This document shows, piece after piece, positions 1 to 58,013 of a stretch of 58,013 nucleotides of DNA. Below the pieces are notes generated by a model. That model saw only the letters and a list, made by a program, of their open reading frames with translations. It had not been told where the DNA came from and did no database searches. The translations under genes and the position numbers were made by a program. The stretch's first letter is position 1; each line of letters begins with the position of its first letter. This stretch comes from a virus. Its lineage: Duplodnaviria > Caudoviricetes. The stretch is taken from the IMG/VR virus record IMGVR_UViG_3300025671_000073, positions 1 to 58,013 of that record. One strand, 5' to 3'.

Positions 1-605
1 CGGGTCTTGAAGCTACCGCCTCCCCGGGTTCCGTTACGGTCTCGACCGACGCCAACGCCAACGTAACGACGGGTAGTCTTGAAGCTACCGCCTCCCCGGG
101 TTCCGTTACGGTCTCGGCCAACGCGAATGTTTCCCCCTCGGGACTTGAAGCTACCGCCTCCCCGGGCTCCGTTACGGTCTCGACCGACGCCAACGCCAAC
201 GTAACGACGGGTAGTCTTGAAGCTACCGCCTCCCCGGGCTCCGTTACGGTCTCGACCGACGCCAACGCCAACGTAACGACGGGTAGTCTTGAAGCTACCG
301 CCTCCCCGGGTTCAGTTACGGTCTCGGCCAACGCGAATGTTTCCCCCTCGGGACTTGAAGCTACCGCCTCCCCGGGCTCCGTTACGGTCTCGGCCAACGC
401 GAATGTTTCCCCCTCGGGACTTGAAGCTACCGCCTCCCCGGGTTCAGTTACGGTCCCGGAAGACGCGAATGTTTCCCCCTCGGGACTTGAAGCCACCGCC
501 TCCCCGGGTTCAGTTACAGTCGCAATCGACGTCGACGCCCCTGTCACGGGTCTCGAGACCACCGCCTCCCCGGGTTCCGTTACGGTCTCGACCGACGCGA
601 ATGTC
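1..605 (+). repeat. coding tandem repeat, ~63-72 nt unit
   Basis: Repeated CTTGAAGCTACCGCCTCCCCGGGTTCCGTTACGGTCTCG core. Confidence 0.95.
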
Positions 606-773
606 GTTGTTCTTGGTGCACAGGCTCGCGGCCTAGTGAGCGGTGTCTTTATTTGGAGCCGACTTGATCCGGACACCAACCCCGACTGGACGCTTGTTGA
701 TCCGGACACCAACCCCGACTGGACGCTTGTTGATCCGGACACCAACCCCGACTGGACCGACGTCGCAGCCTAG
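3..773 (+). CDS. 3' part of the same repeat protein (...DPDTNPDWTLV x3, DVAA*)
   Basis: Frame from nt 3 reads GLEATASPGSVTVSTDANANVTTGS... to TAG at 771-773, with the same repeat unit as the window end. Confidence 0.85.
   Translation, partial: GLEATASPGSVTVSTDANANVTTGSLEATASPGSVTVSANANVSPSGLEATASPGSVTVSTDANANVTTGSLEATASPGSVTVSTDANANVTTGSLEATASPGSVTVSANANVSPSGLEATASPGSVTVSANANVSPSGLEATASPGSVTVPEDANVSPSGLEATASPGSVTVAIDVDAPVTGLETTASPGSVTVSTDANVVVLGAQARGLVSGVFIWSRLDPDTNPDWTLVDPDTNPDWTLVDPDTNPDWTDVAA
665..757 (+). repeat. 3 x 33-nt tandem repeat (DPDTNPDWTLV)
   Basis: TTGATCCGGACACCAACCCCGACTGGACGCTTG repeated with no spacers. Confidence 0.9.
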
Positions 774-810
774 TGTATGCTGCGCAGCATACACTTTGAG
801 GTGATAAACC

Positions 811-2214
811 ATGCCCAGCACGTACAGTGGAAACCTGCTTCTCGAACTCATGGCCGACGGTGAAAAGGACGGCCTGTGGGGAGACATCACCAACGAGAAC
901 CTTGAGATTCTTGGCCGCGCCATCAGCGGCGTGACCACGGTTTCGCTGGCAGGCACCACCCACACTCTAACCGTGAGCCAAGGTTCACTGTCCGAGGGCC
1001 ACTACGCAGTTCTCGAGCTGGGTGGTTCGCCCACCGGCACCAACACGATTACCATCAGCCCCAACACCGTTGCCCGCGTCTATATTGTGAACAACGGCTC
1101 CGGGCAGGATGCTGTGTTTACGCAGGGTTCCGGCGGCAACGTAACAGTGGCCGACGGCGATGGTGCAATCATTTACTGCGACGGGGCCGGGGCCGGAGCA
1201 AAGGTCACAGACGTCACCGCCGCCCTGACCTTTATGCTTGGCTCAAATAACCTGTCTGACGTGTCCGATGCCGCCGCCTCGTTGGTAAATCTTGGGCTTA
1301 CTGCAACTGCGGCGGAACTCAACAAGGTCGATGGTTTTACCGGGACGTTTGAGGATTTGAACTACGCAAAGGATTTGCGTGCCACGGGCGTCACGGCTGC
1401 CGAGTTTGACACTCTCGACGGTTTTACTGGAACCGTCAACGATCTGAACTACGCAAAGGATTTGCGTGCCACGGGCGTCACCACCACTGAGTTTGATAAA
1501 CTGGACGGCGTAACGTGGACCTTGGTCGACTACAACACCCTGACATCCACCGCCGCTGAACTCAATCTTCTTGACGGTAAGACGCTGTCCGGATCGGACA
1601 CGCAAATTGTGACGGGGACCGCCGGAACGGACGGCGACATCGTAAAATGGAACGCCGACGGAGACCTCGTGTCTTATGGCGCGGCTACGCAGGCCGAGGC
1701 GACTTGGGAGGCCGGAACCGGAACGACCGAAAGCCTCGTCAGCCCGGCCAAAATAAAGGCGGCGATTGATGCTAATAAACCATCCACAACCGCTACAGCC
1801 ACCCTGTCTGGGACCGCGGTTGATTTCACGTCTTTGCCAACAGGACTGAGCCGTGTGTGGGTAGTGTTTAAGGATTGTAGTGTTAGCACTAGCAGTATGT
1901 CTATTCAGCTTTCTACCGGCTCAACTTTTGCAACTTCGGGCTACAATAGCACGTACGTTTTTAATACAGGGGTAACAACGCGCACCGACATGTTTTTAGC
2001 CGGCATATCTACCACTGGTTTTAACGGTGTGTATGAGTTTTTCAAAATACCTGAAACCGACGAGTGGGTTGGTAGCTTAGGCGGTGCAGGCGCACAATTT
2101 TATACTGCGGGCGGCAGGTCCCCCGACCTCGGAGGAGCTTTAGACGGTATTCGTATTACCTCTATAACGGGGTCTGCTACGCTTAGCGGCGAAGTAGTTG
2201 TGTATTATACTTGA
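811..2214 (+). CDS. tail fibre protein
   Basis: Phage fibre-type N-terminus, internal 29-aa repeats (DGFTGTxxDLNYAKDLRATGVT) and a more AT-rich C-terminal domain. Confidence 0.75.
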   Translation: MPSTYSGNLLLELMADGEKDGLWGDITNENLEILGRAISGVTTVSLAGTTHTLTVSQGSLSEGHYAVLELGGSPTGTNTITISPNTVARVYIVNNGSGQDAVFTQGSGGNVTVADGDGAIIYCDGAGAGAKVTDVTAALTFMLGSNNLSDVSDAAASLVNLGLTATAAELNKVDGFTGTFEDLNYAKDLRATGVTAAEFDTLDGFTGTVNDLNYAKDLRATGVTTTEFDKLDGVTWTLVDYNTLTSTAAELNLLDGKTLSGSDTQIVTGTAGTDGDIVKWNADGDLVSYGAATQAEATWEAGTGTTESLVSPAKIKAAIDANKPSTTATATLSGTAVDFTSLPTGLSRVWVVFKDCSVSTSSMSIQLSTGSTFATSGYNSTYVFNTGVTTRTDMFLAGISTTGFNGVYEFFKIPETDEWVGSLGGAGAQFYTAGGRSPDLGGALDGIRITSITGSATLSGEVVVYYT

Positions 2215-2222
2215 GATGACTA

Positions 2223-4142
2223 ATGCCGCTTTCTAAACTGCAATTTCGCCCCGGCCTCGTGAAGGACGCGACGGATTACGCCAACGAGGGCGGTTGGTTT
2301 GACGCCAACAAGGTGCGTTTCCGGTTGGGGTTTCCGGAAAAAATTGGCGGCTGGCAAAAGCTGTCCTCTAGTTCATTTTTAGGCGTCTGCCGACGTCTGA
2401 TCTCGTGGAACGCGCTTTCTGGCCAGCTCAACATTGGCGTCGGTACAAACCTGAAATACTATGTCAACCAAGGTGGCCAGTATTACGACATCACCCCGGT
2501 CCGAGACACGACCGCCGCGGGCGACGTAACCTTTAGCGCAACCGACGGCTCGTCGACTATCACCGTGACGGACACCGCCCATGGCGCTCTGGCCACAGAC
2601 TTTGTGATCTTCAGCGGCGCCGTCAGTCTCGGCGGCACCATCACCGCAGACGTGCTGAACCAAGAGTATCAGGTTGTCAGCGTCGTTGACGCTGACACAT
2701 ACACGATAACGGCCCGTACGGCCGGAACCTCAATCTCCAGCATTACCGTCGACGGAGAGCTCGACCCAACCCCTGTTGTCGCCAACTCTTCGGACACCGG
2801 CAACGGCGGTGCTTCGGTTGTAGGAACGTATTTGCTAAACCGCACGCTGGACACCACGGTTCTCGGCACTGGTTGGGGTGCTGGTGCATGGGCCCGTGGC
2901 ACGTGGGGTTCTTCTGCCTCCACCCCGATTGTGGCGTCCCAAATCTCGCTTTGGTCGCATGATTTGTTCGGAGAGGATTTGATCATCAACCAACGTGGGG
3001 GTCCTCTCTACTATTGGGATACCAGCGTGGGAACCAGTAGCCGCGCGGTCCTCGTGTCGTCTTTGGGTGGCGCATCGGATGTTCCAGCGCAGGTCAACCA
3101 AGTCATGGTTTCGGACCGGGACAGGCACGTCATTGCGTTTGGTGCCGTGCCGCAGGGTGGCACGGACCTCGATCCAATGCTTATTCGGTTTTCCGATCAA
3201 GGAGACCCGGCTGACTGGACTGCAACCTCCACCAACACAGCGGGGGACTTGGTCCTCGGTACGGGGTCCGAGATCGTACGGGCTGTTGAAACACGTCAGC
3301 AAACGCTGGTTTTGACAGACAAAGCCGTCTACGCGATGCAGTTCCTCGGACCGCCATTTACGTTTGGCGTCACTCGGCTTTCGGCCAATACCAGCATCAT
3401 CGCTCCTACGGCAGCGGTGGCGATTGACGACACCGTGATCTGGATGGGCGAAGAAGAGTTTTTTATCTACGACGGCACGGTCAAGCCTTTGCCCTGCCCT
3501 GTTCTTGAATACGTGTTTGACACCATGGACCGAGCCCAGCCTTTCAAGGTGGCCTGCGGATCCAACACCGCCTTTGGGGAGGTGTGGTGGCACTATCCCT
3601 GCTCAATCAGCAGCGAGTGCGATCGATACGTCGTCTATAACTACGAACAAAACATCTGGTACACCGGCACCATGGGCCGCACAGCATGGCTGGATCGAGT
3701 GGACAAAAACAGGCCATTGGCTGCAGCGATGGACGGCTACCTCTACTACCACGAAACTGGCAGTGACGACGGCTCGACCAACCCGCCATCTGGTATTCAT
3801 GCCTATATTGAGTCCAGTCCAATCGACGTTGAAGACGGGGACCGGTGGACGGTGATCAACCAGTTGGTTCCGGATGTGACATTCCGTGACTCTGAAAGTC
3901 AAACCGCCTCTGTGGAGATGACCCTGAAAGCATATGACCACCCGGGAGAGGTGGTGCAGGCCACTGAAACGGGTAGTGTGATCCGATCCGCGGGTGGAAC
4001 TGTGGACACATACACGGACAAGCTGGACGTTCGGCTGAATGGACGTGCGTTTAGCCTACGGGTTGAGTCCACTGACCCGGGTGTATCTTGGAGATCAGGG
4101 GCGGTGAGGGTTGAGATTCTTCCCAATAAAGGGCGCCGCTGA
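2223..4142 (+). CDS. tail nozzle / packaged-DNA stabilisation protein (P22 gp10-like)
   Basis: 639 aa, beta-rich, lying between the fibres and the ejection proteins. Confidence 0.7.
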   Translation: MPLSKLQFRPGLVKDATDYANEGGWFDANKVRFRLGFPEKIGGWQKLSSSSFLGVCRRLISWNALSGQLNIGVGTNLKYYVNQGGQYYDITPVRDTTAAGDVTFSATDGSSTITVTDTAHGALATDFVIFSGAVSLGGTITADVLNQEYQVVSVVDADTYTITARTAGTSISSITVDGELDPTPVVANSSDTGNGGASVVGTYLLNRTLDTTVLGTGWGAGAWARGTWGSSASTPIVASQISLWSHDLFGEDLIINQRGGPLYYWDTSVGTSSRAVLVSSLGGASDVPAQVNQVMVSDRDRHVIAFGAVPQGGTDLDPMLIRFSDQGDPADWTATSTNTAGDLVLGTGSEIVRAVETRQQTLVLTDKAVYAMQFLGPPFTFGVTRLSANTSIIAPTAAVAIDDTVIWMGEEEFFIYDGTVKPLPCPVLEYVFDTMDRAQPFKVACGSNTAFGEVWWHYPCSISSECDRYVVYNYEQNIWYTGTMGRTAWLDRVDKNRPLAAAMDGYLYYHETGSDDGSTNPPSGIHAYIESSPIDVEDGDRWTVINQLVPDVTFRDSESQTASVEMTLKAYDHPGEVVQATETGSVIRSAGGTVDTYTDKLDVRLNGRAFSLRVESTDPGVSWRSGAVRVEILPNKGRR

Positions 4143-4369
4143 TGTCCCGTAACCTACCCCTTCCTTACTTCGCGGTGCCGCCGGCCGAATACAGCCAGCG
4201 GTATTTTGACGAACTGGTTCGGTCGATCGCCACCTATATGCAGCAAGAGCGAAATCCCGGCGAAGGCCGGTTCACAAAGGTCGTGCTTACGGATCTGCCG
4301 ACGTCGGCCACGGGCCTAGAACCGGGAACCCTTTGGAATGATTCTGGCACAGTAAAGGTAGTAACATGA
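4142..4369 (+). CDS. small virion protein
   Basis: Coupled start/stop; C-terminal LPTSATGLEPGTLWND motif typical of tail proteins. Confidence 0.7.
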   Translation: MSRNLPLPYFAVPPAEYSQRYFDELVRSIATYMQQERNPGEGRFTKVVLTDLPTSATGLEPGTLWNDSGTVKVVT

Positions 4370-4554
4370 AACCAAGCTCAAGCATCAACCTTATTCACTG
4401 CGACCACTGCGATAACGCGGTTGATACCCCCGAGGAACACGCGTCCTACCCCGACGGTCAGTGCCCAGAGTGCAAAAACCCGTGGACAGGTGCTGAACGC
4501 ACCGGAGTTCGGATTTTTGCGACTGTCCCCGAGGCAGCAGACGGCCAAGCCTAG
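4366..4554 (+). CDS. small zinc-ribbon protein
   Basis: CDHC...CPEC motif; coupled to the upstream ORF. Confidence 0.6.
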   Translation: MKPSSSINLIHCDHCDNAVDTPEEHASYPDGQCPECKNPWTGAERTGVRIFATVPEAADGQA

Positions 4555-4607
4555 CAAGACTGCAACGGCTCTGCTATACTGCCTGAGACAACAACCAAGG
4601 TGCGTAC

Positions 4608-5564
4608 ATGCCCCTCCCTATTCTTGCTCCCATTATTGGCGGTCTGATCGGAACAGCCGCGGCTCCGGCCATTGGCATGAGCACGGCACTGGCGGCTGGT
4701 CTGGGCAGTTTTGTTGGCGGTCTGGCCGCCGGGCAAAACCCGGGGCAAGCTGCACTGGGGGGCATCATGGGCGCGTTGGTCCCGGGTATCGCAGGCGCTG
4801 CAGGCAAGGGAGCACAAGCGGCTGCCAGCGCGGGAGCACAGGCGGCGCCGCAAATGGCGGCAGGGGAAATTGCCAAGCAGACGATCGCCAGCTCCGCTGC
4901 GCCGGCGGCCACACAGCAAGCCCTTACCGAGGCTACAAAGAAAGCGATTGATCCGGGCAAGGCCATCGAATTGGCCTCCACCCTTATAAGTGGGGGTCAG
5001 GAAGAGCAGCGTCAGGCACCTCCGCCGGGTCCCATGCGGATGCGTCTTGGCGAGGGTCAGGCCCCCAGTAGTGCAGACGCCATGTCAAACTTTGCGTCGG
5101 CCCCGGTGTCAAACTTTGCGTCGGCCCCCGTTGCGATCGAACCGGTGCTGCCTCCAACAGGGGTCCAACGGATTCCTCTTCAACCTGTCTCGGCAGGGGT
5201 TGGGTCTTTGGCCGTTGGCGAACTTGAGCGGCGCGGGCTTAACACCCTGCCAAACCTGAGCGATCGCGAAGAAACCTACCGCATGGCTGTAAGGGAATTT
5301 GCTCGGGGCGGCTTGATCCGCGGTCCGGGGACCGGGACCAGCGACGACATCGACGGGATGATCTATCAAAGTGGTCGGCCGGTGGAACACATCAAAGTCT
5401 CCAACGGTGAGGTCATCCTGTCGAAGAAAGACTTGGCGGCTGCCGATCCGGACGGGGATGCGGATCGAGCGGCCGAACTTATCGGAAACGCACCCAACGG
5501 CACGAGGGCCAAGAAGGCCGCGCAGATGCTGATGGGAATGCCTGAATTTAGAGGAGTGGGCTGA
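4608..5564 (+). CDS. putative internal virion / ejection protein
   Basis: Hydrophobic Gly/Ala-rich N-terminus; FARGGLIRGPGTGTSDDI...VSNGE motif. Confidence 0.65.
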   Translation: MPLPILAPIIGGLIGTAAAPAIGMSTALAAGLGSFVGGLAAGQNPGQAALGGIMGALVPGIAGAAGKGAQAAASAGAQAAPQMAAGEIAKQTIASSAAPAATQQALTEATKKAIDPGKAIELASTLISGGQEEQRQAPPPGPMRMRLGEGQAPSSADAMSNFASAPVSNFASAPVAIEPVLPPTGVQRIPLQPVSAGVGSLAVGELERRGLNTLPNLSDREETYRMAVREFARGGLIRGPGTGTSDDIDGMIYQSGRPVEHIKVSNGEVILSKKDLAAADPDGDADRAAELIGNAPNGTRAKKAAQMLMGMPEFRGVG

Positions 5565-6682
5565 TGTGCGGTGGTGGGGGCGGCGGCCAGCCGTCGACAA
5601 CAACTCAGATCCAGCAGCTGCCTTTGGCGGCTCGACCGTTTCTTTACGGTGGCGAGGGCTACGCAGGCCTGCTTCCGCTAGCCTACGAGCTTTCGCAACA
5701 GCCCCTGCAGCTTCCGGACTACATGGTGGCTGCTCGCACGCCCACGCAAGTGGCAGCGGAGACGATGGCTCGAGAGGCGCGCGGGAGCTATGAGCCTTCG
5801 ATCGCCGCCGGTGAAGCTCTAACCGGCACCGGGGTTATGGCGACCGAAGAGGCCGGCCGGTTAGCCGGATCCGAGCTAGAGGCTGCTCAAGCAGAACGGC
5901 GCGCGGCCCGTGAAGCCATGACCGCGGGCCTTGGCTCTTTGGAAGGCACCGGCGCAGAATATGACCCGGCTTCTGTTGCGGCGTATATGAGTCCGTATCA
6001 ACAGCAGGCGATTGATGTTGCGCTCGGGGACATTGCGCGGCAGGGGCAGCTACAGCTAAATGAGGCACGAGCTGATGCGGTTCGTTCCGGCGCGTTTGGA
6101 GGTGCTCGTTCCGGATTGGCAGAAGCAGAGGTTGGCCGCAACATCCTCAGTCAGCAGGGTGCGACAGCAGCCAGAATGCGGCAAGAGGGTTTTGCAGATG
6201 CCGCGCGGCGCTCGCAGGAAGCTTTCGAACAGGCGCAACTTAGGCGGCAGCAGGCTGCGGCAACCGCGTCCGGCATCGGGTCTCAGCTGGGCGGACTTGG
6301 CACAAGTTTCGGGCAGCTGGGGCAGCAGGCCGCCAGCAACATCGCTGGGTTTGGTCAAGGCCTCGGCGCCCTTGGGGCGCAGATGGCCGGGTTTGGCTTG
6401 CAGCGTCAGGGACAGCAATTGCAGGACATCAACACGGCGATGACAATCGGCCAACAGCAGCAGGCGCAGGAGCAGGCCTACCTCGACGCCGCGCGCCAGA
6501 ATCAATATCAAGCGACGATGGCTCCGTATCAACAACTTGGGTTCTTCTCGGATATCTTCCAAGGCGCGCCCACCGGCACCAGCGCCATCGTGCAACAGCC
6601 GCAGTCAAGCCCCAATATGCTGTCGCAGATCGGGGGCCTCGGCCTCGGCGCCTACGGCTTGTACAAATCCGGCTTGTTTTAG
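5564..6682 (+). CDS. putative DNA pilot / ejection protein
   Basis: Gln/Ala/Gly-rich, YMSPY and GAFGGARS motifs, hydrophobic C-terminus, N-terminal MCGGGGGG. Confidence 0.7.
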   Translation: MCGGGGGGQPSTTTQIQQLPLAARPFLYGGEGYAGLLPLAYELSQQPLQLPDYMVAARTPTQVAAETMAREARGSYEPSIAAGEALTGTGVMATEEAGRLAGSELEAAQAERRAAREAMTAGLGSLEGTGAEYDPASVAAYMSPYQQQAIDVALGDIARQGQLQLNEARADAVRSGAFGGARSGLAEAEVGRNILSQQGATAARMRQEGFADAARRSQEAFEQAQLRRQQAAATASGIGSQLGGLGTSFGQLGQQAASNIAGFGQGLGALGAQMAGFGLQRQGQQLQDINTAMTIGQQQQAQEQAYLDAARQNQYQATMAPYQQLGFFSDIFQGAPTGTSAIVQQPQSSPNMLSQIGGLGLGAYGLYKSGLF

Positions 6683-6694
6683 GGGGGACGCAAC

Positions 6695-8530
6695 ATGCCC
6701 TATGACGCAAGAAACAAACTCCGCAGCATGGGCGGCATCATGGCGTCGTCACCTGAACTCATGCAGGCGGCGGCGCAGCGGTTTAATAATGGCGGCATTG
6801 CAATGACCACGGCGCCGATGGCGCCGGTGCGCCCCGCCGTGCAGTACAACGACATCATGCGCCCGCAGATGGAACCACCGGTCGTGGGCCTTGGGCGTGT
6901 GACGCCGGTGCGACCGGCGGGGCTGCCCGATCGTCTTCCCGCAGGCCTTGCAAACTTCAGCATGCAGGACTGGCGAAAAATGACTCGACAGCAGCGGAAA
7001 GCCGCGGGTCTTCCCGTCAGCGAACTTGGCGGCCAGCTTTTCTTTGATCGATTTGGGGTCGGTTTGGGGCTCGTGGAACCAGATACGCGATACACCTCTG
7101 AGGGTCCGGTGGAGACGGAGGCAGAACGGTTGATGGCGGGGAGTTCCGCAATGTACTCTCTGGGCCAGCAAAACACGAGGGATATCCTCTCTCTTCCGGA
7201 GGTAATAGTTGGCGGCGTGCCGTACCGAGTTGACGTTAAAACAAAGAGTGTTTTTAGAAGCGATGGCTTCCCTGTTCGTGGCGCAGAAGCAGAGTTGGCC
7301 CTTAAACAGGCGGCGGAAGCGCTTCATGCGGCAGAAAGGGCTACCTCCTCCGCCGCTGAACGTCGAGCGGGAAAAAAACTCGAGGCCAACAAAGCTCGTT
7401 TACAAGAGCTTGAAGAGGCAAAAGTCGGCGGGGTCGCCCCAAGAAGCAGCGCAGCGGCGGAAGAGGAAGCCGCGCTTAAGGAAGAAAACCGCGCACTCGG
7501 TCGTGAACTGGGATCATTTGCATCGGCGGAAGATACGGTCATGGCTCAAGAAGTCGCTCCCTCAATGACGCCGGAACAGATGACCGAAGAGGGCCGTAAG
7601 GCCTTGGAGGGCCTTGTACCTCCAAAGTCCGAAGACCCAGCCGAAGCTGAAAAGATTGCACAAGATGCGATGTCCGTGCTCCTGAGAACTCAGCAGCCCA
7701 CGGGCGACGGGGGCGACGGGGGAGGCGGGGGAGGCGGCGACGGTGAAGAAGCTCCGGCAAAATCCTTGGAGGACTACTACAAGGATGCGCGGGCCTTGAT
7801 CTCCAAGGTCTATGGAGAAGAGGACGACGGCGTCGACAACCGCATGATGGACCTTGCCATGATCGGCCTCGCCATTGCCGCGGGCCAAAGTCCCAACGCC
7901 CTGACCAACATCGCCCAAGGCCTGTTGGTGGGAACGCAAGGTATTGCAGAACGGCGCGAGGCCGAACGTGAACGGGAGCGCGGGCTTCGGACCTTGGCTC
8001 TTGAGACGGCAATCGCACAGCAGACTGCGGCGACGAAGGCCGAACGTGAAGCGGCGCGTATGGACGTCGAGCAGCAGAACAGACTGGAGCTGGAGCGGGA
8101 AAAAGCGCGGCTGGGCGCTTACCGCGGCTCTTCTGGAAGCAGTGGTTATGAGGCGGTTCCCCGGGTTGCTGAGCAAGCGATTACGACTGCCACAGAACTT
8201 CGCGATGGGGTGGCTGCCGGATCCATTAGAATTCCTGATCAGTACAAGGATAACCCAGAAGCGTTTATCACAAACGAGCGAAACAAAGAGATGCTCAACT
8301 ACATTGAAGGGCTCAGTATTGAGGGTCAAATCACAGACCCCCGTCAATACGCGGCTCTTGGTCAGATGTACATGTATCGAGATGTCGACCCGGAAGACCC
8401 CGAAGCGGGACAATTCCCCGTGGTGCGAAGCGAACGAGAACTCGGCTTTATCCTTCCGGGCCAGTCATATTTGAGATACAATCCAAGCACGGGCAAATAC
8501 ACGCGCGAGACAAAGCCGGCTTCGGAATGA
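6695..8530 (+). CDS. putative ejection protein
   Basis: 611 aa, coiled-coil-like, with LAMIGLAIAAGQSPNALTNIAQG segment; lies in the ejection-protein block. Confidence 0.6.
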   Translation: MPYDARNKLRSMGGIMASSPELMQAAAQRFNNGGIAMTTAPMAPVRPAVQYNDIMRPQMEPPVVGLGRVTPVRPAGLPDRLPAGLANFSMQDWRKMTRQQRKAAGLPVSELGGQLFFDRFGVGLGLVEPDTRYTSEGPVETEAERLMAGSSAMYSLGQQNTRDILSLPEVIVGGVPYRVDVKTKSVFRSDGFPVRGAEAELALKQAAEALHAAERATSSAAERRAGKKLEANKARLQELEEAKVGGVAPRSSAAAEEEAALKEENRALGRELGSFASAEDTVMAQEVAPSMTPEQMTEEGRKALEGLVPPKSEDPAEAEKIAQDAMSVLLRTQQPTGDGGDGGGGGGGDGEEAPAKSLEDYYKDARALISKVYGEEDDGVDNRMMDLAMIGLAIAAGQSPNALTNIAQGLLVGTQGIAERREAERERERGLRTLALETAIAQQTAATKAEREAARMDVEQQNRLELEREKARLGAYRGSSGSSGYEAVPRVAEQAITTATELRDGVAAGSIRIPDQYKDNPEAFITNERNKEMLNYIEGLSIEGQITDPRQYAALGQMYMYRDVDPEDPEAGQFPVVRSERELGFILPGQSYLRYNPSTGKYTRETKPASE

Positions 8531-8541
8531 GGGCTATCTGA

Positions 8542-11500
8542 ATGGACGAGGATTTTATACCGCCGGGCGCGTTGACCGGAGGCCCAAGCCTCGACCAAAC
8601 CCCTTCAGCCGAAGACTTTATCCCGGCAGGGGCGGTGGCAGGCGATGCCATGTCAGGTGAAACCGCAGAGGACCAGCCAAGCGCTATTGCAGAGTTTGCT
8701 CGCGGGGTCGCGTCTGCTCCGGTTGAGTTTGCCCGAGGCTTGGGGGAGCTGGCCGCCCTCGGCATAGATGCTGCGTTTGACACAGACTACGTCGACGATG
8801 TGTCGGCTGCGTTTGATGCGGCGGATCGTTTTGTTGGTACTCCCACGACACCCGTCGGCACCACCACCCGAGACCTACTGGTGTTTGGTGCGGGCGCCAT
8901 TCCTATTGCAGGATGGATCGGGCGTGCCGGGCAGGTCGCAAAGACCGGTAGGGGCCTCGGTGCTACGAGCAGGTTTATGAAGTCCGCCGAAAGCTTTGGA
9001 CGTTCCAAGGCTGGTAAACAGCTACTTGGCAACCGAGCCAAGGTCCTTGGTGCAACGGCCTTGGCCTCCGGTGTTTATGACGCCGTGGTGTCCTCCGCTG
9101 GTCGTTCGACTCTATCCGACCAGTTCGAGTTTTTGCCGGAGGCGTTGAAGACCGAAAAAGACACGGGACTAACTGGTCGAGAAGAGGCCTTTCGCCAATT
9201 CCGGAACCGGGCACGTCAGGGCGCAGAAGCGGCGGCACTAAGCTCAGTTTTTGACACCGCCCTGCTGGGCCTTGGTCGTGGGTCAAGGACCCTCGGCAGC
9301 GCCCCTGTCATCGGCCCCGCACTTTCCGGCACTGCCCGCGCCACACTCAAGGGCTGGGACATTCTCGGGACGTATGCAGGCAAGCTTCCCGGCGCCGAAA
9401 CGGTCAAAAAGCAAGCGGTCCGATATTTCGCACCCGGTGGTGGTTTGGCCCCTCAGATCAGGGCTAACATCCGAGAAGTGCAAGGCATATCCCGGTCGCT
9501 TCAAAATGAGATATCGAACGCGCTTTCGCGTTACGATCGCGCCAGCCGCAAGGTTGTGAAAGCCTCCGCCAAGCGGTCGGACAGGGCCGACTTCATGAAG
9601 CAGATCGAGCGGGACGTCTTGCGCTACCTAGATGCACCCACCGGCTCACCTCTGGCCACGAAGTATGGCGATGATTTTCAAAAGGCTGTAGACGATCTCG
9701 TTCAAATCGACACCGACCTAACCGACCTGTTGATCAAGAACCTAGAGGATATTGTGGGCGGCTCACCCATGGTTTCGGGAAAGGCGGGTATACCTGAAGA
9801 GATGCTGCCGCTGGGCGCGCAAAAAGAAAAAGCCCGGGCTGTTTTGGAAATCGTAAAAGCCAACCACGAAGCGGGGAAGAACCATCTGACACGGGTCTAT
9901 CAACTTTATCAGGACCCCGAACAGCTGTATCGCTCCCTCGGCGGCAAGAACCTGATGGAAAGCCCGCAGTTCAAGGCTGCGGAAGACCTGCTTGTTCGGC
10001 TGAAAAAGACAGAAGCCAAGGGTCCGATCACCGACGAGTATGCGCGTGCGGCCGCACAAAAAACGCTGCTCGACATGCTGAACTTGAAACCGATCGGTGA
10101 CGTGGACTTAACCCCCGAAGTAATTCAAAAGCAAATAAACAAAAGGTTGAATCAAATCCGCAAGGAGGTTCTCGGGGAGCAGCGCGGCGTCACCCTGCAG
10201 GACACCCCCATCTTTAAGCTTGAAAAAGGGATACTGCAGGAGCGAGTGCCCCTTATGGAATACGCCCCAGTGCGCGCATTGCTTGGGGAGTTTACCGACC
10301 CCAGAGAAAGACTGGGCTACATGCTTGATCAGATGGCCACACTCAACACCAGTCTTCGGTTCTACAACCAGCAAGCCCGTACGGCCATACCCGCAGCCGA
10401 GGGGTTGGCAAGAATTGATTCCGGCCTTCGGCCGGCATACGTTTATTTGCCCGGGGCAAAAAGCGGGAACATCGAAAAAGAGTTCGCGGATCTTTCTGTG
10501 GCCATTGGCGCAGGGAAATCAAACCAAGCGCTGCTGGACGATGCCGCCACAAAGCTGCGGGAGGAGGGTTACATCAAGCTTGGTGATGAAGACCTGAATG
10601 ACATTGCCGGCGGCCGGTTTGGCGCCTTGAGCGGCATGTACGTTCCGAAAGAGCTCTACGACAATTTGAACGCCCCGCTGCAGTTGAACATGAACCCGAT
10701 CAGTCAGGTCGGCGCCATGCTGAACCAGATGAAGGGCCTGACGCAAAAGATGACGATCGTCCCGAACCCCGCCTCTCGGGTCCGGGACATCATAGGCAAT
10801 AAACTCATGACCATCGCCAGCGGCAACACGGCGTCCGGATTTGGCCAAACCGAGAGCCAGTCTTTGCTGACAATCTTTCGGGGCCTGCAGGGTCTCGACC
10901 AAGAGGGGACGGACGCGCTGGCGAGGAAGCTCGATCTTGTCGGGGTGACAGACAGCAACGTCCTTTTGCGCACCCTGCAGGGCATCCAGAAAGAGGGTCC
11001 GAAGTTCGGGGCCCCGCAGCGCCTTCGCTCAGCCATCGAAACACTGGAGACCAAAACGCCGATCATGGCACCGATGCTGGAGTTTTTTGAGAAAACCACA
11101 CAGGGGGCGGACGCATTGGCCAAGGCGCGCGTCCTGCTGAGCGAGGAGGCAAAGTTGCGCGAGCTTGTAGGCTCCGTTGCCAATAGCGCTGACGACGAGC
11201 GCGTAGTGTTCAGCTGGCTTGAGCGTTCAGGCCTCGTGGATCGCACACGATCTGAACTGGACTTGGTCGGTGACTTGGCCGGCGCCGGGCGCGGCGGTCG
11301 CGCAAAAAGAACGCTGGACTCTTTTGAAGTGGCTGCCGCCGATAGAACGCGCAAGTTTATGCCCACGTATAGTGAGATCGGCTTGGCCGTTCGATCCGCG
11401 GACCGGCTTTTGCCTTTCGGTAACTTCACCTCCTTTGCCTCCGAAAACATCCGCAACATGGGGAACATCCTAGAGCAGGGGGTGAAGGAGCTTGCCGCGC

Positions 11501-12933
11501 AGGTGGACGATGAGCTGGTGCGCGAGCTGGGCCAAGAGGCCGCGGAACGTCTGGTGCGCGCGACACGGGCGCATGGCGCCCAGCGACTCACCGGACTTCT
11601 TACCGTCGCAACGATCGTACCCAAGGCTATTGTTCGTGCGGGTCAAAACGCCACTGGCATGACCGACGAGCAGATGGATCGATTGCACGAGCAGGCAGAC
11701 TACTTCCAAAAGGGGCAGGACCTTGTCCCCCTTGAGTTCAGCGGCGACGGCAAAATCAAATACATCAACCTAAGCTATGTGGCCCCATATTCGTTCGTCA
11801 CGGATGCCGTCCAAGCTGCTCTGCGAGGTTACCAAGAACGAGGTCGGTTGGACCAGAACGAGGTCCAGCAGATCGGGGGTAGTGTTTACGACTTGGTGGG
11901 CGCACTCGCTGATCCGTTTGCCTCAGAGGCAATTTTCTTTGAGCGGGTGCGCGACGCCCTCCCGTCGTCCGGGCCGGGGTCCTTGGGCATTGGCCGTGGG
12001 GGTGTGACCCAGACGGGCGCACGGATCTACAACCCTTCTGACTCTTGGGGCACAAAAGCCTCGCAGGGGTTTGTGCATGTCGTAGATTCCGTAATCCCCG
12101 CGATTGTGAAGCTTGGCGTTTCGGGGCAGCGAGGGGACATTGAGCCGGGTAGACTGATACGTGCGATGACCGAAACTCCGGGCCCGCGTGCCCAAGAGTA
12201 CAATGTGGCGGAGGAAATCGGTCGTCAAATCACGGGCTTCACGCCGATGGAGATCGATCTTAAAAAGGACGCCGAGTTTGCGGCATATGAGTATGGCCCG
12301 CTGCGAAGCGACGCAAAGAAAGTCGCCTATCGCGCTATTCGACGTGCTGACACGACACCCGAAGACATGCTCAACGCATGGGGTAATTACCTCGACTCTC
12401 TGTATCGGTCGCAGTCGAAGCTGTACAATGAGATCCTTGCTTATCGCGAACTAGGTTTGTCGGATCAAGAGATTCGCCGCAACCTCATACAGAAGGGTAA
12501 CCTTGGTAAGGACGAGGTCAACGTGATCATGCGGGGCGAGTTTATGCCGGGGCTGGCAACAGACGAGATTCGCAAAGACGTGGCCATGCAAACAAATGTC
12601 GAGGGTCGTCGCCGCGTGACGGAGGATGTTCCGTGGGGCGAGCTTAACCGGCTTTCAGCAGAGCGTCGGGGTCAGCGTTTGGCGCCGGAAGAGTTCCGTC
12701 GGCGGCGACAAGAAACCCCCGAAACCAATCTAGATGCCGTTGGTCTAGGGGAGGATTTCATCCCGGCCGCTGCTGTGCCGGTGGCCCAACCGGCGCCGAG
12801 TCTCACACCCCTGTTCGGTGAACCTGCGCCGGCGCCCGCAGCAACCCGGCAGCCGCCCGCCCCAGAACTCATGGGCGGGAACCTGATTGACCGGCTGCGG
12901 AACATGGAAATCTTCCAGCGCCAGCAGCAGTGA
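8542..12933 (+). CDS. large internal virion / ejection protein
   Basis: 1463 aa, last late gene, converging on polA. Confidence 0.65.
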   Translation: MDEDFIPPGALTGGPSLDQTPSAEDFIPAGAVAGDAMSGETAEDQPSAIAEFARGVASAPVEFARGLGELAALGIDAAFDTDYVDDVSAAFDAADRFVGTPTTPVGTTTRDLLVFGAGAIPIAGWIGRAGQVAKTGRGLGATSRFMKSAESFGRSKAGKQLLGNRAKVLGATALASGVYDAVVSSAGRSTLSDQFEFLPEALKTEKDTGLTGREEAFRQFRNRARQGAEAAALSSVFDTALLGLGRGSRTLGSAPVIGPALSGTARATLKGWDILGTYAGKLPGAETVKKQAVRYFAPGGGLAPQIRANIREVQGISRSLQNEISNALSRYDRASRKVVKASAKRSDRADFMKQIERDVLRYLDAPTGSPLATKYGDDFQKAVDDLVQIDTDLTDLLIKNLEDIVGGSPMVSGKAGIPEEMLPLGAQKEKARAVLEIVKANHEAGKNHLTRVYQLYQDPEQLYRSLGGKNLMESPQFKAAEDLLVRLKKTEAKGPITDEYARAAAQKTLLDMLNLKPIGDVDLTPEVIQKQINKRLNQIRKEVLGEQRGVTLQDTPIFKLEKGILQERVPLMEYAPVRALLGEFTDPRERLGYMLDQMATLNTSLRFYNQQARTAIPAAEGLARIDSGLRPAYVYLPGAKSGNIEKEFADLSVAIGAGKSNQALLDDAATKLREEGYIKLGDEDLNDIAGGRFGALSGMYVPKELYDNLNAPLQLNMNPISQVGAMLNQMKGLTQKMTIVPNPASRVRDIIGNKLMTIASGNTASGFGQTESQSLLTIFRGLQGLDQEGTDALARKLDLVGVTDSNVLLRTLQGIQKEGPKFGAPQRLRSAIETLETKTPIMAPMLEFFEKTTQGADALAKARVLLSEEAKLRELVGSVANSADDERVVFSWLERSGLVDRTRSELDLVGDLAGAGRGGRAKRTLDSFEVAAADRTRKFMPTYSEIGLAVRSADRLLPFGNFTSFASENIRNMGNILEQGVKELAAQVDDELVRELGQEAAERLVRATRAHGAQRLTGLLTVATIVPKAIVRAGQNATGMTDEQMDRLHEQADYFQKGQDLVPLEFSGDGKIKYINLSYVAPYSFVTDAVQAALRGYQERGRLDQNEVQQIGGSVYDLVGALADPFASEAIFFERVRDALPSSGPGSLGIGRGGVTQTGARIYNPSDSWGTKASQGFVHVVDSVIPAIVKLGVSGQRGDIEPGRLIRAMTETPGPRAQEYNVAEEIGRQITGFTPMEIDLKKDAEFAAYEYGPLRSDAKKVAYRAIRRADTTPEDMLNAWGNYLDSLYRSQSKLYNEILAYRELGLSDQEIRRNLIQKGNLGKDEVNVIMRGEFMPGLATDEIRKDVAMQTNVEGRRRVTEDVPWGELNRLSAERRGQRLAPEEFRRRRQETPETNLDAVGLGEDFIPAAAVPVAQPAPSLTPLFGEPAPAPAATRQPPAPELMGGNLIDRLRNMEIFQRQQQ

Positions 12934-14886
12934 TCAGTCGACGTCGCCCCAGTCTTTTTCAAGGGCGACGTCTACCTTGCTCGGCACCCTGAGCTCCAGA
13001 CCGTTCTCCATGATTTCGACTATTTCGTTTGCTTGCTCGTCGGTTGCAATGGAAAAGCACAGTTCGTCGTGGACCTGCAGCATGGGCTTGAGCCCCGCCT
13101 CGTAGCATTGCGCGAACGCCAGCTTCGTCTGGTCGGCCGCCGAACCTTGGATCAAGCGATTGAGGGCCTTGTAGGTGAACGCCCGGCGGATACCTTGACC
13201 AACCGTGCCGTACTCCTTGACGGCCTCTTCGTACTTCAGCGGCTTGCTGTATCCAAAACTGCGCGGCTCCCACATGTCGAACCGGCACAGCCGCCCATGG
13301 ACCGTTCGTATCTGCCCATTGCGCTCGGCCTGATCGCTGGCGACCGTGGCCAGCATACGGACAAACGGCACCTTCTCCTGATGCAGATCCAGCAGTCGCT
13401 TCGCTTCGTCCTCTGAGATTCCCAACTGGTTGGCGAGCTTGCCCTTCCCCATGCCGTACATGATGCCGAGATTCACCGTCTTGGCTTCCTTCCGGCTGAT
13501 CCCGGCCATGTCAGCCACCATTTGGTGCAGGTCGGCGTTGCCCTCGTGGAATTCCTTGACGATCTCATCGACCATCGTGCCACGCATGCGCGGCGGCAGG
13601 CTGGCGGCAAAGTGGGTCAAGAGCCTCGGTTCTTGGGATGCATAGTCAAAGCTGCCCCACCGCTCGCCCTCCTCCGGCACAAAGATGCCGCGAATCAGCT
13701 TCTTGATCTCCGGGTCGCGCGCTGGAATTTGCTGCAGGTTGGGGCTCGAAGAGCTGAACCTGCCGGTCACCGTGCCCCCGTCGTCGCTGCGCAGCTGATG
13801 CATCTCGCAGTGGATGCGACCCTTGTGCTCATATTTCAGGATACTGTCAATAAACGTGCTGTCCGCCTTGTCCGCCTCGCGGATCTTGTTGATCGTCTGC
13901 GCCACCTCGTTCGGATGGTCCTTCAGAAAATCTTTTGTGAAGGACGGCGCTCCGGCCTCGGTCCGAGGATAGGGAAGCCCCAAATCCTCAAACACCTTCT
14001 TGATGCTCTCGGCCGCCCACACCTCGACCTCGATGCCCGTCTTATCCTTGACGAATGCCAGCAGCTCTTGCTTCCGCTGACGCAAAATCTTTCGCGATCG
14101 ATCCGCCTGATCGAGATCCACCCGCACGCCTCGGGCCCGCATGTCGATGACGCCGGGCAACACGCGAGACTCAAGATCAAACACCGACCACAGGTCCTGC
14201 TTCTCGATCTCGGCCTTAAGGTGTTCCCACAGCTTGAGCGTCATGACGGCGTCTTGTTCGCCGTAGCCGCCGACAAACCGGGCAGGGAGCTTCCACATTT
14301 CCGCCTTGGGATCGATGCCCCACTCGGTTGCGGCAGCCCGCAAGACCTTCTCGTCCTTGCGCATGCCGATATATTCCTTGCCCAACAGGTCAAGGCGATA
14401 GCTGAACCGGTTCTCGTCCACCAGAGGCGCGGCGATCAGGGTGTCGATTATCGGACCTTGGACCTTGATTCCCTCGGCCATCAACCACCCGATATCGTAA
14501 GGCGCGTTGTGGCACACCTTCGTTATGCCCGGGGTATCCATCTGCTCTTGTAGCCATCCAAGGGTCATCGTCAAGTCCAGATTTGGACCATTGGCATGGC
14601 GGATTGGAAAGTAGCCGTGGAAGTCGCCGGCGGCCACGGCGATACCGACGACGTATCCATCGTTCGTGGCCCAGCCCGGCCCCTTGTTTGCGCCGAGGCC
14701 GTCGTCCCGGGTCTCAAGGTCGATGGCGATCGTCTTGTGTTTGGTCAAGTCTGGAAACTCGGTGGGCGCCGACCACTCGGTCTCGATGTTGTTGATGTCC
14801 AGTTTAAGCAGGAAGTCATCCGTGCCTGTGTCATACTTGTCTTTCACGCCTGTATTCTCCGAAAGTTCTTGACCGGTATCATACAC
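12934..14886 (-). CDS. polA: family A DNA polymerase with 3'-5' exonuclease
   Basis: DLET exo I, TGRFSSSSPNLQQIP, DYASQEPR (motif A), KTVNLGIMYG (motif B), QVHDEL (motif C). Confidence 0.97.
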   Translation of the reverse strand: MYDTGQELSENTGVKDKYDTGTDDFLLKLDINNIETEWSAPTEFPDLTKHKTIAIDLETRDDGLGANKGPGWATNDGYVVGIAVAAGDFHGYFPIRHANGPNLDLTMTLGWLQEQMDTPGITKVCHNAPYDIGWLMAEGIKVQGPIIDTLIAAPLVDENRFSYRLDLLGKEYIGMRKDEKVLRAAATEWGIDPKAEMWKLPARFVGGYGEQDAVMTLKLWEHLKAEIEKQDLWSVFDLESRVLPGVIDMRARGVRVDLDQADRSRKILRQRKQELLAFVKDKTGIEVEVWAAESIKKVFEDLGLPYPRTEAGAPSFTKDFLKDHPNEVAQTINKIREADKADSTFIDSILKYEHKGRIHCEMHQLRSDDGGTVTGRFSSSSPNLQQIPARDPEIKKLIRGIFVPEEGERWGSFDYASQEPRLLTHFAASLPPRMRGTMVDEIVKEFHEGNADLHQMVADMAGISRKEAKTVNLGIMYGMGKGKLANQLGISEDEAKRLLDLHQEKVPFVRMLATVASDQAERNGQIRTVHGRLCRFDMWEPRSFGYSKPLKYEEAVKEYGTVGQGIRRAFTYKALNRLIQGSAADQTKLAFAQCYEAGLKPMLQVHDELCFSIATDEQANEIVEIMENGLELRVPSKVDVALEKDWGDVD

Positions 14887-15284
14887 ACTGGCTCGATGTC
14901 CTGTGCGTCCCCTCGATCTCTGCGGCCGCCGACCTGAATATCCATGTCGATCTCAGACATACACACATAGCCCACCATGTCGTTCCACTTCACCACAAGC
15001 AGTGACGGAAGCTCCGTCTCACGGGTGATCGCCCGGCCTTTCAAAATCTTGGCCATGGAGATCATCAAAGTGTCGTACTGCCAGCTGGGCACTTGCCGGC
15101 GTTTAATCTCGACGAAAGCAACAGCGTTCGGCCCACGGGTCAGGAGATAGTCCAAGCTATATGCCCTCGGCATCTTGTGAGCTTGGGTCCCCCACAAGTT
15201 ATTGAGAGCATCGATGATGTCCCGCTCATTGCGGAGGTCTTGGTCCGTTTCGTAAATCGGCCTCACGACAGCGGGCCTTTCCAC
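14844..15284 (-). CDS. PD-(D/E)xK nuclease-like protein
   Basis: LDY...FVEIKRR motif. Confidence 0.65.
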   Translation of the reverse strand: MERPAVVRPIYETDQDLRNERDIIDALNNLWGTQAHKMPRAYSLDYLLTRGPNAVAFVEIKRRQVPSWQYDTLMISMAKILKGRAITRETELPSLLVVKWNDMVGYVCMSEIDMDIQVGGRRDRGDAQDIEPVCMIPVKNFRRIQA

Positions 15285-15613
15285 CTATCATCTTCACCCA
15301 CGCTGCGCTGCTCGTACGCCACCAAGAACGCGATGCAGCAAGCTGCATGCCAAAGGTGCGACCGCCCTGTTTCAGGGTCGTTTTGTTCACCACCCCACCA
15401 CGCCCACATGTGCCGCATCATGGCGCCAAACGGCCGAGACCACTTCATGCCGTGCTCCCAGTTGCGATCGGCATATTTTTCAGCGCCAAATGTCAGGATG
15501 TCGCCCACAGCCTCAAGAAGCTCGGGCGGGATAAGCTCCATGCGGACCTTGCCGCGATCGTCCTTGTGGCCACCCGCAGCAATCAGCTCCTCTCGACTGG
15601 GATCACCCGACAT
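15263..15613 (-). CDS. DUF5664-like dATP/dGTP diphosphohydrolase
   Basis: KDDRGKVRMELIP, FGAEKYADRNW, DPETGRSHLWHAACC. Confidence 0.8.
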   Translation of the reverse strand: MSGDPSREELIAAGGHKDDRGKVRMELIPPELLEAVGDILTFGAEKYADRNWEHGMKWSRPFGAMMRHMWAWWGGEQNDPETGRSHLWHAACCIAFLVAYEQRSVGEDDRWKGPLS

Positions 15614-16055
15614 GAACGTACACTCCTGCTTCCATGAACATTTCCATCGACAGCGTCATATCATCCGCCCAGCGCTCGACAAAGGCCGGCTCTGGTTTCG
15701 GCCAGCAGACATGCTTGACCCCATTCTGGATCACCATGGCTGCGCATTGGGTGCAGCAGGGGTGTGTGCAGAACAGGGTCGATCCGTGGAGCGGGGCCGT
15801 GGCAAAGGCCATAGCGTTTTTCTCCGCATGCACGGTCATCTTGAGCTTGGTTTCGCGGTCATGCAACCGGGCGTGGCTGTCTTGGACGCCGCGAGGAAAC
15901 CCGTTGTAGCCGGCCGAAACAATGCGCCGTTTGTCGTCGAAGATCACAGCGCCAACCTTGGTACTTGGATCTTTGCTCAGCTTGGCAACATGTTTGGCCA
16001 TGTCCACGGCCCAGTCCCAAAGGCGCCGCTCTTCGAACGAAAACTCAGATGTCAT
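15603..16055 (-). CDS. dCMP deaminase
   Basis: SKDPSTKVGA, GYNGFPRG, HAEKNA, PCCTQC zinc motifs. Confidence 0.92.
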   Translation of the reverse strand: MTSEFSFEERRLWDWAVDMAKHVAKLSKDPSTKVGAVIFDDKRRIVSAGYNGFPRGVQDSHARLHDRETKLKMTVHAEKNAMAFATAPLHGSTLFCTHPCCTQCAAMVIQNGVKHVCWPKPEPAFVERWADDMTLSMEMFMEAGVYVHVG

Positions 16056-17559
16056 ATCTATTCCTCATACCGCTTTGAATTACATGCAGGTTGTGCTTAG
16101 CACGTGTGAAACCCACATAAAAGACCCGATGTTCGTCGTCCGGGAACCGAGATTCGACGGCCGCGCGTGTCGACCCAAGGTCCACGGCCACATTGTCGTC
16201 TTCCCCGCCCTTGTTGCTGTGGATTGTTCCGACCTTGATCCTTGGTTCTTGGGTCACGTCTTCACCCCGGCGCTCAAGCGCTCGGATGTAAGTTCTCTCG
16301 CGATCGTTCATCTTAATCACGGACAATGCATCTGCATTGTCACCGGCCTGTAGCCCAAAGCTACCTTGCAAATCGGAGATGTTATATGCGATTTGCGGGT
16401 CTGCTGCTTCAAGAAGTTTCTTGGCCCCGCGTTGCAGTACGCCGGGCGCCGTCTGTGCATACAGCTTCTTCATCTCTCCAGCGTAGATGCTGCCGCCACC
16501 GGCCAAGTGCCGCCACAGTGCGATGGAGTCTGTCAGCGATTCCCGAATGCTGCGCCGGCCGTTGATGCTGAACATAAACCCGTCGTCTCGCAGTGACTCG
16601 CCCCATTGTTGAGCCATGTAGTTCGCGCGCGTCATCAAGGTCCATGAACCTTGGGTCAGGTCAAGGAACTCCCGGTCCGGTTCAAACACCACCCTGCCCT
16701 CTCGGGTGGTTGGGTGGTAGGTTTTTGGAACTCGGTCCTTGATCCTGTGGACGATGCGCTGGGACAGGTCGAAGACGGAACGCGGAAGGCGGTAGCTCTG
16801 CTCGAGGATCTGGATTTTGGGCGAGCACTCAAGAAACTGCCTCACATCAACACCCGCCCAGCGGTGGATGGCTTGGTCATCGTCGCCGGCGAAGTACACC
16901 TCTTCGGCGTTGTCCATGAGCTTTTTGACCATGGCCCACTGCAAGGGGACAAGGTCCTGAGCCTCGTCGATAATCAACATCTTGAGCCGGGGCGCCTCGC
17001 CGAAATCAACGAACATGCTCAGCATGTCGACGAATGTCACCTTGCCGAGCTGCTGTCGGTAGACCTGCAGCAGGCTGCTGATCTTTCGCAGCATGGCAAA
17101 ACTCAGATCGTAGTCATCTGCATCCCGGAACTCCTGTTCCAAGGAGACCATCCGCATGGTAGCCCGTTCGATGATCCGAAGATACTTGTCCCCGCCACCA
17201 GCGGCGCTGTTCACGAGGCCGCTCAGGTCGTCGAGGTCCGCCTTCTCCCCATTGATCTCCATGCCCAGCTCATCGGCAAAAGCCCGCCAGTCGGCAGCGC
17301 TCATCACGTCCTCCTTCTTGAGGCCAAGCAGGTGGAAGCCGAGGGCGTGCAGGGTCTTGAAGTACGGCATGTCTTTGGGTAGGAAACCGAACTCTTGGGC
17401 TGCGCGATCGCGGGCCTCGTTGACAGCCTTTCTGGTGAAAGAAAGAAAGCCGATTTCCCACGGAGAAATTCCTCGGGACAAGGCCTCGTTGATAATCTGC
17501 ATTAGGCGATAGGTTTTGCCGCAGCCGGGAGGTCCTAAAATCAGGGTGCTATTTCGCAT
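16045..17559 (-). CDS. UvrD/REP-like SF1 helicase
   Basis: GPPGCGKT, IDEAQD, GDDDQAI, QSYR, TIHSNKGGE, YVGFTRA. Confidence 0.92.
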   Translation of the reverse strand: MRNSTLILGPPGCGKTYRLMQIINEALSRGISPWEIGFLSFTRKAVNEARDRAAQEFGFLPKDMPYFKTLHALGFHLLGLKKEDVMSAADWRAFADELGMEINGEKADLDDLSGLVNSAAGGGDKYLRIIERATMRMVSLEQEFRDADDYDLSFAMLRKISSLLQVYRQQLGKVTFVDMLSMFVDFGEAPRLKMLIIDEAQDLVPLQWAMVKKLMDNAEEVYFAGDDDQAIHRWAGVDVRQFLECSPKIQILEQSYRLPRSVFDLSQRIVHRIKDRVPKTYHPTTREGRVVFEPDREFLDLTQGSWTLMTRANYMAQQWGESLRDDGFMFSINGRRSIRESLTDSIALWRHLAGGGSIYAGEMKKLYAQTAPGVLQRGAKKLLEAADPQIAYNISDLQGSFGLQAGDNADALSVIKMNDRERTYIRALERRGEDVTQEPRIKVGTIHSNKGGEDDNVAVDLGSTRAAVESRFPDDEHRVFYVGFTRAKHNLHVIQSGMRNRYDI

Positions 17560-17902
17560 TTTGTTGCCTCACGTTTTTCTTTCCAGTTCCTCGCGGGCGG
17601 CCATGCAGCCACTCGCGCACTTCCTTGTAATACCACCGCTTGGTGGCGAACGGGTCATCCGCCCGGCCGAGATTGACAGGGGGAGGGAATTGTTCGTCCC
17701 GCACCCATTTGTAGATCACCGCCTCGGACACCCCAAACCACGCGGCGATCTGGCTGATCTTGATCATCCGCTCTTCCGGCGCCGGAAACTGGGCGTTCTC
17801 CAGCAACTGCATGACTGAGGCGGGCGACGTGTTCAGAAGCCCAGCCACCTTAGCTAAAATGTCTACTAGCTCGCGATCAGAACGGGACGTCTGTTTGGGC
17901 AT
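17549..17902 (-). CDS. AlpA/excisionase-like HTH protein
   Basis: IAAWFGVSEAVIYKWVRDEQFPPPV...RW; start position uncertain. Confidence 0.75.
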   Translation of the reverse strand: MPKQTSRSDRELVDILAKVAGLLNTSPASVMQLLENAQFPAPEERMIKISQIAAWFGVSEAVIYKWVRDEQFPPPVNLGRADDPFATKRWYYKEVREWLHGRPRGTGKKNVRQQNAK

Positions 17903-19430
17903 CGGCGTCCTCTATGTCTAGTTGCACTTCCGTCGTGTCAAAAGCCGGCACCTTCCACACCCGCACAGAAGCGTATGTGCCGTCCTCCTTCTTGACCTTC
18001 ATCACGGTGATGGCTTTGTCCGGGTCATCGCTCAGATCCTTGATGTATTGCTGGGCTTGCGGACGCGTCACCGCCTTGAAATCCTTCCGCTTCAAGAACT
18101 CCATCAGCCCTTGGATTTTGAACGCGGTGACGCCCTTGTCTGTCCAAGGCTTGCCCATTACGAGTTCTTCCGGCGCCATGGCGCGGGTGCGGCTGGTACA
18201 GAACTGCTCCAGCAGCTCCATGAACTGGCCCTTGGTTGTGAGCTCGGGCGCGACATCCGCCTCTGTAGCCTCGGCCATAAGGCCATTGACCAATGCGCCC
18301 CAGTCTTTGTCCTTGAGGACGTCAGGGCGCCGGTTCAACTCCTTCAGGCATTTCTTCTGAAACTCCCTCGGACTGTTCAACTCGTCCAGCGTCAGCTCAA
18401 TACGCTCCCCGTCGACGTTGACGTAGTAGAGGCGCGGATCGGATTTCATGATGGTCAGGCCCGTCAGAACCGGCATGAAAGATGAGCCGCCGCCCCCGCC
18501 GATGCCGAACTTGCACATGCGGCACTTGGCCTTGTCGCAGAAGTTGACCATGGGCGCTTGGTCGCAGAGATGACCGTAGTCCTTCCGACGGTGGGACTTG
18601 ATGACAGTCTCCTGCAGCTCCTTTGAGCTGAGCGGCGGGTTGATGTAGCGTCGATTGAACTCGTCGACCCCATCCTCCCAGTCGTCCGGCCGTTCCTTCT
18701 TGATCGACACGGTGGCATGCATCATGAAATTGTTTCTGTTCTCCGACACTCCCAGCGCCACAAGGGACTGAATGCAGGGTGGATACTCGGCCAGCTCGGC
18801 AACGTCCGGTCGCTGCTCAGCCAGCGCCGTTTCCAGATCCGTCAGGTTGCACCGCTTCTGATCAACCAAGTCCAAGAACTCCTCGACCGACATTGCGTTG
18901 CCGCTGGCGTCGAGAGCATAGCGCATCGAGCGCTGGGCGTTGTGGTACGGCAGGTTGATGAAGTTGCCCACGTCGCCTTTGTCGTGCAGCACGGCGTCTT
19001 GCTTGGGGAAGATTTCACGGCCGGCGAAACCCAGCAGTGCGGCAGCCTCGGTCAAATACTCTCGGACCACGGACGCCTTCTCCCACTCTTTGAGAAACAG
19101 GTAGATGTGTGCGCCGCCCGACTTGGAGCGGCATATGACAAGGGGCAGGCCGGCGGACCACACACGGGCAACCACGTCTTGCAGGTTCAGGTCGTAGTCG
19201 TCGACGTCGATGGCGCCAAACTTGCACATGTTGTTCGAGTTGATCGGAATAGACCCGATCCCCTGACCACCATTCAGGTGTGACGTTACGAGATCCTCGG
19301 TCATCGGCTCTCGGACCACGAAGCTTTTTGCTTCCGCTTTCCCAAGCCGGGTGGTTCTTCCTACCGTTGTCTGCCCGTGGGCCACCTCGGACCCCTCAAA
19401 GGCAGACATGAAACGTGCGGCGGTGTTCAT
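17877..19430 (-). CDS. AEP-family primase
   Basis: IDVD, RSKSGGAH, EIFPKQ, GNFINLPY motifs plus a Cys cluster. Confidence 0.85.
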   Translation of the reverse strand: MNTAARFMSAFEGSEVAHGQTTVGRTTRLGKAEAKSFVVREPMTEDLVTSHLNGGQGIGSIPINSNNMCKFGAIDVDDYDLNLQDVVARVWSAGLPLVICRSKSGGAHIYLFLKEWEKASVVREYLTEAAALLGFAGREIFPKQDAVLHDKGDVGNFINLPYHNAQRSMRYALDASGNAMSVEEFLDLVDQKRCNLTDLETALAEQRPDVAELAEYPPCIQSLVALGVSENRNNFMMHATVSIKKERPDDWEDGVDEFNRRYINPPLSSKELQETVIKSHRRKDYGHLCDQAPMVNFCDKAKCRMCKFGIGGGGGSSFMPVLTGLTIMKSDPRLYYVNVDGERIELTLDELNSPREFQKKCLKELNRRPDVLKDKDWGALVNGLMAEATEADVAPELTTKGQFMELLEQFCTSRTRAMAPEELVMGKPWTDKGVTAFKIQGLMEFLKRKDFKAVTRPQAQQYIKDLSDDPDKAITVMKVKKEDGTYASVRVWKVPAFDTTEVQLDIEDADAQTDVPF

Positions 19431-19444
19431 GCTCTGCTCCTGAT

Positions 19445-19488
19445 AAAGAAAAGGAGGGCGGCGCAGTCCCTCGCAGCTGCGCCGCCCC
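19445..19488 (-). terminator. intrinsic terminator after SSB-like gene
   Basis: Minus-strand GGGCGGCGCAG/CTGCGCCGCCC stem followed by a T-rich tail. Confidence 0.65.
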
Positions 19489-19499
19489 GGACGATATAC

Positions 19500-20318
19500 T
19501 TAAAAAGGTATATCGTCGTCCGAGTACCCACCGCCGCCAGCGGCACCCGGGGTTTCGTTGGTGTCGACGGGGTGGCTTTCCGCCTGTGCCTTGACGGCGC
19601 CAGCCAGCACGCTTTCCCGGAAAGCCTTCGCCTCTTGGAACACGTTCTTGTCGTCGACAAGACCGATACCCTCGACCACCCAGTTCGCGAAGTCCCCCTT
19701 CTCGTTGGACTCCTCGACCGAGCGCAGCTTCCACATCGACGCATAGAGAGGAGGAGTGATCAGGCGGCCATCTTTCGGATGCTTGATCTTCTTCATCGCG
19801 ATCTGCGTCTTCCAGCGGCGGCTGACCTTGAGCTGGGTCGACTTCATGTCGATAACCACCGGCTGGGTCATGCCATCTTCTTCGAGGATAAGGCAGAAAT
19901 GCTGGTCCGACTTCACCACCTCGTTGCCGTCGGGCAGGAGTTCCTTGCCGCCGTTGCGGGTAGTGCTCTGCAGGCGGGGGTCATTCGGTGCGATCTCGCC
20001 ACGGAAGCCACCGCCCTGCTCGCGCGGTGTAAACTCCAGATACTTGGTGGTTTGATAGCAGGGAACGACGGTGATGCCCTCTTCCCCCAACCAGAACTGC
20101 CCGGTCACATTGTTGAAAATATCACCGGACGAGGCGCCGTCGATGTACTGCGGGTCCTTCTTCTTGAGCTGCGGCGACAGGGCCTGCAGCAGGCGGACAA
20201 ACGGGATCTGCATCTCCGAGCTGTCATACGACGCGCCATCGCCGGCGTTGTCAAAGATGTCGTCCATCAGGTCGGCGGACACTTCGGTGGTCTTGGCTTT
20301 TGCTACTGCGGTGCTCAT
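19500..20318 (-). CDS. ssDNA-binding protein-like
   Basis: Position in the replication block and acidic DDDIPF C-terminus. Confidence 0.7.
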   Translation of the reverse strand: MSTAVAKAKTTEVSADLMDDIFDNAGDGASYDSSEMQIPFVRLLQALSPQLKKKDPQYIDGASSGDIFNNVTGQFWLGEEGITVVPCYQTTKYLEFTPREQGGGFRGEIAPNDPRLQSTTRNGGKELLPDGNEVVKSDQHFCLILEEDGMTQPVVIDMKSTQLKVSRRWKTQIAMKKIKHPKDGRLITPPLYASMWKLRSVEESNEKGDFANWVVEGIGLVDDKNVFQEAKAFRESVLAGAVKAQAESHPVDTNETPGAAGGGGYSDDDIPF

Positions 20319-20321
20319 GGC

Positions 20322-20882
20322 TTACTTCCTTTTGATTTCTGCGGTGTTGAGGATGTAGGCACCAAACATCTCAAGATCGATGTTGGAGCCCTGCTCGATC
20401 TGCTCGCGCACGAAGGCCTTGAGCGTCATGGGGTGGACCTGCACTTTCTGCTGCGGGTCGTAGCCCTGCTCGCGCAGCGCACCCATCACATGGCCAGCCT
20501 CGTTATCCTGACCACGGCCGAACGAACAAGTGATTTCGTTCTTGATGATGTCGTCATGGCCGTGTTGACGCAGCCACTCAAAGGCCTCCTCCCTCCGCGC
20601 AGGCGGGATGGACGCATGCACGATGTTCTTGCGAACGACTGACACGCCATCGACATCAAGGCGCTCGACGCCCATCTGGTCCATCATGTTGGGAATGATC
20701 TCGGTCGACAGGCTGTGCTTTTGCTGCTTCAACGCCTTGATGTGATCTTCGGCGTCAGCAATCTGCTGCTCGATCGACCGCAACTGCCGGACGTGGCCGG
20801 AGAGCTGCGTGGTGGTGTCACCATCGATACTTTGGAGGGCTTCCGCCTCGTCAAAGATATCTTCGAATATGTCGTCTGACAT
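20322..20882 (-). CDS. conserved replication-region protein
   Basis: GAGGAG RBS before MSDDIFEDIF; AFEWLRQHGHDDIIK and VHPMTLKAFVRE motifs. Confidence 0.7.
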   Translation of the reverse strand: MSDDIFEDIFDEAEALQSIDGDTTTQLSGHVRQLRSIEQQIADAEDHIKALKQQKHSLSTEIIPNMMDQMGVERLDVDGVSVVRKNIVHASIPPARREEAFEWLRQHGHDDIIKNEITCSFGRGQDNEAGHVMGALREQGYDPQQKVQVHPMTLKAFVREQIEQGSNIDLEMFGAYILNTAEIKRK

Positions 20883-20908
20883 AAGTTTCTCCTCTTCAGG
20901 TTTCAGGG

Positions 20909-20969
20909 TTGACGAACATGCTTGTTGTTCGTAAGTTGTGACCGTAAAGGAGGAATAGATGACTGTCAA
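20909..20969. promoter_or_regulatory. overlapping divergent sigma70 promoters
   Basis: Plus: TTGACG(20909)-17-TAAGTT(20932). Minus: TTGACA(20969-20964)-17-TACGGT(20946-20941). Confidence 0.65.
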
Positions 20970-22425
20970 CTGGAAATATAAAACTGAACCCTTCGCTCAT
21001 CAGGTCACCGCACTGGAGCGCAGCATGGACCGAGACGCCTACGCTTTCTTCATGGAGATGGGCGCCGGCAAGTCCAAGGTCCTTATCGATACGATCTCGA
21101 ATCTCTACCTGCAAGGGGAGATCGATTTCGCTCTGATCATCGCACCCAAAGGCGTGTATCGCAACTGGACGAACAAGGAGATTCCTGAACACTTTCCCGA
21201 GGATGTACCCCATCGGGTCATCCGCTGGGTCGCCAATCCCAACAAGGCGGAGCAAGCGGAGCTGCGGGGCATCAACAAGAAGTTCGATGGCCTGACAATC
21301 TTTGTCATGAACGTCGAAGCGTTCTCCACGATCAAAGGCAAGGGCGCCGGCGAGTGGCTGGCCAAGAACCTCGGACCTCGGGGCCTGATCGGAATCGACG
21401 AGAGCACGACCATCAAGAACCACAAGGCCAAGCGGACCAAGGCGCTGATGAAGATTGGTAGTGGGTTCAAGTATCGCCGCATCCTGACGGGTTCGCCGAT
21501 CACCAAGGAGCCCATGGATATCTATTCACAGGCCGCGTTTCTCGGACCTTGGCTCTTGGGCTACAACAGCTTCTATTCATTTCAGGGCCGGTACGCGATC
21601 ACCCAACGCCGGACCATGGGTGCGCACTCTTTCCAGCAGGTGGTCGGCTATCAAAATTTGGAAGAGCTAACCCGCAAGATCGATAGTTTCAGTTACCGGG
21701 TGCTGAAAGAGGATTGTCTGGATCTTCCGCCGAAAACGTATACCGCTCGATACATCACGCTCACGAAAGAGCAAAGGCAGATGTATGACCAGCTTCGGCA
21801 GGAGGGGTTCCTTTTGCTGGAAGAGGGCGACACGGTGTCGACCCCGCAGGTCATCACGCTCATGCTGCGCTTGCAGCAGGTTATGTCCGGGCATCTCATG
21901 ACAGATGATGGGGAGCTGATGACGTTCCCGTCCGGGCGGATGGATGCGCTGTTGGAGATCGCAGCCGAAACCTCTGGCAAGATGATCATCTTCTCCCGGT
22001 TCAGGCACGACATCAAACAGATCGAGCAAGCGCTCAACAAAGAGTACGGCGAGGGCTCTGCCGTCACCTACTTTGGTGATACCAGCGTGGAAGCAAGAGA
22101 GCTTGCTGTCAAAAACTTCCAAGATCCTGTCGCCAAAACCCGGTTCTTCATCTCGAACAAGACCGGTGCTTACGGCATCACGCTGACAGCTGCTTCGACC
22201 GTGGTATACTATGCCAACGATTTCGACCTTGAGACCCGAATCCAGTCGGAGGACAGAGCGCACAGGATTGGCCAGAAAAACCCGGTGACGTATATTGATC
22301 TGGTTGCCGAAGGCACGATCGACGAGAAGATCGTGGAGAACCTGCGCAACAAGATAGACATGGGCGCCAAGGTTTTGGGAGAAAAGGCACGCGAATGGCT
22401 GAGCCTGAAACCGAAGACGAAGTAG
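20959..22425 (+). CDS. SNF2-like SF2 helicase
   Basis: MEMGAGKS, IDES, LTGSP, QSEDRAHRIGQ. Confidence 0.93.
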   Translation: MTVNWKYKTEPFAHQVTALERSMDRDAYAFFMEMGAGKSKVLIDTISNLYLQGEIDFALIIAPKGVYRNWTNKEIPEHFPEDVPHRVIRWVANPNKAEQAELRGINKKFDGLTIFVMNVEAFSTIKGKGAGEWLAKNLGPRGLIGIDESTTIKNHKAKRTKALMKIGSGFKYRRILTGSPITKEPMDIYSQAAFLGPWLLGYNSFYSFQGRYAITQRRTMGAHSFQQVVGYQNLEELTRKIDSFSYRVLKEDCLDLPPKTYTARYITLTKEQRQMYDQLRQEGFLLLEEGDTVSTPQVITLMLRLQQVMSGHLMTDDGELMTFPSGRMDALLEIAAETSGKMIIFSRFRHDIKQIEQALNKEYGEGSAVTYFGDTSVEARELAVKNFQDPVAKTRFFISNKTGAYGITLTAASTVVYYANDFDLETRIQSEDRAHRIGQKNPVTYIDLVAEGTIDEKIVENLRNKIDMGAKVLGEKAREWLSLKPKTK

Positions 22426-22802
22426 GTCTTCACACCAACGAAGAGAAGATGGCGCTCTGGCAGATGAACAAGATCGCCATCGAGTACAAGCGTGGTATCC
22501 TCAAACGCGGGGAGGCCACGCAACGGTTCTCGTACTGGGCCGAGCTGCCGCCCAGCATTTCGTGGATGCTCCTCGGACCTATGGCCGCGAGTAGCCACGA
22601 AGAACTGATGAAAGCGTTCCCGAAGTGGATCACCAAGGATAAGGAGCCGACGTTTGACTATGACCCTGCAAAAGCCACACGTGCTGCAAACCTTGCTCGA
22701 CGCAAAGAATCCGGACTGGATGCGGTTGGAAGACCTAGCTCAGCTCTTGGGGGAAGACGAAGAAAAGATCCGGGCAGCTCTGATCGAACTTCAGGACGAT
22801 GA
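22395..22802 (+). CDS. hypothetical protein
   Basis: ORF coupled to the helicase end; overlaps the next ORF. Confidence 0.45.
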   Translation: MAEPETEDEVGLHTNEEKMALWQMNKIAIEYKRGILKRGEATQRFSYWAELPPSISWMLLGPMAASSHEELMKAFPKWITKDKEPTFDYDPAKATRAANLARRKESGLDAVGRPSSALGGRRRKDPGSSDRTSGR

Positions 22803-22878
22803 GTTTGTCTTCCTACGCAACGGCTGGTATACGGCGTCGGCCTTTGCTAGACGGACGTTCGGCCGTCAGACCGGGTGA
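22660..22878 (+). CDS. winged-helix-like small protein
   Basis: AAGGAG upstream; LEDLAQLLGEDEEKIRAALIEL pattern. Confidence 0.55.
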   Translation: MTLQKPHVLQTLLDAKNPDWMRLEDLAQLLGEDEEKIRAALIELQDDEFVFLRNGWYTASAFARRTFGRQTG

Positions 22879-23030
22879 CCCTGAACGATCTGGCGATAGG
22901 CCTCACGGATCAAGACGCTCAGCTCCCGGGCCATGGACCTTTGTTCGTAGTCCGCTAGCTCCTTGAGCAATGCGTGGTCCTCGACGGGCACCGCGACGTT
23001 TTGAAACCGTGGCTTTTCTTTCTGCGCCAT
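22866..23030 (-). CDS. Arc/ribbon-helix-helix regulator (54 aa, not in ORF track)
   Basis: MAQKEKPRFQNVAVPVEDHALLKELADYEQRSMARELSVLIREA..., GGAG RBS. Confidence 0.75.
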   Translation of the reverse strand: MAQKEKPRFQNVAVPVEDHALLKELADYEQRSMARELSVLIREAYRQIVQGHPV

Positions 23031-23095
23031 AGTGCTCTCCATACAAATTTGTGCTAGGTTGTGTTATAGGTCAGTTGTTAGCAGGATACAAGCGC

Positions 23096-23734
23096 ATGCG
23101 TAAGATCGACACCATCGTGGTACATTGCACAGCCACTCGACCGGAGTGGTGGGCCAGCAAATCGGCCGAGGAAAAAGTCCGCGAGGTCCGAGACTGGCAC
23201 GTATCTGGGCGTGGTTGGTCGGATATCGGATACCACTACCTGATCGATCGCGACGGCACCGTGGTCCGAGGTCGTCCGATCGAGCGGGCCGGGGCCCATG
23301 CCAAAGGCCACAACGCCACCAGCATCGGCATCAGCCTGTTCGGGGGTCATGGGTCCACCCGCAACGACGACTTCAGCGACAATTTCACGGCCGAGCAAGA
23401 GAGCGCACTCCGCGCCCTGATCCAAGAGCTTGAGGCCAAGTACCCGATCCACAAGATCATCGGTCATAACGATGTCAGCGCCAAGGCTTGCCCGGGCTTT
23501 CAGGTTGGACCTTGGCTCAAGCATCGCCATGTACGTACAAACCCCGTACAGTCCAAGACAGTACAGGCATCTGCGGCGCAGCTCGCTACGGCGGCGGGCG
23601 GCGGCCTAGGTGCGCTTGCAGCGCTCGACGGGACGGCGCAGCTTGTGGCGCTCGGCTTGGTCGGCGCCGTGGCACTACTGGCTATATGGATCATGCGCGA
23701 GCGGCTGAAGGCTTGGGCCGCGGGTTGGCGCTGA
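23096..23734 (+). CDS. endolysin, N-acetylmuramoyl-L-alanine amidase with C-terminal TM segment
   Basis: VVHCTAT, WSDIGYHY, GAHAKGHN, GHND, KACPGF (T7-lysozyme type). Confidence 0.92.
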   Translation: MRKIDTIVVHCTATRPEWWASKSAEEKVREVRDWHVSGRGWSDIGYHYLIDRDGTVVRGRPIERAGAHAKGHNATSIGISLFGGHGSTRNDDFSDNFTAEQESALRALIQELEAKYPIHKIIGHNDVSAKACPGFQVGPWLKHRHVRTNPVQSKTVQASAAQLATAAGGGLGALAALDGTAQLVALGLVGAVALLAIWIMRERLKAWAAGWR

Positions 23735-23964
23735 TGTTCGGTCGGCTCCAGTTATACGCCATTGGCGTCGCCGCCTTCGCCGCCGGCCTGTTTGGCATTT
23801 ACCTCAAAGGTAAGAGCGCGGGCCGGGACGAGGTCGAGAACGAGCACAACAGGCGCCGCATTGATGCCATGCGCAAGGCAAAGGATGTACGCGATGAGAT
23901 CATGGATGATCCTTATTTTGTTGATCGGGCACAGCGCTGGGTGCGCCCAGATCGAGACGAATAG
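23734..23964 (+). CDS. i-spanin (Rz-like)
   Basis: N-terminal TM segment followed by a charged helix, directly after the endolysin. Confidence 0.7.
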   Translation: MFGRLQLYAIGVAAFAAGLFGIYLKGKSAGRDEVENEHNRRRIDAMRKAKDVRDEIMDDPYFVDRAQRWVRPDRDE

Positions 23965-24109
23965 CTACTGCGATATAGCTTCGCCGCTATATTTTGACGA
24001 CAGTCGAACCGTCATCTGGCTTTCCGAAAACGATAATATGCTTCTACGCGATATCATCATAGCCAACGAAACGTGGGCGGCGTTATGCGATGGCAAGACA
24101 TCTCTCTGA
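23894..24109 (+). CDS. o-spanin lipoprotein (Rz1-like)
   Basis: Overlaps the i-spanin in another frame; lipobox-like SAGC. Confidence 0.7.
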   Translation: MRSWMILILLIGHSAGCAQIETNSYCDIASPLYFDDSRTVIWLSENDNMLLRDIIIANETWAALCDGKTSL

Positions 24110-24300
24110 TAACCCATCGCGCCCTGACCGGGCGTGACTGTTCGTGGTGCGCTTGGGCATGGCACAAGCGGCTGGACAGGGGTTGGTCAGCACTGGTTTT
24201 ATTGGTAGGCAGGCGCCACTGTCGGCGAAGCTGGCTTCGTTACTTCACGAAAAGCTGATTTTGTGTCATGATTCTTGGGCAACCAGCAAAGGAACATGAC

Positions 24301-25098
24301 ATGGCATTTCGAATCCTGTCTCTTCTGGCAGCCTTGCTTACCGCGAATGTCGCGGCGGCTTGGACCGTTGAAGATATGAACAAGACCATCAACAGCGCCA
24401 ATTTCATCGTCGGGCGCGGATGCAGCGGCACTCTGATCTCGCTGGAACATCGGCTTATCCTTACCAATCATCACTGCATTGGCGATGCGGTTATCAAACG
24501 CCGCAAAGAGGTGGTCGAGGATGACGGCACGGTGGTCCAGAAGCAGGTCGAGGAACTGCGCGACATGGACGTGTCGCAGCGGATGTATGAGGACTACCGC
24601 CTTGTCGGTGAGGCCAGATACAAGGCCCAACTTGTTGCGCGGTGGCAGGAAAGCGATCTGGCCCTGCTGCAGGTGCGGGCCGATCTACCCAACAGTATCG
24701 CCGCCACGGTATTTGCCGGAGATGTGGTGGAGCGCGGCGAGGAGGTGACTGTTGTCGGAAACCCTCTGGGCCTTGATGCCACGGTCACACGCGGCGTGAT
24801 CTCGTCAACCAATCGAATGTTCCGCGTGTCTTGGGCCGAGGCCGAGGTGCCGTTCATTCAGGTGGACGCAGGCATCACGGGCGGCAACAGCGGCGGTGCT
24901 TTGTTCAACGCAGCGGGAGAGCTGATTGGCGTTCCAGCGGCTGCCGCACCGGGCAACGGGCACCTTGGTTTGGCCATCCCGTTCTTCCAAGTCCGGCAGT
25001 TTCTCGACGACAACTGCTGGTCGGAGGTGTGGGATGCAGAGGCACAGAGCCATGAGGTTTGTGTCGCCTCAAAAGAAAGTGAAGACGGGGATCAGTGA
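24301..25098 (+). CDS. secreted trypsin-like serine protease
   Basis: Signal peptide; LTNHHC, DLALL and GNSGG catalytic motifs. Confidence 0.9.
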   Translation: MAFRILSLLAALLTANVAAAWTVEDMNKTINSANFIVGRGCSGTLISLEHRLILTNHHCIGDAVIKRRKEVVEDDGTVVQKQVEELRDMDVSQRMYEDYRLVGEARYKAQLVARWQESDLALLQVRADLPNSIAATVFAGDVVERGEEVTVVGNPLGLDATVTRGVISSTNRMFRVSWAEAEVPFIQVDAGITGGNSGGALFNAAGELIGVPAAAAPGNGHLGLAIPFFQVRQFLDDNCWSEVWDAEAQSHEVCVASKESEDGDQ

Positions 25099-25349
25099 AC
25101 CCCGTCTTCCGGACCGACAGCGCAGTCCAAAGCGATCTGCGCCTCGCATTCTATGACAGTCGTGACCGCAGCGTCGGCGATGCGCTGTAGTTGCGCGTCG
25201 TTATCCGGATCGCAGTAGTTGCGCAGGATCGTGGCCAACAGGCTCACGACCTGCGAGCCTGTGAGACAGGGCGGCGACACCATGCCGATCGCGTCCATGT
25301 AGGCCAAGAACTCCTCAGTGCTTGGCGGTGAATATCCGTATTCTCGCAT
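25092..25349 (-). CDS. hypothetical protein
   Basis: Small gene in the coupled minus-strand run. Confidence 0.55.
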   Translation of the reverse strand: MREYGYSPPSTEEFLAYMDAIGMVSPPCLTGSQVVSLLATILRNYCDPDNDAQLQRIADAAVTTVIECEAQIALDCAVGPEDGVH

Positions 25350-25626
25350 CTCTGTGAAGCTCCGAGGTTGCAAGGCCAGCGCGTTCCAGACGAATCAGGA
25401 GCGCATGTGCGCTGGGGTGGGGCAGTTCTAGAATGTGCGCTAGGTCCGACGCTGTCAAACTGCTTTTCCGATAAAGAGCCTTGGCCGCGGCCAGAAGTTT
25501 TTCCGGAGCCAGTGGCTTGCTTCGATGCCAAACGCCTTGCTCCTGCCCCACCATGTTCTGCTTCATTCTGGCGTTTTCGACCACCGCAAATGAACACAGA
25601 TGTTTCGCGTACAGTTCCTCGTTCAT
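25315..25626 (-). CDS. winged-helix-like protein
   Basis: GGAG RBS; LTASDLAHILELPHPSAHALLIRLERAGL. Confidence 0.6.
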   Translation of the reverse strand: MNEELYAKHLCSFAVVENARMKQNMVGQEQGVWHRSKPLAPEKLLAAAKALYRKSSLTASDLAHILELPHPSAHALLIRLERAGLATSELHRDARIRIFTAKH

Positions 25627-25838
25627 TTCTCCTCCATCAGCTCGTTCACCCTGTCGTGAAGCTTTCTGACCTGCTCCATGGCGTGGTAATTCTGAGTGTT
25701 CAGAAACTCCAGCTCCGTCGCGAACCACGCCGGTGACTGCATGAGCACGCCGCGGGACAGCATGACGTGGCAGCGCTCGCAGAGCTGAGTGCCCGGCGGC
25801 GTTTTGGTGCCGCAGCCCTTCACGACGCATCGAGTCAT
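25623..25838 (-). CDS. small Cys-rich protein
   Basis: CVVKGC...LCERC; coupled stop/start. Confidence 0.55.
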   Translation of the reverse strand: MTRCVVKGCGTKTPPGTQLCERCHVMLSRGVLMQSPAWFATELEFLNTQNYHAMEQVRKLHDRVNELMEEK

Positions 25839-26035
25839 CCAAGGCCCCTTATGAGCCGCCGCACCCGGCTGATCGTGTTCTTCATCGTTCGCTCCTTCAC
25901 CTTGCTCCCGTGCGACAAGGCGCAAGCCATATGGCCGCCGATATACAGGATATCATGTTTCTTTTTGCTCACGAGCTCATATTCCACGTCGTGCTCATCG
26001 AGGATGTTGAGGATTGGTTCTGGTATCTTGGTCAT
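25835..26035 (-). CDS. small basic protein, possibly HicA-like fold
   Basis: AGGAG RBS; KKH...SHGS pattern. Confidence 0.5.
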   Translation of the reverse strand: MTKIPEPILNILDEHDVEYELVSKKKHDILYIGGHMACALSHGSKVKERTMKNTISRVRRLIRGLG

Positions 26036-26123
26036 TGGTTCCTTCTCCTAAAAGGGTGGCTCTTGGTCCTTGAATGCAGGGCGCCAGATCACGCTGACGC
26101 CGTGCATTGCTTCGATGAAGGCC

Positions 26124-26336
26124 TCAAGACTCGTCGGCCACATCGTCCATGTGCTCCTTGATCGCGTCCATGTTCTTTTCCATGGTGTTGACCACAGCCC
26201 GAAGAAACGCCACCACGATCTCGGGCTTTTCCAGATAGCCGTGAAGAATGGTCAAGATGAACGTAGCGAGCTGCTCCGGTTCCAAGCGGTCCGGCATTTC
26301 GTCTTCCAGATACTCGACGATCTCATGAATGTTCAC
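26124..26336 (-). CDS. hypothetical protein
   Basis: GGAGG RBS before a GTG start. Confidence 0.55.
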   Translation of the reverse strand: MNIHEIVEYLEDEMPDRLEPEQLATFILTILHGYLEKPEIVVAFLRAVVNTMEKNMDAIKEHMDDVADES

Positions 26337-26830
26337 AGGAAGTCCTCCGGTTTTTTGGCCCACAGGACGTTGCAGGCGCGTTTGTTCGACCCATAGTGCA
26401 CGTCCGCACGGGCCACTCTCTGTTTGGCAAACAGGCGGTTGAGGACGTCGCGCGCCGTGTTGACGTCGACGTCAAGTTCCTTGGCCGCTTCGGCCGTGGT
26501 CAGATAACCGAGCTCCGGGTCGTCGAGGGCAGACAGGATCGTTTCCATCATGTCGTAGATGTCGGACCCCGGACCTTGGTCCTTGTGCGCCTCCGGCATC
26601 TCCGTCTCCGGCGGATCGACATAAATGCCCATCCACTTCGTGTTCGACTGTCGTTCAGGGTTGTTCGGAACCACCGTCACCGTGCGATACTCGCCAGCGA
26701 CAAGCTTGGCTGCACGGGTGACCCCGGGTGGGATGTAAACCCCGTCACCAGTCTCCGGCACCGCACCGAAGGCGTCGTCCTTGATCGTCATGTTCGTGAT
26801 CAGGATCCTCATTTTTTGATTCTCGGACAT
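26333..26830 (-). CDS. OB-like plus winged-helix protein
   Basis: AGGAG RBS; LTTAEAAKELDVDVNTARDVLNRL. Confidence 0.65.
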   Translation of the reverse strand: MSENQKMRILITNMTIKDDAFGAVPETGDGVYIPPGVTRAAKLVAGEYRTVTVVPNNPERQSNTKWMGIYVDPPETEMPEAHKDQGPGSDIYDMMETILSALDDPELGYLTTAEAAKELDVDVNTARDVLNRLFAKQRVARADVHYGSNKRACNVLWAKKPEDFL

Positions 26831-26865
26831 CTTGTCTCCTGTTATGGTTTGTGCATATGTTGTTA

Positions 26866-26894
26866 AGGATAAACAACATAGCGGAGGGTTTCAA
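26866..26894 (-). promoter_or_regulatory. sigma70 promoter
   Basis: TTGAAA-17-TATCCT upstream of 26830. Confidence 0.55.
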
Positions 26895-27242
26895 GTGGAT
26901 TTCGACCGGGCGATCGAACTTCGCAGGCAGGGCTGCAGCTACAAAAAGATAGCTGAAACAATGGGTTATGCCCCAAGTACGATACGGAACAGGTTTATCA
27001 AGGAATATGACAAGGGGAATCTCCTTGAGCTGAGTGGTTATGGTGGCGCGGATCCGAATTCAAATCCGGTAGATGGTTACTCCTTGCGGCGTGGACCTCG
27101 GCTCAGGGCCGGGACCCGGATTGTCGACAAGCTGACGAGCGACGAAAAGTGGAAGGTTGCCATCATGATGGAGAAGCGCGGACATCGGACCTTGAACGGG
27201 CTTCTCCTTAGCCTCCTGAGAAAAGAAATAAACGGTCAGTGA
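26895..27242 (+). CDS. HTH DNA-binding protein
   Basis: GGAGG RBS with GTG start; LRRQGCSYKKIAETMGYAPSTIR. Confidence 0.7.
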   Translation: MDFDRAIELRRQGCSYKKIAETMGYAPSTIRNRFIKEYDKGNLLELSGYGGADPNSNPVDGYSLRRGPRLRAGTRIVDKLTSDEKWKVAIMMEKRGHRTLNGLLLSLLRKEINGQ

Positions 27243-28983
27243 GGCCTGACCCTCGGCCTCGGTGACGACGACAACACCCTCGTTTCGTGGCACTGGGCCA
27301 TGCTGTCAGGATAGGTTTGCCGGATCGGCTCGTAGATCGCGGGCATTGCATCGCCGCAGGCTTTCATGCTGGGGAACATGATGACGCTCTCGGCGTCCTC
27401 GCCCAGCACGGGGTAGGTCAAGATCAGGAAGGTCCAGAAGGTCATGTGTCGGTGCCTTTCAGTTCTGCGAGCGAAGAACAATCGCAGCAAGTGCTACAAT
27501 AGCCCCTACCCAAGTGCCCAAAAAGAAAGCCGACAAAACGACCCAATTCGGGTGACCTTGTTTTACGATGGTGACTGGATTAGTCATCGGTCTTGGCCTC
27601 CAGTTCTGCGAGGGTGGTGCGGGCGTCATGGATTTCGTCGTCCAAAGGCGACATGCCCCGCTCGTATTCATCTTTGCGGAACAGATCATACTCCTCGACC
27701 ACGTTGCGCAAAGCCTCCACCGCCTTCGCCAGCTTGGCGTCCAGTTCTTCGCAACGCTTGCACGTCGCCTTGCTCAAGTCCCACTTAGCCATACGCTCAC
27801 TCTCGCCCCTGATTGCAGTCATGATTGCAGCGGGTCATCCCACCAACCCCGCCAGCTTCGCGCCCTCGTAGAGCGCCTTAGCATCTTCGAACGCACGGCG
27901 TGTCATGCCGTGGTCGATGATGCAGTCAATGTCGGCGGCTATCTCTTGCAACGCCGCCACAGGCGCACCGTCCTCGTTGTCAGCGGCGCGGATGACGCGA
28001 TAGATCGCGTCATTCAATTCGTGCAAGGCCTCGGTGTAGTCATTCATAGCTGTTTCTCCCGGCTCAGCATCTTGGCAAGGTCAAGGATGTCTTGGATGTT
28101 GCACTCTTCAACCTCGAATACCGCCCACCAATCGCCATTGGGCGTCTGGCGGATGCCCTTCAGCGGGCCCTTATGACGTAGGCAGTCGTTGAGCACATCA
28201 GCTTGGTCCGCGGCCCACGCCGCGAGGTTCTCCAGCTTCTCGTCTATTGTTTGCATTGCAGTTCCTCCTTCAGTGTCATGTATTTCTCACGCAGCCGTCG
28301 GCAGAGCTCGAAGTCGTAACCGCGGTCACGGCTCTCCTCGGATTGCCACTCGCGCCACGCAGCATCGAGCCTTGCTTCTTGGTCCTCCTCCGTGGATAAA
28401 CTCATCTCATAGGCCTCCGATACGTCGCCAAGCACATCCTGAAGATAGTCAGCCTCCAAGAGGGCACACGCGTCCAACATACGGCAAAAGAATGCGGCCT
28501 CGCCCGTTTCCCTGTTGCCGACCGCGATGCCGATTACCTCATACGGAAAGCTGTCCGGCATCTTGTCGTTGATCTCATCAATCTCGTCCCCAAAAATCGG
28601 CTCGATCCCGGCTTCCCAGTCATAAGAATGTGCCATCAGCTTCCCCCCATGAGTTGGCGCGCCTCATTGGTGATCCGCCCGGCCAAGTACCGAGAAGCTA
28701 GGTCCTCGGGCGTCGTGCCGGCCGTGGAGGCCAAGGCATGCAGGAGGCGCAGGTCCGCCTCGCCGAGGGGGACAGAGACGCCGGTAGGGGGATGGTCCTC
28801 CTGATACCGCTGCAGGGCCTCCTCGGCGCAGGTAATGCAGCCCACGCCCACATAACCTTGGTCCTTGGACGCCTCGTGGGCGTCCCAGTAGACCTTGATC
28901 AGCTTGGACAGGTATTGGATGTCGAACGGATGCGATTCGTCGGCAATCGCGCGGGTCAGGTCGGACAGGGTTTTGTAAGTCAT
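27236..28983 (-). other. run of ~7 small coupled hypothetical genes (27236-27445, 27459-27587, 27580-27792, 27835-28047, 28044-28256, 28244-28636, 28636-28983)
   Basis: Overlapping stop/start codons and RBSs; no recognisable families. Confidence 0.6.
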
Positions 28984-29082
28984 GCTTGCTCCTTTGCTTG
29001 ATACACACCGGACCAAAATGCAGGGGCTCTTGGCTCTCGGACCTTGGTCCGGTGTAAAGCCCCGTGAGGAGGGCTTGGTTGT

Positions 29083-29111
29083 AGGTTAGTTGTTGGTGTG
29101 GGTGGTGTCAA
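29083..29111 (-). promoter_or_regulatory. sigma70 promoter for middle genes
   Basis: TTGACA-17-TAACCT, followed by leader hairpins at 29057-29076 and 29005-29055. Confidence 0.75.
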
Positions 29112-29139
29112 GAGGGTGGTTCTTGGTTCTTGGTTCGTT

Positions 29140-29400
29140 CTAAAAACGGCCCGTAAGGGTTTTTTCGGTTGCGTCGACTCGTTCCACCACTCAATCGGCG
29201 ATTTTGCCGTAGAAACGTAGAAAACCCTGTTTTAACCCCTTTTTTGTTATGTTTTACAGTAACTTAAGTGTTCTACACTCTTTCTACATCGATTGTTTTT
29301 TCTACAGCAGAAACGTAGAATACTCATCTCACAACTGCGGGTTTTAGGTTTTTGTCAACTCAAAGTTTCATCTGACCTAACCAAAAAAAGACTATAGGGG
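29140..29400. other. AT-rich origin-like region with YGTAGAA repeats
   Basis: Non-coding and strongly AT-rich, with six YGTAGAA/TTCTACA copies in both orientations. Confidence 0.5.
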
Positions 29401-29416
29401 CTGGAAAAACCCTGTC

Positions 29417-29445
29417 TTGAGGGGTGCGGGTTGTTGTTGTATTGT
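29417..29445 (+). promoter_or_regulatory. sigma70-like promoter for terS
   Basis: TTGAGG-17-TATTGT. Confidence 0.5.
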
Positions 29446-29476
29446 GGGGGTCGAGCCCCACATCTGGAGGATTCCG

Positions 29477-30091
29477 ATGCCCAAGCGCAAAGCGCCTGCC
29501 CCTAAAGAACTGACGTACAAGACGCAGGAAGAGCTGGAGATCGAGGCCCAGACCGGCCACAAGCTCTCGATGCGGCAACGCCGGTTCGCGGAGCGGTTTG
29601 TCGAGGGCGATTGCTCCGCCACGCAGGCGGCGATCGAGGCTGGGTACAGCCCGAAGGCGGCAGCGCAGCAGGCATGGCAGCTTTTGAACCCTGCCGATTC
29701 TCCGCAAGTGGTGGCATACATCGCACAGCTGCGCGAAGACATGGAAATCCGCTACGGTGTGACCAAGGAGGGCATGCTCAAGCGCCTGTACACTCTGTCC
29801 CGTGGCGCCGAAGGCGAAGGCCAGTTCAGCGCCGCCATCAACGCTGAGAAGATCCGCGCCTCTCTCGGGGGTCTGACGATCGACAGGCGGGAGACCATCA
29901 GCACCGTGCAGGACATGACCAAGGACCAAGTGCTGGCGCGCCTTGAAGACCTTCGCAAGAAACACCCCAGCGCTTTCTCTGTGATCGACGCCAGTTACGA
30001 GGATGTGACCAATGAGCAAGGGCCCCGAGGCGAACCTCTGGCAATCGATGCGGAAGTCATTGCCCAAGGGGATGAACCCGACCCGGCTTGA
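29477..30091 (+). CDS. terS: terminase small subunit
   Basis: GGAGG RBS; LSMRQRRFAERF...ATQAAIEAGYS motif. Confidence 0.88.
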   Translation: MPKRKAPAPKELTYKTQEELEIEAQTGHKLSMRQRRFAERFVEGDCSATQAAIEAGYSPKAAAQQAWQLLNPADSPQVVAYIAQLREDMEIRYGVTKEGMLKRLYTLSRGAEGEGQFSAAINAEKIRASLGGLTIDRRETISTVQDMTKDQVLARLEDLRKKHPSAFSVIDASYEDVTNEQGPRGEPLAIDAEVIAQGDEPDPA

Positions 30092-30578
30092 GAACCGGCA
30101 CGGGGGCGGCGTTCCCGATCTCGAACTGCAATGGTCCACAGGATCAGCGTTTGTTGAGCTGAAGGCGCCCCGCTCCACCCCACGTCTGTCTTCTGAAAAC
30201 CTGAAAATCCGACCACACTTGTTCAGTTTTTCCGAACAAGACTGGGCGGATTCAATGTTAAAGGGTTTAACACCACAAAATTTGATGGAAGACATCACAG
30301 ATCTTGATTTTACCACAGCGTCGCAAAGCGCCTCCTTGGCCTCGAAGGATCAGAAGGCTTGGCATGCAAGGCGTTTCGCCAATAACGGCCTCTCGTTTTT
30401 CTTGCAAAAGACCCCCGGTCCAAGCTCCTATCGCCTCCTGTCCCCGTATTTGGACCAAGAATCGGGGTCCTTGCGCCTTGGACTGGTGTGCGAGACGAAA
30501 GATGTTGCGTTAATGTGGTATGCCCTGCGCCTCTGCGCAGAGATGCACAGCCTTGCGGCCCTGCGGCTCGATGTATGA
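30012..30578 (+). CDS. PD-(D/E)xK Holliday-junction resolvase / VRR-NUC-like nuclease
   Basis: PEANLW, RLEN, GVPD, FVELK, QKAWH. Confidence 0.75.
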   Translation: MSKGPEANLWQSMRKSLPKGMNPTRLENRHGGGVPDLELQWSTGSAFVELKAPRSTPRLSSENLKIRPHLFSFSEQDWADSMLKGLTPQNLMEDITDLDFTTASQSASLASKDQKAWHARRFANNGLSFFLQKTPGPSSYRLLSPYLDQESGSLRLGLVCETKDVALMWYALRLCAEMHSLAALRLDV

Positions 30579-30655
30579 ATAAAACGCACAGCCTTGCGGC
30601 CCTGCGCCTTGCGGCCCTGCGGCTCTATGTTCGGGTTTTCCGAATCTTGCGGCCC
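30545..30655 (+). repeat. TGCGGCCC repeat cluster 1
   Basis: GCACAGCCTTGCGGCCCTGCG at 30545 and 30586, plus further copies. Confidence 0.85.
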
Positions 30656-30722
30656 TTAAGTTCAGGTTTCCTGAACCTTGTCCCGGGTGGGTGGATCCGG
30701 GCGCCGTGGCGCCCGGCCGTTG

Positions 30723-30881
30723 CTATACCTTCTCCTCAACCCACTTTCTCGCCGCTTGGATGGATGGAAAACCGGATTCGAGACAACGGCCGTTTTGAAA
30801 AACGGCCGCTGTTTCATAATTCCTTTTTATAATTAAAAAATTACGGTATCGAATTATTCCATTTTTTTTGCGTCGCGCCAT
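30723..30881 (-). CDS. small basic protein
   Basis: Upstream hairpin and AAGGA RBS; MARRKKNGIIRYRNF. Confidence 0.6.
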   Translation of the reverse strand: MARRKKNGIIRYRNFLIIKRNYETAAVFQNGRCLESGFPSIQAARKWVEEKV

Positions 30882-30937
30882 GTTTTCCCTTTCCTTGTCT
30901 AGTGGATCCCCGGACCGTGGCCCGGGGACCGTGTCCC

Positions 30938-31552
30938 TCAGTATTTTTTGACCTTTTCCACGATCGTATCCACGCCGTTCCCGATCGTATAGCACAGCAT
31001 GCAATCCTTGCATTTCTGGCCCGTGCAGTTCTGACGCTCCGGTGCCATATCCTCCGGCACGTTGTTAAAGGACCGATGGAACCCGCGCGGCGGCGCGCTA
31101 AGGATATGCCCAATCTTTGGGTTGGAATAGATCAGGATCAGGTTGGCGGGCTTGCTGCGGCTGGCCAGCACGCGGCGGACGATGTCAACCCGCTTTGTCC
31201 AAAGGGCCACGGCGCAATGCGGATTGCGCTCTGCCAAACGGCATATATTCTCAAAATGTGTGCTGTTGATCAGTTCCCCGTGGGCATTGATCCGCAGAAA
31301 TGCGTCTGCCACAAAGGGTAATTGCGCCGGGTCAAGCGCTGCGGCCGCCAAGTAATCGCTGTTGCGCTGCAGGGCCGGGGCCATATTTTTGCGGTATGTG
31401 CGCAGCATGGCATGCGAATAGCATTTAGTGCAGATATTATCCGCGCCCCCTTCGGCGTTTTGCTTCACGCAATATTCGTTTGTTACGGTATTCGTGGACA
31501 CGGCGCGCAACCCGTCAAGCTTGCCGGTCATCTTGGAAAAGTGGATCCCCAT
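30938..31552 (-). CDS. Gp88-like Cys-rich (radical-SAM-related) protein
   Basis: C...ICTKCY, RINAHGE, LWTKR, C-terminal CTGQKCKDCMLC; AGGAGG RBS. Confidence 0.65.
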   Translation of the reverse strand: MGIHFSKMTGKLDGLRAVSTNTVTNEYCVKQNAEGGADNICTKCYSHAMLRTYRKNMAPALQRNSDYLAAAALDPAQLPFVADAFLRINAHGELINSTHFENICRLAERNPHCAVALWTKRVDIVRRVLASRSKPANLILIYSNPKIGHILSAPPRGFHRSFNNVPEDMAPERQNCTGQKCKDCMLCYTIGNGVDTIVEKVKKY

Positions 31553-31677
31553 GGATCAAGCCTCCTATTTGAAAAGGGCAGAATCGCCCACCGAAACCTT
31601 AGCAGAATCACAACCAACACACAAGCGAAAAGGTCGGCGGCGCCCCCAAATAGCGCAAGCCGGCCGGGACGATCGCT

Positions 31678-31721
31678 GCGGCCCTGCGGCCCTGCGGCCC
31701 TTCGCGCGAGCCCTGCGGCCC
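31678..31721 (+). repeat. TGCGGCCC repeat cluster 2
   Basis: Three tandem copies plus one separate copy. Confidence 0.85.
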
Positions 31722-31899
31722 TTCGGGCGCTTCCTCCCCGGGTAGAGCCTCGACCCGAAGGGTCGAGTCCGGGTAAACTCGACCCAAGGCCGTAGGCCGT
31801 GGGTCATATAATGAGTGAGCCCCGGAACGGGGCGAACACAATGTAAACCGACGGAGTCTCGAGCTTGGGGCGAGCCGGTGCCCGCCCCGAGATAGTGTG

Positions 31900-33927
31900 T
31901 TACCAATCCCCCCACCCGGCCGACCGGCTGGCCCAGTTGTCCGCGGCGATCGCCTCTTCCTCGGCGCGGATCTGCTCGCCGTATTTGGCTTCGCAGTCGT
32001 CGCACACCGCGCGTCCGCCGTATGGGTCAGTGCGTCCGCAGGGAACGAAGATCTCGCGGTAGCTGTATCCGCGGGCGACGTGGTAGCTCACTTTGTTTGT
32101 GCAGGTCATTGCTTGTCTCCTTTTGGGTGGGACGCCCGAAGGCGCCCCGCTGTGGTTATTTGACCCGGGCGCATTCGAACTCGCCGGGGTATTCTTTGCG
32201 TAGTTTGGCGAGGGCCCTTTCGGCCCCTCCCCATGTTTTCCAGCCGGGGTTGCTACTGTCGTAGAACCACTGCCAGACCTGACGTCGTTTGTGCCAGCGC
32301 TCAAGGTCCACGGCGCCCGCTCCGGGTTTTACTATGTGGTAGATCATTAGTAACGCTCGTCGAAGTATCCGGGCGGCACGTCGCCGTCCATCTCCATCTG
32401 GATTTCGCGCTCGATGCGCTCCTGTCGCCGCCGTGTGTCCTCCGGCGACTCGAGCTGCACGCATTGGGACTCTGGGAACATCTCCCGGATCTCGTCCCAT
32501 GCCTCGTCGCGGCTGGCTGCGGTGAAGGTGTGACCGAACTCGCATCCGGTCTCGTCGATCAATACTGCGTGATACTGTGTCATTGGAAGTCTCCTTTGAT
32601 GTAAGCGTGCGCGCTTTTGTGTGTGTTGAAGCATTGTGACAGGTCGTGCCGCTTCGTGTTGGGCAGCTCGATCACGGTGACGCCGTAAAGCTGCCCGTCG
32701 CCGAGTATGTTATCCCCTCGCGACAGCTCCCACACCATTTTGCCGCGCTTGCCGTAGTCCATGACGGTGGGGGTCATGAAGTTCACCTTGCCGTTGTACA
32801 CCCTGCGGAACACAGCCCTGATTTCGTCATGTTGCATGTCGTCTCTCTCCTCTGTGAGTAAGTGCCCGGCGACGGTGGCCGCCGGGCGGTGGTGGTTAGG
32901 CGTCTGCGAGATACTCGGCAGGCGTAGGCAGATACGGCTTGGTGATGCCGTAAGCTTCGAGCCACTCGGGCGTGGCTGCGACCAGCGTGCCCCACCGCTC
33001 GATCTCTGACCTGTAGGTGTCGCCACCCTCGAAGCTGCCGTAGGTTGCGTCGGACTTGGCCGCCACGAGCCATCGCGCGTAGGGGTCCTTGTCCTCCGAA
33101 CTTGGCGTCTTGTAGGTCTTGACGACGTGCCACGTCAGGTCGCCGCAGACGTAGATGGCGTAGGGCGACATGGTCGGGCGTGATTTAGCGAATGGGTTAG
33201 GCATCTTCGGTCTCCTTTGTGAGTTCTGCTGCGAGGTTCCACGCCATGCCGGCCGCGGTCCAGAGGTGCGGCCTGTCCTCCGGTGCGTGCCGCATGATCC
33301 ACTCCTCGATCACCTTCCAGCTGTCGGGCGTGTTGAACAGGCCCATCGGTTCGATTTGCATTGTAGTGCTCCTTGTGTGTTGTGGGGCGACGTTGCCGCC
33401 GCCCCGGGTTGATTACCAGATAACTTCGGCGTCTTTTGCCCGGATGATTGAGCAGATTTCGTATGTCGAACCCGGCTCCACCTCTTCGAGATTGAAAGCT
33501 ATATCCATCAGCTGGTCCAGCGTTAGGTCTAGTTCACCATCGACAGCGGTTAACATCGCCGGTCCGTCGACAATCCACGTGATGTAGTAGGTCATTTGTT
33601 CTTCCTTGTGTGTTGTGGGGCGACGTTGCCGCCGCCCCGGTTGGGTTAAGCTTCGATCTTGTCGGCTTGCTCCTGAGCATCGTTCAGGCCGTCGGTCAGG
33701 TGCTGGATCGTCGACTTGGTAAGCCAGTCGCCCTCGCACCGCATCGCATCGCCCGCCTTGCCGATCGCTTCGACCAGCTGGGTGTGCAGGTCTGCCGCAT
33801 ACCAGCGGTCCGCGCCCTTGCGAGCCACCTCACCCTGCAGAATGGTGCAGAGTGTGCGCATCTCGTAGACGGTCATCTCGATCCGAACCGGAACGTCGCC
33901 TGCGGTGGTGTATCCATATTTAGCCAT
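31900..33927 (-). other. early-type small-gene cluster (31900-32109, 32156-32347, 32347-32583, 32580-32837, 32896-33204, 33197-33361, 33413-33595, 33646-33927)
   Basis: Short ORFs, most with strong GGAG RBSs, several preceded by GC-rich hairpins. Confidence 0.75.
33374..33642 (-). repeat. duplicated hairpin-RBS leader
   Basis: GTGTGTTGTGGGGCGACGTTGCCGCCGCCCCGG occurs at ~33375 and ~33608. Confidence 0.9.
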
Positions 33928-33994
33928 CGTGTGTTCTCCTATGTGCGATGGTTGGTAGTGAGCCGCCCGACGGAAGTGCCGGGCGGCAGGGTGA

Positions 33995-34279
33995 TCAGAA
34001 TTCGATTTCGTCCGCGTAGGCGCGAGACCGAACGCTGGCCATGTTGCGGATCGACGACCAGTCGCCGTGATCGATCGCGTGCGTCAGGATCGTGCCGTGC
34101 TCGGCCTCCCACGCTCGGACAAAGAGCATCGCGTCGCAGTCCTCCTCAAGGTAGAGCATGTCGCCCTCGCGGTAGCTGTAAGCGCTGAAGTCGCCCTCTG
34201 TCAGGCCGACCGATGCAGCCTGTGCCTCGGACACCGCTAACCAGCCGTGACCTGCGTCGAAGTAGAATGTGAATCGCAT
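33995..34279 (-). CDS. GHGW/YLEEDCD-motif small protein, first gene of the early cluster
   Basis: GAGGAG RBS; DAGHGWLAV...SAYSY...LYLEEDCDA. Confidence 0.75.
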   Translation of the reverse strand: MRFTFYFDAGHGWLAVSEAQAASVGLTEGDFSAYSYREGDMLYLEEDCDAMLFVRAWEAEHGTILTHAIDHGDWSSIRNMASVRSRAYADEIEF

Positions 34280-34293
34280 GGATAAGTCTCCTC

Positions 34294-35126
34294 TGTTTGC
34301 GAACACCACACAACATGAGTCGTGGTGTATCCCGAACCCGCACTGAATTTTTTACAATGTCAAAGTGACCTGTGCCGCCGAAGGCACACAGGTCACTCAG
34401 CTCGGGTTTTTCGTCCGCCGTGACCTAGCCACAAGCACCTTTATCGTGAGGTGTCGGTGCTCCGCTGACACGCGAGACCACGGACGGAAAAACCCGGCAC
34501 TTTGACATTGTAAAAAATTCGGGGCCATCTGGAAGATACACTACCGCACTCATGTTGTTGTTGTGTGAAGAAACACGGTCGACGAGGGCAGGGCAGCGAC
34601 AAAGGCGAACTCAACTCCGTGGTTCAAGTCCCAAGCAGATCCCGCCCCAAGCGGGATTGCAGGGACGCAGGACCACGTAGTTGTGAGAGCCGGAGCATTG
34701 GTTGATGAAGCACAGCCATGGGGTGTCGGTTGACGGCGCGGGTGCATGTCCCTGTCGCTGACGACCCTTGTGCAACGATTAGGCGACGACGCAACCGACA
34801 CTTCATGGTTGTGTGAAGTCATCCAATGTGGACGCTGCCCTGTCCGAGGAGATCGTTTCGCCAAGACGTGCACCGGTCTTTTTACTCGCAACGCTGGCCA
34901 ACGTAGCCGGAGGATCCAAGGACAGGCAATGTCCTTGGTCGACTGCCGTTCGACGACGGCTCGATGACCGAGGGCTCGATGCCCTCGGTCATCGAATCAG
35001 GATGGTTGCGCGCGACTAGCGCGCTCCGCTGATACAACCTCTCGGGGGTTACTCCAGCTGTTCAGTGTCCGCGGCAGCGGGTCGGAAAGGGGGTCGACCC
35101 CCCTTTTCGGCCCCCCTCCGGTGGAG
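34294..35126 (+). ncRNA. large multi-domain structured element (ncRNA or folded ssDNA)
   Basis: Nested inverted repeats, including a perfect 23-bp pair (34345-34367/34498-34520), many further stems and G-T wobbles on the + strand; no credible ORF. Confidence 0.7.
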
Positions 35127-35232
35127 CTGAGCGCCTTTATTGCTGGTTTCGTAAATTCAATGCCCAGCAATTTCATTCCGTGCTTGGCATACCCCCTGTT
35201 CTCCAGAAAACGCCCCTGTCAGAAAACCGCTC

Positions 35233-35252
35233 AAAAATATGCGCATATTTTT
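35233..35252. promoter_or_regulatory. perfect 20-bp palindrome (operator-like)
   Basis: AAAAATATGCGCATATTTTT, 13 bp upstream of a -35 box. Confidence 0.6.
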
Positions 35253-35265
35253 TCATTCCGACTTG

Positions 35266-35294
35266 TTGACAACCCACAATCATTCCGCTACATT
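35266..35294 (+). promoter_or_regulatory. strong sigma70 promoter
   Basis: TTGACA-17-TACATT. Confidence 0.85.
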
Positions 35295-35300
35295 CAACCC

Positions 35301-35473
35301 CAGAACCAAGGTCCAAGACCCGAGCGCCGAGGCCCCAGAGGCCCACTGAGCGCCCATCCCGTCTCCGAGGCTCCCGAAGCCCGGACCTTGGTTCTCCCAT
35401 GCTCAACCGGAGACTCTCCTCCCTTGTTTCCGGTATGCCTCACCTGCCCCGGCCTTTGCGCCGGGGCTTTTTT
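35301..35473 (+). ncRNA. putative small RNA with anti-SD loop
   Basis: Lies between promoter and terminator; 13-bp stem (35302-35314/35383-35395); hairpin 35406-35434 with CUCUCCUCCC loop. Confidence 0.7.
35446..35473 (+). terminator. intrinsic terminator
   Basis: GCCCCGGC/GCCGGGGC stem followed by T6. Confidence 0.85.
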
Positions 35474-35514
35474 CTGGTAGGGTTTGCGGGACTTGACCCT
35501 CGGACCTTGGACCT

Positions 35515-36768
35515 ATGGCTGATCGAAACCCCCAAATCCCCGACCTCGGCGAAATGTTGGGCCTCCCTTCCGAGGAGCTGCAACGCCCTGTTCAACGGGG
35601 GGACCTGCTGGATTACTACCTTGGCCCGACGGGTATCCCCGACAGGTTGCGGGCGGCGAACGAGGTGTTGAACCCGATTGTTGCCCTCTCGGATGCAGGT
35701 CAGGACCTTCGCCGTGGGGATTATGTTGGCGCGCTGACCAACACGGCTGCGGCCGCAGTTCCAATTGTTGGCGGCCGCATGGCCATCAAGGCCGCTCGTG
35801 GTTTGCCGACACTTGCTCCCCGACAGTATGACGAGGCAGCCTCTGCGGTGACGGAGACCCTGACGGGCGTGACATCTCCCAAATCAACTTCTGCGACGGA
35901 CATGACGCGCCGCCAGTTTTTGACGGGTGTAGCCGCCGCTGGCGGCACTGCGGCCATGGGCCCAGACATTGTGGAGTTGGCCCGAAAGGCCGCCCCGGAC
36001 ATTGCGCGGCAGGCAGGTCCGTGGGAGGCGTTGGTCGCCCGAGGCAAAAACATTTCGGACAACCCCATACCGGGCCCGTTTTCAGACGCCGCTAACAAAA
36101 TTCCTTACGAGGAGTTAATGCGGATGGAGGAACTTAGACGCATCGAACTTGACGATCTGCAGGACGATGTCTATGAGACGGCGCTTTCCGACCCCGAGGG
36201 TTTCGCAGACACTATTTTGCGGAAAACCGACCCCGAAGACACGCTGGAAAAAATCGGAATCAACCGGCGGATGCAAGATGTTTTTCGAAGATCGGGCCTA
36301 GATTACTATAATCTTTCGCAAGGCGCTTTAAGAGAATACCCGGAGGAGGTCGCAAAGAGGGCCAATGTTTCAGTGGAGGACGTGAGCCGATATCTTGAAG
36401 AGATGGACGAGGACTATCAAGACTACCTTGCGATGAAGGGGTACGACAGGCTCGTAGATTACAACCCGGGACTTGCCGAAAAACTGGATAGAACCGCTAT
36501 CGGGATTGCTCGGGACAAGCTTCTTGACGGCGATATTGACGAGGTGAACAAGCTTATCGGTAATGCCCCTACGCAATTTATAGGCGTGAGCAATGACGAT
36601 TTTCAGCTTTGGAAGGCGCTCGAACAAAAGCGCCGTCAACTGGCGGATGACCAAATTGAAATGGCTCTTGACGTTGGCGCAATCGACGACGAGATGGCGG
36701 AGAATCTCAGAAAAGAACTGAGTGGACTCAGTGCGTCGGATATTTTTTATGAGACAGGCGCTTTTTAA
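35515..36768 (+). CDS. hypothetical (probable virion) protein
   Basis: 417-aa ORF with an internal MTRRQFLTG motif. Confidence 0.7.
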   Translation: MADRNPQIPDLGEMLGLPSEELQRPVQRGDLLDYYLGPTGIPDRLRAANEVLNPIVALSDAGQDLRRGDYVGALTNTAAAAVPIVGGRMAIKAARGLPTLAPRQYDEAASAVTETLTGVTSPKSTSATDMTRRQFLTGVAAAGGTAAMGPDIVELARKAAPDIARQAGPWEALVARGKNISDNPIPGPFSDAANKIPYEELMRMEELRRIELDDLQDDVYETALSDPEGFADTILRKTDPEDTLEKIGINRRMQDVFRRSGLDYYNLSQGALREYPEEVAKRANVSVEDVSRYLEEMDEDYQDYLAMKGYDRLVDYNPGLAEKLDRTAIGIARDKLLDGDIDEVNKLIGNAPTQFIGVSNDDFQLWKALEQKRRQLADDQIEMALDVGAIDDEMAENLRKELSGLSASDIFYETGAF

Positions 36769-36779
36769 AGGCCCACTTG

Positions 36780-36808
36780 TTGCAAACCCACAACCCGTAA
36801 CCTATAGT
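36780..36808 (+). promoter_or_regulatory. sigma70 promoter
   Basis: TTGCAA-17-TATAGT. Confidence 0.75.
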
Positions 36809-36835
36809 CTCTCCAGTCAACCACTGGAGAAACCC

Positions 36836-37114
36836 ATGAACATGTTCAAGAACGACCCTGAGTTTGCCAAGATGGAAGAGCAGGCCAACGAGCAGCTGGA
36901 AAAGCTGCTGAGAGCCACGGTCCAAGATTATGAGGCCTATATGGCAGATCGGGACGCCGCGGCCGCCGATATGTCGGCATTGGTCAAGCAGGCCAAGGAA
37001 AACGGCCTGAACATCAAGGCCTTCAAGCGGTTGATCGCGGAGCGGAAGCGAGATCGCGAAGAGGTGATCGAAGAGCAGCGGATGCTGGAACAGTATCGTA
37101 GTCTTTTGTTTTGA
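36836..37114 (+). CDS. gapR: GapR/DUF2312-like DNA-binding protein
   Basis: AKENGLNIKAFKRLIAERKRD...EEQRMLEQY pattern. Confidence 0.75.
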   Translation: MNMFKNDPEFAKMEEQANEQLEKLLRATVQDYEAYMADRDAAAADMSALVKQAKENGLNIKAFKRLIAERKRDREEVIEEQRMLEQYRSLLF

Positions 37115-37165
37115 TTCATGTTATAGGTCCCCGGACCACGATCCGCGGTACGGGGACCTTGGACC

Positions 37166-37552
37166 TTGGAGCTATCAAGACAGGCTATAGGCCGAGCCGG
37201 TGAGTTTCAGGCTGCCACGATATTCGAACGACACGGGATAGTAACCACGCACGTGGATGTCTACGGCGTGGATCTGTGGTGTGAAACCCCCTCTGGCAGG
37301 CGGGTGACGGTGCAGGTCAAGGCCACGCAAGGGCCGCAGGCCGTTGACGGGCATCACGCCACTCCTCGATACCACTTCAACCTGCGGGCGGGCGATCATC
37401 CCGCCGACGTCTACTGCTTTGTCGCCTTGGACAAGGCGCTGCTTCGGCTGTTCAGTGCGGGGGAGCTGCCGAAATCCACGTCCAAGAAAATCGGGCAGTC
37501 CGGGTTCAGTCAGGCAAATATGGAAATGGACATTAAGCGTTACCTTTACTGA
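37166..37552 (+). CDS. PD-(D/E)xK endonuclease
   Basis: GRAGE, GVDL, VQVK, DVYCFVALD. Confidence 0.7.
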   Translation: MELSRQAIGRAGEFQAATIFERHGIVTTHVDVYGVDLWCETPSGRRVTVQVKATQGPQAVDGHHATPRYHFNLRAGDHPADVYCFVALDKALLRLFSAGELPKSTSKKIGQSGFSQANMEMDIKRYLY

Positions 37553-37601
37553 CAGTGGGGTCTGGGGTAGAATCCGCGGGAACCCAAGGAAAGGATTTGC
37601 C

Positions 37602-38180
37602 ATGTGTGGCGGCGGTGGCGGTGGCGGCGGTGGTGCCGTAGATACATACAAGGGTCCTCCGGGCCCGGGCGCCGGCATTGCCGGAGTTCCCATCGGATTC
37701 GGGGATTACAAGGACGCCGCCCGAGCGCTGCTGTCTACGGGACAGACTTATGGTCAGATGGCCGCAAGCGCAGCGCAGGCACTTCAACAAGCTCCGACAT
37801 TTACAGCTCCCCCTGCCCCGCAGTCTGCATTTGCAAGTGGACTGGGACAGTATATTGCCGCTGGCGGCGCCACGCCTTACGGCGGACAAAGTCCGGCGAT
37901 GTCGGCTATTGGCCAGATGGAGGCGGCCTACGATCCGCGGACCGCGGCCACGGAGATGCTGCAGGCGTATGAGCCGGGGTACGAGGCCCGACCATTGAGC
38001 TATTACACTCCGAACGCCATGGAGCAACTTGTTGCCAACCCTCCAAGCCCCACGACTTCAGCATTCTCCGAAATGCTCATCACGGATCCCAGCAACCCGG
38101 AATACTACAGCCCGGAAAACCAAGCTCGGCTGTATCAGAGGCGGAACCGCGGCGGGGACGGTGGCGGAGGTCGCGGGTAG
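37602..38180 (+). CDS. probable small virion protein
   Basis: AAGGA RBS; N-terminal MCGGGGGGGGG. Confidence 0.65.
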   Translation: MCGGGGGGGGGAVDTYKGPPGPGAGIAGVPIGFGDYKDAARALLSTGQTYGQMAASAAQALQQAPTFTAPPAPQSAFASGLGQYIAAGGATPYGGQSPAMSAIGQMEAAYDPRTAATEMLQAYEPGYEARPLSYYTPNAMEQLVANPPSPTTSAFSEMLITDPSNPEYYSPENQARLYQRRNRGGDGGGGRG

Positions 38181-38182
38181 TT

Positions 38183-39028
38183 ATGGCCCTTGAGGAACTC
38201 GAAAAGTTCAGCGATCGCGAGCTTCTGGCCCGCACGCTTCAGGCCGAGGCTGGGAACCAAAGTCTGGCTGGCAAGCTCGCTGTCGGCGCGGTCATTCGAA
38301 ACCGGGCTGCCGAAGGGGGATACGGCAGCGGCATTCGCGGCGTCATCACTAAGCCCGGGCATTTTTCACCCCTCAACTATTATACCGGTTACGCAGGCGG
38401 GGAGCAGGGCGTAGATCTGGGCAAGATCAAACCGGACAAGTCAACCTATGCCGTAGCGGATGCAATCCTCTCCGGCCAATATGAGGATCCGACGGGCGGG
38501 GCTACGCATTTTTATAACCCAAACATTTCTACGCCCAGCTGGGGACAAAAGGGTGGCGGCGAATGGATGGCGCTGGGCAGTCATCTGTTTGGCCGCGCGA
38601 ACGCGGGCCGCGAGAGCTATCGCGCACCGACCTCGAATCAGACCTACGAAGCCCGCCGCGTCCAATACGGCCTCGGGAGCCGTGGTCCGGGGAATACGGC
38701 TCAAATTCTGGATGCTGTCGCTCGTGGCGACATGACGAAGTCGGAAGCCGGCAAGTACATCAGCGAAGAACTGCTCGAAGGCGTCGAAGGCGGCTCTGCT
38801 TACGATTTTCTGCAGGATGAGAAAAAGGAAAAAGAGCGGGGCATGGCCATGCTTGGACTGGGCCTTGAAATGCTGGCCCCAGAGGAACAGGCTCCCGCTC
38901 CTGAGCTCATGTCCTTGCCGCTGAGGTTGTCTCGCCGTCGTGCACCTGCTACACCCGGCACACAAGCTATTGGCCGTTTTGGACTGGAGAGCCTGCTTCG
39001 TGGAAATCCGTTGCTTGGAATACGCTGA
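38183..39028 (+). CDS. SleB/Hydrolase_2 cell-wall hydrolase (virion-associated)
   Basis: LARTLQAEA, AVGAVIRNR, DPTGGATHFYNP. Confidence 0.88.
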   Translation: MALEELEKFSDRELLARTLQAEAGNQSLAGKLAVGAVIRNRAAEGGYGSGIRGVITKPGHFSPLNYYTGYAGGEQGVDLGKIKPDKSTYAVADAILSGQYEDPTGGATHFYNPNISTPSWGQKGGGEWMALGSHLFGRANAGRESYRAPTSNQTYEARRVQYGLGSRGPGNTAQILDAVARGDMTKSEAGKYISEELLEGVEGGSAYDFLQDEKKEKERGMAMLGLGLEMLAPEEQAPAPELMSLPLRLSRRRAPATPGTQAIGRFGLESLLRGNPLLGIR

Positions 39029-39452
39029 CATACCGGAAACGGTGAATCTGGCTTACGAAATGCACCAAGAAGGTGCTTTTTCGCGGTTCCGGTTCAGTCC
39101 GGAAAAGATGGCGTCAAACCTTTCACTGGCCATCACGCACCCCCATATCGCTTTCTGCCACGTCGTCGAGCATGACGAAAAGCTGGTAGGCGCACTGCTC
39201 GGGTATATTAGCGAGTTTTTCTTTGGCCACGACCTCATCGCCTCGGACAGCGGCTGGTTCATCCTGCCCGAGTACCGAGGTTCACGGTCCGCGGTCAAAC
39301 TCCTGAAGAACTTTCAAACGTGGGCCAAGGCCAACGGCGCGAAGGAAGTGGCGATGGGCGTGTCGACAGACGTCAACCCAGAAAAAACCGGCGCGCTGTT
39401 GCAGAAGCTGGGTTATAAGCACGTCGGTGGAAACTACAAACTGGCGATCTGA
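39000..39452 (+). CDS. GNAT acetyltransferase
   Basis: FILPEYRGS, WAKANGA, LQKLGY; GTG start after GGAG. Confidence 0.85.
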   Translation: MEIRCLEYADIPETVNLAYEMHQEGAFSRFRFSPEKMASNLSLAITHPHIAFCHVVEHDEKLVGALLGYISEFFFGHDLIASDSGWFILPEYRGSRSAVKLLKNFQTWAKANGAKEVAMGVSTDVNPEKTGALLQKLGYKHVGGNYKLAI

Positions 39453-40939
39453 TGGATCTCGCGGCCCTGAAACACCTGCCAGAGGAGACGCTCAAAGAGA
39501 TTCTTGAGCTCACCGAGGCCAAGGCAAAGCTGGAGCTGCGGGAAAAAGCGCATGATCAGTTCATGCCTTTTGTCCATCATGTCTACGACAACTTCATCGA
39601 GGGGCACCACCACCGGATTATCGCCGAAAAGCTGGAGCGGGTGGCCCGGGGCGAGCTGAAACGCCTGATCATCAACATGCCGCCGCGTCATTCGAAGTCA
39701 GAATTTGCATCCTATCTCATGCCAGCGTGGTTCTTGGGCCGAAATCCGAAGCTCAAGATCATTCAGGCCACGCACAACACCGAACTGGCCGTCCGGTTTG
39801 GCCGCAAGGTGCGGGATTTGATCGACGATCCGCACTACAAAGAGATTTTTCCGAACACCATCCTGAAGGATGACAACAAGGGCGCCGGTAAATGGGGCAC
39901 AACGCAGGGCGCGGAGTACTTCGCTGCCGGTGTGGGTGCGGCCGTGACCGGTCGAGGCGCGGATTTGTTCATTATCGACGACCCGCACTCAGAACAAGAC
40001 GCCCTGTCCGAGACCGCGTTCGACCACGCCTACGAATGGTACACCTCTGGCCCCCGACAGCGTCTACAACCGGGCGGGGCCATCATTCTGGTCATGACTC
40101 GATGGGGGAAGAAGGATCTGACAGGGCGTTTGCTTGCGCAGCAGGAAGCGGATGTCATGTCCGACCAGTGGGAGGTCGTGAATTTCCCTGCCATTTTGCC
40201 CTCCGACGAGCCGTTGTGGCCGGAGTTCTGGTCGAAGGACGCCCTGCTGTCGATCAAGGCCTCTCTGCCCGTGGGCAAATGGGCTGCGCAGTGGCAGCAG
40301 CAGCCGACGAACGCGGAATCGGCGATCGTGAAGCGCGAATGGTGGAAGATGTGGGAAAAAGAAAAGATTCCCGCGGTTAAATACATTGTTCAGGCGTACG
40401 ACACGGCGTTTTCCAAGAAGGAAACGGCTGACTACTCCGCGATTACCACATGGGGCATCTTCGACGACGAGGAATCTGGGCGCGAGGCCATAATTTTGCT
40501 GGATGCGCAGCGTGGCCGGTGGAGTTTTCCGGAACTCAAGGAAGTAGCCTTCGAGGAACACCAGTATTGGGAGCCGGACATGGTGATCGTCGAGAAGAAA
40601 GCGTCCGGCGGGCCGTTGATTGACGAAATGCGCAAGCGCGGCATCCCTGCGCTGGGCTTTTCGCCCGGCCGCCGGGCTGGCGGTGGCATGGACAAAACAA
40701 CCAGAATGCATTTGGTTTCACCTTTATTTGAATCTGGTGTAGTATGGGCCCCGCAAGACAAGAAGTTTGCCGACGAGGTAATCGAAGAGGTCGCCTCGTT
40801 CCCAAATGGGGAACATGACGACTACGTGGATAGCATGACGCTCGCCTTGATGCGGTTTCGCCAAGGCGGGTTGATCAGCATCCAAGATGATGACGAAGAC
40901 GAGGAAGAATTTATTCCTCGTAAACGGGAGTATTATTGA
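39452..40939 (+). CDS. terL: terminase large subunit
   Basis: MPPRHSKS, TGRGADLFIIDDP, YDTA, HDDYVDSMT. Confidence 0.96.
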   Translation: MDLAALKHLPEETLKEILELTEAKAKLELREKAHDQFMPFVHHVYDNFIEGHHHRIIAEKLERVARGELKRLIINMPPRHSKSEFASYLMPAWFLGRNPKLKIIQATHNTELAVRFGRKVRDLIDDPHYKEIFPNTILKDDNKGAGKWGTTQGAEYFAAGVGAAVTGRGADLFIIDDPHSEQDALSETAFDHAYEWYTSGPRQRLQPGGAIILVMTRWGKKDLTGRLLAQQEADVMSDQWEVVNFPAILPSDEPLWPEFWSKDALLSIKASLPVGKWAAQWQQQPTNAESAIVKREWWKMWEKEKIPAVKYIVQAYDTAFSKKETADYSAITTWGIFDDEESGREAIILLDAQRGRWSFPELKEVAFEEHQYWEPDMVIVEKKASGGPLIDEMRKRGIPALGFSPGRRAGGGMDKTTRMHLVSPLFESGVVWAPQDKKFADEVIEEVASFPNGEHDDYVDSMTLALMRFRQGGLISIQDDDEDEEEFIPRKREYY

Positions 40940-43443
40940 TGGGACTGCCCCCTCGCTCGATGGGTCCGATGGTTGACCAAGCGGTTGGACTGGATGAGAT
41001 CGATCCGGCCCTCCAACTGGAGGAGATTCCCGTCGATATGCCCATGGATTTTTCCGGCGGGGCCGAGATCATCGAAGGCGAAGACGGGTCCGCGATCATT
41101 CGCTCGTTGATCGAGGCGGCTGAGATGGGCGGTATGGGTGAGGAACTCATTCCGTTCGACGCAAACCTTGCCGAGTTCCTCGACGACGGGGACCTTGGTT
41201 CGCTGGCCAGCGAGCTGGTAAGCAATTACGAAGACGACTGTGAATCACGATCCGAGTGGGAAGACACCTATGTCAAAGGGCTGGACCTGCTTGGCGTCAA
41301 GATCGAGGACCGAGACGAACCGTTCGAGGGCGCGTCTGCCGTTACCCATCCGCTGATATCAGAGTCCGTCACGCAGTTTCAGGCGCAGGCTTATAAAGAA
41401 CTGCTGCCTGCTGGAGGCCCTGTCAAGACACGGATCATTGGCGCGCAAACACAGGAGACGGAAGACCAAGCCGAGCGCGTCAAGCATTACCTGAACTATC
41501 TCATTACCGAAGAGATGGAAGAATACGACCCAGAGATGGATCAGATGCTGTTCTATCTCCCTCTGTCCGGATCGACGTTCAAGAAAACCTATTACGACCC
41601 GCTGCTACAGCGGCCGGTGTCGAATTTCGTGCAGGCGCAGGATGTCGTCGTGCCCTATTCTGCGACGGATCTTCGGACCGCTCCGCGTATCACGCACGTC
41701 CTGAAGATGACGGACAATGAGATCCGAAAGCATCAGGCGATCGGTTTTTACCGAGATGTCGATCTTCCGTCCGGAACTCCGGACGACAGCGACGAGGTGA
41801 CTGGCAAGGTTGATGAGCTCCAAGGTACGTCGCCCACGGGCTACACCGACGACACTCGCACACTGCTTGAAATCCACGCCGAGCTGGATCTCGATGGCTT
41901 TGAGGATGTCGATCAAGAGGGAAACCCCAGCGGTATCAAGCTGCCGTATATCGTGACGATCGACAAGGACAGCAGCACCGTTCTTTCAATCCGTCGGAAC
42001 TACAGGGAAGACGATCCGATGCGTCGACCCGTACCGTATTTTGTACACTACAAGTTCCTGCCGGGTCTCGGTTTCTACGGCTTTGGCCTGCTGCACATGA
42101 TTGGCGGGATCGGCAAGGCATCCACCAGCATTCTGCGCCAGTTGATCGACGCCGGGACGCTGTCGAATCTTCCGGGCGGCTTCAAGGCCCGCGGTGTGCG
42201 GGTCCGGAACAGTGACGAACCGATCCAGCCGGGCGAGTGGCGGGACATGGATGCGCCGGGCGGTGTGTTGCGGGACTCGATCATGCCGCTGCCCTACAAG
42301 GAGCCGTCGGCCACCTTGGCCAACCTGCTTGGCGCGCTGATCGACGCCGGTCGCCGCTTTGTTTCGATCGCCGACCAGCAGGTCAGCAACATGAACCAAG
42401 AGGTTCCGGTTGGCACCACGATGGCCATGCTTGAGCGTGGCATGAAGGTGATGTCGGCAATCCACAAGCGCCTGCACTACGCCCAGAAGCAGGAGTTTCG
42501 CATCCTTGCCCGCGTTGTGGCGGAGGACACCCTGCCGCAATATCCGTATCTGGTCGAGGGTGGTCAGGCTGGCATCAAGGCCTCTGATTTTGACGGCCGT
42601 ATTGACGTGATTCCGGTCAGCGACCCCAACATCTTCTCCATGGCACAACGCGTCGCACTGGCGCAGGAACAACTCAAGCTGGCCCAGACCAATCCGCAAA
42701 TGCACAATCTGCACGCGGCGTATAAGCGGATGTATCAGGCGCTTGAGGTCCAGAACATAGAGGAGATCCTGCCGACGCCGCCGCAACCGCAGCCGGTTGA
42801 TCCAGCCATGGAGAATAGTCGTATTCTCATGGGCCAAGGTCCGCAAGCCTTCCCGCCGCAGAACCACGAAGCCCACATTCTGTCCCACATTGCGCTGCTC
42901 CAGACGATGATCGTGCAGCAAAACCCGCAGGCACAAGCGGTAATCTACGCCCACGTTCAAGAGCATATTGGCATGCTTGCCCACGAAAAAGCCCAAGAGC
43001 AGATTCAGCAGAGCATGCAGCAGGTCGAAACACTGGCTGCCGTTGGCGCTGTTGATCCCGCCATGGCTGCGCAACAGCTTGGTCAGGCCCGCGCCGCGGC
43101 CCAAGACCCGAACGAGTACAACAGTTATGTGGCCCTGCTCCAGCAGGAGCTCCTTGCCCAGTACCTGCCGCAGATGCAGCCGCCGCAGCCGGATCCCATG
43201 GCCGATCCTCTGGTCCAGATCCGGCAGCAAGAACTCCTGACCAAACAGCAGGAAACCATGATGGATGCGCAAACAGACCAGCAGAAGCTGGAACTGGAGC
43301 GCGCCAAGCTGGAACAAAAAGCCGCGGCAGAAGCCGCAAGGATCGAGCTGCAGGAAGAGATCGCGGACGATCGCAACGCCGTGAACCGCGAACGCATCGA
43401 GACACAGGCGCAGATCGCTATGCGCAATCGTGGAGGCCAATGA
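40939..43443 (+). CDS. portal protein
   Basis: Follows terL; P22-like portal length with a Gln-rich C-terminal barrel. Confidence 0.9.
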
Positions 43444-43640
43444 TGACGCTTCGCAAGGGTTCGTCTCAGAAAGTCATATCGGAGAACATCCGAACTGAAA
43501 TGGAAGCCGGCAGGCCTCAAAAACAAGCTATCGCCATCGCCTTGAGTAAGGCTGGCAAAAGCAATCGAAAGGCTGACGGCGGCACCGTCAAAGCTTTCAG
43601 TCCCATCGCCCGTCCGCAAAGATTCAGCGGCATTTATTGA
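43443..43640 (+). CDS. small basic head-region protein
   Basis: [14 protein letters not shown]...[12 protein letters not shown]. Confidence 0.75.
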
Positions 43641-43918
43641 AGGAGACCATGACCATGGAAGACTACAACCGATCTGCCGCGCGTCGCGCCAAAGAGGCAC
43701 GGGCGGACGAGATGTCCAAGCCGATGGGCAAGGTGAAACCCAAATCTCGACCGGGCACCGTCCGCCCACAGGCACGTCCTGAAATCGTCGATCTTACGCC
43801 CGAGGCCGAGCGTTACGAGGACGAGACCCGGCAAGAGTTCCGCGACGGCGGCGTTGCCAAGGCTCGTGGCATGAAGATGTGCCAGATGTCCGGGCGCAAC
43901 GGCGGCAAAACCTACTGA
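43637..43918 (+). CDS. small head-region protein
   Basis: AAGGAG RBS; start may be a few codons later. Confidence 0.6.
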
Positions 43919-43930
43919 CGGAGCGGACCC

Positions 43931-44308
43931 ATGCCCACAATCCAGATCAGCATTCTGCCGGATATGATTCCGGTAGATCAGTATGACGACGACGACGACG
44001 GCAACAGCTGCCCGCTGCCGACACAGGATGCGGAACTCAACGAGGAGAACAAGGAGGCGGCCGTTGAGCGAGCTGGCTACCGTGATCCCGCTGACGGCGG
44101 CGCCTTTCGGGTATCCGAGATCTGCGGCAACTGCAAAGCCTACAACCAGACCGAAGATATGCTGGAGTGCATTGGCGACGAGTCCGGCGATCTCGGCTAC
44201 TGCCAGATCCACAAGTTTGTCTGCGAATCCGGTTACACTTGCGACGACTGGGTCGAGGGCGGCCCGATGACGTCCGAGAGCCAACAGACGTATCGGGACA
44301 ACCTTTGA
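43931..44308 (+). CDS. Cys-rich, HiPIP-like-motif protein
   Basis: CGNC...GYC...C...TCDDW. Confidence 0.65.
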   Translation: MPTIQISILPDMIPVDQYDDDDDGNSCPLPTQDAELNEENKEAAVERAGYRDPADGGAFRVSEICGNCKAYNQTEDMLECIGDESGDLGYCQIHKFVCESGYTCDDWVEGGPMTSESQQTYRDNL

Positions 44309-44523
44309 TGGATGTTGTGGATTTTGCAAAACATCTGTACAAGAAACTGCAGGAGCGAGAGGACGAGCTCGCTCAAGCGCTTGTGGCTGATGTCCCGAAG
44401 GACTGGGAGCAGTACAAGAAGATCGTAGGGGAAATACAGGGTCTTTCCTTTGCGTCAGATGAAATCAGGACCCTGCTGGAGAAACATAGCGACTATGACG
44501 ACGGATTTGACGAATCTGGGTAA
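44308..44523 (+). CDS. conserved small protein upstream of groES
   Basis: Coupled start; DWEQYKKIVGEIQGL. Confidence 0.7.
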   Translation: MDVVDFAKHLYKKLQEREDELAQALVADVPKDWEQYKKIVGEIQGLSFASDEIRTLLEKHSDYDDGFDESG

Positions 44524-44968
44524 ACTCGCAGAAAGTGTGGTCAAGAAAGACACAGGACCATCGCTCGACAGCGCCTACATCGCTACCTCTGACCGGGTCC
44601 TTGATCCCGGACTTCTCGAAAAAGATCTGGTTGACCGTCTCCCCCAGCCTACCGGCTGGAGGATTTTGGTCATGCCGTTCCAAGGCGTCGCAAAGACGAC
44701 CGGGGGCCTTCACATTCCGGACGAGATTCGGGATCGTGAGGCGTTGGCAACGGTTGTTGCCTATGTGCTGAAGCTTGGACCATTGGCGTACAGGGATCCG
44801 GATAAATTCGGACCCGACAGTATTCCATGGTGCGAGCAAGGCCAGTGGGTCTGCATTGGTCGTTATGCAGGTTCACGGTTCAAGATCGACGGTGGAGAGG
44901 TTCGCATCATCAATGATGACGAAGTGATCGCCACGATTCTTGATCCACAGGACATCAAGTCAGTTTAA
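44495..44968 (+). CDS. groES: co-chaperonin GroES-like
   Basis: PTGWRILV, TTGGLHIPD, RYAGSR, RIINDDEVIA. Confidence 0.9.
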   Translation: MTTDLTNLGKLAESVVKKDTGPSLDSAYIATSDRVLDPGLLEKDLVDRLPQPTGWRILVMPFQGVAKTTGGLHIPDEIRDREALATVVAYVLKLGPLAYRDPDKFGPDSIPWCEQGQWVCIGRYAGSRFKIDGGEVRIINDDEVIATILDPQDIKSV

Positions 44969-44978
44969 GGAGGCCGAT

Positions 44979-45878
44979 ATGGCTGAAGACAAAGACGACG
45001 ATCTGGGTCAGGAGATTGTTCTTGACGATCAGACGGATGCGCCTGCTGATGACCTATCGGAACAACAGGTGGCCGAGGCCGCTGACCGGGTTGAAAGCGG
45101 GGAAGACGATCTCGATGACTACAGCAGAAATGTGCAGAAGCGCATCAAAAAGCTGACGGAGAAGTATCGAGAGGCGGAGCGGCAGGGCCAAGAAGCCACT
45201 ACATTCGCGCAGCAGGTGCTGGAGGAGAATAAAAAACTCCGGGAGCGGATGGAGAAACTCGATTCCGGCTACCTGACGGAATACGGCGCGCGAATCGAGG
45301 CCCAGATTGGCACTGCCCGCAAGGCGTACAAGGACGCTTATGAGGCCGGCGACACCGATGCAATGATCGAGGCCCAAGAAGCGCTGGCCCGAGCCACCGG
45401 CGAAAAAGATCGCTATGACATGGCCAAGCGCCGCGCGGATCAGCAGCGGGAAGCACGTCCCGCGCAGGAGAATCTGGCGCAGTATGCCCAGATGCCGACG
45501 CAACAACCGCAGCCTCAACATGCGCAACCTGATCCCAAGGCCCAGAGCTGGGCCGAAAAGAATGAGTGGTTTGGTCAGGACGAAGTCATGACCTACGCCG
45601 CGTTTGGGATTCACCGCAAGCTCGTCGAAGAAGAAGGCTTTGACCCAACAAGCGATGAGTATTATACTGAGATCGATCGGCGGATGCGTGTGGAGTTTCC
45701 ACAAAAGTTCGCCGCCAAGAAATCGAGCACGAAGAGTCAGGTCGCCTCTGCTGGTTCTTCTGCGTCTCGCACCAACAAACAGGGGCGCCGGTCGGTAAAG
45801 CTGTCACCGTCGCAGATTGCCATCGCGAAGAAGCTCAATGTTCCTCTTGAGGAATACGCGAAATACGTGAAGGAGTAA
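44979..45878 (+). CDS. scaffolding protein
   Basis: Acidic N-terminus, coiled coil, WAEKNEWF, C-terminal IAKKLNVPLEEYAK. Confidence 0.75.
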   Translation: MAEDKDDDLGQEIVLDDQTDAPADDLSEQQVAEAADRVESGEDDLDDYSRNVQKRIKKLTEKYREAERQGQEATTFAQQVLEENKKLRERMEKLDSGYLTEYGARIEAQIGTARKAYKDAYEAGDTDAMIEAQEALARATGEKDRYDMAKRRADQQREARPAQENLAQYAQMPTQQPQPQHAQPDPKAQSWAEKNEWFGQDEVMTYAAFGIHRKLVEEEGFDPTSDEYYTEIDRRMRVEFPQKFAAKKSSTKSQVASAGSSASRTNKQGRRSVKLSPSQIAIAKKLNVPLEEYAKYVKE

Positions 45879-45884
45879 GTGACA

Positions 45885-46343
45885 ATGGCTGACAGAACAC
45901 CCCGAGCCGCAGAAACCCGCGACAAAACGCAACGTCGCAAACCTTGGGCGCCGCCCAGCCACCTCGATGCTCCTGATCCCCCTGCGGGATACAAGCATCG
46001 CTGGATTCGAACCGCAATGCGGGGCGAGGAGGACAAAGTGAACGTCCATGCCAAGCTTCGTGAAGGATGGGAACCCGTCCGTGCGGATGAGTATCCGGAT
46101 CAAAACTATGCTTCGATCGACGAAGGTCGATACGCAGGCATTATCGGGAATGGTGGTCTGATGCTGTGCCGCGTACCTGAAGAAACAGTGCAGGAAAGAG
46201 CCGCGTATTACGGGAACCGGACCCGCGAACAAATGCAAGCTGTGGATCAGGACCTGATGAGGGATGAACATCCCTCGATGCCGATCACAAGAGATCGGCG
46301 CAGTCGTGTCACGTTCGGTGGTCGCAGTAGCGACGCCGACTAA
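45885..46343 (+). CDS. conserved head-region protein
   Basis: GYKHRWIR, LREGWEPV, GGLMLC. Confidence 0.75.
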   Translation: MADRTPRAAETRDKTQRRKPWAPPSHLDAPDPPAGYKHRWIRTAMRGEEDKVNVHAKLREGWEPVRADEYPDQNYASIDEGRYAGIIGNGGLMLCRVPEETVQERAAYYGNRTREQMQAVDQDLMRDEHPSMPITRDRRSRVTFGGRSSDAD

Positions 46344-46365
46344 TTGAAACTGAAGGAGCTATACC

Positions 46366-47010
46366 ATGGCTAACATCAATGGTGCCTTTGGTCTTCGTCC
46401 TATCGGCAAGATGGGTCAGAACACCAACAGCACCGGTGCCACTGAGTATCGCATTGCCTCCAGCAACACGAATGCGATCTATCAGGGCTCTCCTGTTATC
46501 CCGCTCGCCGCCGGTGTCATTGACATCGTTGGCGCGGACGCAGGCGGCACTGTGGGTCTGCTTGGTGTTTTCTGGGGCTGCGAATACGTCTCGTCGGTCA
46601 CCGGTGAAAAAGTCTTCTCGAACTACTGGCCGGGGACGGGTGCAGACTCGAACTTCCCCGTCAAGGCGTTCGTGTATGACGATCCCGCCCAGCTGTTCCT
46701 GATCGCGACGTCGAACGTCGTGGCAGCGGCTGACACCGAAGCCGAGGTTCGTGCCGCAGTGTTTGCAAACGCAAACTTTGCAGACGGCACCGCCGGTTCG
46801 ACGACCACGGGTCTGTCGAGCGCAACGCTGGACCTCAACACCATCGCCACCACCAACACGCTGAACATGCGGATCATGGGCGTCCTCGACGACCCGGAAA
46901 ACTCCGACTTCACCGCGGCTGGTGTGGGCATCATCGTTCGTCTGAACAACCACTTCAACTCGCCGAACGGCGCGATTGCTGGTGGCACTGTTTCGACGAC
47001 TGGCGTGTAA
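46366..47010 (+). CDS. capsid decoration / minor capsid protein
   Basis: MANINGAFGLRP, directly upstream of the major capsid gene, strong RBS. Confidence 0.7.
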   Translation: MANINGAFGLRPIGKMGQNTNSTGATEYRIASSNTNAIYQGSPVIPLAAGVIDIVGADAGGTVGLLGVFWGCEYVSSVTGEKVFSNYWPGTGADSNFPVKAFVYDDPAQLFLIATSNVVAAADTEAEVRAAVFANANFADGTAGSTTTGLSSATLDLNTIATTNTLNMRIMGVLDDPENSDFTAAGVGIIVRLNNHFNSPNGAIAGGTVSTTGV

Positions 47011-47024
47011 AGGAGGTCTGAGTT

Positions 47025-47939
47025 ATGGCTATTTCTCGCGCACAACTTGCGAAAGAGCTCGAACCGGGTCTCAACGCTCTGTTCGGCATGGAGTATGGTC
47101 GCTACGAGAACCAGCACTCCGAGATCTACACCACCGAATCTTCGGATCGTGCATTCGAAGAAGAAGTGATGCTCTCGGGCTTCGGTGCTGCTCCGACCAA
47201 GTCGGAAGGCTCGGCGATCACGTTCGATGAGGCGACTGAGGCGTACACCGCGCGCTACAACCACGAAACCGTGGCGATGGCGTTTGCACTGACCGAAGAG
47301 GCCATTGAGGACAACCTCTATGACCGCCTCGGCAGCCGCTACACCCGCGCGCTGGCACGTTCGATGGCCCACACCAAGCAGGTGAAAGCCGCGGCTGTGC
47401 TTAACAGCGCCTTCGATGGTGGTGCAACGGCAATCGGCGACGGCAAAGCTCTCTGTGCAACGGACCACCCGCTCACCAGCGGCAGCACGTTTGCCAACGA
47501 GCCCACCACTCCCGCCGACCTGAACGAGACGTCGCTTGAGGACGCCCTGATCAGCATCGCCGGTTTCGTTGACGAGCGTGGTCTGAAGATTGCCCTTCGC
47601 GGCATGAAACTGATCGTGCCTCGCCAGCTGCAGTTCGTGGCCGAACGTCTGATGGTGTCGAACCTGCGGGTTGGCACGGCAGACAACGACGTCAACGCGC
47701 TGAAGTCCATGGGCATGCTGCCCGAGGGCTACGTGGTCAACGACTTCCTGACCGACCCGGATGCATTCTTCATCAAGACGGATGCTCCCCGCGGCTTCGT
47801 GCACTTTGAGCGCACCCCGCTCAGCACGGGTATGGAAGGAGACTTTGACACCGGAAACATGCGTTTCAAAGCACGGGAGCGTTACAGCTTCGGTGTTAGC
47901 GATCCGCGCTGTGTGTTCGGTTCGCCGGGCGCTGCGTAA
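47025..47939 (+). CDS. major capsid protein
   Basis: MAISRAQLAKELEPGLNALFG...ARERYSFG; AAGGAGG RBS; terminator downstream. Confidence 0.92.
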   Translation: MAISRAQLAKELEPGLNALFGMEYGRYENQHSEIYTTESSDRAFEEEVMLSGFGAAPTKSEGSAITFDEATEAYTARYNHETVAMAFALTEEAIEDNLYDRLGSRYTRALARSMAHTKQVKAAAVLNSAFDGGATAIGDGKALCATDHPLTSGSTFANEPTTPADLNETSLEDALISIAGFVDERGLKIALRGMKLIVPRQLQFVAERLMVSNLRVGTADNDVNALKSMGMLPEGYVVNDFLTDPDAFFIKTDAPRGFVHFERTPLSTGMEGDFDTGNMRFKARERYSFGVSDPRCVFGSPGAA

Positions 47940-47961
47940 GCGGCATCTGGATAGTGAATCC

Positions 47962-47992
47962 GAAAGGGCGGCTTCGGTCGCCCTTTCTTTTT
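47962..47992 (+). terminator. intrinsic terminator
   Basis: GAAAGGGCGG-CTTCGG-TCGCCCTTTC followed by a T-tract. Confidence 0.9.
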
Positions 47993-48072
47993 GTTTGCAG
48001 CTCATGTATCCTACCCCCATCCCTGACAGCCCGCATGGTGCGCGCTGACACTAGCCACGACAGGAGACTCCA

Positions 48073-48585
48073 ATGGCTAATACGACTTTCTCTGGGCCGG
48101 TACGCTCGGAAAATGGTTTCAAGTCCATCACCAAAAACTCGACGACCGGTGCAATCACCGAGATCACGACCATGGGCGGAGCTCCGGTAGCTCTCGCTGA
48201 CGGCGATGTGACCCTGACCAATGCGACCCACAGCGGCCGCGTTCTGGTTGTTCCGGATGGCGGACAGGACAACACCTACACGCTGCCCACCCCGGTCGCA
48301 GGTGCAATGTTCACCTTCGTCTACGGCGGCGCAGCAGCTGACGCCACGGACTTTATCGTGGACGCAGGTTCGGACACCAACTTCTTCGTGGGCAATGTCG
48401 CATTCAACGACACCGACGATGGCGCAGCCTCTGTTGTTTTTGCTGACGGCGATTCGAACAGTGTTCTGCAGGTCAATGTTCCGGGGTCCGCGGTGATCAA
48501 TGTGATGGCCAAGGACGGCACCAACTGGTACGTCTGGGGTTCGGTCACAGGCGCCACTGCCCCCGCCTTCTCCGACCAAGCGTAA
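48073..48585 (+). CDS. virion structural protein
   Basis: MANTTFSGPVRSENGF, beta-rich. Confidence 0.7.
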   Translation: MANTTFSGPVRSENGFKSITKNSTTGAITEITTMGGAPVALADGDVTLTNATHSGRVLVVPDGGQDNTYTLPTPVAGAMFTFVYGGAAADATDFIVDAGSDTNFFVGNVAFNDTDDGAASVVFADGDSNSVLQVNVPGSAVINVMAKDGTNWYVWGSVTGATAPAFSDQA

Positions 48586-48596
48586 GGGGGTCGAAC

Positions 48597-49223
48597 ATGG
48601 CCGGCTCTGACGTAAAGGCCAAATTTATCGAGGCCGACACCAACGCAGCAGACGCGGACAGCGTCTGCACTGCGGAAACCCTGTCCGGGGGTGGCGTGCA
48701 AGCCATCCCCATCGACGGTGCCGATGCCTCTGGCGGCGTGGCCACATTCACTGCGGCGCGGAAAATCACCGTGACAGCTTCGGGTGCCGATAGCGCACGC
48801 ACGGTGACGGTGACGGGCACGGATGTGAACGGCGACGCGCAGACGGAAGCGATTGGGGTAACGGCTTCCGGTGTGTCCACTGGAACCTTGTACTTCCGCA
48901 CTGTTACTGCGGTCACCGTGGATGACGACACAGTGGGCACCCTGTCTGTTGGCATGTCCAACGACGCGTTGGACGTGATCTTTGCCGAGCGGGCGCGACT
49001 CAAGGGGGCGTTCATCGTCAACTCTGACACCGCTGGGGTTCTCACCTTCACAAACGGCAGCGCTACGGGCACCGAAAAACTAAAGCTGGGCACGGTTGCT
49101 TCTGCAACAGCCGAGCGCGATGTAACCATCCCGTCCGAAGGGATCATGTTTGAAGCGGGCTGTTTCCTGCCATACACGGCAGGCACAACCGTCTTCACGA
49201 ACATGACGGCCTTTCACGCGTAA
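48597..49223 (+). CDS. virion structural protein
   Basis: Thr/Gly/Ala-rich beta protein. Confidence 0.7.
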   Translation: MAGSDVKAKFIEADTNAADADSVCTAETLSGGGVQAIPIDGADASGGVATFTAARKITVTASGADSARTVTVTGTDVNGDAQTEAIGVTASGVSTGTLYFRTVTAVTVDDDTVGTLSVGMSNDALDVIFAERARLKGAFIVNSDTAGVLTFTNGSATGTEKLKLGTVASATAERDVTIPSEGIMFEAGCFLPYTAGTTVFTNMTAFHA

Positions 49224-49235
49224 GAGGTTCACTCG

Positions 49236-49979
49236 ATGGCTCATGAGATCCGTTCCATCTCGCAGGTCGGAACCTCGGAGCCGTTTGAGCTTCAGGTGGC
49301 CCGGGGCCAGATCCCGGGCCACCAATTTATACACCGGCTCGGTCGCGTGCCGCAGATGTCGATCAACACCACGGGCACTGTTTGGGACGTCGATGACACA
49401 ACTTATCCTTGGAGTGCTTGGGACACCGCTGGCACTATAACGGTAAGTCGTGCAGATGCTGGGGATGCGGATAAAAAAGTCATAATCACCGGATTGGATG
49501 CGGACTATAACCCCGTGTCGACCACTATTACGTTGACCAACGCCACAGGCAATACATCCTCGATAGTATTTAAGCGTCTGAATGAGATTCGCATGAACGG
49601 CACCTCTGGAAACGTGGGTCAGATTAACGTGTTGAAGGGGGCGACTACCGTTGGTCGAATTGTTGCCGGAGTAGGCCAGTCTCTAAAAGGGACTTACACA
49701 GTTCCAGCTGGCTTTACAGCCTACATTACCCAAGGCGTTATGACCATTCGAAGCGGGGCCGACGCCACAGGCACATTTTTCTATCGTCTTCCCAACGATC
49801 GGTTTGTGATTGGCCACACGTTTGAGGTCGCCAGTTCAGAATACACCTACGCATTCACTTGCCCACTGGCTCTTCCAGCAAAAACTGATGTGGATGTCCG
49901 CGCTTCGGTTCGTACAAACAACGCCCTGATCACCGCGGCGTACGACATCATTCTCATTCAAAATGCGGGGCCGCTCTGA
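49236..49979 (+). CDS. virion structural protein
   Basis: FELQVARGQIPGH N-terminal motif. Confidence 0.7.
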   Translation: MAHEIRSISQVGTSEPFELQVARGQIPGHQFIHRLGRVPQMSINTTGTVWDVDDTTYPWSAWDTAGTITVSRADAGDADKKVIITGLDADYNPVSTTITLTNATGNTSSIVFKRLNEIRMNGTSGNVGQINVLKGATTVGRIVAGVGQSLKGTYTVPAGFTAYITQGVMTIRSGADATGTFFYRLPNDRFVIGHTFEVASSEYTYAFTCPLALPAKTDVDVRASVRTNNALITAAYDIILIQNAGPL

Positions 49980-50224
49980 TGCCGAAGATCGACAAAGACA
50001 GCATGAAGTGCAATAAACCCCGTCGGCAAAAGTCTGGCGGAAAAAAGTTTGTTGTGAAGGCGTGCGACAGAGGCCAAGAGAAAATAGTTCGTTTTGGCGA
50101 TGCCAACATGAAAATCAGAAAATCCAATCCAAAGGCGCGGGCCTCGTTCCGAGCACGGCACGGCTGCGACAAGGGCACCTTGGACAAGCTTAAAGCCAGA
50201 TATTGGTCCTGCAGACAGTGGTGA
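49979..50224 (+). CDS. small basic protein
   Basis: KIVRFGD...RASFRARHGC...ARYWSC. Confidence 0.75.
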   Translation: MPKIDKDSMKCNKPRRQKSGGKKFVVKACDRGQEKIVRFGDANMKIRKSNPKARASFRARHGCDKGTLDKLKARYWSCRQW

Positions 50225-50229
50225 ACGAC

Positions 50230-50496
50230 ATGGGCAACATCCAACTCTCCCCCGAAGAACTCGAAGCGATGATGGACCGAGCTGCAAAACGCGGCGCCCA
50301 TGCTGCGCTGAAAGAGCTCGGCCTGCACGACGACAATGCTCCGCAAGATATTGACGAGCTGCGCGGCCTGCTGTCCTCGTGGCGGGAGACCCGCAAAGCG
50401 ATCTGGTCCACGATCGTGAAGATCACCACCACGGCCATCTTGATTTTTATCACTGGCGCCGTTTGGATGTCGTTTAAGGATAAGGTGGGACAGTAG
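50230..50496 (+). CDS. DUF6127-like membrane protein (holin candidate)
   Basis: RAAKRGAHAALKELGL...ELRGLL with a C-terminal TM segment. Confidence 0.65.
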   Translation: MGNIQLSPEELEAMMDRAAKRGAHAALKELGLHDDNAPQDIDELRGLLSSWRETRKAIWSTIVKITTTAILIFITGAVWMSFKDKVGQ

Positions 50497-50497
50497 G

Positions 50498-51289
50498 ATG
50501 AACCGTGCTAATATGGCCAAGCAGATAACGGAGGTTCCGATGGCTGGATGCAAAACGAAGATGAAGAACGGCGGCAAGGCTGTAGCCAAAAAGAAAGGTT
50601 CCGAGCGCGGCGGCAAGGTCGATCAGATGGCTTGTAGTCCCCGTAAGCAAATGGCTATGGGCAAGAAATAATGGCCAAGAAGGACGCCTGCTACCACAAG
50701 GTCAAGTCGCGCTATAAGGTATGGCCGTCGGCCTACGCCAGTGGCGCGCTGTCCAAGTGCCGCAAGGTGGGCGCCAAGAACTGGGGAAACAAATCCAAGC
50801 AGAAAAAGGCCAGTGGCGGCCTTGTTCGCGCGAGGATGTTCTGATGTCTGGGGAGTCACTGCGCAAATGGTTCAACCGGAATGACGGCAAGGGCTGGATT
50901 GACTGCAAGACGGGTAAACCCTGTGGTAGAAAATCAGCGACGGGAAAGAGTAAAAGACCTTATCCTGCTTGCCGCCCGACTAAAGCGCAATGTAAAAGTG
51001 CCAAAGCGAAAGCCGCGGCGAAAAGAAAGACGTCCTCGAAAAGAGTGAGTTGGAAAGCATGAAGGACAGCTCAAAACATCCTCGTGAATCAGGGCCCGGT
51101 AGATTTCGCCGTGAGTTGCTCCGCGAAAACTGGAATGAAAATAAAGAGGGGCCCCCCGCTCCACCAAAGCGCGAAGGCCCAGAGCTTAGAAAGCCAGACG
51201 GCGGGCTGGAACGGGCGTTGGTAAAACGCTATAAAAACGGCGGCTGCGTCATGGCTGGGCGTGGTGTCCGAGACACGAAGTTTGGATAG
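50498..51289 (+). other. four coupled small Lys-rich ORFs (50498-50671, 50671-50844, 50844-51062, 51059-51289)
   Basis: TAATG/TGATG/ATGA coupling; WPSAYASG and RPYPACRP motifs. Confidence 0.7.
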
Positions 51290-51292
51290 AGC

Positions 51293-51949
51293 ATGACCAC
51301 CTCAGGTTCCAGAGATTTTAATATCGACGCCGCCGAGATCATCGAGGAGGCGTACGAGCGCTGTGGCCTTGAGGTCCGAACGGGCTACGACGCCAAAACG
51401 GCGCGTCGGTCTCTAAACCTGATGTTTGCTGACTGGGCGAACCGGGGGCTGAACCTCTGGACCGTGGAGCAAGCTACGCTGACCCTGACCCAAGGTCAGG
51501 CGCAAGAGACCCTCGGTGCGGATGTCGTCGACATTCTTGAGATGGCCCTTCGCCGGGACGGCACGGACTACGAGATGGAGCGGATCAGTCGCGGTGATTA
51601 TCTCGACTTCCCGAACAAGACCAGTCAGGGCCGCCCCTCGCAGTTCTATTTTGACCGCAGCATTGAGCCGGTGATCAACCTTTGGCAAACGCCTGAGAAC
51701 TCGACGGACCAACTGGTCTACTACTACGTCCGCCGGATCGAGGATGTTGACACCTTGACCAACACGACGCAGATTCCGTTCCGGTTTTATCCGTGCATGG
51801 TTGCAGGCCTTGCCTATTATCTCGCCGTCAAGCGGGCCCCGGATCGCATTCAGATTTTGAAATCGCTTTACGAGGAAGAGTTCCAGCGCGCGGCGGAAGA
51901 GGACGAGGACCGGGTCAGCCTGTTCTTGGTCCCGGATCGGAGACGTTGA
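51293..51949 (+). CDS. head-tail connector/adaptor-like protein
   Basis: IIEEAYERCG, ARRSLNLM, WANRG, AGLAYY. Confidence 0.75.
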   Translation: MTTSGSRDFNIDAAEIIEEAYERCGLEVRTGYDAKTARRSLNLMFADWANRGLNLWTVEQATLTLTQGQAQETLGADVVDILEMALRRDGTDYEMERISRGDYLDFPNKTSQGRPSQFYFDRSIEPVINLWQTPENSTDQLVYYYVRRIEDVDTLTNTTQIPFRFYPCMVAGLAYYLAVKRAPDRIQILKSLYEEEFQRAAEEDEDRVSLFLVPDRRR

Positions 51950-52254
51950 TGGCTTTTGCCTCCGACAAAAATGCATATGGCATCTCGGACCGGTCTGGGT
52001 TCCGATACCGCCTGCGCGACATGCGCCGGGAGTGGACCGGCGCGCTTGTCGGTCCGGATGAGTACGAGCCGAAGCACCCCCAGCTTGAGCCACCACGCCC
52101 GGGCCCGGACCCACAAGCTCTTCGAAATCCCCGTCCGGACCGGCCGGAGTCTCTCGAGATATATGTTGGTGGCCCCACCGTCATGGCCCCCAAACTGGAT
52201 CGCCCCCGCGCGGTGGGAAAAGTAGGTGTGGTTACCGTCAGCGCAGGGTCTTAA
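51949..52254 (+). CDS. conserved hypothetical protein
   Basis: AYGISDRSGFRY...EPKHPQL...DPQALRNPRPD. Confidence 0.75.
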   Translation: MAFASDKNAYGISDRSGFRYRLRDMRREWTGALVGPDEYEPKHPQLEPPRPGPDPQALRNPRPDRPESLEIYVGGPTVMAPKLDRPRAVGKVGVVTVSAGS

Positions 52255-52256
52255 CC

Positions 52257-52285
52257 TTGTCAAAAATGCGGGTTTCTGGTAGCGT
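52257..52285 (+). promoter_or_regulatory. internal sigma70-like promoter
   Basis: TTGTCA-17-TAGCGT. Confidence 0.45.
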
Positions 52286-52317
52286 GACTCTGCGACAGAT
52301 CTAAGAGGACACAGACA

Positions 52318-53013
52318 ATGGCAATCACGACGTACGCAGAGCTTCAGCAGGCGGTCGCTGATTGGCTGAACCGCGCTGATCTGGACCAGAAGATTCCAGA
52401 CTTTATCACCCTTGCCGAAAGCACTTTGAACGATGTGCTGCGGTCCAGCTACATGGTCACCTCAGACACCCTAGCAATCACAAACAGCCGGGTCTCTCTT
52501 CCAGCTGACGTGCTTGAAGTTATCTATACGCAGGTTGCCAGCACACCCACACAGCCACTCGAACAAATTTCGCCCCAGCAGCTCGTCATGCTGCGCCGTG
52601 CACGTACGCGCCAGAACGGCGACCCCCGCTTTTTCGCCGTGGTGGGTAGAGAGATGTTGGTAACGCCAAGTCCCTCCGGATCTGTGTCTGTGGATGTTGA
52701 TTACTACCAGCAGATTCCGGCACTCTCAAATTCCAATACCAGCAACTGGCTCTTGGACGAGGCGCCGCACGTGTATCTGTACACGTCGCTTCTGCATGCC
52801 ACGCCGTTTCTCATGGATGATGCTCGTTATCAGGTGTTCAACAACACCGTTTCGCAGCAGGTTATGAGCGCTGTACGCTCCTCTCAGACGCTGTCGTTTG
52901 ACGACATTAAAGCTGCCGGCTTCTCATTGACGGCCCCCACGGACATGGGTTCCAGTGCCGCCAGTCCGCTGAGTGGAACAGTTGCTGCGTCTCCGGTTAT
53001 GCCGCAGGGGTAA
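52318..53013 (+). CDS. tail adaptor protein, paralog 1
   Basis: TYAELQQAVADWLNR...IPDFITLAE...NWLL...YLY. Confidence 0.75.
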   Translation: MAITTYAELQQAVADWLNRADLDQKIPDFITLAESTLNDVLRSSYMVTSDTLAITNSRVSLPADVLEVIYTQVASTPTQPLEQISPQQLVMLRRARTRQNGDPRFFAVVGREMLVTPSPSGSVSVDVDYYQQIPALSNSNTSNWLLDEAPHVYLYTSLLHATPFLMDDARYQVFNNTVSQQVMSAVRSSQTLSFDDIKAAGFSLTAPTDMGSSAASPLSGTVAASPVMPQG

Positions 53014-53016
53014 AGA

Positions 53017-53652
53017 ATGGCCTTTACCTACGCCCAGCTTAAAGATGCGGTCGCTGCGTGGATTAACAAACCGGACATCGAGCAATCGATTCCTATTTTT
53101 GTGCGTCTCGCAGAGGAGCGCATCTTAAAGGGTGTGCAGCTGTCGCTGTTCCAGAAAAACGCGACTGCTACTGTCTCCTCTGGGGGACAATACCTCCCTG
53201 TTCCCTCTGACTTTCTGGCCCCGATGGCCTTGAACCTAAGAGGCGCGGACAACGATAAGTTTTTCTTGGAGTTCAAGGACCTGAGTTTTGTTCAGGCCTA
53301 CACACCCGATCCTGCAACCACGGGCACCCCAAGATATTACGGGCAGTTTGATAACTCGTACTTTCTTCTCGGTCCCACCCCGGATGCTACATACACAGCA
53401 CAGCTCCAGTACCTGTATCGACCGCCTAGCTTGACGGACGGGGCTGACGACGGAACCACATGGCTTAGTCAGAATGCAGAAATTGCTTTGCTGTTTGGCG
53501 CTTTGGTCGAAGCGCAGCTGTTCTTGCAAGAAGACCCACAGCAGTACTCGGCTCGGTTTAACGAGGCCCTAGCCGGCCTGAAACTTTTGGGCGAAGCCAA
53601 GCAAAGCACCGACGAGTACCGCACGGGTGAATTGATCCGGAGAAAAACATGA
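53017..53652 (+). CDS. tail adaptor protein, paralog 2
   Basis: TYAQLKDAVAAW...FVRLAEERI...TWLSQNA..ALLFGALVEA. Confidence 0.8.
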   Translation: MAFTYAQLKDAVAAWINKPDIEQSIPIFVRLAEERILKGVQLSLFQKNATATVSSGGQYLPVPSDFLAPMALNLRGADNDKFFLEFKDLSFVQAYTPDPATTGTPRYYGQFDNSYFLLGPTPDATYTAQLQYLYRPPSLTDGADDGTTWLSQNAEIALLFGALVEAQLFLQEDPQQYSARFNEALAGLKLLGEAKQSTDEYRTGELIRRKT

Positions 53653-53942
53653 TCACTGGATCCATTGATCTGGCAACGGACTTTCGGGTTGGCGTCAAAA
53701 CAACTTCTGGCCGCGGCCTGACCCCCGAAGAACTGGCAAAACAGTGTGCGGATAAAATTGTGTCTGTTTCTGACACCGCTCCAGAACCCATTCGCGCGCA
53801 GGCGCATGCCTTTCAGGCGCGGGTGCAGCAGCTTGTTGAGCTGTACTTGAAACAAGCGGTTCAAAGTGACCGCACAACCGTGTATAATGCCGTTCGAGAT
53901 GCAGGCCATCCCGAGTTGGCCGAAGCACTGAAAGGACTATGA
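53649..53942 (+). CDS. conserved hypothetical protein
   Basis: TTSGRGLTPEE...IRAQAHAF...SDRTT. Confidence 0.7.
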   Translation: MITGSIDLATDFRVGVKTTSGRGLTPEELAKQCADKIVSVSDTAPEPIRAQAHAFQARVQQLVELYLKQAVQSDRTTVYNAVRDAGHPELAEALKGL

Positions 53943-53943
53943 C

Positions 53944-54381
53944 ATGGCATTCTCTGGCAACTTTATGTGCACCAGCTTCAAGGAAGAACTCCTGACGGCC
54001 ACGCACGATTTCACCAACGGCACAGGCAGCACGTTCAAGCTGGCCCTGTACGACAACACCGCCACCTTGACGGCGGCGACCACCGCATACACCACGAGTG
54101 GCGAGGTTTCGGCCAGTGGGTCGTATTCCGCAGGCGGCGGCGCGCTGACCAATGTGACGCCAACCTCGAGCGGCACGACCGCGTTCACCGACTTTGCGGA
54201 CATTACGTTCACGTCGGCCACGATCACTGCTCGTGGCGCGTTGATCTACAACGACACGGCGGCCGGCGATCCTTCAGTTGTTGTGTTGGACTTTGGCGAG
54301 GACAAGACGTCTACTGCCGGTGACTTCCAGATTATCTTCCCGACAGCTGACGCCAGCAACGCCATTATCCGCATCGCCTAA
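53944..54381 (+). CDS. tail structural protein
   Basis: [10 protein letters not shown]...FKLALY...ARGALIYN...VLDFG. Confidence 0.8.
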
Positions 54382-54395
54382 GCGGGATTATTGGC

Positions 54396-55766
54396 ATGGT
54401 TACGCTCGTCAACCGCGCTAAGGTAGCGACGGCCACCACCGGCACCGGGACAATCACTCTCGGTGCCGCCGAAAGCGGCTATCAGACGTTCGCAGATGGG
54501 GGCGTCACTGATGGCGATGTTGTGCGCTACGTCATTGAGGATGGTACGAACTGGGAGATTGGCACAGGCACCTATACTGCCTCTGGCACCACCCTCTCCC
54601 GCACTGTCTCCGAGAGCAGCAACTCTGGTTCTGCTATTACGCTCAGTGGTTCTGCGAACGTCTACATCTCTGCTGTGGCGGATGACTTTGGTGATGCTCT
54701 CGGCACCGTGGCGACCAATGACCTTGATTTGTCCACAGGGAACTTCTTTGAGGTCACTGCTAACAACCAAACGCTGACCTTTTCCAGTGCACCTGCTGTA
54801 AAGGACTTCAAGATCAAGCTGACTGGTGCTGGGGCAGTTGCTGGTTGGTCTCTCTCCAATGCCTCTTACGACAATGTTTCTTTGAGCGTTAATGCTCAAA
54901 CTACAACACCTTCTGGTTTATTCTTCAAGCCAGACGGAGCAAAGATGTACCTTGTTGGAGAGGCTGATGCAGAGGTGCATGAATATGATTTAAGTACAGC
55001 GTGGGACATCTCTTCCGCTTCTTATCTTCAGAACTTCTCTGTTTCTACTCAAGAAAACGCTAGTCGTGGTTTGTTTTTTAAACCTGATGGCACGAAGATG
55101 TATCTGTCAGGGACGGGAAATGATTCTCTCTATGAATATGATTTGAGTACAGCGTGGGATATTTCTACAGCTTCTTATCTTCAGGGTTTCTCTATTGCTG
55201 CTCAAGAAACTAATGTTTTTGATATATTTTTTAAGGCCGATGGTGCGAGTTTGTATATAGTAGGGGCAGCTGGTGATGAGGTTAATCAGTTCACCTTAGG
55301 CACAGCGTGGGATATTTCTACAGCTTCTTATGTTAGAACTTTCTCTCTTGCCCCCATGGTTGCGCCTGTAGGTCTGTTTTTTCGGGATGATGGGACAGAA
55401 ATGTATATTTCGGAAGTAGTTGGAGATCTGATATATAAATACACTTTAAGCACTCCTTGGAACATTTCTACGGCGTCGCAGGACATAACTTTTAGTATTG
55501 CTTCACAAGACAGCATTCCAAACAGTATTTTTTTCAAGCCTGATGGCACTAAGATGTATATGGCTGGGAATCAAAATGATAGTGTCTATCAATACAGCAC
55601 AAGCACCCAAACCGCAGCCACCATTACCTATCCAGCGTCAGTAAAATTCCCCGGCGGAACTGCCCCTACCGCACCGGGTGTAGGAGACGTAGACACCATC
55701 GGCATCTACACAGTGGACGGTGGAACCACCTATTACGGCTACCAGCTTGGCGATGACCACTCATAA
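54396..55766 (+). CDS. tail fibre/spike with beta-propeller-like repeats
   Basis: Shared N-terminal anchor; repeats of [10 protein letters not shown]...[14 protein letters not shown]. Confidence 0.8.
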
Positions 55767-55780
55767 GGAAACTCTACAAT

Positions 55781-56470
55781 ATGGTTAAACTCGTCAACAG
55801 AGCCTATGTTTCTACTGCAACAACCGGTACGGGCACGCTAACTCTTGGCACTGCGGTTTCTGGTCAGCGATCCTTTGCCGATGCTGGCGTCAGTGATGGC
55901 GATGTGGTTCGCTATGTCATTGAGGATGGAAACGATTGGGAGATTGGCACAGGCACCTACACGGCGTCTGGGACCACCCTGACGCGTTCTGTAGATGAGA
56001 GCAGCAACTCCGACGCTGCCATTAGCCTCTCTGGTTCTGCTGTGGTGTTTATTACTGCGGCGACTACCGATATCCAGCAGCCGCCCTCCGAAGGCGCGTT
56101 TGTCGATGGTGACAAGACTAAGCTGGACGGTATCGAAGCTGGCGCGGACGTAACCGACACGGCCAACGTGACTGCAGCGACAGCGGCATTATCTGCTGGT
56201 GGTATAGGGACTTATTGTTTTGCTAATGGTCCTGACACAGCTTTTGGTTCAACTACTGCTGGTTCAGGTTTAACGCCGATTTCTGCGATGTATAAAGGTG
56301 ATGAGTTCGGTATTCAAGGCGGAACAGGGAACGGTCCAACAGCCGGTAGTGCTTTATCTGGTACGTGGAGGTGTATGGGAACATCTGACGCAACTTGGGT
56401 TATTGATCCTAATGGGGCAAACCCAGATACAATAGGTTATGGCGCGACACTCTGGCTGAGGATTTCCTGA
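55781..56470 (+). CDS. short tail fibre protein
   Basis: Same N-terminal anchor; DKTKLDGI; C-terminal SGTWRCMG...TLWLRIS. Confidence 0.8.
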
Positions 56471-56471
56471 T

Positions 56472-56843
56472 ATGAAATACCGTAATCCAAAATATACTGT
56501 AGATGGACGTATTGACTGCGAAATCGAGCATCCTCAATTCGGATGGATACTCTTTACGGCTGACCCGAATGATACGGAGCCGCATGGGCGGGAATTGTTT
56601 GAGACAATAAGCAAGGAAGGCGACATTGCCGATTATGTTCCGCCACCACCGCCTAGTAGTGAAGAGATTGCAGCGCAAGTAAGGGCTGAACGCAACCAAC
56701 TCCTCACTGCATCCGACTGGACTCAAGTGCCAGACGCACCCGTGGATCAGGCCGCATGGGCAACCTACCGCCAAGCCTTGCGTGACATTCCGCAACAGAC
56801 TGGGTTTCCAGAGGGTGTGGTTTGGCCCACTGAGCCGGAGTAA
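56472..56843 (+). CDS. tail fibre assembly chaperone 1
   Basis: IDCEIEHPQFGW; RNQLL..SDW...WATYRQALRDIP...WP. Confidence 0.85.
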   Translation: MKYRNPKYTVDGRIDCEIEHPQFGWILFTADPNDTEPHGRELFETISKEGDIADYVPPPPPSSEEIAAQVRAERNQLLTASDWTQVPDAPVDQAAWATYRQALRDIPQQTGFPEGVVWPTEPE

Positions 56844-56846
56844 TCC

Positions 56847-56940
56847 ATGCTCGGCTTCCTTCCATTATCTGCTGCACCCCCACCGGCGTCACGGTGGCAC
56901 CACATACTATGGTGTTCAGTCTGGCGACAACTTCTCGTAA
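56847..56940 (+). pseudogene. chimeric gene scar
   Basis: Start MLGFLPLSAAP (resembles 57476) joined out of frame to GGTTYYGVQSGDNFS* (resembles the end of 54396-55766). Confidence 0.65.
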
Positions 56941-56953
56941 GAAAGGTTACTAA

Positions 56954-57472
56954 ATGTACGTCAAGATAACAAACGACCAGCCCGTAGAGTTTCCCTACAC
57001 AATCGGGCAATTCCGTCGTGATAACCCGCAAACCAGCTTCCCCAAAGTCATCCCTGTCGAGATCATGCGGCGGCATGGAATGTTCCCCGTAGAGGAGCTG
57101 AAAAAGCCGAACTTCGACCCTTTGGTTCAGAACCTCAAGCGGGACGACATGCCCCACAAGGAAGTCATCCGCCTTAAGGCCGAGGCAGATGCAACCGATC
57201 CGTTTACAGGTGAAGTGGACCAAGCGCAGGTGGGCCAACCCATTTACGGCAACAAGTGGCTGATCGGCTACACTGTCGCCAACAAGCCGCAGGACGAGGC
57301 TGAAGAGGCTGTCAGAAACCAACGCAACCGCCTCCTTGCCGACACCGACTGGATGGCCCTGAGCGACAACACCATGACGCCCGAATGGGCTACCTACAGA
57401 CAAGCACTTCGTGATATAACTGAGCAAACAGGTTTTCCATATTCGGTGAACTGGCCCACTAAACCGGAGTAA
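56954..57472 (+). CDS. tail fibre assembly chaperone 2
   Basis: RRDNPQTSFP; RNRLLADTDW...WATYRQALRDIT...WP. Confidence 0.85.
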   Translation: MYVKITNDQPVEFPYTIGQFRRDNPQTSFPKVIPVEIMRRHGMFPVEELKKPNFDPLVQNLKRDDMPHKEVIRLKAEADATDPFTGEVDQAQVGQPIYGNKWLIGYTVANKPQDEAEEAVRNQRNRLLADTDWMALSDNTMTPEWATYRQALRDITEQTGFPYSVNWPTKPE

Positions 57473-57475
57473 CCA

Positions 57476-58013
57476 ATGCTCGGCTTCTCACCCATATCAG
57501 CCGCGACTCTAGGTGATGATAATGGAGGTGTGGCACCGGTACCAATCGAATCTAAGCATTATTTTGGACTTTTGATTGGTGGGCCTTTAGCCTCAGCGCC
57601 TCTAGCGGATGATGGGGTTGGCGCTGAGGGTGTAGTTGTTTCGCCGGTGGGCGTTGAAGCTACCGCCTCTCCGGGTTCCGTTACGGTCTCGGCCGACGCG
57701 AATGTTTCCCCTTCGGGTCTTGAAGCTACCGCCTCCCCGGGTTCCGTTACGGTCTCGACCGACGCGAATGTTTCGCCGACGGGTCTTGAAGCTACCGCCT
57801 CTCCGGGTTCCGTTACGGTCTCGGCCGACGCGAATGTTTCCCCTTCGGGTCTTGAAGCTACCGCCTCTCCGGGTTCCGTTACGGTCTCGGCCGACGCCAA
57901 CGCCAACGTAACGACGGGTCTTGAAGCTACCGCCTCTCCGGGTTCCGTTACGGTCTCGGCCGACGCGAATGTTTCCCCTTCGGGTCTTGAAGCTACCGCC
58001 TCTCCGGGTTCCG
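57476..58013 (+). CDS. 5' part of tandem-repeat virion/tail protein (continues at window start)
   Basis: ATG at 57476 (MLGFSPISAATLGDD...) stays open to the window end, with GLEATASPGSVTVSxDANVSP repeats. Not in the ORF track because it is truncated by the edge. Confidence 0.85.
   Translation, partial: MLGFSPISAATLGDDNGGVAPVPIESKHYFGLLIGGPLASAPLADDGVGAEGVVVSPVGVEATASPGSVTVSADANVSPSGLEATASPGSVTVSTDANVSPTGLEATASPGSVTVSADANVSPSGLEATASPGSVTVSADANANVTTGLEATASPGSVTVSADANVSPSGLEATASPGS
57650..58013 (+). repeat. same coding tandem repeat at window end
   Basis: The last 33 nt match the first 33 nt of the window with one mismatch. Confidence 0.95.

Follow-up and report, generated by a model that had tools for sequence, protein, structure and literature searches.

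A composite self-pairing element between the divergent gene blocks of a freshwater phage is a candidate structured RNA

The most tightly self-pairing stretch in the genome of a complete 58-kb freshwater podovirus-like phage is located in a 1.2-kb gap separating two divergent gene blocks, and this region most likely makes a new structured RNA. The stretch is a non-coding control region between a leftward block and a rightward (lysis, terminase, head) block, and the element it holds is a composite, not a single unit of 830 nt. Its structure, its modular conservation, the covariation within it and its bias towards the + strand are demonstrated below. We infer the RNA nature of the folded molecule, its starting point and its mode of action. 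The DNA under study, here called the window, spans the full 58,013 bases of a virus record that is rated 99% complete.

Results

Genomic setting

The record belongs to the linear class, end repeats are absent, and its position 1 falls within an ORF that runs off the start of the record. The sequencing runs carrying the stretch are freshwater metagenomes. The leftward block comprises the genes from 34279 downward, among them those for DNA polymerase, helicase and primase (Table 1), and most of its small genes are without a known family; its run of leftward genes is broken up by a rightward block (SNF2 helicase, amidase, protease) at about 20959-25098. The main rightward block begins at 35515 with a 417-aa protein of unknown function, followed by a GapR-like DNA binder, an endolysin-like protein, terminase, portal and head protein. 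The GapR-like gene suggests an alphaproteobacterium of fresh water as the host. The leftward block is called early throughout, a label taken from gene order.

The first gene of the early block encodes a protein of 94 aa. The complement of its Shine-Dalgarno sequence lies at about 34288-34293, and the element begins about 20 nt beyond. The 94-aa protein has 36 homologues and 476 metagenome relatives, 80 of which were retrieved as loci, and the relatives compared here were found via this protein as two viral contigs and these 80 metagenome loci (individual loci and their lineages are given L numbers). Judged by DNA polymerase, the closest cultured phages are the Pelagibacter phages HTVC023P and HTVC027P, with 48-52% amino-acid identity. 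Relatives of the HTVC023P type are among the commonest viruses in water; we know of no RNA polymerase of their own and of no account of their gene timing. The Roseobacter phage CRP-810 also carries a homologue of the 94-aa first gene, and the gap between its divergent blocks is only about 150 nt when the two ends of its record are taken as joined. The region holds no tRNA or tmRNA genes. A match to the Mu-gpT-DE RNA at 48021-48075, following a Mu-type head gene, suggested a Mu-like transposable phage; this was dropped, the genome encoding DNA polymerase, primase, helicase and terminase.

Table 1. Positions of the features described in the text (window coordinates)
Feature	Position	Strand	Remark
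DNA polymerase	12937-14886		leftward block
Helicase	16048-17559		leftward block
Primase	17880-19430		leftward block
First gene of leftward block, 94 aa	33998..34279	-	ORF list; no Pfam or PHROG family
Domain 1 (rod), inverted repeat of ~260 nt	34303..34566	+	base helix adjoins the early gene's ribosome site
Left copy of exact 23-bp inverted repeat	34345..34367	.	repeat I2
Right copy of exact 23-bp inverted repeat	34498..34520	.	repeat I2
G/T-rich tract closing the rod	34555..34570	+	(GT)n microsatellite, length varies in relatives
Domain 2, closing stem and two long interrupted hairpins	34575..34856	+	from the fold; lineage-specific
Three-hairpin module	34912..34996	+	H1 34916-38, H2 34945-60, H3 34961-95
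Optional G+C-rich hairpin	34997..35037	+	in window and L013 only (alignments A3, A4)
Conserved unpaired motif GGGGGTTACTCCAGCTGTTC	35044..35063	+	from relatives' sequences
Final hairpin of 15 pairs, then C-run and T-run (TTTT 35104-35107)	35079..35113	+	candidate intrinsic terminator of a rightward transcript
Large terminase	39452		rightward block
Head protein	47025		rightward block

Folding of the element

Folded as RNA, the + strand of 34294-35126 reaches -440.5 kcal/mol against -313.8 +/- 6.5 for shuffled sequences (z -19.5; none of 20 shuffles was as good), and its 308 pairs engage 74% of the 833 nt. The - strand reaches -398.2 kcal/mol (z -13.0). With DNA parameters the values are -236.9 (z -13.5) for the + strand and -224.3 (z -15.1) for the - strand. 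A genome-wide scan in windows of 300 nt at 100-nt steps, with fold energy regressed on G+C, placed the four most structured + strand windows of the genome at starts 34901, 34301, 34701 and 34601, all in the element, and the two most structured - strand windows at 34301 and 34901. The element is the stretch of this genome that pairs with itself most tightly. A sequence-only reading of the window had listed a series of stems here and proposed the comparison with shuffles: both strands lie far above the shuffles, each listed stem occurs in the minimum-energy fold or in the repeat list, and the 23-bp pair that had been described as perfect is indeed exact (34345-67/34498-520), lying inside arms at 34340-67/34498-525 that the repeat finder scores at 93%.

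The strand asymmetry claimed in the same reading is real, though uneven along the element. It is strong in domain 2 (+ versus - strand, -158.4 versus -123.9 kcal/mol, with 12 versus 2 G.U pairs) and moderate in domain 3 (-146.0 versus -131.5 kcal/mol; 9 versus 4), both in favour of the + strand, but domain 1 has none (-132.1 versus -131.4 kcal/mol; 7 versus 7). Nor is the energy gap between the strands exceptional in this genome, where its standard deviation is 12 kcal per 300 nt and no window of the element is among the ten that most favour the + strand. Since gaps of +/-30 kcal per 300 nt are found elsewhere in the genome, the raw energy gap was rejected as evidence standing by itself, and the strand claim is carried by the type of mismatch, described below. 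In the minimum-energy folds of relatives, G.U pairs are not consistently more numerous on the + strand (50 versus 52 in the rods, 36 versus 50 in the rest).

The rod and the lineage-specific insert

In the minimum-energy fold, the rod is built from stems at 34311-20/34548-57 (10 bp), 34323-31/34535-43, 34343-63/34502-22 and 34403-17/34481-96, with a side hairpin at 34364-74/34387-97. It folds far better than shuffles on either strand (z -9.4 on +, -11.2 on -). A homologous base helix and the same order of blocks were found in L013, L008, L014, L017, L026, L025 and L022: the early-side ribosome site, an A/C-rich linker, the base helix with a conserved core, one outward-facing TTGAC box per arm, a replaced interior and a variable (GT)n tract. 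L007, L015 and L012 carry variants of this shared plan. The rods of these lineages, too, have lower fold energies than their shuffles, whichever strand is folded (z -3.0 to -13.6 and -2.9 to -11.2). The interior, about 34364-34497 in the window, is branched and differs among lineages. Read side by side, the sequences show a rod whose layout recurs in related phages with its interior replaced.

The two copies of the exact 23-bp repeat carry the outward boxes. In the left copy, the - strand bears TTGACA, which faces the early gene at about 83 nt from the ATG, and the + strand bears TACAAT; in the right copy, TTGACA is on the + strand and points rightward. The left-arm box was found in the same arm in all lineages read, with 81-131 nt between it and the early start codon, and the right-arm box TTGACGA(C/T)GCA is kept in L013, L026, L017, L025 and L022 (read by eye). 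TACAAT inside the 23-bp arms is a by-eye promoter lead.

Domain 2 is closed by a stem at 34586-98/34833-45 and holds hairpins at about 34604-34691 and 34695-34829; on the - strand it loses 34.5 kcal/mol. It has no blastn match across 86 loci, and L015 lacks a counterpart: there, about 24 nt separate the (GT)n tract from hairpin H1. On this comparison, domain 2 is specific to the lineage of the window.

The conserved module and the final hairpin

In relatives, blastn conservation is confined to 34905-35315, with identities of 67-73% in L007/L011, L008 and L013, and a core of 30-50 nt from this interval recurs in L025, L024, L015 and L017. Over the 450-800 nt from the conserved core to the first early gene, similarity between lineages is undetectable, and this stretch folds above shuffles in every lineage (z -3.3 to -12.7 in the + sense, -1.5 to -9.3 in the other). 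The sequence-only reading had proposed one conserved RNA of about 830 nt, in the size class of GOLLD and ROOL; with blastn conservation limited to 34905-35315, domain 2 specific to one lineage and the rod interior replaced, that part of it finds no support.

What is conserved is a module of three hairpins (Table 1), whose outer stems appear in the minimum-energy fold at 34916-24/34930-38 and at 34961-75/34981-95, the latter a perfect 15 bp. Covariance model R1, which covers H1 to H3, matched in 10 of 87 sources at E below 1e-4, all in one sense, from the early side to the late side, and these matches include the distant L022, which was outside the set used for building the model. In L022 the module likewise lies in a gap between divergent ORFs, so that in every lineage, L022 included, it sits in the divergent gap and points to the late side. 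In the module alignment (nine sequences, 29 pairs) 96.8% of the cells are paired against 82.2% in column shuffles, and 13 of the 29 pairs have changed on both sides against 6.5 +/- 1.5 after shuffling, a number that 0 of 500 shuffles reached but one that is flattered by the alignment having been fitted to the model. When the partners were slid by 1-3 columns, at most four pairs showed two-sided changes. RNAalifold on a plain MAFFT alignment (seven sequences, H1 to the T-run) agrees, with 41 consensus pairs, 12 of them with two-sided changes. Covariation in relatives, which had been named earlier as a check, is thus found in 34912-34996, as expected of a conserved structured RNA motif. The unit that covariation supports is about 85 nt long, or about 200 nt when extended to the T-run.

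The module carries TCGA(C/T) four times at distances of 11-15 nt (repeat D1), and these repeats are only partly kept in L022 and L015. Downstream of the module and the optional hairpin, the unpaired motif GGGGGTTACTCCAGCTGTTC is identical in the window, L007 and L008 and close to it in L013, L025, L024, L015 and L022; its two exact matches among viral contigs fall on contigs already known as relatives. The final hairpin pairs 35079-93 with 35099-113 in the minimum-energy fold and is followed by CCTTTTCGG. On the + sense, CCCCCCTTTT(T) is kept in all seven rows of alignment A4, and the T-run of the relatives consists of 4 or 5 T.

Strand bias of mismatches

The strand that folds was sought by folding with G.U forbidden, which gives the same Watson-Crick scaffold for either strand, and counting helix-enclosed 1x1 and 2x2 mismatches. 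On the + sense, G.T exceeded A.C by 39:11 over seven lineages (binomial p 9e-5), a count whose events are not fully independent because the lineages share ancestry. The ratios per lineage were 6:0 in the window, 7:3 in L007, 5:0 in L013, 4:4 in L012, 4:0 in L015, 6:0 in L025 and 7:4 in L017; the excess is thus seen in five of the seven, with little bias in L012 and L017. L008, where the ratio is reversed (3:5), was excluded on account of its 87% identity to L013, and swapping it in for L013 gives 37:16. Within the module the ratio is 12:3, six of the twelve G.T mismatches belonging to one inherited column, and the excess in relatives extends to their rods.

Several controls were set against this count. 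The reverse complements, when folded, gave the mirror ratio (9:42), and coding DNA from the window gave 45:59 and 49:65. In fourteen sets of dinucleotide shuffles of the same seven regions the G.T share averaged 0.41 and never exceeded 0.59, compared with 0.78 observed, and there were about 12 G.T per set versus 39; base composition predicts a share of 0.43-0.56. A mutational origin by deamination of an exposed + strand was considered and rejected, since it predicts T over A on the + strand and the reverse holds in most lineages. The ratio of 39:11 against a share of 0.41 in shuffles indicates that the + strand is the folded strand. Its helices tolerate G.T and have been purged of A.C. The initial suggestion that G-T pairs on the + strand imply selection on that strand as a single strand is therefore borne out and extended to relatives, and the + strand, described as template and not mRNA for the adjacent genes, is indeed antisense to them.

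Coding potential, known families and copies elsewhere

The element had been said to hold no credible ORF, and its composition agrees: G+C at second codon positions is 0.53-0.60 in eight ORFs of the element versus 0.38-0.48 in eight real genes, so that a gene-like codon-position composition is absent, and none of five element ORFs matched Pfam. No Rfam 15 covariance model matched 34294-35126 at its gathering score, with GOLLD, ROOL, 6S, tmRNA and ribozymes included in the search, which upholds the early impression that the element is neither GOLLD nor ROOL. With E up to 10, only four short rows appeared, from a snoRNA model (20.4 bits, gathering 51) and two or three microRNA models (15.7-20 bits), and eight related loci likewise had no Rfam match.

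A blastn search with 34200-35520 against 50,697 phage records returned no match, the exact 23-mer of the rod had none in viral contigs, and the phage's own genome holds no second copy beyond the stretch itself and its inverted arms. Multiple dispersed copies, as expected of a miniature inverted-repeat transposable element, were found neither in the genome nor in the phage records or viral contigs. The H1-H2 pattern, with its 18 fixed bases, matched 40 times across 185,579 species genomes, roughly what chance alone would yield; by eye these matches lack the rest of the module and are mostly coding-like, and hence no prophage or host copy was found. In viral contigs the same pattern retrieved three further contigs of the L017 lineage and one chance match. 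Further relatives are indicated by short stretches on other contigs that resemble 34910-34984. Compared over 33900-35700, contigs from four freshwater DNA runs agreed with the window throughout 34294-35126 and showed neither joints nor piled-up ends, a comparison blind to termini, rare variants and strands.

The text of PMC11288001 makes no mention of intergenic or noncoding DNA, promoters, terminal repeats, hairpins or RNA polymerase, and the literature consulted on HTVC023P and on large structured phage ncRNA yielded no printed description of the region. The region fits no described family, and the most suitable label for it is that of a new candidate structured RNA element in a phage control region, its putative function read from position only.

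Transcription signals

To the left of the rod, no acceptable + strand promoter of the sigma-70 type was found by the scanner, by a relaxed scan or by reading the early gene by eye; inside the early gene, the + strand offered by eye only a -35-like and a -10-like hexamer 10 nt apart. The only + strand promoter of the scanner lies at 35266-35294 (10 of 12), and the relaxed scan adds a weak + strand site within the rod at 34420-34447. Both rod arms contain TTGACA, yet neither has a -10-like hexamer at 16-18 nt by the sigma-70 criterion, a reading in the manner of Frpo included. In the early sense, the window has a weak promoter-like site at 35272-35245, and the best promoter-like site of L015 (10 of 12) is leftward and lies at the far edge of its rod. 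The conserved block 35143-35171 is a further lead noticed by eye, which reads TTGGTT-17-TATAAT in L022 and is unflagged by the scanner.

A terminator was called at 35446-35467, just ahead of the first rightward gene. The final hairpin was flagged as terminator-like in L007 and unflagged in the window, L015 and L022; in the window this is because only 4 T follow and the scanner demands 5 in 8. In L015 no A-tract precedes the hairpin, so that a terminator there would work rightward only. The T-run after a hairpin of the same sense, together with the rightward units that follow, speaks for a rightward RNA. Both strands may be transcribed, in which case the rightward RNA would be antisense to the leftward leader. 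The runs listed as carrying the stretch include no RNA runs, from which no inference is drawn.

Discussion

The explanation we favour, with somewhat less than even confidence, is a rightward structured non-coding transcript of about 0.6-0.8 kb made by the host RNA polymerase. Such a transcript would be modular, with the rod as an inverted duplicate of the upstream region of the early gene, domain 2 as a lineage-specific insert, and then the conserved three-hairpin module with the conserved single-stranded motif; it would end at about 35113, at the hairpin and T-run, just ahead of the next rightward promoters. The 5' arm of the rod would be antisense to the leader of the early operon, and early expression would hence be damped, either by rightward transcription or by the RNA as such. 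A protein or RNA polymerase may recognise the conserved module, which may act like a cis-acting leader that decides whether transcription continues into the late genes. Several observations count against this reading: the rod folds only in an RNA starting to its left, where no acceptable promoter was found; the final hairpin is unflagged as a terminator in the window, L015 and L022; the leftward site in L015 would put the rod in the leader of the early mRNA; the rod of the window itself is without strand preference; and the mismatch bias is slight in L012 and L017 and reversed in L008.

The mismatch bias is blind to the difference between DNA and RNA. It is unlikely that the folded molecule is instead the + strand as single-stranded DNA, serving in priming, end protection or packaging and exposed as the 3'-ended strand after resection of an end just rightward, as a displaced strand or lagging template near an origin, or as the free strand of an R-loop. 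Folds with DNA parameters are far above shuffles on both strands (z -13.5, -15.1), but no better on + than on -. A + strand promoter left of the rod was not found, the phage encodes its own primase, helicase and DNA polymerase, and the four TCGA(C/T) at 11-15 nt look like iterons, yet these are only partly kept in L022 and L015. Packaging sites and genome ends often lie upstream of the terminase block, as this region does; the record, however, is of the linear class without end repeats and with position 1 inside an ORF. The conserved T-run after a hairpin of the same sense is moreover an RNA signal, and since the phage injects double-stranded DNA, a single-strand promoter would have no obvious use. 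That the region acts as duplex DNA we regard as quite unlikely; the rod would then be a duplicated back-to-back promoter/operator, possibly extruded as a cruciform when supercoiled, and the hairpins palindromic protein sites or an origin made of iterons, A+T-rich DNA and palindromes. TTGAC boxes that face outward on each arm in every lineage read, on the early side at 81-131 nt from the gene's start codon, would suit this idea, as would the position of the only A+T-rich tract in the exact 23-bp repeat, the lack of strand preference in the rod of the window, several loops that are true palindromes centred on TCGA (repeat I8) and the varying length of the (GT)n tract. A cruciform or duplex site, however, predicts equal numbers of G.T and A.C and not 39:11, protein sites should keep their sequence whereas 13 of 29 module pairs change on both sides, and no -10 element is correctly spaced from any TTGAC box.

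The opposite strand enters in a further reading, which we consider very unlikely, namely that the element is the long 5' leader of the leftward (early) mRNA, driven from a promoter rightward of either the rod or the entire element, with the rod as an RNase III site or 5' stabiliser before the A/C-rich linker and a strong ribosome site. The 10-of-12 early-sense site of L015 at the far edge of the rod, the weak early-sense site of the window at 35272-35245 and the - strand fold far above shuffles (z -13.0) are consistent with such a leader. The mismatch spectrum, however, is the reverse of what it calls for (42 A.C versus 9 G.T on the - strand), domain 2 loses 34.5 kcal/mol on that strand, the T-run lies on the opposite sense, and the TTGAC box conserved within the rod, at 81-131 nt from the early start codon, agrees better with a promoter inside the rod than with one outside. 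Hardly credible to us is an origin as selfish or neutral DNA, in the form of nested miniature inverted-repeat elements or decaying palindromes in a tolerant gap. Domain 1 and domain 2 both measure about 250-280 nt and carry terminal inverted repeats, and domain 2 and the rod interiors differ among close relatives, as such elements might; but a second copy is absent from the genome, none occurs in 50,697 phage records and the 23-mer is absent from viral contigs, no deletion variant appears among contigs from four further freshwater runs, the layout occupies an unchanged position though the 94-aa proteins are only 48-88% identical, and strand bias and covariation indicate selection.

The rightward transcript favoured here can be compared with several known systems. 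Like GOLLD and ROOL, the region is a large, heavily paired, ORF-free non-coding stretch of phage DNA. As far as is known, those RNAs are conserved over their whole length, whereas here conservation is limited to about 85-200 nt, the remainder is exchanged between lineages, no tRNA genes are nearby and Rfam 15 gives no match even at E up to 10. The put RNAs of HK022 are cis-acting stem-loops that make RNA polymerase ignore terminators. The module resembles them in its close stem-loops with short single-stranded joints, in its sense towards terminators and then late genes, and in having stems that covary and joints that are conserved; it has three hairpins, however, and not two, there is no sequence relation, and the resemblance is one of position and form only. 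The cis-antisense RNAs OOP of lambda and sar of P22 are 60-80 nt long and overlap coding sequence; the putative transcript would share with them a course opposite a regulated gene and an end at an intrinsic terminator (here a candidate), but would be about ten times longer and lie mostly outside the overlap.

Other likenesses concern the folded strand. Strand-specific clusters of hairpins in which G.T is tolerated on one strand are also seen in G4-type origins, plasmid ssi sites and the single-strand promoter Frpo of the F plasmid, and a -35-like box in a long stem is a further likeness. These sites act on DNA that enters or exists as a single strand, whereas the present phage has a double-stranded genome with a terminase, and a correctly spaced -10 is lacking. 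T7 and lambda have RNase III sites in their early leaders, and the long imperfect duplex directly upstream of the first early gene is reminiscent of these. In those phages it is the mRNA strand that folds, whereas the mismatch spectrum here favours the opposite strand, and the rod is several times longer.

One may go further and speculate that, at the switch point of its two blocks, this family of aquatic phages possesses a structured RNA that is modular, strand-specific and longer than 0.6 kb, in which the three-hairpin core reprogrammes the host RNA polymerase or recruits a phage or host protein and so times the switch from early to late genes, with the rod and swappable inserts as lineage-specific add-ons (e.g. 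as decoys for host defences, or to slow the early operon by antisense action). We hold this wider proposal to be improbable in its entirety; were it true, it would represent a new class of large regulatory RNA in phages, one that evolves in cassette-like fashion. Were the folded strand DNA, it would mark an origin or a genome end, neither of which has been mapped in this group. The region is in any case a defined non-coding element, supported by covariation, at the place where early and late transcription part. Its variable modules display an unusual cassette-like turnover of structured sequence, and the conserved core is of a size that genetics and structure probing can handle.

A promoter-like unit ahead of the rightward genes

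Between the structured element and the rightward (late) gene block lies a unit at 35266-35475 which opens with a promoter-like site and closes with a strong terminator, both directed towards the late genes (table). The site is followed by approximately 170 nt without coding signal, and a CUCUCCUCCC stretch is present downstream of it within the unit. Resemblances to the Rfam families anti-hemB (25.1 bits) and SorX (20.8 bits) are weak and sub-threshold; these families are small RNAs whose 3′ ends are similar. The unit is conserved in part in L007 and L008, the two closest viral contigs. Expression of the late genes would require read-through of the terminator. A perfect palindrome is also found beside the promoter-like site.

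The block directly past the T-run, which follows the final hairpin of the element, is kept in all lineages read. Its counterpart in the related locus L022 (~1560-1600, reverse strand) reads by eye as TTGGTT, 17 nt and TATAAT in the rightward sense, and the equivalent hexamers in the window are weaker. The promoter scanner flagged neither the window block nor that of L022. By visual inspection of these hexamers, the block is a possible second rightward promoter.

Features located in the window
Feature	Position	Direction	Remarks
(GT)n/(CA)n microsatellite	34555-34570		closes the rod
Block past the T-run	35124-35171
Palindrome, A+T-rich, 20 bp	35233-35252		adjoins upstream side of the −35 hexamer of the promoter-like site
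Promoter-like site, TTGACA-17-TACATT	35266-35294	rightward	10/12 match
Terminator	35446-35467	rightward	40 nt ahead of first rightward gene
First rightward gene	35515-36768	rightward	417 aa
CCAAGGTCCAAG, example copies	35306, 37158, 35499, 1514, 16175
Mu-gpT-DE RNA (RF03012)	48021-48075		59.6 bits; immediately 3′ of head-protein gene

Modules and repeats in the window and in related phages

L012 and L017 (also L093, L094 and L096) have in common a different structured segment right of their rods, the domain 1 structures, which replaces the conserved unpaired motif and the T-run of the window. L017 retains hairpins H1 and H2. The comparison suggests a shuffling of modules among lineages.

The first rightward gene is missing from L007 and L008, where the control region leads almost directly into a GapR-like gene, and portions of it are present twice in L005.

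The microsatellite closing the rod varies in length among related phages (window, L007, L013, L015, L017, L022, L025 and L026); no length variants were seen in the contigs of four freshwater DNA runs. The 12-mer CCAAGGTCCAAG occurs across the whole window in 12 copies at ≤1 mismatch, against 0.36 expected from shuffles, and the base of H1 is built of related CCAAGG/CCTTGG words. The Mu-gpT-DE RNA is an already known motif in its usual location.

Follow-up and report, generated by a model that had tools for sequence, protein, structure and literature searches.

In phage lambda, the lysis and morphogenesis genes are headed by the PR'-6S RNA-tR' unit, whose strong promoter gives rise to a short, structured transcript that ends at a terminator. 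The cuckoo RNAs of alphaproteobacteria are built of two to four adjacent hairpins of similar size and, as described in PMC4615179, carry a conserved anti-Shine-Dalgarno (anti-SD) loop on a covarying stem; for one of them, NfeR1, occlusion of ribosome-binding sites (RBSs) by the anti-SD loops has been demonstrated experimentally (PMC10746234). A phage antisense RNA that covers an RBS is also on record, namely, the c4 RNA of P1 and P7, whose target, ant, is linked to it in cis (PMC12197685). Few phage-encoded small RNAs (sRNAs) are known, and the examples that we take from the same review come from E. coli phages and prophages (PMC12197685).

Here, we describe a candidate sRNA gene that invites comparison with each of these systems. 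It lies in a complete-looking 58-kb viral record (IMG/VR record IMGVR_UViG_3300025671_000073), the whole of which (58,013 nucleotides) was analysed and is called the window below. The large terminase subunit encoded there and its counterpart in Pelagibacter phage HTVC027P are 61% identical, the DNA polymerase shares 52% identity with that of phage 023Pt_psg01 and 51% with that of HTVC023P, and a GapR-like protein has a relative in one deposited phage only, a Ruegeria phage. The phage kin and the GapR-like gene point to an alphaproteobacterial setting. The stretch is contained in 22 runs, all of them DNA metagenomes labelled freshwater.

Structure of the candidate sRNA gene

An earlier note on this DNA, made by reading the letters alone, had proposed a self-contained phage sRNA with an anti-SD loop. 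The analysis bears this out: a promoter, a structured RNA and a terminator are present, and the loop is conserved and predicted to be exposed on a covarying stem. The features of the gene and of the region directly behind it are as follows (positions in the window).

35233 to 35252, no strand: A/T-rich tract 5' of the -35 box, in the window a 20-bp palindrome
35266 to 35294, plus strand: promoter TTGACA-17-TACATT, from motif match and conservation
35302 to 35395, plus strand: SL1, a composite stem-loop closed by AGAACCAAGGUCC / GGACCUUGGUUCU, from folding
35406 to 35434, plus strand: SL2, the anti-SD hairpin with loop UCUCCUCCCUU, from folding and covariation
35436 to 35441, plus strand: linker UGCCUC between SL2 and the terminator, conserved and mostly single-stranded
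35446 to 35473, plus strand: intrinsic terminator GCCCCGGC-CTTTGC-GCCGGGGC followed by T6
35502 to 35517, plus strand: heptad motif GGACCTTGGACCT directly 5' of the ATG (35515) of the 417-amino-acid (aa) ORF
35515 to 36768, plus strand: 417-aa ORF, in the variable slot that separates the sRNA terminator from the GapR-like gene
36780 to 37114, plus strand: second promoter of the same type (TTGCAAACCCACAA ... TATAGT, 36780 to 36808) and the GapR-like gene (36836 to 37114)

The perfect 20-bp palindrome reported upstream of the promoter, AAAAATATGCGCATATTTTT, is indeed there. It is unique in the window even when three mismatches are allowed, and none of 100 shuffled sequences contained one. The perfect palindrome is also private to the window, as relatives have at the same place only an A/T-rich, UP-element-like tract, which is an A-tract in some and a dyad, AAAAATA-N7-T(A/G)TTTTT, in others (assigned partly by eye). 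The promoter that had been proposed matches at 10 of 12 positions; two promoter-like sites occur between 34000 and 37000, compared with 0.9 ± 0.8 in shuffled sequences, and in the promoters of all five relatives aligned, TTGTTGACA, the spacer tetranucleotide ACAA and the -10 box TA do not vary. Transcription would start near 35302. The terminator, likewise found as described, pairs from 35446 to 35467 with eight G-C pairs around a 6-nt loop and is followed by T6. It is strong in all members of the family described below, with seven to nine G-C-rich pairs (including one G-U pair in L114) and six or seven U residues.

The element is therefore predicted to be an sRNA gene of about 172 nt (approximately 35302 to 35473) that would be transcribed from its own sigma-70-type promoter and end at its own intrinsic terminator; with these two signals and no conserved ORF, it has the make-up expected of an sRNA gene. 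A 177-nt RNA spanning 35300 to 35476 folds at −76.5 kcal/mol, compared with −55.8 ± 4.0 kcal/mol for shuffled sequences (z, −5.18), and none of 200 shuffles was as low.

Members of the family and database searches

Proteins encoded near the element were used to find related contigs, and two contigs, L005 and L008, then proved by blastn to contain it. From the 3' half we built a covariance model (R1), which was rebuilt from its own matches to give model R2; R2 recovers seven members at 67.6 to 94.4 bits, the next best match scoring 17 bits or less. The members are the window, L149, L114, L060, L005, L062 and L008, i.e., the window with three IMG/VR records and three metagenome contigs. They comprise six distinct sequences, all of one lineage, and have in common the anti-SD hairpin, the UGCCUC linker (UGCCUA in L062) and the terminator.

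Pattern scans of viral contigs matched nine and six stretches, of which two and three, respectively, were true and the rest were due to chance. At least 119 metagenome stretches and at least 120 genome stretches were also matched, and among those listed only L149 and L114 are members. As these two came from the at least 119 metagenome matches listed, the family probably has more than seven members. No exact match to a 27-nt pattern was found in the viral contigs, blastn against 50,697 phage records returned no match, and the model gave none of ≥45 bits in 023Pt_psg01 and DSL-LC04, the closest deposited phages scanned. A search with the neighbouring 417-aa protein led to two loci, each of which ends at the start of the gene and hence has no upstream DNA.

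Weak model matches of 13 to 17 bits were obtained in L094, L086, L261, L263, L279, L268, L051 and L004. Separately, a pattern of the terminator alone led to two loci of another phage lineage (L312, 1996 to 2120, minus strand; L313, 11260 to 11386, plus strand) that have the same terminator sequence, preceded by a small hairpin with the loop AUCUCCUC.

Mimicry of a host sRNA, which the earlier note had entertained, finds no counterpart in these searches: there is no look-alike among 151 sampled alphaproteobacterial genomes (no match of ≥45 bits) or among the at least 120 bacterial genome loci from the pattern scan (none above 17.4 bits). Three matches of 25 to 32 bits in a roseobacter genome turned out, on reading, to be ordinary terminators or 3' ends.

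At gathering thresholds, Rfam has nothing at the sRNA. Its sole match in the window is Mu-gpT-DE at 48021 to 48075 on the plus strand (59.6 bits; gathering threshold, 49), just behind the major head protein gene (47025 to 47939). A full-text literature search returned no description of such a phage RNA. The element represents an uncatalogued RNA family, known so far only in one lineage of uncultured phages of the HTVC023P/027P type.

A conserved loop on a covarying stem

The hairpin on which the original proposal centred has a 9-bp stem (35406 to 35414 and 35426 to 35434) that exposes the 11-nt loop UCUCCUCCCUU (35415 to 35425). Across the six distinct sequences, eight of the nine pairs of SL2 have changed on both sides, and 95.1% of the alignment cells remain paired; the alignment behind these counts was fitted to the model, and its terminator helix is out of register (40.8% of cells paired). 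The covariation score of the whole structure is 0.476, compared with 0.152 ± 0.042 for shuffled alignments, none of 500 of which reaches it, and with 0.036 to 0.128 when the pairing partners are slid. As a check that is independent of the alignment, members folded singly all show SL2, the linker and the terminator in this order, at z scores of −3.6 to −5.4.

The loop behaves differently from its stem. The loop is 11 to 13 nt long, and its core, (C/U)CUCCC followed by UU, is fixed in all members. The anti-SD six-mer has a predicted mean unpaired probability of 0.87 to 1.00 in all six distinct members. The linker may provide a second seed.

SL1 is far less constant. The 13-bp closing stem claimed for the transcript exists, its 13-nt arms AGAACCAAGGTCC (35302 to 35314) and GGACCTTGGTTCT (35383 to 35395) being 100% complementary, but it is built from a motif that recurs throughout the genome and is missing in one member, L060. 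In the window, SL1 forms a composite stem of 94 nt, and L060 lacks it altogether; the interior of SL1 varies in sequence and in length, from approximately 20 to 70 nt among relatives, and its base has uncompensated mismatches in L005 (one) and L062 (three), as judged by eye. Both arms are copies of the motif GGACCTTGG, which is frequent across the lineage. Within SL1, an unpaired CCUCCC occurs in L008 and L114 only. As L060 retains only the promoter, SL2, the linker and the terminator, these four parts appear to be the essential ones, and we take the 3' half of the RNA to be its functional core.

Predicted action and targets

The conservation of an exposed anti-SD loop on a stem that covaries freely favors a repressor of translation that acts in trans. 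We propose that the element founds a new family of phage sRNAs that occlude RBSs in trans, a reading that we prefer and to which we give about an even chance of being correct. The exposed C/U-rich loop would pair with the purine-rich SD region of mRNAs, perhaps joined in this pairing by the linker, and the paired loop would keep the 30S subunit off the mRNA, so that translation would be blocked.

Early phage genes with GGAG-rich RBSs had been suggested as the targets to be silenced, and comparison with controls gave this suggestion no specific support. Averaged over 50 phage start regions, the pairing energy of the loop is −7.71 kcal/mol, and loops shuffled to the same composition pair equally well (−7.64 ± 0.63 kcal/mol), as does a generic 16S tail, whose mean of −7.89 kcal/mol is at about the level of the loop. 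Leftward genes (−8.04 kcal/mol; n = 18) and rightward genes (−7.52 kcal/mol; n = 32) do not differ. Pairing with control windows 44 to 72 nt upstream of the starts is weaker than that with the start regions (−5.30 kcal/mol), and the strongest duplexes across the whole window lie inside genes. The best single pair joins the linker UGCCUCAC to GUGAGGCA, which precedes the helicase gene (16045 to 17559); it reaches −15.6 kcal/mol and is unexceptional against the genome-wide background. Since no phage start region is favored, host mRNAs would be the likelier targets.

Genome context and a possible role as a leader

Leftward from 34309, the genome carries small genes and then helicases, a primase and the DNA polymerase, and rightward from 35515, it carries the 417-aa ORF, the GapR-like gene, a DUF4365-like gene, a cell-wall hydrolase, the large terminase, the portal and the major head protein with other head genes. 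According to this gene order, the sRNA is the first transcription unit of the rightward arm, and it sits in a divergent control region of 1.2 kb.

Two other observations were made in this control region and at its edge. A 606-nt ORF-poor stretch (34520 to 35125, plus strand) lies just 5' of the sRNA promoter and folds at −319 kcal/mol, compared with −241 ± 8.6 kcal/mol for shuffles (z, −9.0). Its last approximately 200 nt (34915 to 35112) are almost invariant in L114, L005 and L008, with conservation far above that of the sRNA, and form a multihelix consensus with three compensatory pairs that ends in GGGGGTCGACCCCCC and a T run. No Rfam family matches the stretch, which may be a large noncoding RNA or else serve as a site on the DNA, for example, as an origin or for packaging. 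Finally, an inverted repeat of about 20 nt, TTTTTTACAATGTCAAAGTG (34347 to 34368 and 34497 to 34518), contains two divergent TTGACA boxes and separates, as judged by eye, the structured region from the leftward gene ending at 34309.

The slot behind the sRNA terminator varies. It is empty in L005 and L008, where a promoter and GapR-like unit follows the terminator directly; it holds the 417-aa ORF in the window, a large ORF in L062 and other ORFs in L060, L114 and L149, at the following positions.

L060, 196 to 715: post-terminator ORF
L062, 374 to 1953: post-terminator ORF
L114, 908 to the end of the contig: post-terminator ORF
L149, 193 to 1044: post-terminator ORF

From this distribution, the slot looks like a hot spot of gene exchange. 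Residues 129 to 149 of the 417-aa ORF form a stretch resembling a twin-arginine signal in the middle of the protein (18.9 bits, below the cutoff of 22.7), and the post-terminator ORFs of L060 and L062 contain HExxH motifs, as seen by eye. In the assemblies, the DNA contigs show nothing but sequence variants and joints: contigs of two runs join other sequences at 35475 and 35522, and one DNA contig has a different CCUCCC-bearing sequence joined onto the sRNA terminator.

Because the gene heads the rightward arm and is followed by a different gene in most relatives, a role as a leader is a serious rival to action in trans, although we consider it unlikely on the whole. The unit would then act in cis, as an attenuator-bearing leader comparable to lambda PR'-6S RNA-tR'; most transcripts from its promoter would end at the terminator, and regulated read-through would express the variable ORF together with the lysis and packaging genes; the short RNA itself would have no job, and the conserved loop would be a site for antitermination or for another protein. 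That the unit stands before the hydrolase, large terminase, portal and major head protein genes agrees with such a role. The interval from the terminator to the start of the 417-aa ORF has no promoter-like site, and the ORFs of L060, L062, L114 and L149, which begin 17 to 50 nt past the terminator, have no promoter recognizable by eye, which suggests that read-through matters for them. The more remote relatives L006 and L007, which score 17 and 13.5 bits with the model, have at a comparable position a short unit of like make-up, namely, a promoter, a hairpin, CUGCCUCC and a terminator, directly 5' of hydrolase-like and terminase genes, and a conserved loop on a variable stem would also suit recognition by a protein.

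Against this, the terminator is strong in every member, no antiterminator gene was recognized (short of a systematic search), and a second promoter of this type is present past the terminator in L005 and L008 and, in the window, at position 36780. The genes behind that promoter, among them the GapR-like gene of the window, are therefore independent of read-through, and in L005 and L008 the full second promoter makes the sRNA unit self-contained.

Some details of these neighboring units are recorded here. The SD sequence GGAG of the GapR-like gene lies inside a hairpin (CTCCAGT-caacc-ACTGGAG, 36811 to 36829), 7 nt before the ATG, so that an anti-SD element is present in cis; a similar hairpin is kept in L062 (both by eye). 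In L005, the sRNA is preceded by a tiny gene and a second TTGACA box; a 40-aa ORF with a zinc-ribbon-like CxxC...CxxC pattern (4061 to 4183, minus strand) lies there between the conserved promoter and the sRNA.

A heptad motif across the lineage

The window has 17 copies of the motif CCAAGGTCC, compared with 0.5 expected; 12 of the 17 read GGACCTTGG on the plus strand, and the heptads are often in tandem. Examples of the sites in the window are as follows.

1517, 7989, 14453, 35306, 35383, 35502, 37154 and 37161: motif sites

The five related contigs richest in copies, which include L059, L062, L005 and L008, have four in 3 to 11 kb, and unrelated loci have one at most. Copies are placed at promoters or gene starts in the window (35502, 37154 to 37169 and 29122) and in L059, L062, L114, L317 and L318. 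They stand directly 5' of the start codons of the post-terminator ORFs in the window, L062 and L114; in every relative seen, they also precede and overlap the TTG with which the DUF4365-like gene begins.

Two further units are of interest here. At 9250 to 9399 of L318 (minus strand), and also in L317, an A-tract and the TTGTTGACA promoter are followed by the 5' sequence CCAAGGTCCAAGAACCAAGG and an AAGGAGG RBS, without the sRNA body. Because the same promoter and 5' sequence thus occur on an ordinary mRNA, the 5' arm of the sRNA is part of a promoter/leader module. A second promoter-leader unit lies in the window itself at 28975 to 29135 on the minus strand, where CCAAGAACCAAGAACC is followed by TTGACA-17-TAACCT; its leader (z, −3.0) has a hairpin with the loop CCUCAC and a 16-bp hairpin that contains the heptad motif, followed by an AAAGGAG RBS and the ATG.

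The conserved pieces could accordingly be modules that bind proteins or act at the level of DNA, with the GGACCTTGG heptads as operators or leader motifs and the RNA as a by-product, an insulator or a decoy for an RNA-binding protein. Such an explanation, which we regard as quite improbable, draws on the enrichment of CCAAGGTCC at promoters and gene starts of the window and related contigs, on the ordinary mRNA that L318 places under the same promoter and 5' sequence, and on SL1, whose basal mismatches in L005 and L062 are uncompensated and which L060 lacks. It covers SL1 only, however, since a covarying SL2 with a fixed unpaired loop is a signal at the RNA level.

Another possibility joins the two halves of the RNA in one regulator. 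An exact 12-mer of the 5' arm, CCAAGGUCCAAG (CCAAGGTCCAAG), is antisense to 37158 to 37169, and the sRNA gains 9.6 to 9.7 kcal/mol when it is cofolded with two heptad start regions, compared with 4.9 to 6.9 kcal/mol for three others. The 5' arm might then read (GGAYCUU)n arrays while the loop damps RBSs of the host type, with SL1 as a self-masking switch. In this purely hypothetical scheme, heptads would replace ordinary SD sites of the variable ORF and of the DUF4365-like gene (37166) and would make up a translation code private to the phage, with a second class of targets. We regard a two-part regulator of this kind as a long shot.

Coding potential

The earlier note had seen no convincing ORF in the transcribed part, and we concur: six ORFs of 25 to 119 aa overlap the element, and no frame is conserved. 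None of the four overlapping ORFs tested matched a Pfam family at an E value of ≤1, and the homologues, of 181, 160, 156, 126, 132 and 89 nt, have no common frame or peptide. It is thus barely credible that the element codes for a small protein, or that it arose by chance and has no function: the high G+C content leaves frames of 36 to 119 aa open, but the peptides are not conserved, the tested ORFs have no Pfam family, the homologues differ in length by amounts not divisible by three, and chance would have to account for seven members with covariation.

Comparison with known systems

The best near-miss in Rfam is the Burkholderia anti-hemB RNA (RF02837; 25.1 bits against a gathering threshold of 49.5), for which the aligned part comprises a hairpin with the loop UCUCCUCCCU and the terminator. 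The Betaproteobacteria toxic sRNA (RF02278; 20.8 against 50 bits) and SorX (RF02784; 20.8 against 46.6 bits) fall equally short of membership. The likeness to these three RNAs is one of design, i.e., a hairpin with an anti-SD loop followed by a terminator, and not of membership.

With lambda PR'-6S RNA-tR', the phage gene shares a short unit, predicted to be terminated, directly 5' of lysis and morphogenesis genes. It differs in that several members have a further promoter behind the terminator, in that no Q-like factor was identified for the phage unit and in that the anti-SD loop has no lambda counterpart. The c4 RNA is alike in being a phage RNA whose loops pair around an RBS, which is a prediction in the present case; unlike c4, for which the target is dedicated, no dedicated target was found for the phage sRNA, and its seed is a generic anti-SD sequence.

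The closest parallel is with the cuckoo RNAs (ar14 in Rfam), such as CcsR1 to CcsR4 of Rhodobacter sphaeroides and NfeR1 of Sinorhizobium meliloti, to which the earlier note had likened the element. Membership in that family did not hold when the Rfam models were run: the phage RNA has no ar14 match, one canonical hairpin and the exact cuckoo motif in one of six distinct sequences. The ar14 model (RF02344; gathering threshold, 58.8 bits) is absent from the 17 Rfam matches with E values of ≤10 between 35000 and 35700, and its sole match in the record, of 6.1 bits, lies elsewhere, at 10547 to 10653. The phage RNA has a single compact hairpin, SL2, instead of two to four. The cuckoo loop CCUCCUCCC is present exactly only in L060; counted by eye, the window and L008 agree with it at eight of nine positions, L062 and L114 at seven and L005 at six. 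The loop consensus of the phage RNA is (C/U)CUCCCUU, and to this are added the UGCCUC linker and an optional long 5' stem. With regard to origin, cuckoo genes occupy chromosomes or plasmids of Alphaproteobacteria, often with a DUF1127 gene at their side. The phage RNA is encoded in a viral record, has its own promoter and is neither adjacent to a DUF1127 gene nor cut from a UTR, in contrast to the arrangement with which PMC8034643 deals; a search for DUF1127 among ten neighboring proteins gave no match.

Beside these differences stand the likenesses. Both kinds of RNA show compensatory change in the stem and a C/U-rich anti-SD loop, and RBS occlusion is presumed to be their common mode of action. 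The phage family is a conserved, covarying one. The phages that carry it are environmental and uncultured, and the cultured phages nearest to them infect Pelagibacter. If it acts in trans, the RNA would give the phage a compact means to lower host translation, and it would do so with an anti-SD loop, as alphaproteobacterial hosts themselves do in their cuckoo RNAs.
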